A stretch of 64,000 bases of DNA from an uncultured Thermoplasmata archaeon (GTDB taxonomy: Archaea > Thermoplasmatota > Thermoplasmata > UBA10834). Location of the stretch: positions 768,001-832,000 of the forward strand of contig CAVRDX010000001.1 of NCBI GenBank assembly GCA_963719945.1, in the 5' to 3' direction. The notes beneath the pieces are model-generated. The model was not told where the DNA came from. It ran no database searches and was given only the letters and a program-made list of their open reading frames with translations. Shown piece after piece: positions 1 to 64,000 of the stretch; within the stretch, counting starts at the first letter, position 1; the number at the start of each line of letters is the position of its first letter. A program made the position numbers and the translations under genes.

Positions 1-685
1 ATAATCTAATCCAGGTATCTACTGCAAACGTGCCGGTCGCAAATGTTCCAGCCTCAAGCATAATCACAGTGGCTATGATGCCCATGCCCTTCTGAGCGTC
101 ATTCGTTCCATGAGTCAATGAAAGATATGCCATGGAACCGATCTGCAACTTCCTGAACCACTTGTTCACAAACGAACGAGACGCCCTTTTCGCGAGTCTC
201 ATGACGATGACCGCGAGACCGAAGGCGATCGCAAATCCAGCCAGCGGAGATATCACAATGAACGCGATTGTTTTGAGTACGCTAGTCCATACGACTGCGT
301 CTATGAACCATACCGCGCCTCCGGCACCGACTAGACCACCAATGAGAGCGTGGCTGCTAGATGTCGGTATCCCGAACCACCACGTGATCAAGTCCCAGAC
401 TATCGCACCCATTATCGCGCAGAATACAAGAGGAACACCGTAGTCCACCAGGAGACCTGTGTCGATTATCCCTGTCCCCATGGTCTTTGCGACCTCCAGG
501 CCTAGGAAGATGCCAAGGAAATTGAAGACTGCAGCAAGGCCGACCGCATATACCGGGGACAGTACTTTTGTGGCCACGACAGTCGCTATAGAATTCGCTG
601 AATCATGGAACCCGTTGACAAATTCGAATCCCAGCGTGAGTGCGATTGTTATCAGGCCAAGGGTCGAGAGTCCCAGAAGGTCCAT
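1..685 (-). CDS. pit: Inorganic phosphate transporter, PiT family (3' end runs off window)
   Basis: Manual translation from ATG at 685 gives MDLLGLSTLGLITIALTLGFEFVNGFHDSANSIATVVATKVLSP, containing the PiT G.HD.AN signature; lies downstream of a DUF47 gene. Confidence 0.9.
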   Translation of the reverse strand, partial: MDLLGLSTLGLITIALTLGFEFVNGFHDSANSIATVVATKVLSPVYAVGLAAVFNFLGIFLGLEVAKTMGTGIIDTGLLVDYGVPLVFCAIMGAIVWDLITWWFGIPTSSSHALIGGLVGAGGAVWFIDAVVWTSVLKTIAFIVISPLAGFAIAFGLAVIVMRLAKRASRSFVNKWFRKLQIGSMAYLSLTHGTNDAQKGMGIIATVIMLEAGTFATGTFAVDTWIRL

Positions 686-695
686 GGATTCCCAC

Positions 696-1325
696 CTAGG
701 AATTCTTGATAAAGATGTCCTTTATGACATCTGCAACATCTTCACATTTGTCAGTGGCCATCTCGAGATGCTCGTAAATCTCCTTCAGCTTGATTATCTC
801 CAGGACATCCTTCGTCTTGAAAAGATTTGCGATAGCAGTGTGAGTGATATCGTCACCGACATTCTCCCAGCGGTTTATCTCGATACAGTGTTGGAGGATC
901 TCGTTCCTACGCTTGAAGTTCTTGAGATCCTTCACAGCATGAGTTGTCTCGCGAACCGAACTCACGACGACCTCGGCGAGCTTGACCATCTCTGGGGGTA
1001 TCGTCTTGATCTCATATGACCACATTCTGTGTGAAGCGGCCTCCATATAGTCCAAGATATCGTCGAGTCTGGATGCTAGCTTCGACATATCATCATGGTC
1101 TATAGGAGTGACGAAGGTCTTGTTGAGCGCCTCGGCGATCGTATGCACAAGGTCGTCTCCTTTGTGCTCAATATCCTTCATCCGATCTCGTTTCGCAGCG
1201 ACGTTTGTGTAATCCTTGACCATGTCAAGGAGAGCTTCTGCCCCTTCAAGGACTACGTTCGCCTGTTGGTCCAGTAGGGAAAAGAAGTGCTTCTCTTGAG
1301 GAATAATCCATTCCTTAAATCCCAT
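696..1325 (-). CDS. DUF47 / PhoU-like phosphate transport regulator
   Basis: EHKGDDLVH...FVTPIDHDD...LDDILD and ENVGD...YEHLEMATDKCEDVAD motifs; canonical pairing with pit; start set at MGFKEW. Confidence 0.9.
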   Translation of the reverse strand: MGFKEWIIPQEKHFFSLLDQQANVVLEGAEALLDMVKDYTNVAAKRDRMKDIEHKGDDLVHTIAEALNKTFVTPIDHDDMSKLASRLDDILDYMEAASHRMWSYEIKTIPPEMVKLAEVVVSSVRETTHAVKDLKNFKRRNEILQHCIEINRWENVGDDITHTAIANLFKTKDVLEIIKLKEIYEHLEMATDKCEDVADVIKDIFIKNS

Positions 1326-1470
1326 CGAGTGCGCCCCCCGATATATGTCAATATGAATCTCCATATTAAGGCTTGTGGGACTATGCAGATAGCGCCATTC
1401 AGAACTAGATTATTGCGCATTTCGTTCATAGAGGAATGTCTTTTATCCTCAACTCGAATATCGTGGGACA

Positions 1471-2850
1471 ATGATACTCCAATCCAAGGACAGTGAAGCC
1501 CCGAGATTGTTCGGAACCAATGGCGTCCGTGGTGTGGTGAACACTTCTGAGATGGATAGCACATTCGCCCTGAGACTAGGACAGGCGATCGGGACGTACA
1601 TGAAGGGTCCGGTCATGATCGGCACCGACGCCAGAGCATCTGGCCAGATGATAAAATCAGCATGCGCAGCAGGCCTCATGGCGACAGGATGCGACGTGCT
1701 CGACTGTGGGGTAGTCCCAACTCCCACGATTCAATTTGCAGTGAAGAATAATAAAGTGGCCGGAGGAATCATGATCACGGCCTCACACAACCCTCCAGAG
1801 TTCAATGGCATAAAATGCATAGACCCAGATGGGACTGAGATGGCCAGGCAGAACGAGGAGAAGATCGAACGGATCTTTCATGAAAAGAGCTTCGCGAGGG
1901 CAGATTGGAACAGTCTGGGTGTGACCAAGCCATATACGACAACGATTGACGAGTATGTGGATGCCATAATCGGACTCGTAGACGCAGAGGCCATCCGGAA
2001 GGCAGGACTGAGGGTAGCAGTGGACTGTAGCAATGGAGCTGCGTCCCATGTGACCCCCAAGATGCTGGAGAGATTGGGGGTCAAGTATGTCACTCTGAAT
2101 GCAGATCCGAACGGAGCATTCCCGGGTCATAACAGCGAACCGACACCAGAGAACACGAAGGACATCGTCGGGCTCGTCAAAGCGGGAGGATTCGATTTCG
2201 GGTTCGTTCACGATGGAGATGCTGACAGAACCATATTCATCGACGATACTGGAAGATACCTTTATGGGGACAGGAGCCTGGCGCTCTGCGCATATCATGC
2301 ATGCAGGAAGAACAAGGGAGGATTGATCGTCACATCCGTGGGATCTTCCATGTGCGTCGAAGACGCCACGAAGATGGCTGGTGGCGATATCCTTTACACG
2401 ATGGTCGGCTCCCCGATAGTGGCCAGGGAGATGATCAAGCACAATTCGGTCTTCGGTGGAGAGGAGAATGGTGGACTGATATTCCCAGAACTCCAGTACT
2501 GCAGGGACGGCGCCATGAGCGGCGCAAAGATACTGGAGATAGTTGCCCATCACGGCAGACTCTCAGAGCAGATGGACAAGATACCATCGTATTCGCAGTA
2601 CAAAGTCAAGACGAAGTGTCCCAACGACCGCAAGCAGGAGATCATGTCCAAGCTGGCAGCCTCCGCGAAAGGAGATAGATTAGACACCACGGATGGTGTC
2701 AAGATATTCTCGAAAAAGAGCTGGGTACTAGTAAGACCTTCAGGAACGGAGCCGATATTCAGGGTGTTCTCTGAAGCACCTACGATGGAAGAAGCGAAGA
2801 AGCTCGCAGAGGATTATAAGACGGAAGTTGAGAGACTCCTGAAAGAATGA
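1471..2850 (+). CDS. glmM: Phosphoglucosamine mutase / phosphomannomutase family phosphohexomutase
   Basis: LFGTNGVRG, TASHNP active-site Ser, DGDADR metal loop, GGEENGG, RPSGTEP. Confidence 0.88.
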   Translation: MILQSKDSEAPRLFGTNGVRGVVNTSEMDSTFALRLGQAIGTYMKGPVMIGTDARASGQMIKSACAAGLMATGCDVLDCGVVPTPTIQFAVKNNKVAGGIMITASHNPPEFNGIKCIDPDGTEMARQNEEKIERIFHEKSFARADWNSLGVTKPYTTTIDEYVDAIIGLVDAEAIRKAGLRVAVDCSNGAASHVTPKMLERLGVKYVTLNADPNGAFPGHNSEPTPENTKDIVGLVKAGGFDFGFVHDGDADRTIFIDDTGRYLYGDRSLALCAYHACRKNKGGLIVTSVGSSMCVEDATKMAGGDILYTMVGSPIVAREMIKHNSVFGGEENGGLIFPELQYCRDGAMSGAKILEIVAHHGRLSEQMDKIPSYSQYKVKTKCPNDRKQEIMSKLAASAKGDRLDTTDGVKIFSKKSWVLVRPSGTEPIFRVFSEAPTMEEAKKLAEDYKTEVERLLKE

Positions 2851-2853
2851 GGC

Positions 2854-3723
2854 TCACTTCTTGTGCGTGGCCATCCATTTGACGGCGACGACTTCTCGGA
2901 TCAGTCTGGCCGCCAATATCGAGGTGTTTCCGTTGTCGTACGGGGGACAGACCTCCACGACATCGAAACCTATCAGGCGGTCTCCGAGCTTGTTGATGAC
3001 GTACTTGACATCCCATGGAGTAATCCCGAAAGGTTCAGGTGTTCCGGTGCCAGGAGCGAACGATGGGTCGATGCCATCTATATCGACCGATAGATACACG
3101 GGTTGATGCTTCAATTTGGCCAGCATCTCATCGAATACCTTGGCAACGCCCTCTCTGTGGATCCTGAATGCGTCCGCGTACAGTGCCTTCTCCTTCTCTT
3201 CGCTCTCAGATATGGATCGGACGCCGAATGCGAACACATTTCCCTCGCCCACGATGTCCTCAATTCGCTTATGCGCGCAGGCGTGGCTGTTCTTCAATCC
3301 CTGATATTCATTCCTATAATCGAGGTGGGCATCGATAGTGATCACGGACATCTCATCACGGTCATGCGCCCTCACTATAGGTGGGGACACTGAATGCTCT
3401 CCACCGACAGATATCAGGAACTTTCCGGAGGAGATCATCTTCCTGGCCTCTTCCTCGATAGATACGACCATATCATCGACGGTGCCCTCTTCATACAGAT
3501 CCCCGGCATCGTGGAACTTGACATTGTCGAATGAGAAGTCGTGCTCAAACATCGTCATCTCAAAATTGGATGAGGCCTCACGGATGGTAGTGGGGGCGAA
3601 ACGCGCGCCGCTCCTGAATGTGGTAGTGCGGTCAAAAGGAATCCCTAGGACAACGAATTCCGATTCATCATATCCGTCACCCGCATCCGCGAACCTAAGC
3701 ATCCCGCGGGTAGGCATCATCAC
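2854..3723 (-). CDS. speB: Agmatinase
   Basis: Ureohydrolase motifs [32 protein letters not shown]; overlaps the aIF5A stop, a common archaeal pairing. Confidence 0.92.
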
Positions 3724-4109
3724 ACCTTGGTGATCTTCTTTCGTCCCATAGCGATAAGGTAAAGGATCTCCTCGCCAGGCTGCAGAGAATCCTTCAGTTC
3801 GTCTGGAATGGGGAGCGTGAACATCTCATAGGTCTCGAGGTCCATCAACTGCACCTCTGCACCACCCAAAACCGAGACTATCTGAGCTTGTCTCTTGTCG
3901 ATCAATGGCACCTGAACCTTGTGCTTGACAGGGTAGACGACTGAGCGCTTGTTACCGTCGAAGATCCCTATGGCCTCGATACGGGCCTTGGCCTCGCCGT
4001 GTTTCCCTGGCTTGGAAGTCGAGATGCTGACAATCTTACAGGGTTCGTCCTCGATGTTGAGATACCGTCCCTCTTTGAGGGTTCTGACTTCTGCTTGCTC
4101 CCATGCCAT
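3720..4109 (-). CDS. eif5a: Translation factor aIF-5A
   Basis: Hypusination motif [10 protein letters not shown]. Confidence 0.97.
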
Positions 4110-4160
4110 GGATACCACTTCATCTGACCGTAAACCTCGGGTATTTAAAATACTTACGCG

Positions 4161-5207
4161 TCAGCGCCGACCCCGTCGAGTTTTGGCCGGCTTCTTTTTA
4201 GGGGGCGCTGCGTGCTGTTTCCGTATCTCGGCGATCCGCTTATCCAGCTGCTCCTTGAGTATCGGCGAGATATCACTTTTTGAATATGCATCGGCTCTGG
4301 CAGCCAGGCAGGTCTTGGCTGCAATGGCCCTAGCAATGGCTCCACGTTGCCACAAGGGAGCGTTATGGACGAGGGGATGCTGGAAGAGGACACCGTGCTT
4401 TGGAGGTGGGCTTCCCTTCTTGAGATGTCTGAACATGGCTTTTTCAGCACCGAGCAGCTGGACAGTGCTCGATGGGAACGAAGCTAACCTCATAAGATTT
4501 CCCGATAGCATGATCAGCCTTGCCCCGATGACTGGACCCACCAAAGCAGATACGTTTGGAGCCACCTCTTGCATCCTAGCCTCGACATATCTCTCGATCT
4601 TCGCTCTAGCGGAATAAGACTCCACGAGCGCATTTGCGAGCACCTTCAGAGATTCCAGGTCCTGAGGCGCTATCTCTGAACCTATGGAATCCATTCCGAG
4701 TTTGAGCTCGCTCATGATATCATGTCGAGAACCGTGCTCAGCGATTGCCTTGGGGTACGCATCCCCACCCATCACTACCTCGAGTTCTGGGAAGTGGAGA
4801 CCATACCATTCTCGCAATCGCTCAGATAGAATGTTCGTTGTGAAGACCAGGTCATCGTACGCTCGCACCGCCTGTCCCAGATGCACATCTGGCCCGATGC
4901 TGCTCCTGACGGAGTCCTTGGCCAGTATTATTGTTGCCTCACGATAGATATCGATAGTGAATCCGTAGCTCTCCGGCTTTATGAAAGATGAATCGAGCTT
5001 GACGACCTTGCCGAAATCCGACAGTCTGCGGTCCGCGACCTGCTTCGCAGATGATGCTATCCCGATCTCTTCGTCGAGGAGATCCCCTTTCATTATCCTT
5101 CCGAGCCTGGAAGCAATCGCGGCAGCATCCTTGGGGAAAAGTGCGACCTTTCTCACCTTGCCATCGTCGCATATGAAGCTGCCGAACCACTTTGTGACTA
5201 GGATCAT
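4161..5207 (-). CDS. nop5: Nop5 (Nop56/58) C/D box sRNP protein
   Basis: ERLREWYGLHFPEL, APNVSALVGPVIGARL, STVQLLGAEKAMFRHL...PPKHG, Lys/Arg-rich tail; start set at MILVTKWFG rather than the ORF-finder start at 5381. Confidence 0.9.
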   Translation of the reverse strand: MILVTKWFGSFICDDGKVRKVALFPKDAAAIASRLGRIMKGDLLDEEIGIASSAKQVADRRLSDFGKVVKLDSSFIKPESYGFTIDIYREATIILAKDSVRSSIGPDVHLGQAVRAYDDLVFTTNILSERLREWYGLHFPELEVVMGGDAYPKAIAEHGSRHDIMSELKLGMDSIGSEIAPQDLESLKVLANALVESYSARAKIERYVEARMQEVAPNVSALVGPVIGARLIMLSGNLMRLASFPSSTVQLLGAEKAMFRHLKKGSPPPKHGVLFQHPLVHNAPLWQRGAIARAIAAKTCLAARADAYSKSDISPILKEQLDKRIAEIRKQHAAPPKKKPAKTRRGRR

Positions 5208-5374
5208 CTCTGCCCATATCCGGCACTCAGCTAAAAAGCCTATTGGGGAGCGGATAATCTGGCCATAGGCCACGCTGAGAAGAATATCTAGAAAATCATT
5301 ATCAACCCAGCAGGCATCCATATTTTGGGTGTTTCGAAATTGACTAGAGAGTTCGATCATATTGGAATGGATGC

Positions 5375-6096
5375 ATGGCATACCTGCGAAAGTGAGGTCA
5401 TAAGACCGGAAATCCTCGCGAAGCCTCTAGACGTTCGGACTGCAATAATGTCATTCACGGGGACCTGTTCGAACCCCTTCTGAGCGTCCTGGATATGGAC
5501 TACGCCACCATCGCTCCGACACCTTGACGGTGCAGTAGAAGGAAGGATTGGAAACGAGATCGCTGTTTACAGATCAGCAGTCGGGGCACCTGCTGCTGGA
5601 ATGCTATTCGAGGAATTGATCGCATCAGGAATAAGATCGAATCTATGATACTGGACTTGCGGGCTCGATCACACCAAGATGTAGGATCGGGGATCTGGTT
5701 GTTCCGACCTGGGGAATTAGAGAAGAAGGAACTTCGTATCATTATCTCCCACGCGAACAATCAGTAGACCGTCGCGACGAGGCTCGCTCGGAAGCTGCAG
5801 GCAGCTCTGGGAGGGATATCCATACCAGAAGGTAGGGGTCTGGACGACCGACGCCCCCTTCAGAGAATCATGAGAAGGTTCGGGATTACAGACAAGCCGG
5901 AGCACTCGCGGTGGATATGGAGTGCACAGCACTCATGGCGATATCAATGTTCAGGAAAGACGAATTTGCGTTTCGTTGCTCGTGATATCGGACGAGACGA
6001 TCAGAGACGAATGGCTCGAAGGATTCGATACGGACCATCTGAAGAAATCCATCACCGTGCATGCGACGTATTGAAGAGATTGCCGACAGGCAATAG
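5375..6096 (+). pseudogene. Multiply frameshifted uridine/purine nucleoside phosphorylase (PNP_UDP family); true pseudogene or assembly indels
   Basis: Colinear fragments in alternating frames: VGAPAAGMLFEELIASG (~5580), GLAGSI..RIGDLVVPTWGIREEGTSYHYLP (~5655-5750), VWTTDAPFRE (~5840), GALAVDMECTALM (~5900), LLVISDE (~5980); end points approximate. Confidence 0.8.
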
Positions 6097-6122
6097 AGCA
6101 AGTCGAGACGATGCATTGAATC

Positions 6123-7102
6123 TCAGAAAACACCTGGCGCAAGGATGCCTTTCTCAGTTATGAATCCTGTAACATACTTCGCGGGTGTTACATCAAAGGC
6201 AGGGTTCAACGCTCTCGCCCCCTTGGGGCGATCTCGACCCCATCAATGAGCAGAACCTCGTTCTGGGAACGCTCCTCGATGACGATGTCCCCCTCTCCCT
6301 TTAGGGCTCTATCGAAGGTGGAGATAGGGGCTGCGACATAGAACGGTATGCCGTTCTCCTTGGCGATTACCGCCTTCTCGTAGGTACCGATTTTGTTGGC
6401 AAAATCACCGTTGACAGCTATCCTGTCCGCACCAACGATGACCATGTCCACCTTTCCCTTCATCATGTAATATCCAGCAGCATTGTCTGCGATGATGGCA
6501 TGTTCGATCCCTTCATTCAAGAGTTCCCAGGAGGTGAGTTTTGCACCTTGCAGTCGAGGCCTAGTCTCATCCACATAGACGAAGAACTTCTTCCCTGCCC
6601 TGTGCGCTACCCTCATGGGTGCCAAAGCGGTGCCGAAATCAACGGTCGCGAGCGCACCCGCGTTACAGTGCGTGAGCAACCTCATCCCATCCTTGATCAG
6701 TGACGCTCCATGCTCACCTATTGTCCGGCACATGGCGATTATGCCTTCGGAATACAGCTCAGATTCCTTCACGAGGTCACCCTTGCTCTTTGAGAGCATC
6801 AAGTCGACTGCGTAGAACAGATCGAATGCAGTTGGACGCGTCGCCTTTATCGTCTTCGCTGCAACTTTCAGGTCCTCACCAGATTTCCAGGCAAGAGCCA
6901 TCCCGTATGCCGCAGCCGCACCGATCGCAGGCGCTCCTCTTACTGTCATGTTGGAGATCGCTTCGGCCATCTCGTGATAATCCTTGATCGTGATCACTTT
7001 GAGCTTCCTTGGGAGCATGCGCTGGTCGATCATCTTCACGACTTCGCCCTCCATCCAAAGAGCGCGCAGGTCCTCTCTTCCAGCCGGGGTGTTGATTCTC
7101 AT
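6123..7102 (-). CDS. mtnA: S-methyl-5-thioribose-1-phosphate isomerase, frameshifted near the 3' end
   Basis: [54 protein letters not shown]; the conserved tail [20 protein letters not shown] continues in another frame after the G-run at 6218-6222 and stops at 6123. Confidence 0.9.
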
Positions 7103-7160
7103 GCAAGGTCGACAACGGTATCTCCATTAGACCCATAAAATGATGACTAGACCTGGCGCC

Positions 7161-7175
7161 AAAAGAATATTAAAC
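7161..7175 (+). promoter_or_regulatory. Putative BRE/TATA promoter of tRNA-Val
   Basis: A-rich AAAAGAATATTAAAC about 35-50 nt upstream of the tRNA 5' end. Confidence 0.45.
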
Positions 7176-7210
7176 AGATGCAGCATACATCGGCCGGAAC
7201 AGGCCATTAA

Positions 7211-7283
7211 GGGCCCATGGTCTAGCGGTTATGACGGCGCTCTCACACAGCGCAGATCACCGGTTCAAATCCGGTTGGGCCCA
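7211..7283 (+). tRNA. tRNA-Val (CAC), intronless, CCA not encoded
   Basis: Acceptor stem GGGCCCA/TGGGCCC, anticodon arm GCGCT-CTCACAC-AGCGC, T arm ACCGG-TTCAAAT-CCGGT. Confidence 0.97.
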
Positions 7284-7326
7284 CATCCATCTTTATCAAT
7301 AGGGATTTTGAAATAAAAATGATTTG

Positions 7327-7349
7327 AATGGGTGGGGGATCCACCCATT
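7327..7349. terminator. Inverted repeat between convergent tRNA-Val and PEF-CTERM genes
   Basis: 9-bp perfect stem AATGGGTGG/CCACCCATT in AT-rich flanks. Confidence 0.5.
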
Positions 7350-7372
7350 ACCAGATTTATTCAATGCAGGGT

Positions 7373-8710
7373 TTATTCAGCGTCTCGGTCGTCCCTTCTA
7401 CGATGCATCATGACGAAGATGGACATCGTTGCCACAACAAGGACGACGATACCAAGTGATCCGAACTCAGGAATTGCTATCGTCCCTGACGCATACATCA
7501 AATCGTTCCTTGTTGCATCGAAGTAGCAGATATGGATTCCATCAACAGAATCGATTGCGATGGAAGTACCGTAGCTGCCGACGTCTCCATCGCTCGCAAC
7601 GATTTCCGCAGTCCAAGATCCACCATTGTTCGTGGTGCACTTCAGATCCTGGTTTGTGGCGGCGTAATACGATATGTACACATTGTCCATCGAGTCCAAT
7701 GCTATCGACGAGTATGATCCGACATCGCCGACCGTGTCCAAAGAGGTGATCACCCAGGAGCCATCAGCGTTCGTCACATATCTGAGGTCGCTGCTTGAAG
7801 TGTCTTTGTAGCTGATGTGAACCTTATCGCTGGAATCGATTGCGATGGACGTGAAAGCACCTGAATAGGTCATGGTATTCAGATCGATGGACACCCACGA
7901 CCCAGTCACGTTGGTTGCGTATCTCAAACAGACGGAAGTAAGCGCATAGTAACTGATGTGTATGTGATTGCCTGAATCGACTGCGATAGAGGAGTACTGA
8001 CCCGCGGCGTCTGCATCCACCGTAGTGCATGCCCAAGATCCGCCCGCATCAGTAGCATACTTCAGATCGGAGTCGGTGCCGCCGACATAATAGCTGATAT
8101 GGACCTTGTCATTCGAATCAATAGCTATCGAAGTCTGTTGACCAACCCATGGCAAGGTATCCACGGCTGTAATTGCCCAGGAACCGCCTTTGTTAGTCGC
8201 ATACCAGAGATCGTATGTGGACAAATCAGTGTAACTGATGTGCACATATCCATTCGAATCCAAGGCAATTGAGCTGTACAAGCCTGTGAATCCCGTCACA
8301 TCCACGGTTTCCGTTGACCAAGAACCTCCTTCGTTCGTCGCATAGATCAGGTCGTAGCTCGCCGTGTCAAGATAACTAACGTGAGCAAAGCCATTTGAAT
8401 CCAATGCCATCGAAGGGTATTGCAGCTGGCTGTCTGAATCTTTCACGACTGAGTAAGACCAGCTGCCTGCATCGAATGCGACGGCCTTTTGAGATGAATC
8501 GCTCGACGAATTGAAGGCCATGACAACTGCGATTGCAGACGATGCGATCAGAATCGATGCGATCACAGACACCTTGAGCCAGGAGCGTGCCTGTCGAGTT
8601 GGTCCCTTACGGACATTCCTCGTCTTTGCACCAGGATAAAGACTGAGATGCTCGTGCATTCGTGGGTTCGTATCATTGCCGCCAAAGTGTGTTCCCTTGT
8701 CTCTGACCAT
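7373..8710 (-). CDS. Surface protein with a seven-bladed beta-propeller and C-terminal PEF-CTERM sorting signal
   Basis: Seven repeats of about 46 aa (SIAlDS.d.vHISY......DL.YaTn..GSW); N-terminal hydrophobic segment; ends IPEF + TM helix + HRRRD. Confidence 0.82.
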   Translation of the reverse strand: MVRDKGTHFGGNDTNPRMHEHLSLYPGAKTRNVRKGPTRQARSWLKVSVIASILIASSAIAVVMAFNSSSDSSQKAVAFDAGSWSYSVVKDSDSQLQYPSMALDSNGFAHVSYLDTASYDLIYATNEGGSWSTETVDVTGFTGLYSSIALDSNGYVHISYTDLSTYDLWYATNKGGSWAITAVDTLPWVGQQTSIAIDSNDKVHISYYVGGTDSDLKYATDAGGSWACTTVDADAAGQYSSIAVDSGNHIHISYYALTSVCLRYATNVTGSWVSIDLNTMTYSGAFTSIAIDSSDKVHISYKDTSSSDLRYVTNADGSWVITSLDTVGDVGSYSSIALDSMDNVYISYYAATNQDLKCTTNNGGSWTAEIVASDGDVGSYGTSIAIDSVDGIHICYFDATRNDLMYASGTIAIPEFGSLGIVVLVVATMSIFVMMHRRRDDRDAE

Positions 8711-8957
8711 TTGTATACACCGGAACCTAACTGGCGTACCATGACACTCAGGTTATATTACCCCCATGAGGCACTTAGATTTGAGTAGTGCGAAACGCAA
8801 ATTCATCGCAGTCAATCGAGACTTCAGCATGCGTGCAAGTGGAGACATCGGTCTGCGTCATTGTGCATCATCCCGCCCCGACGCGCAGCTGAACGACTCG
8901 CACAATCGTTCTTGGAAAGAATTAAGCCAATAATTGCAATAGGTGTGATGAAAAAGC

Positions 8958-9440
8958 GTGGTTGTGGACATAGTGCAGAAGAAGAGCATTTGGAGCATTG
9001 CTGCGGTCATATCGGTCATCAGCCTACTGATCATGGTAGCATATGTCCTCACATTCTCGACCGTGACCGTCCAAGGGACCGTTGATCACAAGACGATTAC
9101 CGGGACCAAGGACAACATCGAGTATACTCTGGTCGTCTTCACAATAGCCAGCTTCGAAATCAGAGACCCTGGGCTGGAGCCGCTCTTCAGCAATCACGAT
9201 GCCAATTACACGGTAACTCAAGCGATGGAGCAGGAGATGCTCAATCTCGGATACTCGGAGATAAACTACTTCGCTGACATTCGAGTTATATCTGAGGACC
9301 CTGTGAACCATGTCGAGCCTGGTGAGCTCCTGGAATACTCGGTCAAGAGGACGGACTTCAACTCATTGAGAATCGGAGAGAAGATGAGTTTCGAAGTGGA
9401 AAAGATGACATCCGCCACGATCCGGGAAGTCCATGATTAG
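8958..9440 (+). CDS. Hypothetical membrane-anchored protein
   Basis: Single N-terminal TM helix followed by a beta-rich region (V.G.V..K ... dFnsL.iGe pattern, possibly OB-fold-like). Confidence 0.65.
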   Translation: MVVDIVQKKSIWSIAAVISVISLLIMVAYVLTFSTVTVQGTVDHKTITGTKDNIEYTLVVFTIASFEIRDPGLEPLFSNHDANYTVTQAMEQEMLNLGYSEINYFADIRVISEDPVNHVEPGELLEYSVKRTDFNSLRIGEKMSFEVEKMTSATIREVHD

Positions 9441-9465
9441 AAGACAATAGTTCAGACAAGTCCAT

Positions 9466-10518
9466 TCATGGTTTCTGGGCAACGCGGTGTTTTGTCAGAT
9501 TGACGAGAAATTGCTCTATCTTCGTAACGCGTCCATTCATACGGTTCAGATTGTCCCTTATGTCAGCGACAGCAAGGACAATCTCCTTCGCGACATCAGG
9601 TTTGTCCTTCAGACCCAGGAGCGCATCCTCGAGACGTTTCAGGCGCTCTTCCAGATCTGCGGGAGCGTCCTCGATTTTCAACGAGTTGATCTGGTTCTGG
9701 AGTTCCTCGAACCCCTTGTCGATCTTCCTATCTGAAGAAGACAGTACGACCGCGAGGCCTTTCCCGACCTTCTCGTCCATCACCGTGTGAAACTCAGTGA
9801 GGCCTTTGGTTATTGCCTGTTCGAGTTGCTCGACCTTCTGGTCCTGGACTTCGACACGTCTTATGATATCGGACATGTCCCCCAGGTCCCTGCAGATAGT
9901 CTCCAGTAGTTCCTTCTCCTTTAGGTCGATATTGACTTCGACGGGGGTTGTCGGATAGTTTCTGAGAGCATCGATCATGCCGACCATATCGATCTCAGGG
10001 CCCGCGTTCCGTATGGCATTCTTGATCGGCTGCAGCTTGGACAGCTGCATATCCGCAAGCTTGAGTATGCTCTTGTTTCCCTTCTCGACGCTGCTGAGTT
10101 CCTCCAGTATCTTCTCGAGCTGGACTACTGCTTTGGCGACATTGGAATCCTCAAGGGAGCGTATGTCACGGATCGCATCCTTCTTCCCCTTGGCAATCGC
10201 ATCTGCGACTGTCGGTCCCTCATGAGCATAGACCGTCACCAGGTGAGAAACGCCAGACATGACCTTGCTCTCGACATAGTGCCAGTCCTTCTCGTGCACG
10301 ATTATGCTCTGCTTGTCTGCCCGCTCGAATAGCATGACGAACGAATGATTAGGCATCATGCATGCCTCGATCTCATAAGGAGAATTGCGAGCGAGCGATG
10401 GCACGTGCTCGGGCTTCTCTCGTTCGACGGCGTTCATATATGCGCCGATGTAGGCACTTGAATAGTTCTCAAGAGCCTTCTTTGAGGGGAGGCGGGCTTT
10501 TCCTGCTAAATCTTCCAT
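9466..10518 (-). CDS. Hypothetical protein with long coiled-coil C-terminal region
   Basis: Long ORF with heptad-like E/K/L-rich segments; start uncertain (ORF extends to 10581). Confidence 0.75.
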   Translation of the reverse strand: MEDLAGKARLPSKKALENYSSAYIGAYMNAVEREKPEHVPSLARNSPYEIEACMMPNHSFVMLFERADKQSIIVHEKDWHYVESKVMSGVSHLVTVYAHEGPTVADAIAKGKKDAIRDIRSLEDSNVAKAVVQLEKILEELSSVEKGNKSILKLADMQLSKLQPIKNAIRNAGPEIDMVGMIDALRNYPTTPVEVNIDLKEKELLETICRDLGDMSDIIRRVEVQDQKVEQLEQAITKGLTEFHTVMDEKVGKGLAVVLSSSDRKIDKGFEELQNQINSLKIEDAPADLEERLKRLEDALLGLKDKPDVAKEIVLAVADIRDNLNRMNGRVTKIEQFLVNLTKHRVAQKP

Positions 10519-10763
10519 CTGCGTATCGCGTAAGGTAGGTAAGCCATAATGAGCTTTTTCATATCCCCGTGCCTGATTCACTCCGCTGCGAACAACGTGT
10601 GATAGGAACCTGGACCAGCGATTCGACTCACTGACGACGATGCATCATCTATCCACGATAGGAAAATCTTATGTATCGCGCTTCGCATCAGATGTCCTCA
10701 CCGGAAGGATTAGACGGAAGTCACGATTCTTCAACTGATTTGATTCCACTGGCTGGTGATCGC

Positions 10764-11579
10764 TTGAGCATAATTCAATCGAAACGATACATCAAGAAGA
10801 TAGGGCTGATCGGCGACTCAGGAGTGGGCAAGACCTCTCTGATCCGACGATTCGTGATAGATGTCTTTGATGACAAATACATCGCCACCATCGGGACCAA
10901 GGTCAGTAAGAGAGATATTGAGTTCAAACACCCTGACAAGACGGTCTATCTGACTCTCATGATATGGGACATCTTGGGCCAGAAGGACTACAAGAAGATG
11001 AGGGCTCAGGGGATGAGCGGGTCCCATGGGATAGTCATCGCCTGCGATTTGAGCAGGCCGGCGACAGTCGAGTCAGTGGAACAGTTCTGGCTGCCAGAGG
11101 TATGGGACATCCTGGGAACCATACCGATAGTGTTCGTTGGCAACAAGATCGATCTCGCAGGTCCTGATTCAACCACAAAGGAACAGCTAATCAAGATTGC
11201 CGAAAAAACGGAGATGCCAGTCATATTCAGCAGCGCGAAGACGGGCACGAGCGTCGAGGATGCTTTCAGAAAGATAGGGGAAATGATGATATCTGGCGAA
11301 TATGTCGAGAAGAAACCCCTATTCGAAGGTGGCTCCCTGGCCCAGGCGGTTGATGAGATCGTGTCCGATTTCTGCGAGCAATATGGCGATACTGGCCGTG
11401 CGATGGAGATCGTCGATAGGGAGTTCAGCAAGGCCAAGGTCAATATACAGAAGCCATCCAAGGACAGCTTATTGATGGCGATCGAGTACCTGTCCGATAT
11501 CGAGCGGGACATCCACGGACGGGACGTCTCCGAAGTGAACAAGCTCCGAAGATGGAAGATGATCGACGAGGCCGATTAG
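10764..11579 (+). CDS. Rab/Ras-like small GTPase with a C-terminal helical extension
   Basis: G1 GDSGVGKT, G2 YIATIG, G3 WDILGQ, G4 GNKID, G5 SSAK; TTG start at 10764 follows a GGTGAT RBS. Confidence 0.9.
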   Translation: MSIIQSKRYIKKIGLIGDSGVGKTSLIRRFVIDVFDDKYIATIGTKVSKRDIEFKHPDKTVYLTLMIWDILGQKDYKKMRAQGMSGSHGIVIACDLSRPATVESVEQFWLPEVWDILGTIPIVFVGNKIDLAGPDSTTKEQLIKIAEKTEMPVIFSSAKTGTSVEDAFRKIGEMMISGEYVEKKPLFEGGSLAQAVDEIVSDFCEQYGDTGRAMEIVDREFSKAKVNIQKPSKDSLLMAIEYLSDIERDIHGRDVSEVNKLRRWKMIDEAD

Positions 11580-11601
11580 AGATAGGCTCGGTCGTGGTCA
11601 G

Positions 11602-12204
11602 ATGCTCCTCAAGAAGCGAAGGCTGGAAATCACCCTTCAGAAGCTGAAACCCCTGGAATCACGCACCCCGAGGCTTGAGCAGTACCCGACACCGGCGACA
11701 CTCGCGGCAGATATATTGTGGGAGGCCGTGTCCGCCGGTGACATCTGTGATAAGACAGTAGCCGATCTGGGTTGCGGGAACGGGATATTCTGTCTAGGTG
11801 CGAAGCTTCTCGGAGCGAAGAGGTCGGTCGGGATTGATATCGACCCCATGGCGATCAAGGTTGCCAGAGAGAATGCCGAGGCGCTCATCTTGGACATCGA
11901 ACTCACTGAGGGAGACGTGTCTACATTGTCAGGCGAATTCGACACTGTTGTACAAAATCCGCCCTTCGGGTCCCAGAACAAGCATGCCGACAGAGAATTC
12001 ATCAAGAAATCCATCGAACTGGCCCCCAGGGTGTATTCGCTGCATAACGAAGGCACTGAACCATTCGTGGCAGACATGGTCAGGAGCCTCGGGGGACGAT
12101 GCGACCCTATAAAAAGGTATAAATTCGAGATTCCATATGCGTTCGAGTTTCACAGAAAGGCTAGCGAGACGATTCCAGTCGTTCTGTTGAGGTTTGAAAG
12201 ATAG
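11602..12204 (+). CDS. METTL5-like SAM-dependent RNA methyltransferase
   Basis: LEQYPTP, DLGCGNG, QNPPFG motifs. Confidence 0.9.
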   Translation: MLLKKRRLEITLQKLKPLESRTPRLEQYPTPATLAADILWEAVSAGDICDKTVADLGCGNGIFCLGAKLLGAKRSVGIDIDPMAIKVARENAEALILDIELTEGDVSTLSGEFDTVVQNPPFGSQNKHADREFIKKSIELAPRVYSLHNEGTEPFVADMVRSLGGRCDPIKRYKFEIPYAFEFHRKASETIPVVLLRFER

Positions 12205-12792
12205 GTGATCTATCTGTCACGAACTGGCCGAAAAGTACTACCGGGAGACGAAGTCGCTATTGCAGAGGAATACATGTCTGGTGAGGGCACCTACGAAGCT
12301 GATGGCAAGGTTTACGCGAGCGCCGTCGGCGAACTCGACCTGGACTCGAGTGAGAAGACCGCTAGAGTGATTCTTGAGAACCCTCCAGTCGTCCTCATGG
12401 AGGGGGATGTCGTATTCGCGGATGTCACTGACACCAAACCCGCGATGGCCATATGCTCCATCGTCGCACAGGAGGGCAAGAAGAGATCGGTATCCAGCGA
12501 GACGCTTGCATCAATCCATGTGTCCAAGATCGCATCGTCCTACGTCGAGGATGCAGGCGATCTTCTCAGGGCAGGGGACCTGGTCAGAGCCCAGGTGATA
12601 CAGGCAGAACCTTCAGTTCAGCTGACGACATCAGGACCTCATTTCGGGGTCATACGAGCGCTTTGCACTGTTTGCAGGAAGCCTTTGGAGCGCAAGGGCA
12701 GGGACCTGTGGTGTACCCGGTGCGAGCACGATGAGAGACGCAAGCTGGCTGACGATTACAGAGAATTCGAACTGACGAAGCCAAAACACTAA
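12205..12792 (+). CDS. csl4: Exosome RNA-binding subunit Csl4
   Basis: VLPGDEV..EEY..GEGTY, S1 domain with IHVSKI, C-terminal Zn ribbon CTVC..CTRC..ERRKLA. Confidence 0.93.
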   Translation: MIYLSRTGRKVLPGDEVAIAEEYMSGEGTYEADGKVYASAVGELDLDSSEKTARVILENPPVVLMEGDVVFADVTDTKPAMAICSIVAQEGKKRSVSSETLASIHVSKIASSYVEDAGDLLRAGDLVRAQVIQAEPSVQLTTSGPHFGVIRALCTVCRKPLERKGRDLWCTRCEHDERRKLADDYREFELTKPKH

Positions 12793-12829
12793 ATCAGTGA
12801 TAGCAGATTGACTGAAGAGGGGGGCCGCA

Positions 12830-13012
12830 TTGACAAACAGTGATGAAAAACAATTGCTTGCCGAGATCGCGCACCTTAGGGATGACCTGAAACAACTTAG
12901 AGAAATTGTGAACGTGCTGGTCAACGTCGTCATGGAAGATGACTACGACGACGATGAGCAGGAATTCCCCGCATTCTCCGGGAACGACAGCAAGTTCCAG
13001 ATATACAACTGA
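12830..13012 (+). CDS. Small hypothetical protein (short coiled coil, acidic tail)
   Basis: TTG start after GAGG RBS; fills the csl4-glyA gap. Confidence 0.65.
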   Translation: MTNSDEKQLLAEIAHLRDDLKQLREIVNVLVNVVMEDDYDDDEQEFPAFSGNDSKFQIYN

Positions 13013-13044
13013 GCAGACGACAAATCGATAAACTCGGCCCGCAT

Positions 13045-14277
13045 ATGGGAGCTCGTGTTGTCATGAAGAGTTCTTACTTTCTAGACAGGATGAGAGAGCA
13101 GGAGCACTGGCGCCTGGAAGAATCAATCAACCTACTCCCATCAGAGAACATGGCAAGCCCCCAGGTACGGGCACTCCTCTCCTCTGATTTTGGCCATAGG
13201 TACACACTACCAGTGAACGCGGAGTTTGCGGGCGCTTACGTGGAGAATTCATATCGAGGAACCAGGATCACGACCGAGGTCGAGCTGAAATGTGAGGAGG
13301 CTGCCTGCGACGTGTTCGGGTCCAGGTACGCCTGCGTGCAGCCAATGGGAGGGCATATCGCCGCAATGATTGTCATAGCGTCCACCACGAAGAGAGGGGA
13401 CACCATGTCCGCGATACCGGTCGAAGTGGGAGGATACGACGGCTACGGGCAGGGGTACATACCAGACATATTCGGCCTGAAAGCGCATTCGCTGCCATTC
13501 GACGCTGCGAAGCAGAACTTGGATTCTGCAGCTGTAGCACAGGAGATCAGGAAGGTCAAGCCCCAACTTGTCATCTTGGGAGCATCGTTCATCCTATTTC
13601 CATATGACATGAAGCCGATCAAGGAGGCCTGCAGGAGCGCTGGCTCGAAACTGGCCTATGACGGATCACATGTACTAGGATTGATAGCCGGCGGACAGTT
13701 CCAGAATCCGCTCAAGGAAGGGGCGGATGCACTCTTCGGCTCGACCCACAAGAGCTTCTTCGGGCCGCAGGGAGGGCTCATTGTGACCAACAGCAAAGAA
13801 GTGGATGCTAGTGTCCGCAAGAACCTCACATGGAGGATCGTCGATAACGTGCACTGGAACAGGGTCGCGGCACTCGGGCAGGCGCTGCTGGAGATGAAGA
13901 GGTTCGGGCCACAGTATGCCAATCAAGTGGTCAAGAACTCAAAGCGATTCGGAAAGGAACTGTACGAGAGAGGATTCCCGTTGATGTTCGAGGATCTTGG
14001 TTTTTCGGAATCACATCAGTTGCTCATAGACCAGCAGAAGACGACCGAAGTCTTTGGAATGAGCATGAATGACCTCTCGGTAACATTAGAAAGATCCAAC
14101 CTAATAATCGATTCCGTGGGAAGATTGGGTACTGCAGAGGTCACCAGGCTAGGCCTGAAGGAGAAGGACATGCCCGAACTGGCAGACATGTTCATGGATG
14201 CTGCAAAAGGCAAGAACATGAAGAAGCAGGTCAGGAGATTCAGGGATCGGTTCACGATGGCATACAGGTTCGCATGA
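13045..14277 (+). CDS. glyA: Serine hydroxymethyltransferase, archaeal type
   Basis: INLLPSEN, SDFGHRY, YDGSHVLGLIAGG, PLP lysine motif STHKSFFGPQGG, RLGTAEVTRLG. Confidence 0.88.
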   Translation: MGARVVMKSSYFLDRMREQEHWRLEESINLLPSENMASPQVRALLSSDFGHRYTLPVNAEFAGAYVENSYRGTRITTEVELKCEEAACDVFGSRYACVQPMGGHIAAMIVIASTTKRGDTMSAIPVEVGGYDGYGQGYIPDIFGLKAHSLPFDAAKQNLDSAAVAQEIRKVKPQLVILGASFILFPYDMKPIKEACRSAGSKLAYDGSHVLGLIAGGQFQNPLKEGADALFGSTHKSFFGPQGGLIVTNSKEVDASVRKNLTWRIVDNVHWNRVAALGQALLEMKRFGPQYANQVVKNSKRFGKELYERGFPLMFEDLGFSESHQLLIDQQKTTEVFGMSMNDLSVTLERSNLIIDSVGRLGTAEVTRLGLKEKDMPELADMFMDAAKGKNMKKQVRRFRDRFTMAYRFA

Positions 14278-14348
14278 TTATGCAGCAAGAGGGGCCACCC
14301 TGGCAGTGAAAGCAATTAATACGGGTCCAGACCATCTCAGCCTGAACC

Positions 14349-15107
14349 ATGGAAGACAGATATTCTAGACAGATACTTCTCCCGGAAATAGGAGCAGAAG
14401 GTCAGAAGAGATTGGCCCATTCGAAGGCGGTTGTCATCGGTTGTGGCGCTCTCGGAACTCATTCATTGTCGTACCTTGTGAGAGCGGGTGTCGGCAGCGT
14501 GAGCGTTGTCGACAGAGATGTCGTCGATGTCACCAACCTGCAGAGGCAGACGATGTTCGAGGAAACGGATGTCGGCAGGCCAAAGGCGCATGTAGCCGTC
14601 GAGCATCTGAAGAAGATCAACTCATCCATTGAAATCACAGGTCTACATGTCGATGTCAATCCAGACAACATAGAGAACATCATCCTCGGAGCCTCAGTGG
14701 TGGTAGATGCCACTGATAACATGGAGACCAGGTTCCTGGTCAATGATGTATGCGTGAAGAATGGTATCCCATGGGTCTATGGGGGTGCTGTAGGAGTCAG
14801 CGGGATGGTCCTGGTCATCAAAGGTGATGGACCCTGCCTCAGATGCGCTTTCCCGAAACTGCCCGCTCCTGGAGAGCTACCGACTTGCGATACCGTCGGC
14901 ATAGCGAACACTCTGCCAGGAGTCGTTGCAGCCATGGAAGTCACGGAAGCGTTCAAGATAATGATGGACAAGGACCATACAAAGGAACTCATGATACTGG
15001 ACATATGGAACCAGGAGGTTCAGAAGATAAAGCTCAAGAAGAACCCTGATTGTGATTGTTGCGGAAGGCACAACTACGAATATCTAGCTGCGCCTAGTAG
15101 GAAGTAG
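14349..15107 (+). CDS. ThiF/MoeB/UbaA family E1-like adenylyltransferase
   Basis: RYSRQ, GCGALG, DRDVV..TNLQRQ, DATDN, CLRC, catalytic TCDTVG, C-terminal CDCC. Confidence 0.92.
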   Translation: MEDRYSRQILLPEIGAEGQKRLAHSKAVVIGCGALGTHSLSYLVRAGVGSVSVVDRDVVDVTNLQRQTMFEETDVGRPKAHVAVEHLKKINSSIEITGLHVDVNPDNIENIILGASVVVDATDNMETRFLVNDVCVKNGIPWVYGGAVGVSGMVLVIKGDGPCLRCAFPKLPAPGELPTCDTVGIANTLPGVVAAMEVTEAFKIMMDKDHTKELMILDIWNQEVQKIKLKKNPDCDCCGRHNYEYLAAPSRK

Positions 15108-15119
15108 GTCGGTGATCCA

Positions 15120-15749
15120 TTGAAAGGCATCGTTCTGCTGTCAGGAGGAATAGATTCTCCCGTGGCGGCATATCTGATGGCAAGACAGGGGATGGACCTC
15201 ATCCTTGTGCATTTCGACAACAGACCATTCACAAGCGATGCGGAGACAGACAAGGCCAAGGCGTTGATGACACAGCTGGATAAGGCTACAGGCAAGAAGC
15301 ATACCAAGCTGATGGTCCCGCATGGCCCTACACAGTCGGAGATCGCGAGGAACTGCAGGAGCAATATCCAGTGCGTCCTCTGCAGACGAACAATGCTCAG
15401 AGTAGCCGAGAGGTTGGCCGCAAAGCACGATGCAGGTTTCATCATAACAGGAGAGTCGATGGGACAGGTAGCGTCCCAGACCCTTGCGAACATCCTCGTT
15501 GAAGAGAACGCAACCTCACTGCCAGTTCTCAGACCATTGATAGGTTATGACAAGGTGGAGATTGAGCGGATCGCCAAGGAGATCGGCACTTATGAGATAT
15601 CAATCCTCCCTGGAGCATGTTGTGCGGTCGCGCCCAACAAACCGTCCACCTACAGCAAGCTAAAGCCCACCCTCGAAGAAGAAGGAAAGGTGGACCTCGA
15701 GCAGCTAGTGGAGCTGGAGGCAGCGAATGCATATAGCATCTTGGAGTGA
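15120..15749 (+). CDS. ThiI-like PP-loop sulfurtransferase lacking the THUMP domain
   Basis: LLSGGIDSPVAA at the extreme N-terminus, CVLCRR, TGESMGQVASQT, LRPLIG.DK.EI...A..IGTYEIS, GACC. Confidence 0.88.
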   Translation: MKGIVLLSGGIDSPVAAYLMARQGMDLILVHFDNRPFTSDAETDKAKALMTQLDKATGKKHTKLMVPHGPTQSEIARNCRSNIQCVLCRRTMLRVAERLAAKHDAGFIITGESMGQVASQTLANILVEENATSLPVLRPLIGYDKVEIERIAKEIGTYEISILPGACCAVAPNKPSTYSKLKPTLEEEGKVDLEQLVELEAANAYSILE

Positions 15750-15755
15750 GGTGGC

Positions 15756-16247
15756 ATGAAGGGGCTAGTACTGGACTCCTCCGCGCTGTACTATGGCAAA
15801 GACCTCCCCGATGGATATGAATTGATCATCTCCCCAGGAGTCGTCAGGGAGTTGGAGAAGGAAGGAATGGGCCCGCGGCTGGAATTCCTTTTGGCGTCAA
15901 AACTGAGGGTGTATTCCCCTGAAGAGAAGCACATCGAGAAGGCAAAGCTAGCAGCCAGAGCGACTGGCGACATTTCTAGATTGTCTAATACGGACATCGA
16001 GGTGTTGGCTCTGGCACTCGAGACAGGCTATCAATTAGTGACCGATGACTATTCCATCCAGAACACTGCAGCCGAGCTCGGGGTGCCATGCAGAGGGCTC
16101 GACCAGAGAGGCATCACGAGCGTATGGCATTGGGAGGCGAGATGCATCGGCTGCGGGAAGACTTTCGAATCGAATGTCGATGTCTGCGACATATGCGGAA
16201 GCGGCACCAAATCTTCAAGGAAGAGGAAAACGCGAACGAAGGGTTGA
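15756..16247 (+). CDS. nob1: Nob1-like rRNA maturation endonuclease (PIN + Zn ribbon)
   Basis: VLDSSA, LSNTDIEVLALA, TDDYSIQN, CIGC..CDICG. Confidence 0.9.
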   Translation: MKGLVLDSSALYYGKDLPDGYELIISPGVVRELEKEGMGPRLEFLLASKLRVYSPEEKHIEKAKLAARATGDISRLSNTDIEVLALALETGYQLVTDDYSIQNTAAELGVPCRGLDQRGITSVWHWEARCIGCGKTFESNVDVCDICGSGTKSSRKRKTRTKG

Positions 16248-16270
16248 GTTTTCGCACCCAGCTCCAGATT

Positions 16271-17347
16271 CTAGAATAATATCCCCTTGCATCGGATCAC
16301 GCGGTTGAGGCCTCTCCGCCCCAACATGCGCATGGACATCCCTAGGAGAGGGTCGCTTGGGAAGAATATGTCGGCCAATCGTCTAGTGGAGAGGGCGGTC
16401 CGCAATGGTTTCCCCATCACTTCTCGCCATCGCGTCTCGTATGCTGCAAGAGAGCACCTGCCGGCCAAGTGTTCAGCGATCGTCTTGCCGGCGATCCTGC
16501 CAGCTATCATCGCCGTCGGGATGCCCCCACCGTTCGTCGCCATCACCTGTCCCGCAGCGTCGCCAACCAACAACACATTCTCCCGTACAGTGGATGAAGC
16601 AGGGCCGGACATCGGGACCAGTCCCATCGTGATGTCCCCACATTCACAATCCAGCGTTGTCAGGAATTTGTCGAAGACCGCTCTCGGGCTACCTTTTAAG
16701 ATGCCTGGGTTGAATCCGACCCCGACATTCGCACCCCCTGACTTCGGGATTATCCAAGCATACCCACCAGGAGCGACACTGCCGAAGTACATCTTTACGA
16801 CCGGTTCGAACGAACCCTTCACCTGACAGGTCACAGCAGGGTAGTTTATGCGGGAATCACCCATCCCGATTTGTCTCATCGTCTTTGAATTGGGACCATC
16901 CGCGCCGACTATCACCTTCGCCTTGATGTCTCCAAGGGTCGTCCGTGCGATACCGTTTTCGATGGATAGCAGGGACGAATCTGTGCTAAGCCTAGACCCG
17001 GCGTTGATCGCCAGGTCGACCAGGTGCTTGTCGAAGAATCGCCGATCGAGGACATGCGATTTGAACCCACACCTGTATGCTTTTCCCCGCGGTGATATCA
17101 GGTCGATACTGTCGCAAGTCCCTTTGACAAGGTGCGATGGTAGCGTGAAGAGTTCCTGGAGATTCTGACCTTCGGGGAATATCGTATACATCTCATCGGT
17201 GTCTGGAAGGAGTTCCCCGCATTGCACAGGGTAGCCTATCTCCCGTCGTCTATCAATCATCAGAACGTCGATGCCCTCGGACGCACAGAACCTCGCGGTT
17301 GTGCTCCCTGCGGGACCTGCACCGATAATTAGGACGTCGACGTCCAA
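16271..17347 (-). CDS. Geranylgeranyl reductase family flavoprotein
   Basis: GAGPAG, PVQCGE, GADG, PGGYAWIIP, GDAAG..MATNGGGI. Confidence 0.9.
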   Translation of the reverse strand: MDVDVLIIGAGPAGSTTARFCASEGIDVLMIDRRREIGYPVQCGELLPDTDEMYTIFPEGQNLQELFTLPSHLVKGTCDSIDLISPRGKAYRCGFKSHVLDRRFFDKHLVDLAINAGSRLSTDSSLLSIENGIARTTLGDIKAKVIVGADGPNSKTMRQIGMGDSRINYPAVTCQVKGSFEPVVKMYFGSVAPGGYAWIIPKSGGANVGVGFNPGILKGSPRAVFDKFLTTLDCECGDITMGLVPMSGPASSTVRENVLLVGDAAGQVMATNGGGIPTAMIAGRIAGKTIAEHLAGRCSLAAYETRWREVMGKPLRTALSTRRLADIFFPSDPLLGMSMRMLGRRGLNRVIRCKGILF

Positions 17348-18057
17348 GGTTTCTTCCCCCTGGTCATCGTGGCGCCCTTTAGCTTGAGGAACTCGGTCTT
17401 GACCTCGGAGAAGCCCTGTTGAGATAGCAGGTTCTCATAGATCGATGTGAATCCGAAGGCCTTGTAGGTATCCACGAAAGTCATGTAAGGGTCTCGCTTC
17501 AGCCGATGGTATGACGCAGGGTTCACAGCTATCCTCGCGAGCTTCGGAACGACGTGTTTGACATGTATATCCAGCAGCTTCGCGAGCGGACCTGGCGGCG
17601 GCTTTGCGACATCCACTATACGGACCTCGCCTCCATCCTTCAGGACTCTATGTATCTCGGAGATACCCTCACCCTTGTCGAAGAAATCCCTGAATGAGAA
17701 TACGCAGAACACCTTATCCACGCTCTGATCTGCCAGTGGTATCTTCTCCCCCACCGCTCTGACCAACTGTATGCGATTCTGGTCCAGCAGCTCCCTCGAA
17801 TAGTTCGCGAGTTCGCCGGATGGTTCAATGCAATATATCGATTTGGAGATGAGGTGTCTGGCGAATGAGCCTGGTCCTGAACCTACCTCGAGGACCACAT
17901 CATCGGGCTTTGCGTAAGCGGCCACCTCCTGGCGCCATCTGTCAGCAAGTCCGAATGTGATCAACTGGTTCACTCGATCATAGTCTGGGGCGATCTCCTC
18001 GAGCGCCTCGACGACCTCCGTCCAATGCTTCCCGGACATACCATTAGCATCCATCAT
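17329..18057 (-). CDS. menG: UbiE/MenG family quinone C-methyltransferase
   Basis: IAPDYDRVNQLITFGLADRWR, VLEVGSGPG, EIHRVLKDGG; clustered with menA. Confidence 0.8.
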   Translation of the reverse strand: MMDANGMSGKHWTEVVEALEEIAPDYDRVNQLITFGLADRWRQEVAAYAKPDDVVLEVGSGPGSFARHLISKSIYCIEPSGELANYSRELLDQNRIQLVRAVGEKIPLADQSVDKVFCVFSFRDFFDKGEGISEIHRVLKDGGEVRIVDVAKPPPGPLAKLLDIHVKHVVPKLARIAVNPASYHRLKRDPYMTFVDTYKAFGFTSIYENLLSQQGFSEVKTEFLKLKGATMTRGKKPWTSTS

Positions 18058-18068
18058 AATCGAGCCAC

Positions 18069-19061
18069 CTACGAATCTCTGTTCAAGACCCTGTTGACGA
18101 GCTCTCTCAGGGATCTGCTGTATTTGGTGTCTGGCAATGAGCCAAGGTGTTGCAACGCCTCAAGGGCATAATATTCGCCCATGCCCTTCGCCTTATCTAT
18201 CGCCCCGGATTCTATGACGAGATCGATACAACGCCTGACCTTCTCTGCGGGTGGGTCATCCATCTTGACCAGTTCGAGTATCTCTTTGCGTGCAGTCTCC
18301 GAATCCTTCATAGCCAATAGGGATGGCAGAGTCAGATACCCCTCTTTCAGATCCATCCCGACCGGTTTGCCAGTGCGCTTCTCATCACCTATGAAATCCA
18401 GGATATCATCAGCGATCTGGAATGCGATTCCCATATTGAGGCCATAGCTCGCCAGATTGTTGATGTCCTCGAGAGTCCCACCGGCCAGATAGGCCCCGAC
18501 CATCGCACCCGCCCTCAAAGGTTCCGCAGTCTTGCGCTCCATCACCTTCAGGTAGGTGTCCACAGTCATGTCCTGAGTGTGCCGATATTTATTCTGGAGT
18601 ATCTCACCTTCAGCGAGCTTCGCGCAAGCATCCGCCGTTGTCTGGACGACATTCTTGTCGAAGAGTCCTCCGAGAGAGAAAGCCTTTACGAAAAGGAAAT
18701 CACCAGTCACGATCGCGCTATGTAACCCGTACTTCTTGTAGACCGTCTCGCGACCTCGTCTAGCAAGTCCGCCATCGTTTATATCGTCATGAATCAACGT
18801 CGCGGAATGTATAAGCTCGAAAGCCGCTGCGATATCAGCAATCTTCTGAATATCCTCTCCGCCTAGGCTCTTGAATGACAGTATCGTCACGGTAGGTCGG
18901 AGCCGCTTTCCGCCCGCATCGATCACGTGCAATGCGGCCTCGGTGAGATTCTTCTCGCCAGAAGCGACCATCTGACGAAGCTTCTCATCGACCAAGCTAA
19001 GCTCCTCAGAGATGCCGAAATCCCAAGGAGATGGACTCATCAATATTCGCATATGCCCCAA
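18069..19061 (-). CDS. Long-chain trans-polyprenyl diphosphate synthase
   Basis: GGKRLRP, HSATLIHDDIND (Ala five residues before the first DDxxD, long-chain type), RRG, FQIADDILD. Confidence 0.9.
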   Translation of the reverse strand: MGHMRILMSPSPWDFGISEELSLVDEKLRQMVASGEKNLTEAALHVIDAGGKRLRPTVTILSFKSLGGEDIQKIADIAAAFELIHSATLIHDDINDGGLARRGRETVYKKYGLHSAIVTGDFLFVKAFSLGGLFDKNVVQTTADACAKLAEGEILQNKYRHTQDMTVDTYLKVMERKTAEPLRAGAMVGAYLAGGTLEDINNLASYGLNMGIAFQIADDILDFIGDEKRTGKPVGMDLKEGYLTLPSLLAMKDSETARKEILELVKMDDPPAEKVRRCIDLVIESGAIDKAKGMGEYYALEALQHLGSLPDTKYSRSLRELVNRVLNRDS

Positions 19062-19173
19062 TCTCTACTTAACCCTAGTGGTTACTGGCTCTTGGCTGTA
19101 GATGATGGCCAGAAGAGGTTTGGAGGTCCGTATTATTTATATCCAAGTTCGACCAGTTGCATATTGAACTCTT

Positions 19174-20106
19174 ATGAACGAACCAAGCGAGAAGCCATCC
19201 AAACTAAAGATATGGATCGCGGAACTGAGAGTGCCGTTCTTTACAGCTGCAATTGTACCCGCGATATTTGGAACGGCCATCGCGTGGCAGTCTGAAAACA
19301 ATTTTAATGCCATACTCTTCGGTCTTGTGACTCTTGGTGTAATTCTCGCTCACGCAGCAACTAACGTCATCAATGATTACTTCGACTACAAGAGCGGGAC
19401 GGACATATCCAACAAGAACAGAACCCCGTTCAACGGAGGAAGCCCGTTCCTTGTGGAAGGTGTGCTTACACCTAGAGAGGTGTACACCGCCGCTATGCTG
19501 ATGTTTGGCGCATGCGCAGTCATCGGATTCTATCTCGCCTATGCAAGCACTTGGCTCGTAATCCCGCTTGGAATAATCGGCATAGGATTCGGATACTTCT
19601 ATACGATCCCTAAATCAGGACTGGCCGCAAAGGGGGTAGGAGAGGTAGCCCTCGGATTGGGTTTCGGTCCATTGATCGTGGAAGGCGCCTATCTCGTCCA
19701 GACCCAGACATTCAGCATTCCAGTCTTACTCGCGGGAGTCCCTGTGGGACTCTTCATCGGGCTTGTATTGTTCATAAATCAGTTCCCGGACATGGAGGCT
19801 GATGGAGCAGCGGGCAAGAATCATTGGGTCGTCAGGATGGGACTGGCCAAGGCGGCATCGTGGTACGTCGGAACAATGGTCGCGGCCTTCGCTATGATAG
19901 TTGCATTGTCCGCGCTCAATGTGTACCCGCTATACGCACTACTCGCGCTCGCACCATTGCCTCTTGCGTTCAAAGCAATCAAGATAGTACGTGAGAAGTG
20001 CGAGTCCGTAAGAGAACTGGTCCCTGCACAGGCGATGACAATACAGATACACCTCATCACAGGACTGCTGCTCTCTGCTGGGATAGTAGTTGCGGGTTTC
20101 CTGTAA
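19174..20106 (+). CDS. menA: 1,4-dihydroxy-2-naphthoate polyprenyltransferase
   Basis: NVINDYFDYKSGTD, FNGGS, GVGEV, NQFPDMEADGAAGK; multiple TM helices. Confidence 0.88.
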   Translation: MNEPSEKPSKLKIWIAELRVPFFTAAIVPAIFGTAIAWQSENNFNAILFGLVTLGVILAHAATNVINDYFDYKSGTDISNKNRTPFNGGSPFLVEGVLTPREVYTAAMLMFGACAVIGFYLAYASTWLVIPLGIIGIGFGYFYTIPKSGLAAKGVGEVALGLGFGPLIVEGAYLVQTQTFSIPVLLAGVPVGLFIGLVLFINQFPDMEADGAAGKNHWVVRMGLAKAASWYVGTMVAAFAMIVALSALNVYPLYALLALAPLPLAFKAIKIVREKCESVRELVPAQAMTIQIHLITGLLLSAGIVVAGFL

Positions 20107-20123
20107 TCAATGACAGGTCAATA

Positions 20124-21626
20124 TCAGAACCCTATCGGCAGGTTGGTGAATGCCTCCGCTGCCCGCAGACACAGATCCATGACCGCGTCAAAGTATATGC
20201 CCAGCACGACCGTCATCACGAGCGATATGCCAATCGCAACTGTCGTGAATCTCGGCACCTTGACCTTCTCCTCGGAACCTTTCTCCATGTACATGTACTT
20301 GATCACGCGTGCATAATAGTACAGTGACAACGCGCTGTTCAGGACCGCAGCCACGGCCAGCCATATCAACCAGCTCGGTCCCGGGTCACTTGAGCCGTAT
20401 ACCGCAGACGAGAAGAGCACGAACTTGCTTGCGAACCCCGCCAGCGGAGGTATCCCGGCCAGAGAGAATAGGAATATCATCATCGAGATCGCAAGGAATG
20501 GAGAACGCTTGCCGAGGCCTTTGAAATCATCCAATTTCTCCCCTATGGCACATGACGCCATGCCAGCGACGACCATGAAAGCGCCAGACTTCATGAACGC
20601 ATGCGTCAGGATATGGAATAGCGCACCCGCGACCGCATACTGCGTGCCGACAGGGAGTGCGATCAGGATGTAACCAGCCTGGGCGACCGATGAATATGCC
20701 AGCATACGCTTGATGTTCGTCTGCGATACCGCGATCAGGTTGCCCACGGTCATCGTCAGGATAGCCAATATCGCAATAGCTACATCCCAATCGGATTTCG
20801 TCACTATCAGACCGATCAGAAACACTTTGAAGAACGCTGCGAAGCCCATCTTCTTGGATGCCGCTGCGAGCAGGCCAGATATAGGTGTCGGCGCACCCTC
20901 GTACACATCGGGCGCCCACATATGGAAGGGCACGAGCGCCACCTTGAAGCCGAATCCTGCCAGGACGAGCACAGTGGCCAGCAATGCGAACGATTCAGAG
21001 CCTTCGAAAGCGGTGAAGGACGCATCCATCGCAGGACCCATAGCGGAAATGTTCGTCGTGCCGGCGATGCCGTAGAACAGAGAGATCGCGAATAGAGTGA
21101 GCGCGGACGAGAATCCACCTATTATGAAATACTTCGTCGCAGCCTCAGCTGAACGCTTCTCGTGCTTTCTGAATCCTGAGAGTGCGAATGATGATATGCC
21201 GGCGATCTCCAAACCTACGAATATGACGAACAGGTCGGCGGCGCTAGCCACCAGAGTCATTCCTGCGATTGCGAGGAGAATCAATGCATAGTATTCTCCC
21301 TGGTTCCTATCAGTCTTGATGAAGTCCATCGAGGTGAGCACGACTATAATGCCAACTGCGAGGAAAACCAGCATGAACAGTCCGGAGAACAGGTTGATCT
21401 CGACGAGAGCGATGCTGCTGCCAGGAGGGATCCAAGAATCCGTGAATAGCCAGGTCACGACCGCAGCCATGATGGCAATCATCGGGATCAGTGACGCGAA
21501 AGCCACCACCCTCTTGTCCTTGAACAGGTAATCCAGCCCAGGCATCAGAGTCGCAAATAGTATCAGCAATAGCTGCGGAAGGAACGGCTCCAGGGTATTC
21601 AGTATCTCCAATTCATCCACCTCCAT
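20124..21626 (-). CDS. nuoN: Complex I-like (Nuo/Fpo) subunit N
   Basis: SAEAATKYF, GFKVALVPFHMWAPDVYEGAP, KRMLAYSS, SLAGIPPLAGF. Confidence 0.95.
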   Translation of the reverse strand: MEVDELEILNTLEPFLPQLLLILFATLMPGLDYLFKDKRVVAFASLIPMIAIMAAVVTWLFTDSWIPPGSSIALVEINLFSGLFMLVFLAVGIIVVLTSMDFIKTDRNQGEYYALILLAIAGMTLVASAADLFVIFVGLEIAGISSFALSGFRKHEKRSAEAATKYFIIGGFSSALTLFAISLFYGIAGTTNISAMGPAMDASFTAFEGSESFALLATVLVLAGFGFKVALVPFHMWAPDVYEGAPTPISGLLAAASKKMGFAAFFKVFLIGLIVTKSDWDVAIAILAILTMTVGNLIAVSQTNIKRMLAYSSVAQAGYILIALPVGTQYAVAGALFHILTHAFMKSGAFMVVAGMASCAIGEKLDDFKGLGKRSPFLAISMMIFLFSLAGIPPLAGFASKFVLFSSAVYGSSDPGPSWLIWLAVAAVLNSALSLYYYARVIKYMYMEKGSEEKVKVPRFTTVAIGISLVMTVVLGIYFDAVMDLCLRAAEAFTNLPIGF

Positions 21627-23124
21627 ACAGCCTTAGAAGGATCTCTACAGCTGGCGTGATCTTCGAGAATATCAGCGACGGGAAGACCCCGAAGACCGCG
21701 ATGAGGACAATCAATATGGCAACGGGCACTCCTTCGTACCATGTGACATCCTTGAGGTGGGATGTATCGATCTTGTCAGTCATGGGCCCGAACATCGACT
21801 TCTGCAACGCCCACAGATAGTAAGCAGCAGTGATTGCAACAGCAATTACCGGGATGAATACCCACATGGACCATTTCAAGAAAGTCGCGTAGAACACCAT
21901 GAACTCCGCTGCAAAGCTGACCAGACCTGGTAGGCCGAGCGACGCGAGGAATCCTACGGTGATCATCGTTGCCGCGATGGGCATCCTCTTGGCCAGTCCT
22001 CCGAGCTGAGGAATCAATCTCGTGCCGCACTTGTGCTGCACAACACCGCACATCATGAACAATACCGCGGTTACCAGGCCGTGGGCGAACATCTGGAAGA
22101 CCCCGGCGACGATACCGACCTCACCCAGCGTCGCGAAGCCCAGAAGAACGAAGCCCATGTGACTTATCGACGAATATGCAACCATCTTCTTCAGGTCCTT
22201 CTGTGCCAGACACAATATGGCACCATAGAGGATGCTCACGACAGCAATGATGGCCATAAGCACGGAGAGGCTCTCGGCTCCTTGAGGCAGGGAGGTCATC
22301 GCGACCCTGATGATACCATATCCGCCCATCTTGAGCAGCAGGCCGGCCAGCAGCACGCTACCGGCAGTCGGTGCTTCTACATGTGCATCAGGAAGCCAGG
22401 TGTGGAACGGCACCATCGGGAGCTTCACACCGAAGCCGAAGAACATCGCAGCGAAGATGGCCACCTGCACACCCTTCGCGAAGCCCACGCTCACGCCTGC
22501 GATCGCTTCCATGCTGAAGGTCTGCAACCCAGCCTCGAAGTACATCGCCATGATGGAGATGAGCAGAGCCAGGCTCGCGACATGTGTGTATATGAAGAAT
22601 TTGATCGCAGCGTAGTCCTTCCTCGGACCGCCCCAGATGCCGATCATGAAGTACATCGGTATCAGGACGACCTCCCAGAACACATAGAACATGAAGTAGT
22701 CCAATGAAACGAAAACGCCAAGGACTCCGACCTCAAGAATGAGCATGAGACCGAAGTACTCCTTCGGACGCTTCTCCGTATCCCAGGAGAATATGATGGA
22801 CAGCGTGCATAGTAGGGTCGTGAGCACGAACAGTGGAAGGCTGATGCCATCCAAACCGACGATGTAGTTGATCCCGAGAGTGCTGATCCATGCATGTTCC
22901 TCGTAGAACTGATAATCGGAGTGATAGCCGGTCGCTGACGGCGATGGATCTGTCGCGAACTCGTATGCGACCAACAGCGACAGTATCAGCGCTGCGACCG
23001 AGAATGCGAGGGCGATGTATTTCGCATACTTCTCATACCTGCCCAACGAGAACGTGATGAACGCTCCGATGAGAGGAAAGAGTATTGTCAGAGAAAGCAC
23101 CGGCACACCTTCGAGCATCGTCAA
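21613..23124 (-). CDS. nuoM: Complex I-like subunit M
   Basis: FYVFWEVVLIPMYF, AAIKFFIYT, PFHTWLPDAHVEAP, LLKMGGYG. Confidence 0.95.
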   Translation of the reverse strand: MTMLEGVPVLSLTILFPLIGAFITFSLGRYEKYAKYIALAFSVAALILSLLVAYEFATDPSPSATGYHSDYQFYEEHAWISTLGINYIVGLDGISLPLFVLTTLLCTLSIIFSWDTEKRPKEYFGLMLILEVGVLGVFVSLDYFMFYVFWEVVLIPMYFMIGIWGGPRKDYAAIKFFIYTHVASLALLISIMAMYFEAGLQTFSMEAIAGVSVGFAKGVQVAIFAAMFFGFGVKLPMVPFHTWLPDAHVEAPTAGSVLLAGLLLKMGGYGIIRVAMTSLPQGAESLSVLMAIIAVVSILYGAILCLAQKDLKKMVAYSSISHMGFVLLGFATLGEVGIVAGVFQMFAHGLVTAVLFMMCGVVQHKCGTRLIPQLGGLAKRMPIAATMITVGFLASLGLPGLVSFAAEFMVFYATFLKWSMWVFIPVIAVAITAAYYLWALQKSMFGPMTDKIDTSHLKDVTWYEGVPVAILIVLIAVFGVFPSLIFSKITPAVEILLRLYGGG

Positions 23125-25083
23125 TCACCCTCCCCATGGCAATATGTACAAAACGAGTATCAACAGAAGGCAGATGCCAACCACGATGAGCCCTGCATAG
23201 CGCTGCACGTTGCCGTTCTGCAGTCTCCTTATGAAGTTCCCGGTATTGCCACCCAGGAACGAGAATCCGTTCACAATGCCATCTATGACATATCTGTCGA
23301 AAGCGTCTGCGACCAGCGACAGTCCATATACGACCTTCACGGCGAAGTCGTCATAGAACTTGCTGATATACCATCTGTTCTCAAGGGCGCGCTGGACCTT
23401 GCCGTTGAATCCGGTGGAGAACATGCTCCTATCGAATCCAGGAGTGAGGTAGATCTTCCTCGCGAGCATTATCCCGACGACTGCGAGCGTCAGCGACACA
23501 TAGGTCAGCGGATCGGAGAATATCTCGATCGCAACATCGGCCAGTGATTCGTGTGCTGCACCATGCAGCAGCCCCTCGATCGACAATTCCATGAATCCTT
23601 TGAATCCATCACCGATGAACAAGACGAATCCGGATGTCATGGCCAGCCCTGCAAGTATCATCAGCGGGACGGTCATTATCCTGGGCGACTCGTGTGCATG
23701 ATAATCGGACCTCGGCTCTCCTGCGAACGTCATGAACCACATCCGGAACATGTAGAACGCGGTCATGAACGCGGTGATTATCCCCATCAGCCACAGCAGG
23801 AAGAAGACGGAATCGAATTCCCCCGCATGCCAAACGGCTGCCAGCACCTCATCTTTGCTCCAGAAACCGGAGAACGGCGGTATGCCGGATATGGCTAACG
23901 CTCCGATCAGCATCGTGAGCGATGTGATCTTCATCTTCTTGCCTAAACCACCCATGAGTCGCATGTCGTTCGTGCCTATCGCGTGTATCACGCTTCCGGC
24001 GCAAAGGAACAGAAGAGCCTTGAAGAACGCATGGTTCATCAGATGGAATGTAGCAGCTGCATATCCTCCCGGAGAATTCGCATAGATGACCAGATAGCCG
24101 CCGGCACCCAATCCCAGAATCATGTATCCGAGCTGGCTGATCGTACTGTATGCAAGAACGCGCTTGATATCGTTCGCTGCCAATGCGACCGTCGCGGCCA
24201 ATATCGCGGTTACTCCGCCGATCACTGCAACGAACAGAAGGCTCTCAGGAGCATGAATGAGCAGTGGATACGATCTAGCTACGAGATACACTCCTGCCTT
24301 GACCATCGTTGCCGCATGAATGAGGGCCGATACCGTGGTGGGACCCTCCATCGCATCCGGCAACCATTCGTGCAGAGGGAATTGTGCGCTCTTTCCAATG
24401 GCTCCACCGAATATCAGCGCGGTAGCGAGTATCATCATATCCGTGGGTACTGCAGCGGCCCCAGATTCCGAGAAGAGTGTCTCGAAGTCGAGGCTCCCCA
24501 CATACTTGAACAGGATTATGATGCCCGCCATGAACATTATATCGCCCACACGGGTGACTATGAAAGCACGCTTGGCGGCACTGGCTGCGGACGGTTTCTC
24601 GTACCAGAAACCTATGAGAAGGTATGAACAAAGACCGACTAGCTCCCAGAATATGAACATCTGGAGATAGTTGTCGGATATCACCAGACCGAACATCACC
24701 GATATGAAGAGGGTTATCTCGGCGTAGTAGCGCCTCCTGCCCTCCCCTTCCTCGCGCATGTAGCCGCCGGAGTAGATCACTACAAGGGTGCCCACTATAG
24801 AAACGACCACTAGCATGAGCGCGGTCAACTGGTCTATCCATACGCCGAACTCGAGAGAGAAGTCCCCCACTTCCAGCCACTTGAACTTGGGGGTATCTGT
24901 CGTGAGGGTCTCACCGTTCAACACGCTCCATACGACCAATAGGGATAGCACCAACGAGCACAGGGTACCTGCGATGGCGTAGACTGCCCCTGATTCCCAC
25001 CAGAGTGTGCGTTTCGGCAGGAGCGCGATGAGTATGAACGCCACGAATGGGAAGACTGGGATCAGCCACGCGTACTCGAGCAC
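23125..25083 (-). CDS. nuoL: Complex I-like subunit L
   Basis: FWELVGLCSYLLIGFW, GKSAQFPLHEWLPDAMEGPT, HAATMV, HAFFKALLFL. Confidence 0.95.
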   Translation of the reverse strand: MLEYAWLIPVFPFVAFILIALLPKRTLWWESGAVYAIAGTLCSLVLSLLVVWSVLNGETLTTDTPKFKWLEVGDFSLEFGVWIDQLTALMLVVVSIVGTLVVIYSGGYMREEGEGRRRYYAEITLFISVMFGLVISDNYLQMFIFWELVGLCSYLLIGFWYEKPSAASAAKRAFIVTRVGDIMFMAGIIILFKYVGSLDFETLFSESGAAAVPTDMMILATALIFGGAIGKSAQFPLHEWLPDAMEGPTTVSALIHAATMVKAGVYLVARSYPLLIHAPESLLFVAVIGGVTAILAATVALAANDIKRVLAYSTISQLGYMILGLGAGGYLVIYANSPGGYAAATFHLMNHAFFKALLFLCAGSVIHAIGTNDMRLMGGLGKKMKITSLTMLIGALAISGIPPFSGFWSKDEVLAAVWHAGEFDSVFFLLWLMGIITAFMTAFYMFRMWFMTFAGEPRSDYHAHESPRIMTVPLMILAGLAMTSGFVLFIGDGFKGFMELSIEGLLHGAAHESLADVAIEIFSDPLTYVSLTLAVVGIMLARKIYLTPGFDRSMFSTGFNGKVQRALENRWYISKFYDDFAVKVVYGLSLVADAFDRYVIDGIVNGFSFLGGNTGNFIRRLQNGNVQRYAGLIVVGICLLLILVLYILPWGG

Positions 25084-25084
25084 T

Positions 25085-25405
25085 CTACCACCTCAGGATG
25101 TTTATCTTGTCGACATCGATCGTCTGATATCTTCTGTAGACCGATAGTATGATAGCCAGACCCACCGCGACCTCTGCGGCGGCGATGGCTATGGAGAACA
25201 GTGTGAACACCTGACCGGTCGCGTCAGGGACTGTATGCAGGACGCTATGATAGCTGCTGAACATCACGAGGTTGATGTTCGCCGCATTGAGCATTATCTC
25301 TATGCACATGAGCACGACGATGGCGTTCTTCCTGGACACTACGCCGTAGGCGCCCACGACGAACAGGAGCGAGCTGAATACGAGCCAGTACTCGATCGGG
25401 ATCAT
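25085..25405 (-). CDS. nuoK: Complex I-like subunit K
   Basis: LMCIEIMLNAANIN, AIAAAEVAVGLA; start set at MIPIEY. Confidence 0.93.
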   Translation of the reverse strand: MIPIEYWLVFSSLLFVVGAYGVVSRKNAIVVLMCIEIMLNAANINLVMFSSYHSVLHTVPDATGQVFTLFSIAIAAAEVAVGLAIILSVYRRYQTIDVDKINILRW

Positions 25406-25647
25406 TCCTTCTCCTCCTTTGCGAGAAAGATCCCGCCCAGCATTGCGACGAACAGGAGCACGCCTATCATCAGGACGACAAGAGCGTATCCGCTCGAATT
25501 GTCCGTCCCAAACATCGACCATGCGACGTCCTCGTTCGTGACTGCATCCATCTCACCTTCTGGCCAGGACACGCCGGTCACGACCAGAACAAAGAGCAAC
25601 GCGAGCAGAAGCAAAGACGAGCCTTTGATGATCGAATTGAGCTTCAT
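25402..25647 (-). CDS. Complex I-like subunit J, C-terminal half (FpoJ2-like)
   Basis: MKLNSII start; two TM helices ending LLFVAMLGGIFLAK; position between J1 and K. Confidence 0.8.
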   Translation of the reverse strand: MKLNSIIKGSSLLLLALLFVLVVTGVSWPEGEMDAVTNEDVAWSMFGTDNSSGYALVVLMIGVLLFVAMLGGIFLAKEEKE

Positions 25648-25907
25648 CGGTCGCCACTCCCCATTATCTCGCGCTTGGTCAGCATTATTCCGAACAGGAT
25701 GACGACTACGACTGCACCCACATACACGAGTATCTGAATTATAGCTACGAATTCGGCATTCAGCATGATATACATGCAAGCGACAGCAATGAAGCAGGTG
25801 GCCAGCGCCACTACCCCATGGATTATCTCCCTGGCTCTGACCACAAGAAGAGCAGAGACCAACGCCGACGCAGAAAGGAACAGGAATATGAACATCTCCC
25901 AGGTCAC
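25644..25907 (-). CDS. nuoJ: Complex I-like subunit J, N-terminal half (FpoJ1-like)
   Basis: AEFVAIIQILVYVGAVVVVILFGIML signature. Confidence 0.9.
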   Translation of the reverse strand: MTWEMFIFLFLSASALVSALLVVRAREIIHGVVALATCFIAVACMYIMLNAEFVAIIQILVYVGAVVVVILFGIMLTKREIMGSGDR

Positions 25908-26815
25908 TTCTTCACCCCCGGCATCTCGATCGCTCCGAACTTACATGCTTTGAAACATCGGCCACAGCCGACACATTTCTCGAACACGAAGACCGCGCGT
26001 TTCTTTGGCTTCCCCTTCTTGCCATCCTTGAGGGTCTTCTCGCTTCCAGGTATCTCCATCATGTAAATGGCATCTGCAGGGCACGCGCGCGCACATGCTG
26101 AACAACCTGTGCATTTGGATAGCAGCAATTTCGGCTCGGGCATCTCGAAGTAGGACTCGTATACCTCAGTCGAAACGAGGGCTTTCTCAGGACATGCAAC
26201 GATGCACTTCTCGCATGATGTGCACTTGGCGAGGTTGATCTCGGGCTTCTTCTTGTCGACCTTCTCGATGGGCATCATGGCAATGCACATCTCAGGGCAC
26301 TCACCCGCGCATTTCTCGCAGCTGGTGCACTTGGACATATCCAAGTATGGCAGCTTGCGGGACTGGCGCTCCTCCTTGAATGTAGAGGCGAATGCATCAT
26401 CACGAATGTCCTTCGGGCTGAGAACGAAGCTCTCGCGCTTGCGATCGGCCAACTCATATTCGGTCGTCAAGTGCAGCGCGACAGTAGGACATACTTCGGC
26501 ACAGAATCCGCAGAACAAGCATCTGCCTATGTCGACACCCGGCCTTTCTATCTTGCCGAGCTCCGGATCCTCAATCTTCTCAAGCCACATGCATTCGTTT
26601 GGACAGATATTGAGACAGTTACCGCAACCGATGCATCTCTTGAAATCGAGAGTGTGTTTCCCCCTGTATACCTGCGGCAACACCAGTTTCTCATGAGGAT
26701 AGAGAACTGTGTTGGGCCTGCCAAGTATGAACGAGCGCACAAACTGACGACCGGTGCGCATCATCGGCCTCACGACATACCCGAAGAAGCTCACCTTGCC
26801 TCGTTCCCTAACCAC
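25904..26815 (-). CDS. nuoI: Complex I-like subunit I with a polyferredoxin extension (six [4Fe-4S] motifs)
   Basis: T..YP.EK..LP..YRG.H, CIGCGNC..ICP, RCLFCGFCAEVCP, then four further CxxCxxCxxxC motifs. Confidence 0.92.
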   Translation of the reverse strand: MVRERGKVSFFGYVVRPMMRTGRQFVRSFILGRPNTVLYPHEKLVLPQVYRGKHTLDFKRCIGCGNCLNICPNECMWLEKIEDPELGKIERPGVDIGRCLFCGFCAEVCPTVALHLTTEYELADRKRESFVLSPKDIRDDAFASTFKEERQSRKLPYLDMSKCTSCEKCAGECPEMCIAMMPIEKVDKKKPEINLAKCTSCEKCIVACPEKALVSTEVYESYFEMPEPKLLLSKCTGCSACARACPADAIYMMEIPGSEKTLKDGKKGKPKKRAVFVFEKCVGCGRCFKACKFGAIEMPGVKK

Positions 26816-27941
26816 TGAACCACCCCATCGTCTTGAATGTGGCTGCTATGAGCAGGTTGAGGACGGCCAATGGCAGGAGCCGTTTCCATCCGAGCTCCAA
26901 TATCTGGTCGACACGGACCCTTGGAAGCGACCATCTCATCCATTCGATGACTACGAACACGGTGTAAGCCTTGATCAGGAACCATATCTCGTCCGGTATC
27001 AGGGATGGCCCCTGCCATCCACCAAGAAACAGCGCGGTGGCGAGCGCACCACCAGCGTATCCTCGAAGATATGATGTCATCATGAAGAATCCGAAACGCA
27101 TGCCGCTGTATTCAGTGGTCCATCCCTCGACGAGCTCGGCCTCCGCTTCGGGCAGGTCGAACGGGGTCACCTCCACCTCGGCTGCTATGCATACGATGAA
27201 TACAACCAGACCTATGAACAGGGGTATCGCGAACCATATGTCGTGCTGGGCATCGACTATCCCCACGAAACTGAAACTTCCAGAGAGCAGAATCACGCTG
27301 GCGACAGTCAACAACAGTGGTATCTCATAGCTCATCATCTGAGCGGCGGACCTCATCCCACCTATCAGAGTGAACTTGTTGTTGGAAGACCAGCCTGCGA
27401 GCAGAATGCAGAATGGCGCTATTGCGAATGCGGCGAACGCGAAAAGTACTCCAGCGGACACGAACTCTCCAGATTCGTTAGTCGCTATGCCGAAGTTGGG
27501 GCTCAACGGTATCGTCGCGAGTATCAGGAATGAAGAGCCTATGAATAGGACCGGAGCGAGAAGGAACCCGAGCCTGTCAGCCTTGGCGGGGACGATTATC
27601 TCCTTGACGAACAGCTTCATGCCGTCCGCGAGGTTCTGGAGCCAGCCACCGATCCTGTAACCCACGTAATAAGGACCATAGAAGTCGAATATCCTGCCGC
27701 TGAGTTTTCTATCCAGCCATATGAAGTTGAGGACGTTGATGAGCGCGACTATGATGACTATGAGCGATTCCAGCATTATGGTCATCACCGCGGTGTGACC
27801 GTGGGACCCTGCGAAGTCACCGACGTCGGTGAAGAAATCACCGAAGTACCAGGGAAGCACATCCCCGAGCCAGTACCATAGGTGGTTGACCAGGTCCACG
27901 AGCCACACAATTATGCCATTGCAGAATTGGAAAAGGTTCAT
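26808..27941 (-). CDS. nuoH: Complex I-like subunit H
   Basis: WLDRK, LQNLADGMKLFVKE, RSAAQMMSYE, PFDLPEAEAELVEGWTTEYSG, LPRVRVDQ; start set at MNLFQ. Confidence 0.95.
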   Translation of the reverse strand: MNLFQFCNGIIVWLVDLVNHLWYWLGDVLPWYFGDFFTDVGDFAGSHGHTAVMTIMLESLIVIIVALINVLNFIWLDRKLSGRIFDFYGPYYVGYRIGGWLQNLADGMKLFVKEIIVPAKADRLGFLLAPVLFIGSSFLILATIPLSPNFGIATNESGEFVSAGVLFAFAAFAIAPFCILLAGWSSNNKFTLIGGMRSAAQMMSYEIPLLLTVASVILLSGSFSFVGIVDAQHDIWFAIPLFIGLVVFIVCIAAEVEVTPFDLPEAEAELVEGWTTEYSGMRFGFFMMTSYLRGYAGGALATALFLGGWQGPSLIPDEIWFLIKAYTVFVVIEWMRWSLPRVRVDQILELGWKRLLPLAVLNLLIAATFKTMGWFSG

Positions 27942-27945
27942 GGTC

Positions 27946-29028
27946 TCACCTGTCACACTCCCCGATGCACATGTCCAATCCACCCATTATGGCCACGACA
28001 TCGGCCACCTTGTAGCCTACAAGCATACGAGGGGCTGCTGATACGGTTATGAAGATGGGACTACGGATCTTGAGGCGATACGGCTTGTCTGAGCCGTCTC
28101 CGACGACATACATCATCCCTTCACCCCTGGGATCCTCGACCCTGCCCAAGCCAGTGCCGATGGGTGCGTTCCTCGGAGCGACCGTGCGCCATTTGCCTGC
28201 GGGCATGCGCTGGATCGCCTGTCGGATGATCTTACAGCACTCCCACATCTCATCCATTCTCACACGATAACGCGCAAAACAGTCACCTTCAGGTCGTGAG
28301 CAGACTTCGAAATCGAGGTCCGAGTAGACGGAATAAGGCCGGTCCTTGCGCATATCATACTTCACACCACTCGCCCTTAATGGCGGGCCAGTGACACCAA
28401 GGTCGAGAGCGTCTTCCTTCGTGAGGAGGCCTACGTCGACATTCCTCATCATGAATATCTTCGAACCCTCGTACAGATCCTCGTACTCCTTCAGACGAGT
28501 CTCGATGTAATCGCATGCACGCAACGCCTCCCGGTCCCAGTTCGGCGGCAGGTCGTGCGCGACCCCGCCTATACGAGGATAGTTGTATGTCAATCGCGAA
28601 CCCGAAAGGCTCTGGAGAAGGTCCACGAGGACCTCCCTGTCCCTCATGGAGTAGATGAATCCCGCCATCATTCCGAGGTCCACGGCATATGCCGCGAGCC
28701 ACATCAGATGGGAGGCCAGTCTCTGCATCTCAATGGCGATCACTCGGATGTACTCTGCCCGCTCAGGGACCTCTATGCCCATCAGGTCCTCCACCGTCAT
28801 GCAGTACAGGTGACTCCATGTGAGCGAAGAACCGTAGCATAGCCTGTCCGCGAGCGGAATTATCTGCGGATAGGTCCTGTTCTCGCAGATCTTCTCGATG
28901 CCGCGGTGGAGATAGCCGACCTCGGGTTCCGCATCGACGATGGTCTCGCCATCTACCTTGACGCGGAGGTTCCACAGACCATGCGTCATCGGGTGCTGCG
29001 GTCCCATGTTGATCCACATTTCGGCCAT
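27946..29028 (-). CDS. nuoD: Complex I-like subunit D
   Basis: NMGPQHPMTHG, GYLHRGIEK, DRLCY, EDPRGE, C-terminal GECDR. Confidence 0.95.
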   Translation of the reverse strand: MAEMWINMGPQHPMTHGLWNLRVKVDGETIVDAEPEVGYLHRGIEKICENRTYPQIIPLADRLCYGSSLTWSHLYCMTVEDLMGIEVPERAEYIRVIAIEMQRLASHLMWLAAYAVDLGMMAGFIYSMRDREVLVDLLQSLSGSRLTYNYPRIGGVAHDLPPNWDREALRACDYIETRLKEYEDLYEGSKIFMMRNVDVGLLTKEDALDLGVTGPPLRASGVKYDMRKDRPYSVYSDLDFEVCSRPEGDCFARYRVRMDEMWECCKIIRQAIQRMPAGKWRTVAPRNAPIGTGLGRVEDPRGEGMMYVVGDGSDKPYRLKIRSPIFITVSAAPRMLVGYKVADVVAIMGGLDMCIGECDR

Positions 29029-29034
29029 CCATGA

Positions 29035-29544
29035 TCACATCCTGAAATCCTTGCGCAACGGGTGATACATCGTATCCTTCGGCAACAGTATCCTTTCCAG
29101 TTTAGGATGGTCCTTGAACACTATGCCCATGAGGTCATACGATTCTCTCTCGTTCCAATTCGCTCCGCCCCAGATCGATGAAATGGAATCGACTGTCGGG
29201 TCTTCCTTGGGCAGCTTCACGATGAGCTCCAGCATGATGTTGGATTGATAGGAATTGATGTGATAGACTATCTCGAACCTGTCAGGGTAGTCAACCGCGG
29301 ATATCATGGAGAGGTGCTCGAATCCAAGGTCATTTCTCAGGAGTCTGCATGCATCATGGAGACTGTCGCGAGCGATGATGGTGCGTATGAGTCCATCCCT
29401 GACCCGCTCAGACCCCTCGACCGACTTGCCGAACGCGTCGCTGATCGTCCGGAGCACATGCTCCTCAGGGTCCTCGCCTATCGTCAACGGGGCTCTTTCG
29501 ATGTTCCCCGTAGGGTCCTGGTTGCCTCTTCCCCCTCCCCTCAT
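29035..29544 (-). CDS. nuoC: Complex I-like subunit C
   Basis: SAVDY, ANWNERESYDLMGIVF.DHP.L.RILL...HPLRKDF; the true start may be TTG at 29487. Confidence 0.92.
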   Translation of the reverse strand: MRGGGRGNQDPTGNIERAPLTIGEDPEEHVLRTISDAFGKSVEGSERVRDGLIRTIIARDSLHDACRLLRNDLGFEHLSMISAVDYPDRFEIVYHINSYQSNIMLELIVKLPKEDPTVDSISSIWGGANWNERESYDLMGIVFKDHPKLERILLPKDTMYHPLRKDFRM

Positions 29545-29569
29545 ATATGATCCCCTGCTATCTTCTCCA

Positions 29570-30142
29570 TCATCGGCCCGTAAGAAGGCCGCGTTTGTTC
29601 TCCAAGATGATTTTCTGCAATTTCAGGAACCCGTCTATCAACGCCTCTGGCCTAGCCGGGCATCCGGGTATGTAAATGTCGACTGGGATGAAAGTGTCCA
29701 CACCAGGGACTACATTGTAACTCTCCCAGAACGGTCCTCCGGATATCGCACACTCACCCATGGCGATGACCCACTTGGGTTCAGGCATCTGATCGTATAG
29801 CCGCCTGAGAGCAGGCTTCAACTTCTTGCTCACGGGACCGTTGACCAGGAGCACATCGCACTGACGGGGTGTCGATCTGTATATGACCCCCATCCTCTGA
29901 GCGTCGAACCTCGGTGCCGAGGCGACGGCCATCTCCAAGGCACAACACATGATACCGAAATGAAGCGGGTAGATGGAGTTTCTCGTAGCCCAATTGAAAA
30001 AATCCTTGAGCAATAGGTCAAGAGCGCCACCCACGGGTGTCTTCTTGAGGATGACCTCAAGTGTCTCATCGGACCATTTGAGAAAATCCTTTGAGCGGAA
30101 CATCATGACCTGGCCCGCGGAAGGCTTGTCCCCATTGTTCAA
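29570..30142 (-). CDS. nuoB: Complex I-like subunit B
   Basis: Tandem-Cys CCALEM, TPRQCD, PEPKWVIAMGECAISGG, VDIYIPGCP. Confidence 0.95.
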   Translation of the reverse strand: MNNGDKPSAGQVMMFRSKDFLKWSDETLEVILKKTPVGGALDLLLKDFFNWATRNSIYPLHFGIMCCALEMAVASAPRFDAQRMGVIYRSTPRQCDVLLVNGPVSKKLKPALRRLYDQMPEPKWVIAMGECAISGGPFWESYNVVPGVDTFIPVDIYIPGCPARPEALIDGFLKLQKIILENKRGLLTGR

Positions 30143-30498
30143 ATCCAGATTATCTCCTCCTTCTTGAGGGCGTACACGACACCCACGAGAAGAATACCTA
30201 GGAAAGCCAACATCGAGAACTTGGCCATATCGCTTAGGTCAGTGAAGACGAGAGCCCACATGAGCACGAAGACCGTGACCAGGTCGAAGGCGATGAAAAG
30301 GATGGCGTACATATAATACTGGAAATGGAACTGAATCTGCGCCTCACCTATCGGGACTTCACCACATTCGTATGTGGTGGTACCTCGCGGATCGTTCTTA
30401 TCTGGTCTGAGATAGCGCGATAAGAGGAAGACTAGGGCAGGAAGCAAAACCGCTATGACCGCGAATGCAGCGACCCCCATATAGTCCTCTGCGAGCAT
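30139..30498 (-). CDS. nuoA: Complex I-like subunit A
   Basis: TYECGE, QYYMYAILFIAFD; three TM helices. Confidence 0.93.
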   Translation of the reverse strand: MLAEDYMGVAAFAVIAVLLPALVFLLSRYLRPDKNDPRGTTTYECGEVPIGEAQIQFHFQYYMYAILFIAFDLVTVFVLMWALVFTDLSDMAKFSMLAFLGILLVGVVYALKKEEIIWI

Positions 30499-30520
30499 CG
30501 CCCTCGGATTCGCATCAAAG

Positions 30521-30534
30521 TATTAAGGGTTTTC
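30521..30534 (-). promoter_or_regulatory. BRE-TATA promoter of the complex I-like operon (probably leaderless nuoA)
   Basis: Minus strand GAAAACCCTTAATA ending about 23 nt before the nuoA ATG. Confidence 0.6.
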
Positions 30535-30662
30535 AGTGTACGGTTCTTAGATTGTGGGCCGTCAGTATCGAATTTTCTTCAATTACTCTGCGCATTTGCA
30601 GCAGATAAGACGCGGAGAATTAGATGAAAGAGGTTTCAGCGACCGATTAGATGATGAAACGT

Positions 30663-31253
30663 CTAGCGGATGCGGATTCCACACCGCGCACAGAATGATG
30701 TATCCGAGGCAATGGTCGAGCCACATGCCGGACATGTGCCACCGACACCTCCTGGCGGAGGTATGAAAGGCGCGGGGCCAGGGGCCGTCTTCGATGCCTT
30801 GGCCTTTTCATCACCCAATATAAAGACGATAACGACGATCACGATGACCACGATTATGACAACCGTGATGATTCCGATGATGAGGACCATCGACAGGGCG
30901 TCCTCGACGTTATCAAGTATATCTATGGTATAGTTCAGATTGACCGTCGTTGTCCCTTCGTTCGCCCATGTGAATGTGTAATCTCCGCTCACTGCAGCCT
31001 CCATCGATCCTGCATCAGATACGGATACTTCATCGACCAGTGCGGTGCCAGTCGGTGAACTGAGGGTAAAATGTAGGTCGTCTTCGCAGTACCAGAGGTA
31101 GGTGATCTCGTCACCCGCACTATAATGGGCCGCGTCAGAATAGCTCGATCCAGGCTGGATGTTTCTGCTAGCATTGGCACTGACCCCCGTCGATGCGCAC
31201 AACACCATCATCAATGCCAACACGGAGCAAGCCAAAATCGGAGCATGTCTCAT
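30663..31253 (-). CDS. Membrane protein with signal peptide, small beta-rich ectodomain, TM helix, Pro-rich linker and C-terminal Zn ribbon
   Basis: Hydrophobic N-terminus, I/V-rich TM helix, PGPAPFIPPPGG, CPACG...FCARCG. Confidence 0.75.
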   Translation of the reverse strand: MRHAPILACSVLALMMVLCASTGVSANASRNIQPGSSYSDAAHYSAGDEITYLWYCEDDLHFTLSSPTGTALVDEVSVSDAGSMEAAVSGDYTFTWANEGTTTVNLNYTIDILDNVEDALSMVLIIGIITVVIIVVIVIVVIVFILGDEKAKASKTAPGPAPFIPPPGGVGGTCPACGSTIASDTSFCARCGIRIR

Positions 31254-31370
31254 GATTTATCCCGATTGATATCGGATTCACGGATATTTAGCAGTTATAG
31301 TCCCTGCAATCCACATCTCGCGCTGTAGTTGGATATGTATTTAGTACGGCCGTCGCAATCTTCGACCGAG

Positions 31371-33077
31371 ATGTCGAGACCAGACCTCGTTTTGCTCCAT
31401 CCACCGAGCGTGATGGATTTCCGAAAGAAGACCATGTTGCTGGGTCCAGTAAGTGACCTTATACCTTCAACACCGGTGTTCGAGATGTATCCGATCGGAT
31501 TCACAACGATGGCGTCCCATCTCGAGTCGAAGGGGTACTCGGTCAGGATAGCAAACATTGCAAACAAGATGCTGTCATCCAACAGATTCAACCCGGACAG
31601 GTTCGTGAAATCCATCGATGCGGGCATGTTCGGAATCGACCTGCACTGGATGCCCCATGTGCAAGGGGCCCTGGAACTGGCGAAGATGGTGAAGAGGCAT
31701 CATCCAGACAGACCAGTTGTGATGGGTGGGTTCAGCTCATCATACTATCACGAAGAGCTCATGGCGAAGCATCCGGAGGTGGATTATGTCCTTAGAGGGG
31801 ATTCCACCGAGGTGCCGCTTGAGAAACTCATTTCCTCCCTGGAGTCGAGGAAATCACTCGAAGACGTCCCGAACCTGACATGGAGGAGAGAGGGGAGTAC
31901 GAAGGTCAACCCCATCACAAATGTGCCGGATACCCTCGACGACATTGAGATAGATTATGGGTTGATGATCCGCAAGGTGCTAAGGTATAGGGATCTGGAC
32001 GGGCACATGCCATACAAGAACTGGAAGAACAACCCCATGTCCATCGCGGTGGCGGTCAGGGGATGCACGCACAACTGCATCAACTGCGCAGGATCGTGCG
32101 ACTCGTTCGCCAGGAACTTCGCAAGGACCAAGCCCGCATATCGATCACCAGACCTACTCGCAGATGACATCGCAAAGGCCGAGGAATACATCAAAGGTGC
32201 CACATTCATAGTCGGTGATATCAGACAGCCAGGGAAGGCATATGCATCGAAGTTCCTCAAGGCGATAAAGGAGCGCAACGTGGAGAACGAGGTCATCATC
32301 GAGCTCTTCACCCCAGCGGACAAGGAATTTGCTGCAGATGTCGGGAAGAGCATCGAGTCGTTCAGCGTCCAGATGTCACCCGAGACTCACGATGACGAGG
32401 TCAGGAAGGCTCAGGGAAAGCCGTATACAACTTCAGGGCTTGAGAAATCCATAGATGCGTTCCTGAAAGCGGGTTGTGGTCGATTCGACATATTCTACAT
32501 GATAGGGTTGCCGATGCAGACGAGCGATTCAGTCGACGGGACCGTGGCATACACCAGGAAGCTTTACGATCAGTTCAAAGGTCAGAATGTGTTCCCATTC
32601 ATCAGTCCATTGGCACCATTCCTGGATCCTGGCGGGAACGCTTTCGAATTCGCGGATAAGCTCGGATACAAACTATTCGCGTCCACGCTCGAGGACCATG
32701 TGAGGCTAGCATCCACACCGAGCTGGAAATACGTGCTAAACTACGAGACGCAATGGATGACGAGGGACCAGATTGTCGAATCCACATACTCGGCCGGACT
32801 CAACCTCAACTTCATAAAGAAGGAGATGGGGCTGATAGGGGACGATATCGCAGACAGGACCGAGAACAGGATAATCGCTGCTAGGGATATGATGCGCAAG
32901 ATCGATTCCATCGTGGCAAAGGGCAAGGCGAGTGGAAACGACCTCGATTCGCTGAGGGAAGCCGCGACCAGGCTCAGCGAATCCACGGTGTGTGAGAAGG
33001 AAGAGCTGGATTGGTCCGAGAGCTCGATCTATGCGAGCATACCAAGGATGGTCAGTGCCCTTCTCAGGAAGAAGTGA
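31371..33077 (+). CDS. B12-binding radical SAM protein (resembles the Ta0216/TIGR04190 family)
   Basis: DLVLLHPPSV.DFRK..GPVSD.IPSTPVFEMYPIGF N-terminus, GIDLHW, VMGG, radical SAM motif RGCTHNCINC; start set at MSRPDL. Confidence 0.85.
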   Translation: MSRPDLVLLHPPSVMDFRKKTMLLGPVSDLIPSTPVFEMYPIGFTTMASHLESKGYSVRIANIANKMLSSNRFNPDRFVKSIDAGMFGIDLHWMPHVQGALELAKMVKRHHPDRPVVMGGFSSSYYHEELMAKHPEVDYVLRGDSTEVPLEKLISSLESRKSLEDVPNLTWRREGSTKVNPITNVPDTLDDIEIDYGLMIRKVLRYRDLDGHMPYKNWKNNPMSIAVAVRGCTHNCINCAGSCDSFARNFARTKPAYRSPDLLADDIAKAEEYIKGATFIVGDIRQPGKAYASKFLKAIKERNVENEVIIELFTPADKEFAADVGKSIESFSVQMSPETHDDEVRKAQGKPYTTSGLEKSIDAFLKAGCGRFDIFYMIGLPMQTSDSVDGTVAYTRKLYDQFKGQNVFPFISPLAPFLDPGGNAFEFADKLGYKLFASTLEDHVRLASTPSWKYVLNYETQWMTRDQIVESTYSAGLNLNFIKKEMGLIGDDIADRTENRIIAARDMMRKIDSIVAKGKASGNDLDSLREAATRLSESTVCEKEELDWSESSIYASIPRMVSALLRKK

Positions 33078-33110
33078 GGCTGAAGTTATAAGAACGGAAT
33101 CGCCCATGCT

Positions 33111-33848
33111 ATGAGCGGTCCCATGATTCTGAACATATACGGTTATCAGGACTCAGGCAAAACCGTAACTGTGGAGAAGCTCGTCAAGAAGCTGGTTCAG
33201 ATAGGATACAGGGTGTCCTCCGTAAAGCACAGCAGCACTGAAGATGAGATCGACGAAGAGGGCAAGGACACCTGGAGGCACTGGAAAGTCGGAAGCGACC
33301 CTGTCGTCCTGTCCGCCAAGAAAGGGACCGTGTTCTTCATACATTCCGGATTGTCCAGCGATGAGATCATCGAAAGCCTCAAGTGCAGCCATGACCCGGA
33401 TGTGATCATACTCGAAGGATTCAAGGACTCCGACATCTACCCGAAGATCTCCATCGGAGACATAAAACCAAGAAAGGGCACCATAATGAACAACCCTGAC
33501 CTGAAGACCCTGGTGCATTATGTCGAGCACGAGGTCGAGGTCGAGCGACTGATCAAGAGACTGCCAATGCTCAACTGCAGAAAGTGTGGAATGGACTGCG
33601 ATTCACTGGCCAGGGCAATAGTGGAAGGAAGTCGTAGGATAGAGGACTGCAGGGAGATGCCGTCCAGAGAAGTCGAGATACTGGTCGGCGGGAAGAGGAT
33701 AGCGACAGGCACTTTCGTGTCTGAGATAGTCGACGACACGATTCGGGGCATGCTTGGGAGTCTGAAAGGTTACGAATCCGGCAAGGATGTTGAAATCCGT
33801 CTCAAGGCTAATAAGCAGGCTTCGAAAAGAAGTCCATCGAGGAAATGA
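33111..33848 (+). CDS. mobB: Molybdopterin-guanine dinucleotide biosynthesis protein MobB with C-terminal FeS domain
   Basis: GYQDSGKT, VKH, GKDTWRH, ILEGFK, LPMLNCRKCG..C...C. Confidence 0.88.
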   Translation: MSGPMILNIYGYQDSGKTVTVEKLVKKLVQIGYRVSSVKHSSTEDEIDEEGKDTWRHWKVGSDPVVLSAKKGTVFFIHSGLSSDEIIESLKCSHDPDVIILEGFKDSDIYPKISIGDIKPRKGTIMNNPDLKTLVHYVEHEVEVERLIKRLPMLNCRKCGMDCDSLARAIVEGSRRIEDCREMPSREVEILVGGKRIATGTFVSEIVDDTIRGMLGSLKGYESGKDVEIRLKANKQASKRSPSRK

Positions 33849-33932
33849 ATAGATGGAGATGACCCAGCACATCCATACATTCTGCGCTAGGTTTATGAAT
33901 GTCTACGATATCCCGAGAGCCAGTATCATATG

Positions 33933-33988
33933 GGTCCTTCCGCGCTGAAATCGCGGAGGGATCACAGAGGAGCGGTAAACGCTCACCT
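33933..33988 (+). promoter_or_regulatory. Two-hairpin 5' leader upstream of the HdrD-like gene
   Basis: 12-bp stem 33933-33944/33952-33963 (two G-U pairs) and GAGCG/CGCTC stem directly before the GGTGA RBS. Confidence 0.45.
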
Positions 33989-33999
33989 GGTGACAACTC

Positions 34000-35157
34000 A
34001 TGAGGAAGATCTCAGAGATCGAAAAGGACCTCGATGCATGCCTTCAATGCGGATACTGCAGGGATACCTGCCCAGTCTACAAACAGATCGGTTGGGAATC
34101 GGCCACGCCGAGAGGCAAAGTGTTCTACCTGAAACAGATAAAGAACAAGACCCCGGTGGACACATTGCTCCGAAGGACGCCGAAGATAGATGAGAAGTTC
34201 GTCGAGAGGATATTCCAGTGCACTTCATGCGCTGCATGCGAACATAACTGCCATGTCGAGATCGACTTCGCCAAGCTATGGGAAGAGGTAAAGGAATGGC
34301 TGATTGACCAGGGCCATGGGCCCATGGAAGCCCATAAGAAGATAAAGGAAAGGGTCGTGGCCAAGCACAACCCATTTGATGAGCCTAAGGAGAAGAGGCC
34401 GGCGTGGTTGCCAAAGGATGTGAAGCTCTCAGATAACCCAGAGGTGGTCTTCTTCACCGGTTGCACCGAGGCATACAGGATGCAGCCGCTCGCTGTTGCG
34501 ACCGCAAAGCTCCTGGACAAAGCTGGGGTCGCATTCACTACCATGGGAGAAGAGGAATGGTGCTGCGGGTCGCCGCTCCTTAGGACAGGGCAGAAAATAC
34601 CAGTGATGCAGGAGATCGCACCTCACAACGTGCAGGAGATGGAGAGGCACGGTTGGAAGACGATGGTCACTGCATGCGCGGGCTGCTACAACACGATGAA
34701 GAACGACTATCCGAAGATGGTCGGAAAACCATCGTTCAAGCTCTACCATGTCTCAGAGTACCTAGATAAGCTCATCAAAGAGAACAAGCTCAAATTCACC
34801 AAGGAGTTCAAGAAGAAGGTCGCCTACCACGACCCATGCCACCTTGGAAGGCACGCGAAGGTGTACGATGCCCCCAGGAACGTCCTCAGGGCCATACCTG
34901 GGCTGGAATTGGTTGAGATGAGGCACGAGAAGGGAGATTCTCAGTGCTGTGGCGCTGGTGGAGGGTTCAAAGCCGCCTTCAACGACATGGCGGAGAGCAT
35001 CGCAGCAGATAGGGTCAAGGAAGCCATCGATGCGGGGGCCGAGCTGATCGTCACATCGTGTCCGTTCTGTCAGGTCAACCTCAACGCAGGTGCCAAGAAA
35101 GCGGGCGTGGACATCAAGACGATGGATGTCGTGCAGGTCGCCTTGCAGGCTCTCTGA
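34000..35157 (+). CDS. HdrD/GlcF-like Fe-S oxidoreductase (2x[4Fe-4S] plus two CCG domains)
   Basis: CLQCGYC..TCP, CTSCAAC..NC, FTGC, EWCCG, TACAGC, HDPC, QCCG, TSCPFC. Confidence 0.9.
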   Translation: MRKISEIEKDLDACLQCGYCRDTCPVYKQIGWESATPRGKVFYLKQIKNKTPVDTLLRRTPKIDEKFVERIFQCTSCAACEHNCHVEIDFAKLWEEVKEWLIDQGHGPMEAHKKIKERVVAKHNPFDEPKEKRPAWLPKDVKLSDNPEVVFFTGCTEAYRMQPLAVATAKLLDKAGVAFTTMGEEEWCCGSPLLRTGQKIPVMQEIAPHNVQEMERHGWKTMVTACAGCYNTMKNDYPKMVGKPSFKLYHVSEYLDKLIKENKLKFTKEFKKKVAYHDPCHLGRHAKVYDAPRNVLRAIPGLELVEMRHEKGDSQCCGAGGGFKAAFNDMAESIAADRVKEAIDAGAELIVTSCPFCQVNLNAGAKKAGVDIKTMDVVQVALQAL

Positions 35158-35848
35158 TCGAGAGCCGTCTTAGGACGGCCTCGCTTTTCAGTTCTCTGAG
35201 AGCGTCCGAGGCAATCCATTTCGCAGTTCGGGAATCAGATTCGGAGATTTCCTCCGCAACTTCGATCGCCAACTCGTTCAATCTAAGATTGCGCTTGCCG
35301 ATCTGGCGTAGAGCCCAATTGACCGCTTTCTTGACGAAATTCCTATCGTCCCGTGACTCCCGCACGATGACTGGAAAGAATATCATGAATGATTCGTCGG
35401 GCGCATGCTTGTCATGAACAGAGAGTGCAGCCATGATGACGAAACCCGCCCTCTTGACGAACTCTCGATCTGATGATGCGAACTCCATCGCGATCTCATA
35501 GGCAAACGGGGTTCTATCGAAGAGGTTGCTGCAAACCTGGTCGCAAATGTCCCACGAATCGAAGTCAGAGGTCCATGTGATCACCTGCTCGCGCGTGATC
35601 ATCGAAGGTTCGTCTATCATGGAAGCGAGTATTCGGGCCTCGTGTATCCCTGAACCCCAAAGAGAGAGAGCAAGATCATGATCTCTCGGGATGGATTTCG
35701 CCATCCCCCTCAGAGTGGTCACTGAGATGCCAAGTGTGTCGTGAGAAGATATCCCGAATCGGGCCATCCCCGCCACATTAGAAGGATTCTCCATCGACCG
35801 TAGTTCTTCTACGATGGTTTCGAACCTCGATCTCAGATCCCCGTCCAC
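35114..35848 (-). CDS. DNA alkylation repair protein (AlkD-like HEAT repeat)
   Basis: GMARFGI, LW.SGIHEARILA, FDSWDICDQ, DDRNFVKKAVNWALRQIGKR. Confidence 0.88.
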   Translation of the reverse strand: MDGDLRSRFETIVEELRSMENPSNVAGMARFGISSHDTLGISVTTLRGMAKSIPRDHDLALSLWGSGIHEARILASMIDEPSMITREQVITWTSDFDSWDICDQVCSNLFDRTPFAYEIAMEFASSDREFVKRAGFVIMAALSVHDKHAPDESFMIFFPVIVRESRDDRNFVKKAVNWALRQIGKRNLRLNELAIEVAEEISESDSRTAKWIASDALRELKSEAVLRRLSIREPARRPARHPSS

Positions 35849-36351
35849 GGAACTCCCTTATGGGCGCTCATAACTATCTGAGTATCTGTCTCCTTGACTC
35901 CATCGATCTTCAGGAAGTTGTCAATGAACTCCTGCAGCTCGCTCATGCCAACGAAGAGGGCAACGACGAGTAGGTCGTATTCGCCAGTTACGCGATATAC
36001 GGCGACCACGCGGTTGTGGTTGACGACATGGTCGACGACCCTGTCCAACTTATCGGTCACGGTCTTGAGGTGGATATAGGCCTTCACGGTATTCTCGATA
36101 AGTCGGTAGTCTATGTGGATCGAGAAGCGCATGATTATGCCCTTGTCAATGAGATTCTTGATACGCCTTCTGACGGTGGCCTCAGTGACATCGAGCTTCT
36201 TGGCGATCTCCGAGTTGCTCATCCTCGCGTTCTCGCGGAGTTCGCACAGGATGCGTATGTCTGTCTTGTCAATCGGGAGCAGCTTGAGATCCAGACCCTT
36301 CCATCTCTCGAATATCTCGCAAGGGTGCTGGCTTAGCGGAAGTGTGTTCAT
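35833..36351 (-). CDS. Lrp/AsnC family transcriptional regulator
   Basis: IDKTDIRIL..L.ENARMS.SEIA..L.VTEATVRRRI, VYRVTGEYDL; the true start is probably about 20 codons downstream. Confidence 0.92.
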   Translation of the reverse strand: MNTLPLSQHPCEIFERWKGLDLKLLPIDKTDIRILCELRENARMSNSEIAKKLDVTEATVRRRIKNLIDKGIIMRFSIHIDYRLIENTVKAYIHLKTVTDKLDRVVDHVVNHNRVVAVYRVTGEYDLLVVALFVGMSELQEFIDNFLKIDGVKETDTQIVMSAHKGVPWTGI

Positions 36352-36490
36352 CAGATCCCGGAGTCCCGTAGATTGATAGAGTACTTCAATCTAACGGAAT
36401 TCATGCAAAAAAGCGTCCCCGTGTATGCGTTTTCGTACATGAACAGCACATTTGATAACGATTGGTGATACGAAAATCGGCGAAAACCGC

Positions 36491-37273
36491 TCATTTGCCG
36501 AACCGACGGCCTCTCATCTGATATGACCGCACAGCCCTCAGGAAGTCGATCTTCCTGAAGCCAGGCCAGTACACATCGGAAAAATATAACTCTGAATATG
36601 CGAGCTGCCACAACAGGAAGTTGGAGATTCGCTCCTCGCCAGACGTCCTCAGGATGAGGTCCGGGTCTGGCAGTTCAGCGGTGTAAAGATATCCCGAGAA
36701 CAACTCAGAATCGATGCTGTCCACGGTGATCTTCCCGTCCTTGACATCCCTTGCCATGTTCCTGATCGCATCTATGATCTCCTCCCTTCCGCCGTATCCA
36801 ACTGCGATATTGAAGAAGTAGTTGTCATAATCCTTTGTCTTCTCCTCCGCATACATGATGGATTCCTTGAGATCCTTGGGAAGGAGGTCCCGAGAACCTA
36901 TGACCCTGACCCGTATCCTGTTCTTGTGGACCCTGTCGTCGTCGCCCAGCACTTTGAAGTTCTGCACGAACATGCGCATCAGTGTCTCTATCTCACCCTT
37001 CTCCCTGCTGACGTTCTCTGTTGAGAAGGCATAGACGGTGAGCACCCTGATACCGAGCTCCAAACACCATTCAAGCATCTCCTCGAGCTTGTCCTTCCCC
37101 TTCTCATGGCCTTCTGAGACCAGAATGCCCACCTCGTGAGCATAACGTCTGTTGCCATCCATTATGACCGCTACATGGTGCGGGACCGGATTGGACATGA
37201 CCTCTTTCAGCAGACGCTTCTCATAGGTCTGGTAGGCAGTACTGGAAATAGCTCTTGAGATCTCACCAGTCAT
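36491..37273 (-). CDS. uppS: cis-prenyltransferase (undecaprenyl diphosphate synthase family)
   Basis: HVAVIMDGNRRYA, YAFSTEN, YGGREEI, PDPDLILRTSGEERISNFLLWQ. Confidence 0.95.
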   Translation of the reverse strand: MTGEISRAISSTAYQTYEKRLLKEVMSNPVPHHVAVIMDGNRRYAHEVGILVSEGHEKGKDKLEEMLEWCLELGIRVLTVYAFSTENVSREKGEIETLMRMFVQNFKVLGDDDRVHKNRIRVRVIGSRDLLPKDLKESIMYAEEKTKDYDNYFFNIAVGYGGREEIIDAIRNMARDVKDGKITVDSIDSELFSGYLYTAELPDPDLILRTSGEERISNFLLWQLAYSELYFSDVYWPGFRKIDFLRAVRSYQMRGRRFGK

Positions 37274-37311
37274 TTGTTTCGCACCAACTCTATAGAAGAG
37301 GCTTATTAAAG

Positions 37312-38268
37312 TTATGTGTGTCCGAAATCCTCGGGAAGGCCAGCACTGTAAAGGCCCAGGTCAAAACAGCCGATAGCGGCAACCGCTCCTATCGCCCCGC
37401 GTTCGCCTGTCACCTTTATGACCTTGACACCATTCATCTCGGCCACATGTTCTGCATCGTGTATAGATAATATTGTATCCTTGGCCTGGGCTCCGAATCT
37501 GACAAGGGATGCTGGTATGTCCAGACCTTCGAAGGCAGTCATAACGGTCTGGTCTGAGTATGTGTTCTCCGATATGAATTTCCGGCACCATTCTATGGTT
37601 CTCTCGATGTCGTCTGCAAGAACCGCGAAGGACAACGCTGTGGCCGCGCAATTAGTGGTCTTCTGAGGAGCATGAGGGTTGAGTTGGACAATCTTGTGCG
37701 ACAGCAGGAGTCCGTAGGGCATCTCCCGGCCCATCTTCAGACCAGTGACCCATGTCGCCCCCTTCTCCTTAGTGTCAGTGTCGTCAACGCCGATTATCAA
37801 ACGCCTATGCGCAGGAGTGGTCAACCGTATCTCCACCTGCCGCGAACCGCCGACCTGCTCGTCGCTCAGGTATTCAACTTTCTCCACGCCCTCGGCCTGT
37901 GGGAGGCATGCACCCACACCCACGCTAGCTCCTGCAAGGCCCATCCAAGTGGTCTCGACCTTGCCGTCGCGGACATGGAGGGATTTCAGCGCCTGCCCGC
38001 CAGTCTCCTTCGCAGCAGGTCCGAACCGGACTTCGCCCTCTCCTATCCGCGCATCCATTATCAGGGTGGTTCCCTGCACCTCGACATGATCGACAACGCC
38101 TCCTGCCCTGAGCCTATTGATCGCGTCCCATTCCACAGGCCCCTGAGCACAGCATTCTTCCACGATCTTGGCCCGTTTGGACCTCTCATCGACCATGGTG
38201 ATTAGCCGTCTGGCGAACATGCCACCATGCTTTTCACGTATCTGCGCTGGGGTAAATACCTTGGACAT
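37312..38268 (-). CDS. Methanogenesis marker protein 11-like (DUF1743, TiaS-related GxDDTD domain)
   Basis: EECC..GPVEW...NR..AGG, GLAGASVGVGACLPQAEGV, IIGVDDTDTKEKGATW, VQLNP..P.KTTNC. Confidence 0.72.
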   Translation of the reverse strand: MSKVFTPAQIREKHGGMFARRLITMVDERSKRAKIVEECCAQGPVEWDAINRLRAGGVVDHVEVQGTTLIMDARIGEGEVRFGPAAKETGGQALKSLHVRDGKVETTWMGLAGASVGVGACLPQAEGVEKVEYLSDEQVGGSRQVEIRLTTPAHRRLIIGVDDTDTKEKGATWVTGLKMGREMPYGLLLSHKIVQLNPHAPQKTTNCAATALSFAVLADDIERTIEWCRKFISENTYSDQTVMTAFEGLDIPASLVRFGAQAKDTILSIHDAEHVAEMNGVKVIKVTGERGAIGAVAAIGCFDLGLYSAGLPEDFGHT

Positions 38269-38274
38269 TCGTGA

Positions 38275-38985
38275 TCAGACTTCCAGGGTTTCGCCAGGTT
38301 CCATTATGGCTACTCTCGCCTTGGACGATTTCTTGACAAGCTTCGCAAATTCCGCTGGATCCTGCTCGATAAGAGGCCAGGTCCCATAGTGCATTGGTAT
38401 GACCATCTTGGGTTCTATCAACTTCGTCGCAAGGGCGGCCTGTCGCGGATCCATCGTATAGAAACCGCCGATTGGAAGCATGGCGATCTCTGGCTTGTAC
38501 AGCTCGCCGATAAGCTTCATGTCCCCGAACACACTGGTGTCCCCTGCATGATAAATGATCTTGCCAGTATCAATGATCAGCCCAACGGCCATGGCCGCTG
38601 AGAACTCCAGTCCTGGAGCACCTATGCTGGAAGAATGGAATGCTGGCACCATGGTGATGCTGGTATCCCGGACCTTCACGGTCCCGCCAAGATTGAATCC
38701 GATGCTCTTCACTTCACATCTCTCGAGATATGCGGACATCTCGACGATTGAGACGATCTCGGCTCCAGTCCGTCGTGCGATCGGTACGGCATCGCCAAGG
38801 TGGTCTCCGTGTCCATGAGTGACGCATATGATGTCGCAGTCTACCTCCTCGGGCTTAACGGCTGCCTTCGGATTGCCCGTCAGAAACGGATCGACCAGTA
38901 CCTTGTCTCGGCCTTCTATCAGAAACGCTGAATGACTTAGCCACTTTATCTTCATGCCAACCATCCCATGGACTCCATGGCCCAC
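38275..38985 (-). CDS. Metallo-beta-lactamase-fold hydrolase (UPF0173-like)
   Basis: WLSHSAF, DPFLTGNP, THGHGDH, YHAGDT, LPIGG, PMHYGTW. Confidence 0.9.
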   Translation of the reverse strand: MGHGVHGMVGMKIKWLSHSAFLIEGRDKVLVDPFLTGNPKAAVKPEEVDCDIICVTHGHGDHLGDAVPIARRTGAEIVSIVEMSAYLERCEVKSIGFNLGGTVKVRDTSITMVPAFHSSSIGAPGLEFSAAMAVGLIIDTGKIIYHAGDTSVFGDMKLIGELYKPEIAMLPIGGFYTMDPRQAALATKLIEPKMVIPMHYGTWPLIEQDPAEFAKLVKKSSKARVAIMEPGETLEV

Positions 38986-39014
38986 TGGCTATTTCTTAGT
39001 TTTGAACCCAGCCA

Positions 39015-39869
39015 TCACGGAGCTGGATCGATAGCCAAGTACCTGCCGACCAGATCCTGTAGACTCATTGCCCGGACCCCATGATCCTCATATATCAACC
39101 ATTTCCCCTTGACCCCGAGGGGGTTGCCCCTGTGCCGGCCAGAGGTCTCCATGAGTTCCGGAGGGGATTGTAGAGGCAGAGATATCGGATATCCTTCCAG
39201 AAAGGTCAATGGCTCGGCCGAGAGCCCGTAACGATCATTGATCGAGGATGCGATCGATCGGTATACGCGCTCCATTGCAGGAGGATCTACGGGGTCGGTG
39301 AACCCCTGCAGCACAGTCCGCTGACGAATCCCCTGTGATATACTGAGCTTGGACGACACATCCTTCTCCGCAGACCGGGCTTTCTTCCTGTTCGGGTAGC
39401 TTCCGATTATGGAGAACGCATCTGCGCCCTGCTCGATCAATCGACGCTCGACCCTTCGGGTGGAGCTCATCCCGATCTTCGGGATCGTATTATAGAACGC
39501 AAGGTAGAGTACATGTTCCCTCTTGCAGAACTCGATGTCACATTCCTCCCCCTCGCACCTGGGCTCGAACACGCATTCCTGGAATGGGATGAAAGACTCG
39601 CCGGAGCATGATTCGCACTGAGGGAACTTGGTCACCTGAGATCCGCCAGGGCATTTGACATGCCTGTCACCATCGAAGTATCCCACACATGTCTTCGACT
39701 TGCTCACGGTCATGGCCAACCGCGGGACGTCCAGCTCTAAGATGCCACCGTCCCTCCGATCGAGGCAGACCAATGACGGTCTGAAACCGTTCCACTCGAA
39801 TTCGAGCACGTGTAACGGCAGGGAATCCTGCCTCATCTCGAGCCAAAGCACGTCTGCGCCGACGAACAT
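39015..39869 (-). CDS. DUF2797-like Cys-rich protein
   Basis: CVG...CP...QCESC, C...C..EH.LYLA....KIG.S...RLIEQGA, GVKG. Confidence 0.75.
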   Translation of the reverse strand: MFVGADVLWLEMRQDSLPLHVLEFEWNGFRPSLVCLDRRDGGILELDVPRLAMTVSKSKTCVGYFDGDRHVKCPGGSQVTKFPQCESCSGESFIPFQECVFEPRCEGEECDIEFCKREHVLYLAFYNTIPKIGMSSTRRVERRLIEQGADAFSIIGSYPNRKKARSAEKDVSSKLSISQGIRQRTVLQGFTDPVDPPAMERVYRSIASSINDRYGLSAEPLTFLEGYPISLPLQSPPELMETSGRHRGNPLGVKGKWLIYEDHGVRAMSLQDLVGRYLAIDPAP

Positions 39870-39950
39870 CTAGCATAACCTCTGACACGATACCTTTTAT
39901 CGATTACGGTGGGTCTACTGAAAATAGGCCTTGCCAGATCATCGGATGGT

Positions 39951-40688
39951 CTATTCCTCGACATCCTTGGAAGGAGAGGAATCATCGGGATCAGCGGGAC
40001 CATGATCGGCATCGCTGACATCGGTCGATTCCGGTGGTGGGTACTCCGACATATCGACCTCGATCCTCTTCAGATACTGGGGGGGTACATCGTTGGTGAG
40101 ATAGACCGTCTTGCCCGCTTTCTGGATCACGATACCGTCCTCGGCCGCGGCATTCGAATCGACCTCCAGTATAATCGGACTCTCCGTCCTGACCCTGCCC
40201 GCATTCACCGCGTCACCGACGGTCTTGCTGAGGTGGACTTTCTTCCTGTCCGAGGGTTTAAGACCGACCTCCAATACGATGTCGACCTCCTCGGCGGTTA
40301 TCGGATAGTAGAGCTTTTCTGGTGTCCCTATCGAGTCGGCGTCCAATTCTACCTCGAATGAGTGTGCATAGGTGGCCCGTATCATGCCGTCCCTGACCTC
40401 ATATCTGCCCTTGTCATCCGTCTCTATGATGGCGATTATGTGATGAGTCCTGAGCCAGTGATATCTCCTCTGCTTCCTCTGAATCGCGTTCACGAAGCCT
40501 CTGAGGTCCACGAAACCCTGTCGGTCCACTTGTAGATCGAATCTCTCGGGGAAGTGCCTGAGAACTCCTGCGAGGGTCCTGCTGAGCCTATCGAGTTCCT
40601 CATCGTTCATGAGAAACCGACCTTCTTGGCCGCAGACGGGGCAGAACTCGGCCCTGAAATAACCGTGATCCCTACATTCTTTCAACAT
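39951..40688 (-). CDS. kptA: RNA:NAD 2'-phosphotransferase (Tpt1/KptA) with N-terminal Zn ribbon
   Basis: C.DHGYFR...CPVCG, LRHFPE, DDKGRY, IRATYAHS, RKKVHLS; start set at MLKEC. Confidence 0.92.
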   Translation of the reverse strand: MLKECRDHGYFRAEFCPVCGQEGRFLMNDEELDRLSRTLAGVLRHFPERFDLQVDRQGFVDLRGFVNAIQRKQRRYHWLRTHHIIAIIETDDKGRYEVRDGMIRATYAHSFEVELDADSIGTPEKLYYPITAEEVDIVLEVGLKPSDRKKVHLSKTVGDAVNAGRVRTESPIILEVDSNAAAEDGIVIQKAGKTVYLTNDVPPQYLKRIEVDMSEYPPPESTDVSDADHGPADPDDSSPSKDVEE

Positions 40689-40869
40689 GCTTTTCCCGAA
40701 GAACGGGTTATGCGGGAGCCCGATAAAAGCTTTCGCTCGTACGCGAGTGACTGGTGCATCTGCCAAACCATCGGTTAGCCAAGATAGTGCGCCAGGACAG
40801 GACTGCACAGAAAGAAGGAAAATGGTTGTTTGAAGGGGTTTGGGGCAAGAGCGATCTGCTCTGACCGCT

Positions 40870-42183
40870 TCAGGCTTCCTGCGGTTCGGCCTTCTTCTCG
40901 TAATTCCACGGGCCCTTGGTTATGAACGCGAGCGCAAATGCGACAAGCGAACCGATACCGACGGCGATGAACACGTACTCGAACCCGCCGGTGATTATGC
41001 CGGGGATGAGTCCGCCGATCACACCGCCCATTGCGTAGGCCGTGAAGACGATGCCGTAGTTGTTGCCGAAGTACTTGGTCCCGAAGAAGTCCGAAGTCGT
41101 AGGCGGAAACAAAGCGAAGTTGCCACCGAAGCAGAAGCCAGACAGGGATGCCAACGCCGTGAATCCAAGGAACTGCACATTCTCGTCCGTTGGCTTGCTC
41201 ATGATGAAGGCCGCAGCAGCGAACAATATTATCGCTTGAGTGAGGAACATCGCCCTCATGGCCTTCGTCCTTCCCAGCTTGTCGGATATTATGCCCCATG
41301 CGATCCTGCCTGCTCCGTTGAACACCGCCAGTATTCCGACGATAGTAGCGACCTGAGATATCACCATGACATTCTCTGCCACTGGATCGAAACTTGGGTT
41401 CGCATCAGCATAGATGTCCTCCAGATTCTGAGAGACGTTGCCGATGTTCCCGATCATCATCAGACCGCAGGTAGCGGACAATACGAACATGACCCAAAGG
41501 AGCTTGAAGCTCTTCGTCCCCATCATCTCTCGCCACTGGATGTCCTTGCCCTCCGAGCTGCCTGCCACCATCTTCGGAGGAGACCAGCCCTTCGGACAAT
41601 ATCCCGCTGGCGGGTTTATCAGGAACAATGCACCAATGAACACCATCGCGAAGAATATGATGCCGAGGTACAGGTACGCTGCAGAAATGCCACCCGAGTT
41701 GTCCACGAAGTACTTGCCTACCTGGGCGAATACAAACGTGCCAGCGCCGAAACCGGCTACCGCGATCCCGCTGACGAGTCCCTTCTTGTCAGGGAACCAC
41801 TTCAGGCAACATGCGATCGGGCAACCGTATCCGAAACCGACACCGATTCCAAGAACAGTATATCCGACATACATCAGGGCCAGGCTATCCGTGGACACTG
41901 ACGATATCATGTATCCCGCAGCGTATACAACGGCCGAGAGCATAGTGATCTTCATCGGACCGTGTTTATCCTGTAACTTTCCGCCAACCATCACGAACAA
42001 GCCGAAACCAGCCAAGCTCGTCGCGAATATCCCTAGCACCGCAAGCGACTTCGCACCTTCTCCGAGCTCAGCCGCCAAGGGCTTGTTGAAGACCGACCAG
42101 GCGTATATGGAGCCCAACGCAAGCTGGACCAACAAAGCGCCGATGACCGGTATCCATCTGTTCATTACTTTCTCTTCTGCCAT
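40870..42183 (-). CDS. MFS transporter, oxalate/formate antiporter (OFA) family
   Basis: LGSIYAWSVF, GKLQDKHGP, KWFPDKKGLVSGIAVAGFGAG, FNGAGRIAWG..SDKLGR, FGTK..GNNYG. Confidence 0.88.
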   Translation of the reverse strand: MAEEKVMNRWIPVIGALLVQLALGSIYAWSVFNKPLAAELGEGAKSLAVLGIFATSLAGFGLFVMVGGKLQDKHGPMKITMLSAVVYAAGYMISSVSTDSLALMYVGYTVLGIGVGFGYGCPIACCLKWFPDKKGLVSGIAVAGFGAGTFVFAQVGKYFVDNSGGISAAYLYLGIIFFAMVFIGALFLINPPAGYCPKGWSPPKMVAGSSEGKDIQWREMMGTKSFKLLWVMFVLSATCGLMMIGNIGNVSQNLEDIYADANPSFDPVAENVMVISQVATIVGILAVFNGAGRIAWGIISDKLGRTKAMRAMFLTQAIILFAAAAFIMSKPTDENVQFLGFTALASLSGFCFGGNFALFPPTTSDFFGTKYFGNNYGIVFTAYAMGGVIGGLIPGIITGGFEYVFIAVGIGSLVAFALAFITKGPWNYEKKAEPQEA

Positions 42184-42223
42184 CGTATCTCTCCCGTTTC
42201 AATTGTCAATTCATTCCCATTCT

Positions 42224-42790
42224 TCAGATGAATCTCACTGTGCCAGTCTTGATATCGAACATGGCACCGTACAGCGTAATCTTCTCAGCGTGAACGGCGT
42301 CCCGTATGATAGAGCTCATATCCATGAGCTTTCTCAACTGCACCCTGACATTCGTCTCTGCCACTAGATTCGGATCGCGTGATTTGACATCGTCGAGCTT
42401 TGACTTCGCACATTGTATTTCCTTTATCACGCATTCCATACTCTCCAGTCCCCCGCATTCGTATGAGGCCTTCACAGCACCGCATTCCGTATGACCCATC
42501 ACGAGGATCGCACGGACCTTCAGGTGAGATACGGCATATTCCAGGCTCCCGTACAGGCTTGGATCGCATACGCAATTCCCCGCCACACGGACGACGAACG
42601 CGTCGCCCAAGGACAGGTTGAATATCTTCACAGGGTCCACTCTAGAATCAGAACAGGTGACGATAGCCACGAACGGTTCCTGCTTCTTCGCGAGCCTCGC
42701 GAGAAACGAAGGGTCCGCGCCATTTCGGAACGTGGAATTCCCGTCGACCAATCGGGTCTTCGGATCCATGCTCGCGTCCGTAGCTAGCAC
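42224..42790 (-). CDS. Beta-class carbonic anhydrase
   Basis: L..GN..F, CSDSRV, VRVAGN, GSLEYAV, GHTECGAV. Confidence 0.93.
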   Translation of the reverse strand: MLATDASMDPKTRLVDGNSTFRNGADPSFLARLAKKQEPFVAIVTCSDSRVDPVKIFNLSLGDAFVVRVAGNCVCDPSLYGSLEYAVSHLKVRAILVMGHTECGAVKASYECGGLESMECVIKEIQCAKSKLDDVKSRDPNLVAETNVRVQLRKLMDMSSIIRDAVHAEKITLYGAMFDIKTGTVRFI

Positions 42791-42819
42791 CTCCTTTAGA
42801 GTGTCTTAAATTTAATATT

Positions 42820-42840
42820 GGAGGGGGGATGCCCCCCTCC
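42820..42840 (-). terminator. GC-rich hairpin between acs and the carbonic anhydrase gene
   Basis: 9-bp perfect stem GGAGGGGGG/CCCCCCTCC in AT-rich flanks about 20 nt after the acs stop. Confidence 0.55.
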
Positions 42841-42859
42841 TAGAAAAGGATATTGGTGT

Positions 42860-44614
42860 TTAGTCCTCAAGAGTCGAGACGTCGCCAGTCGGGAGACCGA
42901 GCTCTCTAGCCCTGAGCAGTCTCCTCATGATCTTGCCGCTCCTGGTCTTAGGGAGTGACTTGACGACCTCAATCTCCCTCGGGTACGCGTGCCCTGCGAG
43001 CCTGCTCTTGACGTGCTTCTGGATGTCCGCCTTGAGCTCGTCGCTCTCCACATGGCCAGGGGTCAGGACGATGAACGCCTTGATGATATTGCCTCTGAGC
43101 TGGTCAGGCTTCCCGATGACGCCCGCCTCAGCGACCGCCTCGTGCTCGATCAGCGCGCTCTCGACCTCGAAGGGCCCGACACGCTCGCCAGATGTCTTGA
43201 TGACATCGTCGGCGCGACCGACATACCAGAAGTATCCGTCATTGTCGATCTGGGCAGTGTCGCCGGTGTAGTACCAGCCGTTCCTGAAGTATTCGTTGTA
43301 CTTCGCCGGGTTATTCCAGATCTTCCTCATCATGGACGGCCACTTTGGCCTGATCACCAGGCTGCCTTCCTCGCCGTCGGCCAGAACCGTGCCGTTCTCA
43401 TCGACTATGGCGGCCTCGATGCCCGGGAGCGGCTTGCCCATGGAGCCTGGCTTGATAGGCATCTCAGGGAAGTTGGTGATCAATATGCTGCCCGTCTCCG
43501 TCTGCCACCACGTGTCGTGGAATGGCTTGTTGTCGAAGACCTCCTGGGCCCACTTGACTCCCTCTGGGTTGAGCGGCTCACCAACGCAGTAGAGCGCCCT
43601 CAAACTCGAAAGATCGTACTTCTTCGGTATGTCATCACCCTTCGCCATCAGCATCCTGACGGCCGTCGGGGCTGTGTACCATATGGATATCTTGTAGTTC
43701 TGGATGGCCTGGTACCATCGGTCTGGATCGAACCTGCCGCCGAGCCCGACCTGTGTCGTTCCGTTCGACCAGGGTCCGAGACAGCCATAGACCACGCCAG
43801 TGACCCAGCCTAGGTCAGCACCGCACCAATATACGTCCTCATCATGGACATCCAACACCCAGTAAGTCGTGAGGGTCGCCTGCACTATTCCCTTGTGGGC
43901 ATGCACGACCCCCTTCGGCTTCCCGGTCGAGCCAGATGTGTAGAGCAGGTACATGAACTCCTCGGGGTCCATGGGGACGGTCTCGAACTTGTCGGAAGCT
44001 GATGCCATCTCCTTCTCCCAGCTCAATTCGCCCGGAGCGACGTCATCGCCGACGATGATCGTGTGCTTCATTTCTGGCAGCTGGTCCTTGACCTCGTAGA
44101 ACCTCGTCTTTAGTTCGCTGTCAGTGACCAGACAGACTGCACTGCTGTCCAGGAGCCTGTCCTTGATGGCGTCCGGACCGAACGCGGGGAACATTGGGCT
44201 GGCAATCGCGCCATACTTTATCGCGCCCAGGAATCCGATGTATAGCTCAGGGGACCTCTGCAGGAAGAAGAATACCCTGTCCTGCCTCTTTATTCCCAGC
44301 TTCTTCATCACGTTCGCGAACTTGTTCGTCTGTTCGTAGAGCTGCTTGAACGTGAACTTCTGGGAATTGCCCTCGCCATCGTCATATATGAGAGCGACCT
44401 TGTCAGCGTTCTTTCCTTTCGCGTGCCTGTCAACAACGTTGTAGGCTGCGTTGATCTTCCCGCCGGGGAACCAGTCAACCATCTTCTCAGCGTCAGCCCA
44501 CTTGAAACTCGACCTCAGTTCGTTGTAGCCGAGTAGATTCGGCTTCAATCTGAGTTTCGAGGGGTCCTTTACGATAATTTCGCCTTTTATTAGCTCGGTG
44601 TCTTTCTCTGCCAT
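42860..44614 (-). CDS. acsA: AMP-forming acetyl-CoA synthetase
   Basis: YTSGSTGKPKG, ADLGWVTG, VGEPLNPE, DTWWQTETG, GRADDVIK, LPKTRSGKIMRR. Confidence 0.93.
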   Translation of the reverse strand: MAEKDTELIKGEIIVKDPSKLRLKPNLLGYNELRSSFKWADAEKMVDWFPGGKINAAYNVVDRHAKGKNADKVALIYDDGEGNSQKFTFKQLYEQTNKFANVMKKLGIKRQDRVFFFLQRSPELYIGFLGAIKYGAIASPMFPAFGPDAIKDRLLDSSAVCLVTDSELKTRFYEVKDQLPEMKHTIIVGDDVAPGELSWEKEMASASDKFETVPMDPEEFMYLLYTSGSTGKPKGVVHAHKGIVQATLTTYWVLDVHDEDVYWCGADLGWVTGVVYGCLGPWSNGTTQVGLGGRFDPDRWYQAIQNYKISIWYTAPTAVRMLMAKGDDIPKKYDLSSLRALYCVGEPLNPEGVKWAQEVFDNKPFHDTWWQTETGSILITNFPEMPIKPGSMGKPLPGIEAAIVDENGTVLADGEEGSLVIRPKWPSMMRKIWNNPAKYNEYFRNGWYYTGDTAQIDNDGYFWYVGRADDVIKTSGERVGPFEVESALIEHEAVAEAGVIGKPDQLRGNIIKAFIVLTPGHVESDELKADIQKHVKSRLAGHAYPREIEVVKSLPKTRSGKIMRRLLRARELGLPTGDVSTLED

Positions 44615-44842
44615 CTCTTCACTTCCAATCTAGCTGGCCAGAGGGGTCGCTGTTCATGCCCTTGGCTTCGCCGTTCTCGTGATCAGGTCTCGCCCATCGC
44701 ACTCGCGCAACATCATCAGTGAGTCAATAATCCTCTCTGATCGTTCTTCTCTGCACTTCAGCGGCGCGGGTTAAGGTGCTCTTCACCGAAGCGGCATCCG
44801 AGCCCGCTAGGCGATATCCTATCGACTGCATTTGTCATATCC

Positions 44843-44856
44843 TTATAAGGTTTTTC
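44843..44856 (-). promoter_or_regulatory. BRE-TATA promoter upstream of acs, implying a leader of about 200 nt
   Basis: Minus strand GAAAAACCTTATAA about 230 nt upstream of the acs ATG. Confidence 0.55.
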
Positions 44857-45020
44857 GATGCGACAACGGCGATTTCACTCGATTCGGTATCCTGCGTGCG
44901 GTATTTGGGGAGTCTAATGTGACGATATTCGTTCGGTTACGACGAAAAGCGAACCGTTTCCGACGACATATAATCAAATTAAGAGTATAGTAAGAGGTTT
45001 GCATCACATGTGACGAATAA

Positions 45021-45914
45021 TCACTCTTTCAAGTTGTGGTGTATCTTTGCGGCCTTGACCGTGTTCTTCATCAGCATTGTGATCGTCATCGGTCCCACTC
45101 CGCCAGGTACTGGAGTGATCGCCTTCGCCTTTTCCTTCACCGACTCGAAATCCACATCACCCACGAGCCTCGTGCCGTTCTTCGCGGTCGGGTCGTTGAT
45201 CCTGTTTACGCCTACATCTATCACGACGACTCCGTCCCTGACCATGTCTGCCTTCACGAAGTTGGGCACACCTATGGCCGCGATGAGGATGTCGGCCTGT
45301 TTCGTGAATTCGCTCATGTTCTGCGTTCTCGAATGACATATGGTGACGGTTGCATCCGCCCCCGGGGCTTTCTGAAGGAGTATGTTTGTGATCGGCTTCC
45401 CGACGATGTTGCTACGGCCTATGACGACTACATGCTTACCCTTAGGATCGTTCCCGCTCCTCACGAGGAGTTCCTGTATTCCATGAGGTGTGCACGGCAG
45501 ATAGCAGTCCTCGGCCCCGACGACCATCTTCCCTACATTCACGGGGTGGAAGCCGTCCACATCCTTGCTCGGATCGATCTTGAGCAACACATTCTGCTCG
45601 TTGATATGCTTCGGCAGCGGGAGCTGGACGAGGATACCATCGAACTTCTTGTCGTTGTTGTACTTGTCGATCAGATCAAGGAGTTCCTGCTCCGTCGTTT
45701 CCACGGGGAGACGTATCGTCTCGGAGTGCATGCCTAGCTCCACACACGCTTCACCCTTCTTCCTCACATAGACCTGTGAAGCTGCATCTTCTCCAACGAT
45801 GATCACTACCAGACCAGGGGTCACCCCGGACTTCTTCATCCCAGCGATCTCATCCTTGAGTTCTGCTCGGATGCTTTTCGCAACCTCGTTTCCGTTTATG
45901 ATTTGGGCCACCAA
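45021..45914 (-). CDS. folD: Methylene-THF dehydrogenase/cyclohydrolase
   Basis: YVRKK, GILVQLPLP, KDVDGFHP, PCTP.G, GRSNIVGKP, TPVPGGVGPMT. Confidence 0.97.
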   Translation of the reverse strand: MVAQIINGNEVAKSIRAELKDEIAGMKKSGVTPGLVVIIVGEDAASQVYVRKKGEACVELGMHSETIRLPVETTEQELLDLIDKYNNDKKFDGILVQLPLPKHINEQNVLLKIDPSKDVDGFHPVNVGKMVVGAEDCYLPCTPHGIQELLVRSGNDPKGKHVVVIGRSNIVGKPITNILLQKAPGADATVTICHSRTQNMSEFTKQADILIAAIGVPNFVKADMVRDGVVVIDVGVNRINDPTAKNGTRLVGDVDFESVKEKAKAITPVPGGVGPMTITMLMKNTVKAAKIHHNLKE

Positions 45915-46041
45915 TTAAAACGCCTCCTAAAACGTGATGCGCCTCGTTTACTTAAGATTTCGCGCAGTTTTAAGTGCAAATGGAAAAATTCCGAAAGGCT
46001 TTATTATGCGGTCCTTATACCGGTTAAAAGGGGGCTGACAA

Positions 46042-47721
46042 ATGGCGATGAAGCCAGATATTGAAATTGCTCAGGAAGCAAAGGTACAGCACATTGAGAA
46101 GATTGCGGAAAAGGTCGGCCTTTCCCGCGATGATCTAGACTTCTACGGGAAGTACAAAGCAAAGGTCCCTCTCGACGTGCTAAAGAGATATGAAAGCAAC
46201 AAGGATGGCAAACTCATCTTTGTCACCGCCATCACCGCCACAAAGGCCGGTGAGGGGAAGACGGTCACATCCATAGGTCTGTGCCAGGGCATGGGCCAGC
46301 TGGGAAAGAAGGTCATGCTTTCCCTCAGAGAACCATCGCTTGGTCCGACATTCGGAATCAAGGGTGGCGCGACCGGAGGAGGATACTCCCAGATCTATCC
46401 GATGTGGGATATCGACCTGCACTTCACAGGCGACATACACGCAGTTGGAACAGCTCATAACCTGCTGTCCGCACTCGTGGAGAACCATGTCACAAAGAAG
46501 AACCCGCTAGGGATCGACCCGACAAAGATCACCTGGAGAAAGGCCATGGACATGAACGCCAGGGAGCTGAGGAAGATCGTTGTCGGACTCGGAGGCAGGA
46601 CCGTGGGAGGTGTGCCACACGAGAGCGGCTTCGACATAACAGTCGCCAGTGAGATCATGGCCATACTGGCACTCTCAAAGGACATGGCCGACCTCAGACT
46701 CAGAATGTCTAGGATGGTCGTAGGATACACGTACGACAATAAACCTGTCACCGCGGACCAGCTGAAGGGAATAGGTGCTATGTGCCTCCTGCTGAAGGAC
46801 GCGATCGCTCCGACACTGGTTCAGACGCTCGAGGGGCAGCCCGCACTCATACACGGAGCGCCTTTCGCGAACATCGCGCACGGGAACAGTTCCATCATTG
46901 CGACCAAGTACGCACTCAAGATGGCAGATTATGTAATCACTGAGGGCGGATTCGCGATGGATCTCGGTGGCGAGAAGTTCTTCGATATCGTCTGCAGGAT
47001 AACTGGTCTGAAGCCTGACGTCGCCGTACTCGTCGCCAGCATAAGGGCCCTCAAGATGCACGGCGGGATGGACCAGAAGGAAATCGGCAAGCCCGATGTC
47101 GGATTCCTCGAGAAGGGTTACAGCAACCTCGACAAGCACATAGAGAACATCAAGAAGTTCGGAGTGCCTGTCGTAGTCGCGATCAACCAGTTCCCGACCG
47201 ACAGTCCAGAGGAGATCGAGCACATCAAGAAGCACTGCGCGAAGGTCGGTGCGAGATTCGGTCTATCCAGAGTGTTCGTCGAGGGTGGCAAGGGCGGCGT
47301 AGAACTCGCTCAGGCTGTGCTGGAATCGCTCGAGAAGGAGAAGAGCAACTTCAAGGTGCTCTATGACGAGAAGCTCCCAATAAAGGATAAGATAAAGATC
47401 ATCGCGACGGAGATCTATGGGGCAAAGGATGTAGTATACACTGGCACTGCTCCTGGAGACATCGCAGCGATCGAGGCGGCCGGCAACGACAAGCTTCCGA
47501 TCTGCATGGCTAAGACCCAGCACTCCCTCACGGACGACCCGGCGAAGAAGGGTGCGCCCAAGGATTGGGTCCTGACGGTAAGGGAGGTCAGACTGTCCGC
47601 TGGAGCGGGCTTCATAGTACCCCTGACCGGAGAGATGATGACGATCCCGGGATTGCCAACATCTCCTGCAGCGGAGAGGATCAACATCGACGACAACGGT
47701 TACATAACCGGACTCAACTGA
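46042..47721 (+). CDS. fhs: Formate--tetrahydrofolate ligase
   Basis: AGEGKT, LREPSLGPTFGIKGGATGGGYSQ, LHFTGDIHA, PFANIAHG, CMAKTQ.SL. Confidence 0.97.
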   Translation: MAMKPDIEIAQEAKVQHIEKIAEKVGLSRDDLDFYGKYKAKVPLDVLKRYESNKDGKLIFVTAITATKAGEGKTVTSIGLCQGMGQLGKKVMLSLREPSLGPTFGIKGGATGGGYSQIYPMWDIDLHFTGDIHAVGTAHNLLSALVENHVTKKNPLGIDPTKITWRKAMDMNARELRKIVVGLGGRTVGGVPHESGFDITVASEIMAILALSKDMADLRLRMSRMVVGYTYDNKPVTADQLKGIGAMCLLLKDAIAPTLVQTLEGQPALIHGAPFANIAHGNSSIIATKYALKMADYVITEGGFAMDLGGEKFFDIVCRITGLKPDVAVLVASIRALKMHGGMDQKEIGKPDVGFLEKGYSNLDKHIENIKKFGVPVVVAINQFPTDSPEEIEHIKKHCAKVGARFGLSRVFVEGGKGGVELAQAVLESLEKEKSNFKVLYDEKLPIKDKIKIIATEIYGAKDVVYTGTAPGDIAAIEAAGNDKLPICMAKTQHSLTDDPAKKGAPKDWVLTVREVRLSAGAGFIVPLTGEMMTIPGLPTSPAAERINIDDNGYITGLN

Positions 47722-47872
47722 TCGTCGACGGGATCACTCCCAACTATCCAAACCTCTTATTTTCGTTGCCCACCGGGAGGGTTTCTGTCCCCGGTGAGCC
47801 AAACACATTATCCAGACGGTCGTTCGACCGCTCTGCCAGCCCTTCATGGTCTAGCAACACGGGAGGGGAAGT

Positions 47873-49111
47873 ATGTCGAAAAGTGTCCTCATTATTGGAG
47901 GAGGGCCCGCAGGCGTATCCGCGGCGAAGGCCCTCGTTGACAGAAGCGAAGGAATCGTGCTCGTGGAGAGGTCCGAATCCCTCGGCGGTATGGCAAGGGA
48001 GCTGACCTGCAAGGGCGTGAGCGAGTGCAGGAACTGCGGAGCATGCTATGTCGTCGATCGATCGGCAGAGCTGCTGAGAGATAAGATCGCAGAGGTCCTG
48101 CTGCTCTCAGAGGCTACCCAGATCAAGAAAGAGGGAGATGGGTACGAGGTCAAGATCAAAATCTCGCCTAGATATGTCACCAACAACTGCGTAGGGTGCA
48201 GCAAGTGTATCGAAGTGTGCCCGGCAGATGGCAAGGCGATCTTCGCGCCAACTGGCAACGGTCAGCCGAGGCAGCACTGGATCGACAGGAGCAAGTGCCT
48301 GCACTTCAAGAAGGACAAGTGCCAGAAGTGTGCCGATGTGTGCCCGACCAAAGCCATAGATTACGAGGATAGGGCGAAGAACATCACCAGGAAGGTCTCA
48401 TCTATTATCTGCGCCACCGGCATGGAACCAGTGGACGCATCCGAAGTCAAGAGGCTCGGCGGTGGCGTGCTGGAGAACGCAATCTCGAGCTTGGACGCGG
48501 AACGAATCCTTAACAATCATGGTAGGCTGCTCAGACCATCGGACGGCAAGCAGCCGAAGAAGATCGCAGTCATTCAGTGTGTCGGGTCCAGATCAGCAAA
48601 GACAGGTGTGGAGTATTGCTCCAAATTCTGCTGCAAGTATGCGACCAAGATCTCCCAGCTGCTCATCGACCAGGACCCGGAGGTCAACCTGGATTTCTAT
48701 TTCATGGACCTGAGGACCCTATACGAACCTCACGACGAATTCAAAAAATGGGTCAGGGAGAGGAAGAAGACGGTCAGGATGATCCGGAGCATGCCCGCAG
48801 TCGTGTTGCCTGGCAACGATGGGAATCTGGTCGTGAGAGCATCCACGGAGACTGACTCGGAAGTCATCGAAACGGAATATGACCTGGTCTTGCTCTCGGT
48901 CGGAATGCGCCCCACCACAAATCCAAAGGAACTCATCGATTCCCTCGCAATAAAGACGGACGAGAGAGGGTTCGCGATCTGCGACAAGTCGCTCGAAGAA
49001 TCGGGCGTCTTCATGGTCGGGACCACCTGTGAGCCCATGGACATAGAGGAGACAACTGTGAGGGCAGCTGCCGCAGCATCTCGTGCGAGCCATCGGAAGG
49101 AGGGAGTCTGA
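47873..49111 (+). CDS. HdrA-like flavoprotein, core FAD domain plus inserted 2x[4Fe-4S]; lacks the N- and C-terminal Fe-S domains
   Basis: IIGGGPAG, PRYV..CVGCSKC..VCP, C..C...CP..AIDY, QCVGSR...YCSKFCCKYATK, FMDLRT, DLVLLSVG. Confidence 0.85.
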   Translation: MSKSVLIIGGGPAGVSAAKALVDRSEGIVLVERSESLGGMARELTCKGVSECRNCGACYVVDRSAELLRDKIAEVLLLSEATQIKKEGDGYEVKIKISPRYVTNNCVGCSKCIEVCPADGKAIFAPTGNGQPRQHWIDRSKCLHFKKDKCQKCADVCPTKAIDYEDRAKNITRKVSSIICATGMEPVDASEVKRLGGGVLENAISSLDAERILNNHGRLLRPSDGKQPKKIAVIQCVGSRSAKTGVEYCSKFCCKYATKISQLLIDQDPEVNLDFYFMDLRTLYEPHDEFKKWVRERKKTVRMIRSMPAVVLPGNDGNLVVRASTETDSEVIETEYDLVLLSVGMRPTTNPKELIDSLAIKTDERGFAICDKSLEESGVFMVGTTCEPMDIEETTVRAAAAASRASHRKEGV

Positions 49112-50688
49112 TGAAGGGGCATATACAGGTCATCGGATGCAAGTCCTGCACCGAGATTCCTCGGCTCATAGACATGAACAAGCTGATTGAGAAGGCATCT
49201 ACGATGGAGCTTGTCGTCTCGACAGTACTTGTCGGCGCCGTTTGCGATATAAAGAGCATAAAACAGGTCGTCCAGGAAGCCAGAGAGAGGGAGGTGGACA
49301 GGGTCGTGGTACTCGCATGTCCCAAGAAGGTGGTAAATCCCGCGCTCCTGGCTGCATTCAAGAAGGCTAAGGTGAACGAGTTCCTGGTCGAGTATGTCAA
49401 CATCAGAGATGAGGCTGTCCTTCCGCACATGAACGACTCGGTCAGAGCGCAGACAAAAGCGGAGACTATGATGATAGCTGCTCTCCAAAAGGTGCTCGAA
49501 CTCAAGCCGCTTGAGACTCTGGAAGAGAACATGAGGACGAGGAACGTCGTCGTGCTAGGCGGAGGTTCATCCGGAAGGAAGGCTGCGGAAACCGCCGCGA
49601 AGACCGGAGCTCATACGATAATCATCGAGAAGGGCACGAAGAGCTTCAAAGCTCCCGGCATACTGATGCAGAACTCCGTCCTGTTGAAATCCAAAGGATA
49701 CGGTGGCAATTTCATATTGACCATCAGGGCAGGGGAGAAGGTGGAGGAGCTCGAATGCGCGGCAATCGTGGTCGCAACTGGCGGCGGCTGGACCGGGCTC
49801 AAGGGGCCGCTCGCAAAGGCATGCAAGAGCGCGTTGCCCCTGTACGAATTGGATGAACAGATACGCTCAGGCGGGAAGCCGGAAGGCCCCATCGTGATCG
49901 TCGATTCGTCGGACCCAGCTGGCAAGTCCATGCAGGTCCGTGATTACGCATGGGATGAGTCCCTTGATCTGGCAGTCGAACTCAAGAGACGTTCGGCGGA
50001 TGCTGACATCACAATCATATTCCAGGAGATGCGGGCTTTCGGCCTATCCGAGCTGAAGTACAAAGAGGCCGCGGAGCTTGGTGTCAGGTTCATCAGATAC
50101 GACCTTGCTGGAATCCCCAAGATCGACTCCAAGGAACCGAACGTGATCTCGGTCAGGGACCTCGCACAGGGCGAGACTATCAGGTTGAGGTTCGGGACTC
50201 TGGCATTCGCATCGATACCTGCGAACGATGACAATGAAGGCATCGCGGAGACACTGAGGATACCGATGTCTCCGGATGGAGGTGTCCGGCACGGAAGCAT
50301 ACAGAGAGGACCGGTAAGCACCCCTAGACCAGGGATATTCGTCTGCGGCTCCGCCCTTTTCCCCAAGACGAAGGATGTCGCCGAAGATGAAGGCACTGTT
50401 GCAGGCGAACTTGCAGGAGAGTTCGCATCGAAGGGGATCATTGAATACGGAGGACTGGTCGCCGAGGTAACGCAGGAGAAATGCTCCGCGTGTCTGACGT
50501 GCATCAGGACATGTCCATACGAGGCCCCGTTCATAGGCACTGCCAACAAAGCAGAGATACGCATACAGGCCTGCCAAGGATGCGGGATGTGCGTCGGCAT
50601 ATGCCCGAGCAAAGCGATCGAGTTACGCAACTGCACTGACGGCCTCATAATGCAGGAGACCAAGACGATGCTTAGAGGTGATTTCTGA
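49111..50688 (+). CDS. Degenerate HdrA-like protein with N-terminal Cys domain, diverged FAD fold and C-terminal 2x[4Fe-4S]
   Basis: GCKSC...VC...RVVVLACP...EYVNIRD, VVVLGGGSSG, PGIFVCGSALFPK, CSACLTCIRTCP, CQGCGMCVGICP. Confidence 0.8.
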   Translation: MKGHIQVIGCKSCTEIPRLIDMNKLIEKASTMELVVSTVLVGAVCDIKSIKQVVQEAREREVDRVVVLACPKKVVNPALLAAFKKAKVNEFLVEYVNIRDEAVLPHMNDSVRAQTKAETMMIAALQKVLELKPLETLEENMRTRNVVVLGGGSSGRKAAETAAKTGAHTIIIEKGTKSFKAPGILMQNSVLLKSKGYGGNFILTIRAGEKVEELECAAIVVATGGGWTGLKGPLAKACKSALPLYELDEQIRSGGKPEGPIVIVDSSDPAGKSMQVRDYAWDESLDLAVELKRRSADADITIIFQEMRAFGLSELKYKEAAELGVRFIRYDLAGIPKIDSKEPNVISVRDLAQGETIRLRFGTLAFASIPANDDNEGIAETLRIPMSPDGGVRHGSIQRGPVSTPRPGIFVCGSALFPKTKDVAEDEGTVAGELAGEFASKGIIEYGGLVAEVTQEKCSACLTCIRTCPYEAPFIGTANKAEIRIQACQGCGMCVGICPSKAIELRNCTDGLIMQETKTMLRGDF

Positions 50689-51107
50689 TGACGCAGCAAA
50701 GACCCAAGATAGTCGGCTTCTGCTGTGAACGACATGGCCTGGACTCGGCGATTGTGGCTGCGAAGTCGGGCACCACATATGATGCGAGTGTGAGGATCAT
50801 CGATGTACCGTGCACTGGAAGGGTGGATGGACTGCATATCCTAAAGGCGCTCGAGGATGGCGCAGACGCCGTCTTCGTGCTCGGCTGTCTCGAGAAGAAC
50901 TGCTACTATGACACTGGCTCAATCGAAGGCAGGAAGCGTGTGGAATATGTCAGATCGATGCTCGCAGAGGCAGGCATCGAGAAGGAGAGGGTCGAGATGT
51001 TCAATACCTCCTCGACCATGGCCTGGAAATTCCCGGAGATAGTCTCGAAGATGTGTGACATCGTCAATCGACTCGGTCCGCTCGGAAAGGATGGTGATGA
51101 GCAATGA
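50688..51107 (+). CDS. mvhD: MvhD-like [2Fe-2S] protein
   Basis: KIVGFCC, VPCTGRVD, GADAVFVLGC...C.Y..G, GIEKERV. Confidence 0.9.
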   Translation: MTQQRPKIVGFCCERHGLDSAIVAAKSGTTYDASVRIIDVPCTGRVDGLHILKALEDGADAVFVLGCLEKNCYYDTGSIEGRKRVEYVRSMLAEAGIEKERVEMFNTSSTMAWKFPEIVSKMCDIVNRLGPLGKDGDEQ

Positions 51108-51808
51108 TAGTCGCGAAGAGAAAGCCCCTCGGAGAGATCGCTGACATGATCGCTCCGTACAAGAAGGTCTCGGTGATCGGGTGCCGGAGCTGTGTGGCGA
51201 TCTGTCTGGCCGGTGGAGAGAAGGAAGTCAAGATGCTCGTCTCCGCACTCAAGGTCAAGAACAAGAAGGAGGGCAGGAAGCAACAGTTCGAAGCACTCGT
51301 CGTAGAGAGACAGTGCGAGAAGGAGTGGATCCAGGAGGTCGAGGACAAGATACTCGATTCCGACCTCGTATTGTCCATGGCGTGTTCGTTGGGAGCCCAG
51401 ACGATAGGTGACAACTACCCGCACAAGCTCGTGTTCCCCGCGCTCAACACTGGGATATTCGGCGTGCCCGAGGAGCAGGGCGTGTGGTCCGAGAAGTGCG
51501 TTGGCTGCGGCAACTGCATCATCCATACGACCGGAGGCATATGCCCGATCGCGAGATGCGCCAAGAGCATGTTGAACGGCCCTTGCGGAGGTTCGTCCAA
51601 CGGTCATTGTGAAGTTAACCTGGACATCGATTGCGCATGGTATGCGATCCATGAGAGGCTGAAGCTGCAGAACAGGCTTGAGCTGATCGAGCAGGTATCA
51701 GCACCAAAGGATTGGTCCACAAGCCACTCGGGTGGAAGGCGAATATACGTCAGAGAGGACGCGAAGCTGACTCAACACCAGAAGAAGGGTAAGGAGGCGG
51801 TCAGATGA
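51104..51808 (+). CDS. metV: Methylene-THF reductase Fe-S/Zn subunit MetV
   Basis: MIVAKRKP..EI, GCRSCVAIC.AGGEKEV, RQCE, CVGCGNC, GGICPIARCAKSMLNGPCGG, CAW. Confidence 0.92.
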   Translation: MIVAKRKPLGEIADMIAPYKKVSVIGCRSCVAICLAGGEKEVKMLVSALKVKNKKEGRKQQFEALVVERQCEKEWIQEVEDKILDSDLVLSMACSLGAQTIGDNYPHKLVFPALNTGIFGVPEEQGVWSEKCVGCGNCIIHTTGGICPIARCAKSMLNGPCGGSSNGHCEVNLDIDCAWYAIHERLKLQNRLELIEQVSAPKDWSTSHSGGRRIYVREDAKLTQHQKKGKEAVR

Positions 51809-52788
51809 AGACTGGCAGCAACCTGGAGAAGGTCTTCGAATCGGGCAAGTTCGCTGTCACTGCCGAGATCGGTCCGCCACAGTCTGCGAATCCTGAACCG
51901 CTCGTGCACCATGCAAAGATGTTGAAAGGCTATGCAGACGCATTCAACCTTACAGACAACCAGACCGCAGTGGTGAGGCTTTCCAGCATCGCCAGCGCGG
52001 CCATAATCATGAGAGAAGGAGTGGAGCCGGTCATACAGATGACCTGCAGGGACAGGAACAGGATCGCCCTCCAGAGCGATCTTCTGGGCGCAAGTGCGCT
52101 AGGCATCAGGAACGTGCTCTGCCTGACCGGGGACCATCAGACCTTCGGCAACGAGAAGGGCGCGAAGAGCGTTTTCGACTTCGATTCGATCTCTGAGCTG
52201 CAGGTTTTCGACAGGCTTCGGAGGGAAGGCAAGCAGGTCGGCGGAGGAGAGATAAAAGATCCGCCCAAGGTGTACCTAGGTTGTGCAGAGAACCCTTTCG
52301 CGACTCCGTACGAGTTCAGGGCTTCGCGGCTGGCGAAGAAGGTAGCGGCCGGCGCTGACTTCTGTCAAACGCAGGCCATATTCGACATGGACATGTTCGA
52401 GAAGTGGATGGACGAGGTCCGTAGCCGAGGTCTCGACAAGAAAATCCACATACTAGCAGGGGTCATACCCATGAAGACCGCTGGCGCTGCCAGGTACATG
52501 AAGAACAAGGTCCCTGGAATGATCGTGCCCAACCACATCATCGACAGGATGAAGAATGCCAAGGACTCAAAGGAAGAAGGCATCAGGCTATGTGTGGAAC
52601 AGATCGAGACTCTCAAGAAGATGAAGGGGGTCCATGGCATCCACATAATGGCAGTCATGTGGGAGGATATCGTGCCCAGGATAGTCGAAGAGGCAGGGCT
52701 CCTTCCGAGACCGACAGTTCTGACCAGGCTCCGCAGACGACGCCTCCGAGGTACGATACGATGTCGCAAACTGAGTTCGACCAATTGA
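51805..52788 (+). CDS. metF: Methylene-THF reductase catalytic subunit MetF
   Basis: FAVTAEIGPP, NLTDNQ, QMTCRDRNRIALQSDLLGA, LCLTGDH, KK..AGADF.QTQ, GIHIM. Confidence 0.95.
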   Translation: MKTGSNLEKVFESGKFAVTAEIGPPQSANPEPLVHHAKMLKGYADAFNLTDNQTAVVRLSSIASAAIIMREGVEPVIQMTCRDRNRIALQSDLLGASALGIRNVLCLTGDHQTFGNEKGAKSVFDFDSISELQVFDRLRREGKQVGGGEIKDPPKVYLGCAENPFATPYEFRASRLAKKVAAGADFCQTQAIFDMDMFEKWMDEVRSRGLDKKIHILAGVIPMKTAGAARYMKNKVPGMIVPNHIIDRMKNAKDSKEEGIRLCVEQIETLKKMKGVHGIHIMAVMWEDIVPRIVEEAGLLPRPTVLTRLRRRRLRGTIRCRKLSSTN

Positions 52789-54419
52789 ACGAGCAGATGC
52801 TTGTGAAGCTATTCGAGATCTGCCCGGACGCTGCTACGCAATTTGGAAAGCACAGACCGTACGACCTGCATCTGCCTCATGGCGGGTTCAAGCGCCTGGG
52901 CGACACGCTCAAGCTCCTTGAATCATGGAACAAGGAAGCAAGCAGGATAGCTGATTCGACCGACCTCACGACAGACCAGACCATATCATTCGAGGTGCTG
53001 AGGATGTCCCTCGAACTCCAGAGGTTCGCGATAGAGGATTATCCGCTCTGGAAGATGTACCCAGATGGGCTCGAGCATCCAGGCTGGCTCCTTTTCTTGA
53101 TGGCTGTGCGTGAGTATGCGCCCCTTCCGGAGAGGGTTGAAGGAATCGTATCGAGGATAGGCGAATTGCCACGCTATCTCGGGGAATTCAGACAGAGGTT
53201 CTCGGATTCGAAACCTGTGAAGGTATGGACAGAGAGCGCGATCGAGACATGCGAAGGCGTACCAGACTACCTTGCTCATCTACGAAGCTTCGCCCAGGGC
53301 AGCATATCATCATCCCTTCTCGCCCAGATGGACAAGAACATCGCGTATGCGAACGAGGAGATCGCCAATCACAAGGACTGGTTGAAAGGAATGCTCGACA
53401 TATCCGTCGAACAGTTCGCGATGGGTAGGGAGAAGTTCTCCAAGTTGCTCAAGATTCGTGGGATCGATTACCTTCCGGACGAAGTCCTTGTCATAGCCGA
53501 GATGACAATACACGAGCTCAAAGAAGAACGCGCCATCATCTCGAGCAGGATATCCCCGGACGGGATTCCAGAGAAGGCCAAGGAGATAGTGGAATCGGAC
53601 ACGCCGGATACCATCGAAGAGGTGCTGGCAATCACAGGCAGCGAAACAGAGAATGCAAAACGATTCCTGATCAAGCACGATCTCATCTCACTTGATCATG
53701 GAGGGATCCTCAATTTCGTCAGGACTCCTGAATTCCTAAGCCTCACGATCCCTACCGCGGCATTGATGATGCCGGCAGTCTTTGATGAGACCCAGCACGG
53801 GACCTACCTAATCACGAACCCGCCAGACAAAGACGACCTCCGAAGCCTTTGGAATCGCGCGGCCATCATCAACACAGTGGTCCACGAGGCATATCCTGGC
53901 CATTTCCATCAAGGAGTGGTATCGAACAGGAAGCCGTGGATGCATCAGCTCCCGCACATGCTGATCGCCCCGGATACCATGATTCCTGCCTATGAGATGA
54001 TGGAAGGTTGGGCGCATTATTGTGAGAAAATGATGTACGACCACAAGTTCTGCGGGACCGATAAGGACGCTCATGCGATGATAGAGTTCGGCCTCTGGAG
54101 GGCCTGCAGGGCGATATACGATGTAGAACTCGCCAGCGGTGACGCATCGATCGATGAGATGGTGGAGATGTTCGTCCGTGAGACGAGCACCACCAGAAAC
54201 TCAGCAGAAGCGGATGTCAAAGGATTCTCGCACACGCCTGGGTACGGTCTATCATACATGATGGGAAGGAAGATGGTCCTGGAGTTCAGGAAGGAGCTGG
54301 AGAACGAGCTCGGACAGCGGTTCGACGAGAAGCTATTCCACGACCTCATGGCGGAGAACGGCAACCTCCCATTCCATCTGGCCAGGAGAGCGGTCAAGTC
54401 AGCGATGGTACTGCACTGA
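52761..54419 (+). CDS. DUF885 family putative metallopeptidase (paralog 1)
   Basis: HEAYPGHFHQ, EGWAHYCE, PGYGLSYMMG, FDEKLFHD; start set at ATG 52761 after a GAGGT RBS. Confidence 0.85.
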   Translation: MSQTEFDQLNEQMLVKLFEICPDAATQFGKHRPYDLHLPHGGFKRLGDTLKLLESWNKEASRIADSTDLTTDQTISFEVLRMSLELQRFAIEDYPLWKMYPDGLEHPGWLLFLMAVREYAPLPERVEGIVSRIGELPRYLGEFRQRFSDSKPVKVWTESAIETCEGVPDYLAHLRSFAQGSISSSLLAQMDKNIAYANEEIANHKDWLKGMLDISVEQFAMGREKFSKLLKIRGIDYLPDEVLVIAEMTIHELKEERAIISSRISPDGIPEKAKEIVESDTPDTIEEVLAITGSETENAKRFLIKHDLISLDHGGILNFVRTPEFLSLTIPTAALMMPAVFDETQHGTYLITNPPDKDDLRSLWNRAAIINTVVHEAYPGHFHQGVVSNRKPWMHQLPHMLIAPDTMIPAYEMMEGWAHYCEKMMYDHKFCGTDKDAHAMIEFGLWRACRAIYDVELASGDASIDEMVEMFVRETSTTRNSAEADVKGFSHTPGYGLSYMMGRKMVLEFRKELENELGQRFDEKLFHDLMAENGNLPFHLARRAVKSAMVLH

Positions 54420-54456
54420 CGGAGGGCGAGAAACCGATTGTGGCTTCGGAAGGCTC

Positions 54457-56136
54457 ATGTCGCATGATGCTATCACCCTGTCAGGTGATCATGTGGGGGC
54501 ACATGCTTTCGGTCAGCTGAACGAAGAGATGCTCAAGAAACTACTCGCTGTGAATCCAGATATGGGCACAGCAATGGGATTGCACGACCCTTATGATATG
54601 TATCTGCCCCATGGCGGACTGAAGCGCATCGATGATACTCTCGACATCCTCAAAGAATGGAGGATCAAGGCACGTGAGATCGATTCCAAGGATTTCACAT
54701 TGGACGAGAGACTGATGTTGAGAGTGCTTGACATCTCCATCGATTTTACCACCTTCAGCAGGCACGAGTATCCACTCTGGAGGATGCACCCAGACGAGAT
54801 CGAAGCACTCGGCGGGCTCGTCTTCATGATGTTCTCCAGGGACTATGCGCCGATCGAATTCAGGGCTCGGGCCATGGCCAGCCGACTCCATCAGGTGCCG
54901 AAGCACTTCGAGGAGTTCAGGGCAAGGTTCAACGGACAAAGGACCGTGAGACTCTGGACAGAAGCAGCTATCGAATCCTGTGACCAGTTCCCGGATTTCC
55001 TGACATTCATCGAGCAATCCTGGAAGGATGATATCACACCTGAGACAGCCAAGGCTCTGTCCGAGGGCGTGAACATGACCAAGACGGCCGTCGCGAAACA
55101 GAAAGAGTGGCTCAAAGGACGCCTGCAGACTGCGGATGCGGACTTCGCCATGGGCAGAGTCAAGTTCGAGAAATTGATCGAGATGAGAGGTTTGGGCATG
55201 GATTCGGATGCAATCCTCTCTCTCGGAGAGAAGTACCTGAAGGAACTCAAAGCCGAACGGGAGGTCATATCCGAGAAGATCTCCCCAGGCGGAGGAGTCG
55301 ATGGCGCGAAAAAAATTGTGGAATCACACGCGCCAAAGACCTTCGAGGAAGGGCTGAAGGCTACAGAGGAGGAGATGCTCAAGGCCAAACGGTTCATAAT
55401 TGAAAACGGGATAGCCACCATAGATGAGAGCAGCGTCCTCAAGATAATCGAGACACCTGCATTCCTTGCCCCCGTGCTGCCCTATGCGGCGTTGTTCATG
55501 CCGTCCAAGTTTGACAAGGTCCAAGAAGGGGCATATGTCGTGACCAGGCCGAAGGATCCAAAAGACCTTGGCAGCCATCTCAACCATGGGTCCATAATAA
55601 ACACCGCAGTGCACGAAGCATACCCGGGCCACTTCCACCAGGGGGTCAGGTCCAATGGCAAGCACTGGATGCTCCAGCTGCATCAGATGTCGGACAACCT
55701 ATACGTCGCTGCGGAGACCGTGGAGGGATGGGCGCACTACTGCGAGAAGATGATGTACGATCATGGATACGGAACCGATGACGAAGCGGTTCTGGAGATG
55801 ATCAACGGAGCCCTTTGGCGAGCTTACAGGATAATCGCAGACATCAAGCTTGCAAGAGGTGAAGCGACTGTCGATGAGATGGTCGACCTCGCCGTGAACG
55901 AGATAGGCATTCCGAGGAACGCCGCGAGAGACGAAGTGATCAGATACACCAGAAGCCCTGGACAGGCCCTATCATATCTCATCGGCAGACATCTGATAAT
56001 CGAGTTCAGGAAGGATATGGAGAAGGAACTGGGAGATGCGTTCGACGAGAAGAAGTTCCATGACCTTGTCGCGGACTATGCGTACCTGCCGATATTCCTG
56101 CTGAGCGACGCGGTCAGGGAATGCATGAAAAGGTGA
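54457..56136 (+). CDS. DUF885 family putative metallopeptidase (paralog 2)
   Basis: HEAYPGHFHQ, EGWAHYCE, EVIRY...PGQALSYLIG, FDEKKFHD. Confidence 0.87.
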   Translation: MSHDAITLSGDHVGAHAFGQLNEEMLKKLLAVNPDMGTAMGLHDPYDMYLPHGGLKRIDDTLDILKEWRIKAREIDSKDFTLDERLMLRVLDISIDFTTFSRHEYPLWRMHPDEIEALGGLVFMMFSRDYAPIEFRARAMASRLHQVPKHFEEFRARFNGQRTVRLWTEAAIESCDQFPDFLTFIEQSWKDDITPETAKALSEGVNMTKTAVAKQKEWLKGRLQTADADFAMGRVKFEKLIEMRGLGMDSDAILSLGEKYLKELKAEREVISEKISPGGGVDGAKKIVESHAPKTFEEGLKATEEEMLKAKRFIIENGIATIDESSVLKIIETPAFLAPVLPYAALFMPSKFDKVQEGAYVVTRPKDPKDLGSHLNHGSIINTAVHEAYPGHFHQGVRSNGKHWMLQLHQMSDNLYVAAETVEGWAHYCEKMMYDHGYGTDDEAVLEMINGALWRAYRIIADIKLARGEATVDEMVDLAVNEIGIPRNAARDEVIRYTRSPGQALSYLIGRHLIIEFRKDMEKELGDAFDEKKFHDLVADYAYLPIFLLSDAVRECMKR

Positions 56137-56225
56137 AATCGGGACATCACCAGATGCAGCATTCGAGATGGACGCGGAACTGCATCACGTCCAAATCATT
56201 CATGTGCTAGCTCGTCATCCACCCT

Positions 56226-57446
56226 ATGGATATGCAGCTCTTCAAGAGACCGTTCCTCGGAATCGCGTTCCTGACATTCCTAGCGATGTTCAACCTGACC
56301 TTCGTGGTCCCTTCGATAAAGGAGATGGTCGTTGACAGATTCGATACGACGGCTACGATGGCTTCACTCTTCGTGACCATCGAGATGGTCGCGTACATCA
56401 TCTTCGGAGTGGTCTGGGGCGCTCTATCCGACAAGCGAGGAGAACGCAGGATATTCATCGTGATAGGATTCCTCGGGTCTGCGATGATGTACTACATGAT
56501 GACACTCGCGACCGACCTTACGACCCTCTTTGTGATGAGGTTCGTCCAGGGGTCATTGACGGTCATGGCATGGTCGCTACTCATGACTCTAGCTATGGAC
56601 ATGTCGCATTCAGACAGCAGAGGAGCGCACATGGGCATAATCGGTGCATCGCTCGCTCTGGGGATGGGGCTGGGGGCGCCTATCGGGGGACTCATCGCAG
56701 ATCATGGGGTTCTCCTTCCGCTTTATGCAGCATCCGCCGTGTTCGTCATGGCCACCGTGCTCTCCATCATGTTCATCAAGGATATTCCGATAAGGAGCAA
56801 GGCCGAATCACTAGTTCAGACCATCAGACACATATCGAAGGACAGCGAGGCGAGAGCGCCATACCTGTTCAGCTTTGCCGAGCGATTCAGCGCAGGATAT
56901 CTCGTGGTCCTGCTCCCATTGTATCTGGCATATGAGTTCGATTCATCTCCTGGAGTCAGAGGGATGTACCTCGCAGCGTTCCTCCTACCATTCGCATTGC
57001 TCCAATACCATTTCGGGAAACTCTCGGACCGGTACGGCAGGGAATGGATGCTGATCATAGGCGGTTTCGCATACGCGGCACTGTTGGGAACCCTATGCTT
57101 CGTTGACATCGATGTCCTCTTCGTACTCATGGTCGTCTCCGGCGCGCTCGCTGCGATGCTCCTGCCTGCAAGCCTGGGACTCCTTGCCGACATAGCCCCC
57201 AAGGGAGAACACGCGACGTTCATGGGCGGATTCAATGCGTTCGGGTCCCTCGGATTCGCAATCGCGCCCCTATTGGCGGTCGGCCTATCCGAATGGGTAG
57301 GATACCAATTATCGCTGGTGACTGGCGCTGCGATAATCGCTGTCACGGTCGCGCTCACCTTCCCAACCTTATTCCCGGGGAAGGAAGAGATCGATGGAGA
57401 GAGTCCTGAGCTCAGCCTCTATGAGATGCAGCATGAAGACGATTGA
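56226..57446 (+). CDS. MFS transporter
   Basis: About 12 TM helices; motif A-like GALSDKRGERR and GKLSDRYGRE. Confidence 0.88.
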   Translation: MDMQLFKRPFLGIAFLTFLAMFNLTFVVPSIKEMVVDRFDTTATMASLFVTIEMVAYIIFGVVWGALSDKRGERRIFIVIGFLGSAMMYYMMTLATDLTTLFVMRFVQGSLTVMAWSLLMTLAMDMSHSDSRGAHMGIIGASLALGMGLGAPIGGLIADHGVLLPLYAASAVFVMATVLSIMFIKDIPIRSKAESLVQTIRHISKDSEARAPYLFSFAERFSAGYLVVLLPLYLAYEFDSSPGVRGMYLAAFLLPFALLQYHFGKLSDRYGREWMLIIGGFAYAALLGTLCFVDIDVLFVLMVVSGALAAMLLPASLGLLADIAPKGEHATFMGGFNAFGSLGFAIAPLLAVGLSEWVGYQLSLVTGAAIIAVTVALTFPTLFPGKEEIDGESPELSLYEMQHEDD

Positions 57447-57573
57447 GGCCGATGCCTCGGTTTGCTCATAAGCTAACAAAAACGGTTATATCGGAATAGG
57501 GGATACCATTCAGGCATACCTTTTGCCTTGCACGGGGAGGGATGCATCAGCCAGATAACGGAGCGTATGATAG

Positions 57574-59127
57574 ATGAGCAAGGTAAGGCGAGCATTGATA
57601 AGCGTATCTGACAAGACAGGATTGGTTGAATTCGCAAAGGGCCTATCAGAGATGGGCGTGCAGATTTTGTCGACCGGTGGAACGGCTTCGACTCTGGAGA
57701 AGAACGGAGTCCCAGTCGTTGGCGTGTCCGATGTGACCAAATTCCCTGAGATGCTGGACGGAAGAGTCAAGACACTTCATCCAGCGATCCACGGTGGTCT
57801 GTTGGCCATGAGAGAGAAACAGGAGCACATGGATGCCATAAAGAAGCATGGGATAGAACCCATCGACATGGTCGTCGTGAACCTGTATCCGTTCGAGGCC
57901 ACCGTCGCAAAGCCCGACGTGAAGATCGAAGACGCGATAGAGAACATAGACATCGGCGGACCCTCGATGATAAGATCGGCCGCTAAGAACAACTCATCCG
58001 TCACAGTCGTCGTGAACCCTGCACAGTATGAGAAGATACTTGCTGAGATGAAAGAAAACGATGGTAGGGTATCTGACGAGACACGAAAGGCATGCGCCCT
58101 CGAAGCGTTCAGGGCCACTGCAAGATATGATTCGGCAATCGCATCATATCTCGGCAAGAAGTTCAGCAATGAGTTGCTCCCGAAGAACCTGACATTGTCG
58201 TTCGAGAAGCTCAGTGACCTGAGATATGGAGAGAACCCGCACCAGAAGGCAGCTTTCTACAAGGACCTGTTCGACCAGACACCTCTGAGCGTCGCAGCTG
58301 CCGAGAAGATGCATGGTAAGGAGATCTCCTACTGCAACGTCCTGGACCTTGATGCAGCACTTGCGATCGTTTCAGATTTCGAGAGGCCGACGGCGGCTGT
58401 CATAAAGCACACCAACCCATCGGGCGTTGCCAGTGCGGACACCATCGCCGAAGCTTTCAGGGTTGCGTACAACGCCGATTCCCTCAGCGCATTCGGCTGC
58501 GTGGTCGGTCTTAACAGGCAGGTCGATCTCGAGACGGCCAAAGAGATTTCGAGCCACTTCGTGGAAGCCGTCATCGCACCTGGATACGACCCCGAGGCGG
58601 AGAAGCTTCTGGAAGAGAAGAAGAGCATCAGACTACTCAGGACCAACATGCCGATCAAGAGAGAGGAAGGCCGCAAGTTCATGGCGAAGGTCAAGGGCGG
58701 ATTGCTCGTTCAGACTGATGCCTATGCTGAGATAGACCAGAGCAAGCTCAAGGTGGTCACCAAGCGCAAGCCGACACAGGAAGAGATGGATGCGATGATA
58801 TTCGGCGTCAAGATCTGCAGACACATCAAGTCCAACACGATCCTGCTGGTCAAGGGTGAGAGGACTGTTGGTGTCGGAGCAGGACAGATGAGCCGGGTGG
58901 ATTCTGCGACCATCGCAGGTATGAAGGCGGGCTCGGAAGCTAAGGGCTCGGTTCTGATATCCGATGCGTTCTTCCCATTCAGAGATGGGATCGATGCAGC
59001 AGCAAAGGTGGGCGCATCAGTGATCATCCAGCCAGGCGGATCAGTCAGGGACGATGAGGCCATCGCGGCAGCCGACGAATACGGGATGGCCATGGTGTTC
59101 AGCGGCCTCAGATTATTCAAGCACTGA
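57574..59127 (+). CDS. purH: Bifunctional AICAR transformylase/IMP cyclohydrolase (formyl-THF dependent)
   Basis: RALISVSDK, STGGT, GRVKTLHP, IDIGGPSMIRSAAKN, LRYGENPHQ, KHTNP, SDAFFPF. Confidence 0.97.
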   Translation: MSKVRRALISVSDKTGLVEFAKGLSEMGVQILSTGGTASTLEKNGVPVVGVSDVTKFPEMLDGRVKTLHPAIHGGLLAMREKQEHMDAIKKHGIEPIDMVVVNLYPFEATVAKPDVKIEDAIENIDIGGPSMIRSAAKNNSSVTVVVNPAQYEKILAEMKENDGRVSDETRKACALEAFRATARYDSAIASYLGKKFSNELLPKNLTLSFEKLSDLRYGENPHQKAAFYKDLFDQTPLSVAAAEKMHGKEISYCNVLDLDAALAIVSDFERPTAAVIKHTNPSGVASADTIAEAFRVAYNADSLSAFGCVVGLNRQVDLETAKEISSHFVEAVIAPGYDPEAEKLLEEKKSIRLLRTNMPIKREEGRKFMAKVKGGLLVQTDAYAEIDQSKLKVVTKRKPTQEEMDAMIFGVKICRHIKSNTILLVKGERTVGVGAGQMSRVDSATIAGMKAGSEAKGSVLISDAFFPFRDGIDAAAKVGASVIIQPGGSVRDDEAIAAADEYGMAMVFSGLRLFKH

Positions 59128-59319
59128 GACACCTGAACGATTCGACTGGAAACCCCTTAATCATATTTCTAACAGGTAACTGTGTCAATGGTCCATGATT
59201 CGCTGACCCGATTCACCGTGGATCTGTATGGACATGCCTCGACGAACGTGGTCTTCTCAACGCTGAGCGTACAGCATGACCAATTCTAGGCTAGGCGTTA
59301 TGAATTCACTTGCCAGATT

Positions 59320-60888
59320 CTAGAGTATCGGCACGAGCTTCGGTCTGAAATCACCCTTCTCCGGATCCGTCATCGCATACGGAGCGGAATAGGGTTCTTC
59401 TCCGCGGACTATTGTAATGCCCGAAGTCTTATCGATTCTTATGTGCGTGTGTGCCAGGTCGGTCAATCTGCTCGTGGACTTCACGGACGGAGTCACCGTT
59501 GCTACGAACACACCATCATTGTTCAGGAGTGAAGTCAGGAAATCCATCAGACCGTCCAGGACCCCTGGACCATACATCGATTCCAGAGAGTCGAACCCGA
59601 TCATTGCCATGTATGGCTGTTCCGTGCCCTTCAGAGCGTACTGAATATCCTGCCACTTGATGTCCACCTTGACATCCTCACCTTCGAGTGTCATGGCGTA
59701 TGGCTTCGGAGATTCCGAGGCAGCGTGAGGCTCCAGTATCCGGACATGCTCGTCGAAATCGCTCTCCTTGAGGAATCCGAGCAGGTCCTCTCTAGCAGCT
59801 TCCGCTCCAGTCTTCTTCGTGGGAAGCCAAGCCACACCTCTGCCAAGGGACGCAGCGTTGCAGATGATGGCGTTCTCGATGGACGATGAGGACACCACGG
59901 GCACACCATGCCCCAATTCTATCAACGCAATCGTACCCTTTCTGAGACCCCCTTCCAGGAGTTCGTCCAAGGCACCGTTGCCAGTGGATACGAACCTCTT
60001 GGACAGATCTGGGATAGGTTCGATCGTCTTTGGTTTCTCAGGCTTGGAGTATCTTGAATACTCGAATGTCCGGACACGGCCGCCAAGAAGTGTGTATACG
60101 TACTTCGGCTGCCTTATCTCGCAACCTCTGAGCTTCAGCAGATCCAGCTCCCTGATCCTGCGACCAGTCGAGCTGCACAGAGAGAGATACACTACACCGT
60201 CTCCAAGGTAATCCAGGAGCGGGTCAGGGGTCTCCAACACATACACGATGTTGGTGCCGCATCCCTCCACCAAGTCCTTCTGAAGTGCATTGATCAATCG
60301 CGACGGCTGAAGTCCATATTTCTCCGCGAGCGCGTCAATGCTATCGATGATTATGAGCGTCCTCTCAGGAAGAGCCTTGTCCACTACATCGTATGCCATC
60401 TCAATCTCAGGCATCATCGCTCCGACAGTCACAGTGATCTCGGATTCACCGGTTGGCTCCGCAACCGATTCTTCATCCCCGCCAGCCTCAATGTTGCCCT
60501 CAAGACGCTTGAGCTCTTTTCTTGGAGATTTGATCTTGTCAGACTTGATCTCACCCTTCATCGCTGCCAGACCAAGAAGTATCTTCTCAACGGCCATCTC
60601 AGAATCCGCCTTCTTTCTGAGCTTCTTCCTCGCCTTGAGAATCTCTCCTTCCTTGACTTTCTCGAGCAACCAAGGGAATTGGTTGAAGAGCGAATGGTCC
60701 GACACTCTTGTCGACATGTAGTAGCTCTGCTGCACTTGAGCAAGCTCTTCAATCAGCTGCAGCGCGAGCGTTGTCTTCCCCGTGCCAGCCATACCCCTGA
60801 CTATCAACGAGTGCCCGCCGGGGTTCGACAGGAACTTGATCATCTCCCTTGGGAATGTCGCCGTCCCAGCTACTGTCTCTTCAGCCAT
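59320..60888 (-). CDS. GvpD/KaiC-like RecA-superfamily ATPase (two domains, second degenerate)
   Basis: GHSLIVRGMAGTGKTT, basic insert, IIDSID, DYLGDGVV, KLRG; second domain STG...LD.LL.GGL without an intact Walker A. Confidence 0.82.
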   Translation of the reverse strand: MAEETVAGTATFPREMIKFLSNPGGHSLIVRGMAGTGKTTLALQLIEELAQVQQSYYMSTRVSDHSLFNQFPWLLEKVKEGEILKARKKLRKKADSEMAVEKILLGLAAMKGEIKSDKIKSPRKELKRLEGNIEAGGDEESVAEPTGESEITVTVGAMMPEIEMAYDVVDKALPERTLIIIDSIDALAEKYGLQPSRLINALQKDLVEGCGTNIVYVLETPDPLLDYLGDGVVYLSLCSSTGRRIRELDLLKLRGCEIRQPKYVYTLLGGRVRTFEYSRYSKPEKPKTIEPIPDLSKRFVSTGNGALDELLEGGLRKGTIALIELGHGVPVVSSSSIENAIICNAASLGRGVAWLPTKKTGAEAAREDLLGFLKESDFDEHVRILEPHAASESPKPYAMTLEGEDVKVDIKWQDIQYALKGTEQPYMAMIGFDSLESMYGPGVLDGLMDFLTSLLNNDGVFVATVTPSVKSTSRLTDLAHTHIRIDKTSGITIVRGEEPYSAPYAMTDPEKGDFRPKLVPIL

Positions 60889-60929
60889 TTTGACTCAACT
60901 CCTCTCTGAGCGTCATGTTCATGGATGGA

Positions 60930-61379
60930 TCAGCGTTCCTTTGGCCTGAACAGGCCTCCAGGTAACGCATCCTCATCTTCTTCCTCTTCGATCAGCTTGA
61001 TCTCTTTCCATTCTCCTCCGAAGTCCTGAGTCTGTCCAGTGATCATCTGGAACCTGACCCTGAGCTTCCCGCCTTCGAAGAAGATGTAGGCGTTCTTCAA
61101 TTGCGAAAGGTAAAGCACAATACGTTTCCCCTGCTGTGTCAGTGCTCTCTCGACCGGCTTCAGAAGGCCGGCCTTCTCGAGAGCGTGTATTCTCCGATAG
61201 CAGGCTGCGATTGGGATGTTCAACTTGGCACTCAGCTCAAGGGCGTGCTTAGGCTTACGTGAGCATGCAACTAGTATCTTTGCGGCGTAGGTGTCCATTA
61301 TGAGCCGCGATGCTTCGATAGGATCCAAGAGCTGGCCTCCGTTGGTTGACATCGCTGCGGGTGCCTTTGGCAGTATCAA
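60930..61379 (-). CDS. ArsR-like winged-helix transcriptional regulator
   Basis: KIL.....KP..A.ELS..LNIPIAACYRRIH.LE.AGLL; the true start may be MSTNG. Confidence 0.82.
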   Translation of the reverse strand: MILPKAPAAMSTNGGQLLDPIEASRLIMDTYAAKILVACSRKPKHALELSAKLNIPIAACYRRIHALEKAGLLKPVERALTQQGKRIVLYLSQLKNAYIFFEGGKLRVRFQMITGQTQDFGGEWKEIKLIEEEEDEDALPGGLFRPKER

Positions 61380-61549
61380 GATCTGGGGGGATCGATCCGC
61401 AGCATACCAATCGTATTACGCGAGGAGCGAATATACTCCTGGCGTTTAATAGTCTTTCGTTAACGGCAGAATTTCACGGATGACGTCTATTCCACAACAA
61501 ATATAATGACGAAGATGAGCAGTCAGGTGAATCTAGTAGCGATGTCAGG

Positions 61550-61882
61550 ATGGAGATGACCGATTTGAAAGGCTCGAAGTGCAGATGCGGCTTCGCAATG
61601 AATGCCGCGAGCATCAAATGCCCCAAGTGCGGGAAGAACATGAAGCCCGCAGAATGGGCTGATCAGGGCATTGTCCTATCTTGTGTGAAGGTCGGTTTCC
61701 CTCCTGAAGGAGAGAATGGACCCACGAACATCGCATTGGTCCAGATGGTTGACCGAGGACCAAAGGTCATCTGTTGGACTGATATCTGCCTCTCCACGGG
61801 TGATGCGGTCGCGATAAGCGAGTCTGCCAAGCAGCGGTATCTATGCCAAAAGGTCTCTGACCAGCCCGCAATCAAATCTTGA
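61550..61882 (+). CDS. DUF35-like Zn-ribbon/OB-fold protein
   Basis: GSKCRCG...CPKCG, G.VLS, IALVQM..GPKV...GDAV. Confidence 0.7.
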   Translation: MEMTDLKGSKCRCGFAMNAASIKCPKCGKNMKPAEWADQGIVLSCVKVGFPPEGENGPTNIALVQMVDRGPKVICWTDICLSTGDAVAISESAKQRYLCQKVSDQPAIKS

Positions 61883-62798
61883 TCGGGGCGATCCCTTCCA
61901 ACGAGAAGGCAGGACCCAGAGACTCTATCGATTTCTTCAGTGCCGCTTCGATCGCATTCAAGTCCTTTCCTGATGCGCGTATGTCCGCGACCACTTCGCA
62001 TTTCATCTTCTCGTAGTATACCAGCACATTGGTATAGCCAGTGATCACGTTTATCGAGAGACCGCCCAAAGTCTTCATAATCTCGAACACTGCGCCAGGT
62101 CTGTCAGGGATATCGAACTTCATCCGCACAAGGGATACATCATCGTTCAGGAACACGACTGACAGGATCCATGAATCAGGTTCAGCAATGAACATCACCG
62201 GACCGGAGTCCTTTCCGAGGAAGTTGATGTATGCCTGAGGCATCTCGAATGTCCCATCATTGATTGTGCTCGCCTTCTTCTCAGTCTTTCTGAGAGCTTT
62301 GGTCTTCACCTTCTCGTTGTCCGTTGCCGCGCCCCTGGTATACCGCGTGGCAAGGTCCGAACTCTCGACGATCATGCAGTCCACCATGCTCATGGTCTGG
62401 TCCCTGGACTGCTTGGCATCGTCAAACTCGGATTTCAGCGACAGCGAGTCGCCGAAGAACGATAGATCGACCAGCATCTCCCACACCATGACGACGTTCG
62501 GTATGGAGCTGACCGTCTCTGAATTCAGTATATCGATGTTCCGTACCTTCAGGAACTGGGCGGCCTGAGCCAGTGCACCCGGCTCATCCCGGACATGGAA
62601 TGTGACATATGCGATTTCGCGGTAGTTCTCCGGTCCGAACGGTGAGAGCACTATCTCGAAGGTCCCCTTTCCGTTCGCCTCATAATTGAACATGGAGCTG
62701 AACACCTCACTCCCGTCCACAAGACCCAATGGGGCACCGATCTTCTGACCAATCCTGATCTTCCCGGACTCCATCCGTCCGAAGTCTACCAAAGTCAT
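61872..62798 (-). CDS. Protein with two ACT domains
   Basis: VRDEPGALAQAAQFL..NIDIL and IPDRPGAVFEI...L....INVI. Confidence 0.75.
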   Translation of the reverse strand: MTLVDFGRMESGKIRIGQKIGAPLGLVDGSEVFSSMFNYEANGKGTFEIVLSPFGPENYREIAYVTFHVRDEPGALAQAAQFLKVRNIDILNSETVSSIPNVVMVWEMLVDLSFFGDSLSLKSEFDDAKQSRDQTMSMVDCMIVESSDLATRYTRGAATDNEKVKTKALRKTEKKASTINDGTFEMPQAYINFLGKDSGPVMFIAEPDSWILSVVFLNDDVSLVRMKFDIPDRPGAVFEIMKTLGGLSINVITGYTNVLVYYEKMKCEVVADIRASGKDLNAIEAALKKSIESLGPAFSLEGIAPIKI

Positions 62799-62856
62799 CG
62801 TTCTCGCCTCACGTGGGCGGTAAGCAAAGCACGGAAATAAAGCTGTTGAGCAAATC

Positions 62857-63249
62857 TCAACCTTTAGGAGAGAAAATGTACAGCGTAGGTATCCTGCGCT
62901 TCAACCCCGTCCAATACCCACATGCCTTACACTTGTATCCTCGAGTGACCGTCCCGCCGTATACCGTCAAGTTCTTTATGCGCTCCGTGCGGCCCCCGCA
63001 TACAGGACAGGCGCCCGCTGAGGTCTTCTCGTCCGATTCCCGAGCCCGAATATCGATAGAGACTACATCGTTAGCCAGGGCGAGCCTGCGTATCCTGGCC
63101 TCGCTCACAGAATAATCGGAATCGTGCCTGCGCAACTCTGCCAGGACCAGCTCTCCGAACTTCTTCTGAGAATGAATTATCCCATGCCTACGCAGAGCGT
63201 CCCTGATCGCTTCGACAATCTCCGTATCGGAAGGTTTCCTGTAGGCCAT
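62857..63249 (-). CDS. Winged-helix-like plus Zn-ribbon hypothetical protein
   Basis: I.SQ..F.ELV..EL....Y.VSE.RIRR followed by CPVCG...YKCKACGY. Confidence 0.75.
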   Translation of the reverse strand: MAYRKPSDTEIVEAIRDALRRHGIIHSQKKFGELVLAELRRHDSDYSVSEARIRRLALANDVVSIDIRARESDEKTSAGACPVCGGRTERIKNLTVYGGTVTRGYKCKACGYWTGLKRRIPTLYIFSPKG

Positions 63250-63361
63250 CGAGAGTGCATGGATATCCGTTTACGAAAAGCTTTCCATCCCATACTGACA
63301 CTTCTCGTCGATTAGCAAATAATATATCGTCGCACCGTTTAACCGGGAAACCAGTGAGAGC

Positions 63362-64000
63362 ATGCGAGCGAAAGTAATAATTATGGGGGCAGCAGGAAGG
63401 GACTTCCACAACTTCAATGTCTACTTCCGCGACAATGCGAACTATGAGGTAGTGGCGTTCACCGCCACACAGATACCGAACATAGATGGACGCAAGTACC
63501 CGGCCAGTCTTGCTGGCAAATTGTACCCGAACGGGATCGATATCCATCCCGAGAAGGACCTGCCAGGACTGGTCAAGAAATTCGGTGTAGAACAGGTCGT
63601 GTTTGCGTACTCGGATATCGCACACGTAGACGTCATGCACAAGGCATCGATCACGAATGCCGCTGGAGCCGACTTCAGGCTCATGGGCGCCAACCAGACA
63701 GAACTCAAGGCCAAGGTGCCGGTCATAGCGATATGTGCCGTCAGGACAGGGTCTGGCAAGAGCCAGACTACAAGGGCTGTTGCGTCGTACCTCATCTCAA
63801 AGGGGAAAAAGGTCGTCGCGATCAGACATCCGATGCCATATGGCGACCTCGAGAAGCAGGCGGTCCAGAGATTCGCGACATACGATGACCTCGACAAGCA
63901 CGACTGCACGATCGAGGAGCGAGAGGAATACGAACCTCACATCGATAAGGGCATCATAGTCTACGCGGGCGTCGACTATGAGAGAATCCTTAGGCAGGCA
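63362..64000 (+). CDS. COG2403-like P-loop NTPase (cDPG synthetase-like, possible arginine synthetase); runs off window
   Basis: Manual translation MRAKVIIMGAAGRDFHNFNVYFR...FTATQIPNIDGRKYP, AVRTGSGKSQT, IRHPMPYGDL, CTIEEREEYEPH. Confidence 0.82.
   Translation, partial: MRAKVIIMGAAGRDFHNFNVYFRDNANYEVVAFTATQIPNIDGRKYPASLAGKLYPNGIDIHPEKDLPGLVKKFGVEQVVFAYSDIAHVDVMHKASITNAAGADFRLMGANQTELKAKVPVIAICAVRTGSGKSQTTRAVASYLISKGKKVVAIRHPMPYGDLEKQAVQRFATYDDLDKHDCTIEEREEYEPHIDKGIIVYAGVDYERILRQA

Follow-up and report, generated by a model that had tools for sequence, protein, structure and literature searches.

A NuoI-like subunit with six iron-sulfur cluster motifs in a headless complex I operon of a Thermoplasmata order

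The stretch of archaeal DNA that we analysed, a window of 64,000 nucleotides, encodes a complex I-like membrane oxidoreductase of the 11-subunit type, whose NuoI subunit has been enlarged into what appears to be a small polyferredoxin. The operon runs nuoA-B-C-D-H-I-J1-J2-K-L-M-N, with NuoJ split in two, and Pfam assigns every gene, confirming the gene list of a first-pass annotation made from the sequence alone; the gene order is identical in the five loci L001-L005. Downstream of nuoN, a cassette of genes for a quinone tail adjoins the operon, and PPS, UbiE and GGR genes occupy this position in L001-L004. The window also encodes Fhs, an HdrA-MvhD-MetVF module, MetF and an HdrD/TfrB-like protein. 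The features discussed below are collected in Table 1.

Table 1. Position of the features in the window, with the basis on which each was assigned
Feature	Position	Strand	Basis
Quinone-tail cassette adjoining nuoN: GGR-like, UbiE/MenG-like, polyprenyl synthase, divergent MenA-like prenyltransferase	16271..20106	.	Pfam
11-subunit-type operon nuoA-B-C-D-H-I-J1-J2-K-L-M-N	20124..30498	-	Pfam match for every gene
nuoI/fpoI-like gene, six Fe-S cluster motifs	25904..26815	-	303 aa; ORF list, TIGR01971, Pfam
N-terminal helix (aa 10-29) and canonical NuoI domain D1 (aa 1-136)	26408..26815	-	AF2 model, superposition
D1 motif 1	26600-26635	-	Cys-motif position
D1 motif 2	26486-26521	-	Cys-motif position
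Linker, aa 137-150	26366..26407	-	Lower conservation (0.58-0.67); in the model, helix, then coil
D2, PorD-like 2x[4Fe-4S] ferredoxin domain, aa 151-222	26150..26365	-	Superposition on PorD
D2 motif 3	26294-26329	-	Cys-motif position
D2 motif 4	26189-26224	-	Cys-motif position
D3, distal basic 2x[4Fe-4S] ferredoxin domain, aa 223-303	25907..26149	-	pI, conservation
D3 motif 5	26078-26113	-	Cys-motif position
Lys-rich hairpin loop KTLKDGKKGKPKKR in D3, aa 260-273	25997..26038	-	Alignment, model
D3 motif 6	25940-25975	-	Ends CK, not CP
HdrD/TfrB-like CCG iron-sulfur protein, candidate partner	34000..35157	+	Pfam: two CCG domains and Fer4_8

The nuoI gene begins with a GTG codon, overlaps the nuoH stop by 8 nt and lies between nuoH and nuoJ, the position typical of NuoI/FpoI genes. 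Its product belongs to the NuoI/FpoI family by the NCBIfam model TIGR01971, which gives 165.5 bits over aa 30-136, where the cut-off is 113.05. The first-pass annotation had described a NuoI of 303 residues with six CxxCxxCxxxC motifs and a Lys-rich loop, a description borne out by translation, by Pfam, which places six Fer4 stretches in the protein, and by TIGR01971. The motifs start at aa 61, 99, 163, 198, 235 and 281 (window coordinates checked by translation). The first two, presumably the N6a and N6b sites, lie in the canonical domain D1 and have the form CxxCxxCxxxCP; the 167 residues that follow D1 make up two further 2x[4Fe-4S] domains, D2 and D3. A search of sequencing runs for the gene turned up no RNA run that contains it and, among DNA runs, only ones with a small share.

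An AlphaFold2 model of the subunit (pLDDT 84, pTM 0.74) shows an N-terminal helix followed by three ferredoxin units, with pLDDT near 90 across aa 50-120 of D1. Superposition with VIA-align matches the D1 region, aa 39-150, to NuoI of a solved complex I (7awt_I; Z 12.7, rmsd 3.2 A, 105 residues), and the NuoI fold is matched by numerous further chains of complex I. D2 superimposes on PorD (9bt4_G; Z 10.8, rmsd 1.4 A, 64 residues) and scores 77.4 bits with the PorD model TIGR02179 (cut-off 60.05), a likeness at the level of the domain only, outside any 2-oxoacid oxidoreductase context. Along the whole chain the best Foldseek match is FwdF (E 4e-9), so that the earlier description of the extra module as polyferredoxin-like stands. 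With three domains and six motifs the protein reaches the three or more tandem 2x[4Fe-4S] ferredoxin domains that define a polyferredoxin, but it falls outside the polyferredoxin families modelled by FwdF NF042909 (70.4 bits, cut-off 375) and VhuB NF045874. Profile comparisons by hhalign do not single out an origin for the extra domains: D1, D2, D3 and the added domain of the Methanomassiliicoccales form all score alike against one another.

The two added domains differ in character. D2 has a pI of 6.4 and a mean conservation of 0.70, whereas D3 is basic (pI 9.3, 17 K/R against 8 D/E) and, with a mean of 0.80, is as conserved as the canonical domain D1. The eight ligand cysteines of D3 and the cysteines of D1 are invariant across 67 sequences; in D2 the second cysteine is absent from motif 3 in 20 of 67 relatives and from motif 4 in 22 of 66, which suggests that a motif short of one cysteine may form a [3Fe-4S]-type site. 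The original count of six [4Fe-4S] motifs is thus right for the window protein and fails for about one third of the family, in which one D2 motif has lost its second cysteine. Within D3 the Lys hairpin KTLKDGKKGKPKKR is nearly invariant over about 95 protein clusters and ranks among the best conserved stretches, with conservation in successive 10-residue blocks of aa 251-280 of 0.89, 0.73 and 0.94; in the model it is bordered by strands at 250-254 and 272-276. The Lys-rich element is a hairpin inserted within the third ferredoxin domain, unlike the terminal tail reported for FpoI of Methanothrix. A role in electron input or docking, as first suggested, fits a distal domain that bears this loop, is basic and is conserved to the same degree as the canonical NuoI domain.

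The complex to which this subunit belongs has no recognizable input module. We searched the organism's own genome (1.78 Mb in 4 contigs, 87% complete) and found no match to PF01512 (NuoF), PF01257 (NuoE) or PF10588 (NuoG), the N-module of a 14-subunit NADH:quinone oxidoreductase, and none to PF04432 (FrhB/FpoF), PF10621 (FpoO) or PF02249 (McrA). Nor does the subunit itself pass as FpoI of F420H2 dehydrogenase, scoring 113 bits with NF040612 against a cut-off of 180. Across the order, 1 of 49 genomes has NuoF-like genes and 4 of 49 have FrhB-like (FrhB_C) genes, and the claim of a headless complex I is upheld at both scales. The genome holds a single gene of the NuoD/[NiFe]-large-subunit family, from which we conclude that Mbh or Ech is absent. 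The NuoD of the operon is no large subunit of a group 4 [NiFe] hydrogenase (Mbh/Ech/Eha) either: it lacks the full [NiFe] CxxC motifs, with RLCYGS and DMCIGECDR where an MbhL-like protein of Thermoprotei has RVCGIC and DPCFAC. On the quinone side the N2 cysteines are kept in NuoB and the His and Tyr of the quinone site in NuoD, and the prenyltransferase of the adjoining cassette scores 107.4 with TIGR00751 (menA; cut-off 102); MqnA of the futalosine pathway was looked for and not found.

The host most likely belongs to the order UBA10834, or 'Ca. Gimiplasmatales', and the six-cluster subunit is shared across that order. The full-length protein is present in 46 of its 49 species genomes, in all 12 high-quality genomes and in all 6 genera, and clustering at 90% identity sorts it into about 95 protein clusters; elsewhere among 401 genomes of the class it was not found. 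The recurrence of the architecture over so many genomes and clusters excludes chance or an assembly artefact, and it is extremely improbable that a frameshift or misassembly joined nuoI to a neighbouring ferredoxin gene, given an unbroken frame in 46 genomes and about 95 clusters from independent assemblies. The only matches to the C-terminal module outside the fusion were truncated fragments of the fused gene at contig ends. The full-length form being order-wide and the cysteines of D1 and D3 invariant, we infer that the architecture is under selection.

The first-pass annotation had called for a survey of cluster counts, allowing that its proposal would suffer if six-cluster NuoI proved already common and described in this clade; common it is, and to that extent the reservation applies. 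The two-cluster NuoI that had served as the baseline needs revision as well, for in this part of the class a four-cluster NuoI/FpoI is usual in many families, among them sister lineages that include McrA-bearing Methanomassiliicoccales. We found no description of the extended subunit I in the searchable literature, a scope outside which key subscription papers lie. The single extra domain of one four-cluster family (f6/P0096) is orthologous to D3 (pairwise local score 190-201, z about 30), and the retention of D3 alone in this family would fit a division of labour in which D3 is the functional end and D2 a spacer.

Together, these observations lead us to propose that the NuoI extension is a built-in electron-input wire of a headless complex I, with D3 as its docking end, most likely for ferredoxin; we give this reading a probability of roughly 0.55. 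The enzyme would be a complex I-like oxidoreductase in which subunit I, in place of an NADH or F420H2 input module, receives the electrons. The four extra clusters, if all are occupied, would most likely form a chain that starts at the NuoI cluster exposed on the surface and leads outward where NuoG usually sits. Low-potential electrons would enter at D3; their most probable source would be an acidic soluble ferredoxin that 2-oxoacid oxidoreductases or Wood-Ljungdahl enzymes have reduced. Electrons would then pass from D3 through D2 to N6a/N6b, on to N2 in NuoB and finally to a menaquinone-type carrier, and their flow would power the ion pumps NuoL, M and N.

Several considerations temper this proposal. 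Two-cluster homologues of NuoI in MBH and NDH-1 take electrons from ferredoxin, so a four-cluster extension is not required for ferredoxin oxidation. A [3Fe-4S] cluster is normally of higher potential, and the presence of such a site in D2 of about one third of family members would therefore place a possible uphill step in a low-potential wire. Finally, known polyferredoxins usually form a link from one enzyme to another and not a docking place for soluble ferredoxin, a habit that favours a partner enzyme over a ferredoxin dock. The idea of a wire as such has support in the literature, where polyferredoxins are described as wires between enzyme modules (PMC13580544) and some are encoded in Eha/Ehb operons (PMC3087415).

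The extension could accordingly be a tether and wire to one specific partner enzyme, a reading that we consider possible but do not favour. The most plausible candidate is the neighbouring HdrD/TfrB-like CCG protein, giving an Fpo-like:HdrD-type supercomplex; failing that, a soluble complex of the Hdr/Mvh/MetVF type might serve, though no link between NuoI and the HdrA-MetVF module emerged. In at least 30 genomes, drawn from both families of the order, the contig that bears nuoI also carries an ortholog of the HdrD-like gene, at a distance of 6.4-10.6 kb. Both the nearby HdrD gene and the six-cluster form are peculiar to the order, HdrD being missing from the flanks of the f6 and Methanomassiliicoccales loci. 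In another Thermoplasmata lineage, a nuoB-nuoI pair with a four-cluster subunit immediately follows a GlcD-like gene and has an HdrD-like gene 3.6 kb away. Polyferredoxins whose structures have been solved do link enzymes together (PMC13580544), and a model joining Fpo-like complexes to HdrD is current, having been proposed for Methanomassiliicoccales (bioRxiv 10.1101/2020.03.09.984617; PMC7824343). Against this, the HdrD-like gene is divergent from the operon and separated from it by radical-SAM and MobB-like genes; each genome carries 3-8 HdrD paralogues; and the co-occurrence of nuoI and HdrD has no statistical weight because it is confined to one clade. TfrB is the top NCBIfam match of the HdrD-like protein, at a score under its cut-off, and the protein, with a pI of 8.4, is basic like D3, so that the two suit each other poorly and simple electrostatics lend this partner no support. 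The organism is also without McrA, as judged from its 87% complete genome.

The stronger version of this idea, in which six-cluster NuoI bridges a new respiratory supercomplex by wiring an HdrD/TfrB-like or other soluble redox enzyme to the quinone and pumping modules, strikes us as rather unlikely. Were it true, ferredoxin or thiol/disulfide chemistry would be coupled to menaquinone and ion translocation with no free carrier, and the docking geometry would have arisen in evolution when D2 was inserted between NuoI and D3.

The same wire might instead run in reverse, as a quinol:ferredoxin reductase driven by the proton motive force in which D3 passes low-potential electrons to ferredoxin, for use in the Wood-Ljungdahl pathway or in other reductions. 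Enzymes of the complex I type can in principle work in both directions, and the Fhs, HdrA-MvhD-MetVF and MetF genes of the window speak for such a use, as does the proposal that relatives are methylotrophic acetogens requiring reduced ferredoxin (PMC11264602). No feature of the sequence indicates direction, and heterotrophic ferredoxin-generating enzymes have been reported for relatives (bioRxiv 10.1101/2020.03.09.984617), which makes forward operation the simpler reading and reverse flow, in our judgement, unlikely. We think it quite improbable that the extra domains lie outside the main electron path altogether, whether as a cap that makes up structurally for the missing NuoG contacts, as an aid to assembly or stability, as a redox sensor or as an electron buffer: many members tolerate loss of a ligand cysteine in D2, and NuoG and NuoEF, the usual covers of NuoI, are absent, but the eight ligand cysteines and the Lys loop of D3 are strictly conserved, the domains have genuine electron-transfer ferredoxin folds, and elsewhere NuoI is fused, in parallel cases, to true input modules.

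To our knowledge, the donor and docking site of many headless 11-subunit complex I and Fpo-like enzymes, in archaea and bacteria, are still largely inferred from genomes. An input wire ending in D3 would offer a concrete way into this problem, since the invariant basic distal domain with its Lys hairpin is a mutable target for tests of electron input. In addition, the order presents a graded natural series within a single gene, from two-cluster NuoI to NuoI-D3 or NuoI-D2' and then to NuoI-D2-D3. The system is also relevant to energy conservation, in sediments and aquifers, by relatives of the Methanomassiliicoccales that are not methanogens.

Among known proteins, the closest in its first half is canonical NuoI (Nqo9/NDUFS8/NdhI/HycF/MbhN), which the window protein resembles in its score above the family cut-off, its fold (Z 12.7), its two CxxCxxCxxxCP motifs and its gene position between nuoH and nuoJ; it differs in adding 167 C-terminal residues and in that no NuoG, NuoEF, FpoF or NdhS-type partner is encoded. 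The four-cluster FpoI/NuoI of the headless Fpo-like complexes of Methanomassiliicoccales and other Thermoplasmata comes from the same type of operon, likewise has ferredoxin domains fused to NuoI, and shares with the window a flanking synteny of radical-SAM, PPS and GGR genes. These subunits, however, have a single extra domain and a length of 244-290 aa, and only the f6/P0096 type has a D3-like domain with a Lys hairpin. The FpoI of Methanothrix (Methanosaeta) is reported to have a Lys-rich C-terminal extension, proposed as a ferredoxin dock in a headless Fpo; the Lys element here is a hairpin inside an additional cluster-binding domain, whereas that of Methanothrix would be a cluster-free tail.

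The polyferredoxins of methanogens (EhaP 6[4Fe4S], EhaQ, EhbK, FwdF/FmdF, MvhB) are also built from tandem 2x[4Fe-4S] domains and act as electron wires within or between complexes, some of them in energy-converting hydrogenases related to complex I (PMC3087415, PMC13580544). They are separate polypeptides of hydrogenase, Fwd or Hdr systems, while the putative wire in the window is covalently part of NuoI, in a NuoLMN complex that bears a quinone site. In other lineages we found further fusions in which a NuoI domain stands at the N-terminus and the electron-input side is extended in the same polypeptide: a NuoI-GltD-like protein (NF010590/PRK13984, about 600 aa), a NuoI-2Fd-FrhB/FpoF-like protein (about 564 aa) and NuoI-polyferredoxins of 8-12 clusters, including a Dialister-type (P0291). 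A metagenome scan also revealed, in Thermoprotei, an unrelated six-cluster NuoI-like subunit within the gene cluster of an MBH-type hydrogenase, a class of enzyme that depends on ferredoxin. All of these belong to different families, about 30-37% identical, with different domain spacing and hosts (bacteria, Thermoproteota), and unlike the window protein they either include a catalytic input domain or stand in the setting of a true [NiFe] hydrogenase. The covalent extension of NuoI by wires or input modules thus appears to be a recurrent evolutionary solution, of which the six-cluster subunit would be one form.

The six-cluster-motif architecture of the NuoI encoded in the window is near certain. 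The protein carries CxxCxxCxxxC motifs at residues 61, 99, 163, 198, 235 and 281, with nucleotide coordinates verified by translation, and six Fer4 stretches are recognized by Pfam; residues 30-136 match TIGR01971, the NCBIfam model of NuoI, at 165.5 bits (cut-off 113). An AlphaFold2 model based on an alignment of 80 sequences (pLDDT 84, pTM 0.74) predicts, after an N-terminal helix (10-29), three ferredoxin-like units: the canonical NuoI domain D1 (54-116), a PorD-like domain D2 (152-219) and a distal domain D3 (228-298) with the lysine-rich stretch KTLKDGKKGKPKKR (260-273). NuoI of a solved complex I (7awt_I) superposes with residues 39-150 (Z 12.7, rmsd 3.2 A, 105 residues), and PorD of pyruvate:ferredoxin oxidoreductase (9bt4_G) with D2 (Z 10.8, rmsd 1.4 A, 64 residues). 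The best whole-length Foldseek matches are FwdF/FmdF polyferredoxins, and the solved chains nearest in sequence are MbsN, NdhI, HycF, NuoI and FmdF.

Positions of the genes and loci discussed (window coordinates unless a locus or genome is named)
Feature	Position	Strand	Remarks
Radical SAM, nuo, polyprenyl synthase and GGR-like genes	16271-33077		
MenA-like prenyltransferase gene	19174-20106	+	adjoins nuoN only in the window and L001
nuoI	25904-26815	-	303 aa; GTG start; 8-nt overlap with the end of nuoH
nuoD	27946-29028	-	
Predicted membrane protein gene	30663-31253	-	196 aa; just upstream of nuoA
HdrD/TfrB-like CCG protein gene	34000-35157	+	
Hydrogenase cluster, hot-environment Thermoprotei MAG	L106 6886-10422		
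Split nuo group, other Thermoplasmata lineage	L009 7501-15520		also L010, L012
NuoF-like (PF01512) gene	G044:C10:8733-9248		668-aa frame

Searching 5.8 billion proteins by a word index brought up the same layout in about 95 clusters at 90% identity, with lengths of 300-332 aa, all from uncultured Thermoplasmata. Among these is 'Euryarchaeota archaeon RBG_16_62_10', a MAG of GTDB order UBA10834 (bioRxiv 10.1101/2020.03.09.984617), which has meanwhile received the name 'Ca. Gimiplasmatales' (cited in PMC11264602); judged by this homologue, it is probably the window's own order. Full-length matches occur in 46 of the order's 49 species genomes, including all 12 of high quality, and span all six genera, with identities of 69-95% in one of the two families and 56-58% in the other. 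Across 401 genomes of the class, each at least 80% complete, they are confined to this order; three unpublished members of that sample (G127, G215, G282) gave short NuoI-domain matches only and underpin none of the specific claims. When 1.84 billion representatives at 50% identity were searched exhaustively with HMMER, one full-length representative came up, then about 12 four-cluster forms.

Conservation is uneven along the chain. None of 67 family members has lost any of the eight cysteines in D1 or the eight in D3, and mean column conservation is 0.84 for D1, 0.80 for D3 and 0.70 for D2. The second cysteine is replaced in D2 motif 3 of 20/67 proteins and in D2 motif 4 of 22/66, a classical sequence signature of a [3Fe-4S] site. 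The six [4Fe-4S] clusters described in the first-pass annotation thus hold for the window protein and not family-wide. D3 is basic (pI 9.3, 17 K/R versus 8 D/E) and D2 has a pI of 6.4; residues 251-280, Lys hairpin included, are among the best-conserved stretches of NuoI. Proteins of the order's second family (P0077, P0082 and P0088, locus L005; 313-332 aa) possess, besides the internal hairpin, a C-terminal tail beyond D3 that is rich in Lys, Pro and Gly, for example ...KPKGRPKKGGKK. A search for a free-standing close homologue of the D2-D3 module found none.

Many families of the class outside the order encode a four-motif NuoI of 244-290 aa (19 extracted), bona fide, McrA-bearing Methanomassiliicoccales among them. 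For this part of the tree the baseline is therefore four clusters, rather than the two assumed at first. In one such family, f6 (e.g. P0127), and in P0096 the extra domain has the 46-residue motif spacing of D3 and an 'IPGT.K...G..G..KK' hairpin, and scores 190-201 in local alignment with D3 (z about 30) versus 103-116 with D2; judged by sequence, it is clearly the counterpart of D3. Thus, the six-cluster protein resembles a NuoI-D3 form that gained D2 between its two parts; the alternative is a loss of D2 in f6. For the extra domain of the Methanomassiliicoccales type, hhalign scores with D1, D2 and D3 are all similar and favour neither D2 nor D3 as its counterpart.

By Pfam, nuoA, B, C, D and H lie upstream of nuoI and J1, J2, K, L, M and N downstream. 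NuoB keeps the cluster N2 cysteines. NuoD keeps the quinone-pocket His and Tyr but, set against a true MbhL-like protein, no longer has complete [NiFe] motifs. The first cysteine of both former motifs persists (RLCY..., DMC...), and in this genome alone NuoD has an extra cysteine, GECDR versus GETDR in relatives. The window's genome (1.78 Mb, 4 contigs, 87% complete) yielded no match to the NuoE, NuoF, NuoG, FrhB/FpoF, FpoO or McrA families. It holds a single NuoD/[NiFe]-large-subunit gene, and therefore no Mbh or Ech beside the nuo complex. Across the order's 49 species genomes a NuoF-like gene occurs in one and FrhB-like genes in four; within the limits of MAG completeness, the headless operon reported earlier, one without an NADH or F420 input module, is borne out for the clade. 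The sole NuoF-like gene comes from a MAG that is 69% complete and belongs to the window's genus; it may be a contaminant or encode a component of a soluble hydrogenase or dehydrogenase. The predicted membrane protein near nuoA starts with a signal-like sequence, has a single helix rich in Ile/Val and ends in a CxxC...CxxC zinc-ribbon; it has no family match, and L002 and L004 carry weakly conserved counterparts (29-33% identity) at the corresponding position.

Polyprenyl synthase, UbiE/MenG-like and GGR-like genes follow the operon, joined in the window's genus by a divergent MenA-like gene that scores above the TIGR00751 cut-off; in L002-L005 nuoN is followed directly by the polyprenyl synthase gene. 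No MqnA was found in the window's genome. Upstream and divergent are genes for a Ta0216-type B12 radical-SAM protein, a MobB/Fe-S protein and the HdrD-like protein. The window, from a non-methanogenic order, and two loci of McrA-bearing Methanomassiliicoccales (L120 in G098, L121 in G179) have the same gene arrangement, from the Ta0216-type radical-SAM gene through nuoA-N and the polyprenyl synthase gene to the GGR-like gene. This shared arrangement hints that methanogens, too, may link a lipid-soluble carrier pathway to their Fpo-like complex.

Where do electrons enter such a complex? We propose that D2 and D3 lengthen the N6a-N6b-N2 chain outward, into the space of NuoG in 14-subunit enzymes, and that D3, invariant, basic and bearing the Lys hairpin, would serve as the entry port for low-potential electrons, for which an acidic ferredoxin would be the simplest donor. 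Taken whole, this is the most economical reading, with a probability of about 0.55. Its main rival, possible but distinctly less likely, is that a fixed partner enzyme feeds NuoI, the obvious candidate being the order-specific HdrD-like neighbour. Synteny favours it, with an ortholog sharing a contig with nuoI at a distance of 6.4-10.6 kb in at least 30 genomes of the order, among them all three of the second family, and such a role would suit the general behaviour of polyferredoxins, which in solved structures are wires between enzymes (PMC13580544); however, the gene is divergently transcribed, has many paralogues and encodes a protein that is itself basic. It is absent from the operon flanks in f6 and in two Methanomassiliicoccales, which still keep the radical-SAM, nuo, polyprenyl synthase and GGR order. 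In another Thermoplasmata lineage (L009) a GlcD-like FAD oxidase gene, nuoB and a four-cluster nuoI form a group apart from nuoC, D and H; after them come two MetE-like genes and then one rubrerythrin-like and one HdrD-like gene, the last 3.6 kb off. The window also encodes Fhs and an HdrA-MvhD-MetVF module, for which we saw no specific link to NuoI. That the complex runs in reverse is unlikely, and a purely structural, non-conducting D2/D3 rather improbable; we give practically no credence to the extended NuoI being an artefact.

Papers on these lineages, PMC4153887 among them, name just 'FpoABCDHIJKLMN', and within the searchable, open-access literature we came across no account of a subunit I with four or six clusters. 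The six-cluster NuoI gives a well-known subunit of an established type of complex a new domain architecture, which should surprise specialists moderately, and through it the electron entry site of headless complex I becomes a testable question.

Other extended NuoI proteins surfaced in the search of 50%-identity representatives. Three of about 564 aa (P0142, P0194, P0207) combine in a single chain a NuoI domain, a further ferredoxin domain with two clusters and an FrhB/FpoF-like domain, a predicted covalent FpoI-FpoF fusion. Several bacterial phyla fuse NuoI to a GltD-like NAD(P)H module (~600 aa; NF010590/PRK13984), and in the P0166 family (959 members, among them P0290 from a Dialister-labelled MAG) NuoI is followed by 8-12 clusters. 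Proteins of the P0166 cluster are bacterial, 444-682 aa long, with up to ten more motifs past the NuoI domain, and abundant in public assemblies. An unrelated six-cluster NuoI-like protein, of independent origin, occurs in Thermoprotei and Desulfurococcales MAGs; in L106 it is a 293-aa subunit of an MBH-type [NiFe] hydrogenase cluster, preceded by NuoB-C and a large subunit with intact CxxC motifs and followed immediately by a HycI protease gene, the Mrp-like subunits being divergent. Extension of NuoI on its input side is therefore a recurrent theme, and polyferredoxin subunits have long been known in the complex I-related hydrogenases Eha and Ehb (PMC3087415).

Follow-up and report, generated by a model that had tools for sequence, protein, structure and literature searches.

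The analysed window is a stretch of 64,000 nucleotides from Candidatus Gimiplasmatales (Thermoplasmatota), an uncultured sediment archaeon. Five overlapping open reading frames, encoding the HdrA core, HdrA′, MvhD, MetV and MetF, occupy positions 47873–52788 of the plus strand. The features of the locus are the following:

45021..45914, minus strand: folD (PF02882 and PF00763)
46042..47721, plus strand: fhs, formate-THF ligase (PF01268; NF010030 above cut-off)
47873..49111, plus strand: HdrA core, 412 aa
48008..48046, plus strand: four-cysteine motif of the HdrA core, C46-K-G-x3-C52-x2-C55-x2-C58 (orthologue alignment)
48188..48343, plus strand: inserted ferredoxin domain of the HdrA core, C106–C157 (8 Cys, strictly conserved in 20 Gimiplasmatales sequences)
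48500..48649, plus strand: bifurcation signature E210/K259 and HA4 ligands C236, C249, C253 and C254 (residue alignment to 5ODC)
49111..50688, plus strand: HdrA′, 525 aa
50688..51107, plus strand: MvhD, [2Fe-2S] adaptor, 139 aa (PF02662, E 1.6e-36)
51104..51808, plus strand: MetV, iron-sulfur subunit, 234 aa (PF12225, E 9.2e-35)
51805..52788, plus strand: MetF, flavin subunit, methylene-THF reductase, 327 aa (PF02219, E 3.1e-42)

A first-pass annotation of the sequence had described five genes with overlapping start and stop codons directly after fhs. All five reading frames and their overlaps were recovered: the gene junctions overlap by 1, 1, 4 and 4 bases, and a purine-rich run resembling a ribosome binding site is found at each of them. 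The fhs gene does adjoin the operon, but 151 bp lie between its end and the start of the HdrA core gene, and it is a neighbour without translational coupling. The divergently oriented folD gene completes the folate methyl branch. The synteny of fhs with the operon is kept in every Gimiplasmatales locus, and folD is syntenic too. A promoter and terminator scan of the locus gave signals at chance level.

Conservation of the gene order

The same gene order recurs in each of the 19 Gimiplasmatales loci, one of which ends at a contig edge after mvhD, and is therefore not due to chance. A synteny search recovered the five-gene order in Thermoplasmatota and related clusters in bacteria, and the mcrA-positive genome G226 carries the same operon. 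Neither hdrB nor hdrC belongs to the operon in the 19 Gimiplasmatales loci and in 14 loci of mcrA-bearing families, and no copy was detected inside it among 35 Thermoplasmatota loci. The Thermoplasmata genome G052 has the order hdrC-hdrB-fused hdrA-mvhD-metV-metF, and for two bacterial homologues from the same HdrA clade the cluster includes hdrC or hdrCB. In relatives, the order hdrA′-mvhD-fdhB-like-fdhA parallels hdrA′-mvhD-metV-metF, and an Fdh cassette is located about 6 kb upstream of the operon in many of the relatives. No apr or sat genes, the context of the HdrA-like pair QmoAB, were found in any operon locus compared.

The two HdrA-like proteins and their partners

The earlier observation of two dissimilar HdrA-like genes is borne out by their differing domain content. 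The 412-aa HdrA core consists of a FAD-binding thioredoxin-reductase domain with the HA4 cluster ligands and an inserted 2×[4Fe-4S] ferredoxin, and it lacks the N- and C-terminal arm domains. It aligns with residues 144–562 of the 5ODC HdrA (E 1.4e-69), and its AF2 model resembles the arm-less HdrA chain 8rvu_a (TM 0.83/0.81). According to the alignment to 5ODC, E210 and K259 correspond to E356 and K409 of M. thermolithotrophicus HdrA. The HA4 ligands are invariant in 34 of 34 orthologues. E210, K259 and both clusters of the inserted ferredoxin are kept in the family of this archaeon; the K409 equivalent is an R in family f2 and in most non-Thermoplasmata members of the clade. The inserted ferredoxin is the low-potential exit of canonical HdrA of the 5ODC type. 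Because the HdrA core retains the bifurcation signature together with this domain, the proposed ferredoxin coupling through it is plausible. The methanogens of family f22 keep the operon without the inserted ferredoxin and the N-terminal domain; the conserved core is therefore likely to be a wire ending at HA4 and not a ferredoxin exit. The loop after HA4, D-I-R-A-F-G-K-G in canonical proteins, reads D-L-R-T or D-W-R-P in the Thermoplasmata clade.

HdrA′ is composed of an N-terminal domain with 4 Cys, a degenerate thioredoxin-reductase domain and a C-terminal 2×[4Fe-4S] domain. Its thioredoxin-reductase domain has no HA4 cysteines, E/K pair or inserted ferredoxin, and the FAD Rossmann motif with the E356/K409 equivalents is found in the 412-aa protein and not in the 525-aa one. 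The neighbouring genes are complementary: Cys197 is present in the protein without the N-terminal domain, and this domain is present in HdrA′, whose own Cys197 loop is deleted. The full set of HA4 cysteines, inserted ferredoxin, N-terminal cluster domain and C-terminal ferredoxin is obtained only when both proteins are summed. Judged by these residues, the two genes appear to be complementary halves of one module and not two flavin modules, and HdrA′ would act as a cofactor-poor scaffold and mobile arm. HdrA′ orthologues share 51–92% identity across the family. In the operon loci compared, HdrA′ identity is 28–69% versus 57–93% for MetV and MetF, which indicates a faster evolution of HdrA′.

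The four-cysteine motif of the HdrA core takes the place of the canonical D-K-T-F-P-T-x-D-C194-x2-C197 loop, with C58 corresponding to Cys197. All four cysteines are invariant in 34 of 34 orthologues. The motif is absent from the solved HdrA and sHdrA chains compared, and no description of such a motif beside FAD was found in the Hdr literature examined. It marks a clade of MetVF-linked HdrA proteins (65 rows, SH-aLRT 99) in a quick, midpoint-rooted IQ-TREE version of the tree, from which no donor is named. In the AF2 model the loop (residues 40–54) falls below pLDDT 50. The sHdrA arrangement was ruled out as an explanation, as 6TJR does not contain the motif. We infer that the four cysteines form a candidate extra [4Fe-4S] site next to FAD, which probably holds a fixed cluster where a shuttle cluster sits otherwise.

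The operon MvhD, with conserved C13, C42, C67 and C72, shares only 30–33% identity with the genome's other MvhD domains. MetV contains 13 invariant cysteines, and no solved relative of MetV or of a MetVF-Hdr complex was present in the PDB copy searched. MetF is encoded by a single-copy gene and has a 21-aa tail beyond the usual 306 aa; metF is found in 46 of the 49 genomes of the order. Complex prediction with the HdrA core, the C-terminal domain of HdrA′ and MvhD gave 0.35/0.36/0.44 for MetV as the partner; partner-replaced controls gave 0.00 and the core-replaced control 0.44, and the prediction was counted neither for nor against an interface. The sole match for an MvhD-MetV fusion, P0121, lies on a frameshift-rich long-read contig and is likely an artefact.

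Relation to known Hdr-type systems

The operon is genuine and widely conserved, and represents a variant of a complex described in acetogenic bacteria. The type IV (Hdr-type) methylene-THF reductase (MTHFR) of Sporomusa ovata and Moorella thermoacetica is HdrCBA-MvhD-MetVF, and the clusters of both genera have MetVF alongside hdrC(B) (PMC9430772, PMC8760232). As in type IV, metV and metF are adjacent here, mvhD and hdrA are in the cluster in the order hdrA-mvhD-metV-metF, and there are two thioredoxin-reductase-like HdrA domains. The E/K pair of S. ovata HdrA is located in the N-terminal domain only and its C-terminal part has no inserted ferredoxin, the same pattern as here (PMC9430772). In contrast to type IV, HdrA is divided over two genes, the cluster has no hdrCB and the host is an archaeon; furthermore, the first domain keeps the inserted ferredoxin, whereas the second has lost HA4. 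The NAD(P)H-binding GltD insert of Moorella HdrA is absent both here and in S. ovata.

The proposal that this is a new archaeal enzyme is not supported. A Met complex has been predicted in Methanomassiliicoccus intestinalis (PMC6085437), and an archaeal MetFV-HdrA-MvhD cluster, that of Ca. Syntrophoarchaeum, and tandem HdrA pairs have been described (10.1101/2021.09.25.461819). In both of these archaea, as here, metVF stands beside mvhD/hdrA and hdrBC is assumed or found elsewhere. These reports concern gene presence only, whereas the split architecture, the absence of hdrBC and the cysteine motif are not described in them. Tandem or fused heterodimeric HdrA proteins are known from ANME (HdrA5/6, 12/13 and 3/4), and tandem pairs with complementary Cys197 and N-terminal domain have been proposed to be heterodimers (Chadwick et al., 10.1101/2021.09.25.461819). 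The neighbouring genes studied here show the same complementarity. Unlike HdrA′, which has neither HA4 nor the E/K pair, both domains of the ANME pairs are reported to have the FAD residues (10.1101/2021.09.25.461819), and the core described here has two extra cysteines that complete the four-Cys motif. Type II HdrA corresponds to A6 + A12 (PMC12054007).

The methanogen complexes HdrABC-MvhAGD, Fdh-Hdr and Elp-Hdr (5ODC, 7BKB, 8RVU) share with this system the core fold (TM 0.83), E356/K409, HA4, the inserted and C-terminal ferredoxins and the MvhD adaptor. They are, however, homodimeric with two FADs and HdrBC, their HdrA has a two-Cys loop instead of four Cys, and the donor is a hydrogenase, Fdh or Elp, a place that MetVF would take here. 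The sHdrA of sulfur oxidisers (6TJR) is short, has no ferredoxin inserts and belongs to an shdr/lbpA cluster; here the insert is present and the context is metVF.

Electron partners and the proposed route

The first-pass annotation regarded the H4MPT/F420-dependent Mer as the usual solution in an archaeon. A genome-wide search revealed no Mer-family gene, and the H4MPT marker Mch was not found in any of the 49 genomes. For the latter reason Mer was never the expected enzyme, and the Gimiplasmatales lineage uses folate. The genome encodes seven MttB homologues, corrinoid proteins, an AcsE-like transferase and RACo. ACS is absent from this genome, which is 87% complete, but is found in 31 of the 49 relatives, the two closest included; its absence was consequently dropped as an argument fixing the reaction direction.

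The genes hdrB and hdrC, said to be missing, are indeed absent from the operon, but a stand-alone hdrCB lies elsewhere in the genome (C3:93729-95103). The genome also encodes five HdrD-like CCG proteins, one of them at positions 34000–35157 of the window, which contains Fpo-like genes as well, and an hdrA-mvhD-mvhG-mvhA set. The stand-alone HdrCB has other likely partners in several further HdrAs and in an HdrA-MvhD fusion of 809 aa. The hdrB gene is found in 47 of the 49 genomes of the order, in 18 of 18 other Thermoplasmatota genomes checked and in nearly every operon-bearing genome searched. Because of the stand-alone hdrCB, the near-universal hdrB and the bacterial homologues with hdrC(B), independence of the operon from HdrBC is unproven. 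Of the distinct HdrA-HdrA′-MvhD-MetVF complex proposed initially, there remains a MetVF reductase of the Hdr type whose two HdrA-like subunits differ from each other.

We cautiously favour a type IV MTHFR in which HdrA is split into a heterodimer, MetVF sits on the MvhD arm and HdrCB is supplied in trans. In solved Hdr structures, a protomer's FAD is served by the arm of its partner (PMC12350162). By analogy, the HdrA core, HdrA′ and MvhD would together build half of an (HdrA-MvhD)2 core; this half would be asymmetric and have only one working flavin. MetVF would dock at the MvhD arm, the site used elsewhere by hydrogenase or formate dehydrogenase, and HdrCB would serve the HA4 exit. Methyl-THF, supplied by the MttB/corrinoid/AcsE-like system, would pass electrons via MetF, MetV, the arm clusters, FAD, HA4 and HdrCB to a disulfide, with a computed yield of about -12 kJ/mol for a disulfide at -140 mV. 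The resulting methylene-THF would enter the FolD/Fhs, purine and glycine routes. In reverse, reduced ferredoxin and thiols could be confurcated onto methylene-THF (-31 to -46 kJ/mol) in members that retain the inserted ferredoxin and have CODH/ACS. The parallel orders with fdhB-like-fdhA in relatives and mvhG-mvhA in this genome were counted for this route. Counted against it were the constant absence of hdrBC from the operon in the 35 loci, the other likely partners of HdrCB, and the altered post-HA4 loop: if this is part of the HdrC interface, binding may be lost.

The absent hdrBC and the altered loop would fit an HdrBC-free bifurcating enzyme, which we consider unlikely. [quoted passage not shown] The computed energetics (-25 to -40 kJ/mol reductive, -5 to -21 kJ/mol oxidative at 10 Pa H2), the intact E/K signature and inserted ferredoxin, the encoded MvhGA and the upstream Fdh cassettes agree with it. 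However, MetVF and hdrC(B) occur together in bacterial clade members and in Moorella and Sporomusa, which argues that MetVF is no HdrBC substitute there; mvhD shows translational coupling to metV and has diverged widely from hydrogenase-linked MvhD, the ferredoxin exit is missing in some methanogen copies, and K409 is often R. It is similarly doubtful that, with an extra [4Fe-4S] cluster fixed by the flavin in a MetVF-dedicated HdrA clade, Thermoplasmata dropped HdrBC completely, leaving MetVF as the high-potential arm in a bifurcating enzyme of five subunits that links H2/formate, ferredoxin and methylene-THF. If true, this would be the first known case of an HdrA bifurcation module that has neither a disulfide nor a quinone arm, and it would directly explain how anaerobes oxidise methyl-THF.

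There is also little probability that the HdrA pair simply relays electrons through flavin and Fe-S centres, with neither bifurcation nor HdrBC, connecting MetVF to a single carrier in solution or in the membrane, such as ferredoxin, a flavoprotein linked to NAD(P) or an HdrD/Fpo-like complex. This arrangement would resemble type II MetVF plus an adaptor. Type II MetVF enzymes take reduced ferredoxin in vitro (PMC8760232), a fixed extra cluster near FAD could abolish the conformational gate, parts of the clade can do without K409 and the inserted ferredoxin, and Fpo-like and HdrD-like genes share the window. Against this, the invariant HA4 ligands imply that the exit is in use, and E210/K259 and both ferredoxin clusters are retained in the family of this archaeon. 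That the HdrA/MvhD genes are merely co-regulated with a biosynthetic MetVF or decaying, as the degenerate, fast-evolving HdrA′ and the linkage to purH, folD and fhs might suggest, is very improbable, given that bacteria and two archaeal orders preserve the translational coupling and the order, that all cluster cysteines are invariant and that HdrA of S. ovata is pulled down with MetV and with MetF (PMC9430772).

The operon bears on how methylene-THF reduction and methyl-THF oxidation are coupled, and on the second carrier of the Moorella MTHFR. The operon would explain how methyl groups enter folate chemistry in methylamine-using Gimiplasmatales and in methyl-reducing methanogens. With five genes and one predicted working flavin, it is the smallest natural Hdr-type MTHFR among those compared, and its relatives form a natural deletion series, with and without inserted ferredoxin, N-terminal domain, K409 and hdrCB. 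Its wiring and partners can be tested in mcrA-bearing relatives, which probably include Methanomassiliicoccus, for which cultures exist.

The operon and its conservation

As judged from sequence, the product of the operon under study is very probably an Hdr-type MetVF complex whose HdrA is a heterodimer.

47873–52788 (+): 412-aa HdrA (core), 525-aa HdrA (HdrA′), mvhD, metV and metF
52723–52788: 21 codons of MetF beyond the usual 306-aa end
52761–56136: two DUF885 genes in tandem, 3′ of metF

The five open reading frames lie where the first-pass annotation had placed them, and consecutive frames overlap by 1, 1, 4 and 4 bases. Pfam and NCBIfam assign the products of the operon and its upstream gene to Fhs, two HdrA-like proteins, MvhD, MetV and MetF. 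The operon had been described as directly following fhs; fhs is indeed the upstream neighbour, but 151 bp separate the two. folD is divergent from fhs. The host (genome G000; 1.78 Mb, 87% complete), in which the window occupies C1:768001–832000, is assigned to Ca. Gimiplasmatales/UBA10834 (PMC11264602; bioRxiv 2020.03.09.984617) through its close relatives, the Thermoplasmata UBA9653, RBG_19FT_COMBO_56_21 and RBG_13_57_23.

The MetF tail overlaps the likely start of a DUF885 gene (ATG at 52761). Since MetF has 336 aa in the two closest species, this read-through is specific to the clade and not a lone error. The tandem DUF885 genes are also present in most family members.

The synteny search proposed in the first-pass annotation found the order folD, fhs, core, HdrA′, mvhD, metV, metF retained at 19 loci in both families of the order. 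MetF occurs in 46 of the order's 49 genomes, in single copy in nearly all of these.

The two HdrA subunits and the four-cysteine motif

The core aligns with residues 144–562 of M. thermolithotrophicus HdrA, and the closest match to its predicted structure is 8RVU's arm-less HdrA chain (TM 0.83/0.81). It retains the Rossmann motif, the four cysteines of the HA4 cluster, eight ferredoxin cysteines, C58 (equivalent to Cys197 of the canonical loop), and E210 and K259, equivalent to the E356/K409 pair that serves as a marker for telling bifurcating flavins (PMC9430772). HdrA′ has both end domains, an N-terminal one and a C-terminal one with two clusters; missing from its middle domain are the Cys197 loop and the insert, as well as every HA4 cysteine and the E/K pair. 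Identical losses were found in every metVF-linked HdrA′ partner checked, whereas the HdrA′ partner in a paralogous Fdh cassette retains HA4. The core and HdrA′ most likely combine into an asymmetric unit in which only one flavin works. The pair resembles the complementary tandem HdrAs of ANME, which are proposed to form heterodimers (10.1101/2021.09.25.461819); fused complementary HdrAs are termed type II HdrA (PMC12054007).

The canonical two-cysteine loop is replaced in the core by the motif C46-K-G-x3-C52-x2-C55-x2-C58, whose four cysteines are invariant among 34 orthologues. The motif is absent from every solved HdrA and sHdrA chain, and no description of it was found in the literature covered, which did not include Appel et al. 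2021. The spacing suggests a putative extra [4Fe-4S] site beside the flavin; the predicted structure leaves the loop unresolved. A profile search with the motif stretch returned 93 clusters at 50% identity, the majority of which carry the motif. In a quick tree, cores with the motif group in one clade (SH-aLRT 99); its Thermoplasmata subclade (SH-aLRT 97) places Gimiplasmatales as the sister group of the mcrA-bearing families. Five of the six gene contexts fetched have adjoining metV and/or metF together with the usual partners.

Gene contexts of motif-bearing HdrA
Two Thermoplasmata-like loci: metV/metF adjoining, without hdrBC
Bacterial locus: metV-metF-hdrA-hdrA′/mvhD-hdrC-hdrB
909-aa fusion, then metV
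Wood-Ljungdahl cluster, then hdrC and a GltD-bearing HdrA
Sixth context, genome G216 (L088/L097): fhs-metF-hdrA-frhB-like-hdrA(1146)-mvhD-hdrA, no metV beside metF; a different use of the four-cysteine HdrA

A phylum-wide sample added 14 motif-bearing genomes from four more Thermoplasmata families. All 14 have this five-gene block, again lacking hdrBC, and an AcsE-like gene and purH often adjoin it. Because all five tested for mcrA carry it, these genomes are most likely Methanomassiliicoccales. One mcrA-bearing family, represented by G226, probably M. intestinalis, has a core without the inserted ferredoxin and an HdrA′ without the N-domain. Poudel et al. had already included M. intestinalis among the organisms that encode a Met complex (PMC6085437). 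The textbook arrangement, hdrC-hdrB-fused hdrA-mvhD-metV-metF, occurs with the canonical loop in another Thermoplasmata genome, G052.

Location of hdrBC and proposed electron routes

The reported absence of hdrBC holds for the operon but not for the cell, as G000 carries hdrCB at C3:93729–95103, with no adjoining hdrA. Besides the operon pair, G000 has at least five HdrA genes, none with hdrBC beside it in the present assembly, and it also encodes five HdrD-like proteins. The stand-alone hdrB of G000 has an orthologue in 46 of the 49 genomes of the order, most of which hold a second hdrCB inside a large hdr/mvh island; contigs C3 and C4 of G000 end within this island. hdrB was likewise found in 18 of 18 other Thermoplasmatota genomes tested. 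In G018 and G020 (L118–L121) the island spans 20 kb and comprises four to five HdrA genes, hdrCB, several MvhD domains, an MvhD-HdrD fusion and mvhGA; one G020 HdrA (901 aa) bears a GltD-like insert. hdrA and hdrBC commonly lie apart, as had already been assumed for Met complexes, and a comparable split is reported for Ca. Syntrophonatronum (PMC6295475); gene order alone therefore cannot prove independence from HdrBC.

The proposed way of working resembles that of the type IV MTHFR of Sporomusa and Moorella. The defining hdrCB is not in the cluster, so the operon is a variant rather than a plain member of that type. Precedents exist for archaeal occurrence, HdrA-MvhD-MetVF clusters and tandem HdrA pairs (PMC6085437; 10.1101/2021.09.25.461819); the present data add the stripped scaffold subunit HdrA′, a four-cysteine clade marker and the operon's occurrence in probably culturable methanogens.

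We propose that MetVF would attach to the MvhD arm, the position suggested by gene order and by the Mvh/Fdh paralogues, and that HA4 would require HdrCB supplied in trans, an arrangement we consider somewhat favoured. With potentials from PMC5861303, methyl-THF oxidation bifurcating to ferredoxin would be uphill by this route (+31 to +46 kJ/mol), straight two-electron transfer from methyl-THF to a −140 mV disulfide downhill (−12 kJ/mol), and confurcation toward methylene-THF reduction strongly downhill. The methanogen copies that lack a ferredoxin exit match attachment to the MvhD arm well. If MetVF instead took the place of HdrBC and MvhD recruited a hydrogenase or Fdh, bifurcation would be energetically feasible in either direction; homologues carrying MetVF together with hdrC(B) argue against this, and we regard it as unlikely. 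A plain relay appears equally doubtful.

Metabolic setting

Mer had been expected as the usual solution, yet no Mer-family gene was found in G000 and Mch occurs in 0 of the 49 genomes of the order; folate is thus the C1 carrier, as reported for Gimiplasmatales (PMC11264602). G000 encodes seven MttB homologues and corrinoid proteins along with a RACo activator. GcvT, H and a P-like gene are also present, as are MvhDGA, a group-3-type hydrogenase operon and an Fpo-like complex. A corrinoid-to-THF transferase was reported missing from Gimiplasmatales (PMC11264602). Locus L051 (G000:C1:233178–238119) contains two mttB, a corrinoid protein gene and a divergent AcsE-like pterin-binding methyltransferase with orthologues in 46 of 49 genomes; the latter is a candidate for this "missing" enzyme.

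If all members use methylamines, methyl-THF oxidation is required in each. ACS was found neither in G000 (87% complete) nor in one 98%-complete relative; it is present in 31 of the 49 genomes, including the two closest to G000. Methylene-THF reduction may thus be relevant in the CODH/ACS-bearing members. In those 31 genomes the ACS domain is part of open frames of about 1,380–1,450 aa, which points to a CODH-ACS fusion protein.

A second split cassette, hdrA(434)-hdrA′(565)-mvhD-fdhB-like(258)-fdhA(681), with the canonical loop and without hdrBC, lies between kptA and the MFS gene in many relatives, among them the 91%-identical G006 (L057; L068 912–7149). It is missing from the corresponding spot of the window (40808–40870), and an fdh search of G000 found no FdhA orthologue. 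Three further window features concern the metabolic setting.

40870–44614 (−): acetate-CoA ligase, beta-carbonic anhydrase-like gene and MFS transporter, conserved neighbours of folD
about 20100–30500 (−): 11-subunit Fpo-like complex I without input module
34000–35157 (+): HdrD-like gene

The transporter resembles oxalate/formate antiporters; it and the beta-carbonic anhydrase-like gene are named from sequence alone. These folD neighbours would be consistent with an exchange of formate or acetate where the methyl branch ends. The Fpo-like complex and the HdrD-like gene, a combination likewise present in Methanomassiliicoccales, might serve the disulfide cycle as a sink or source in the membrane.
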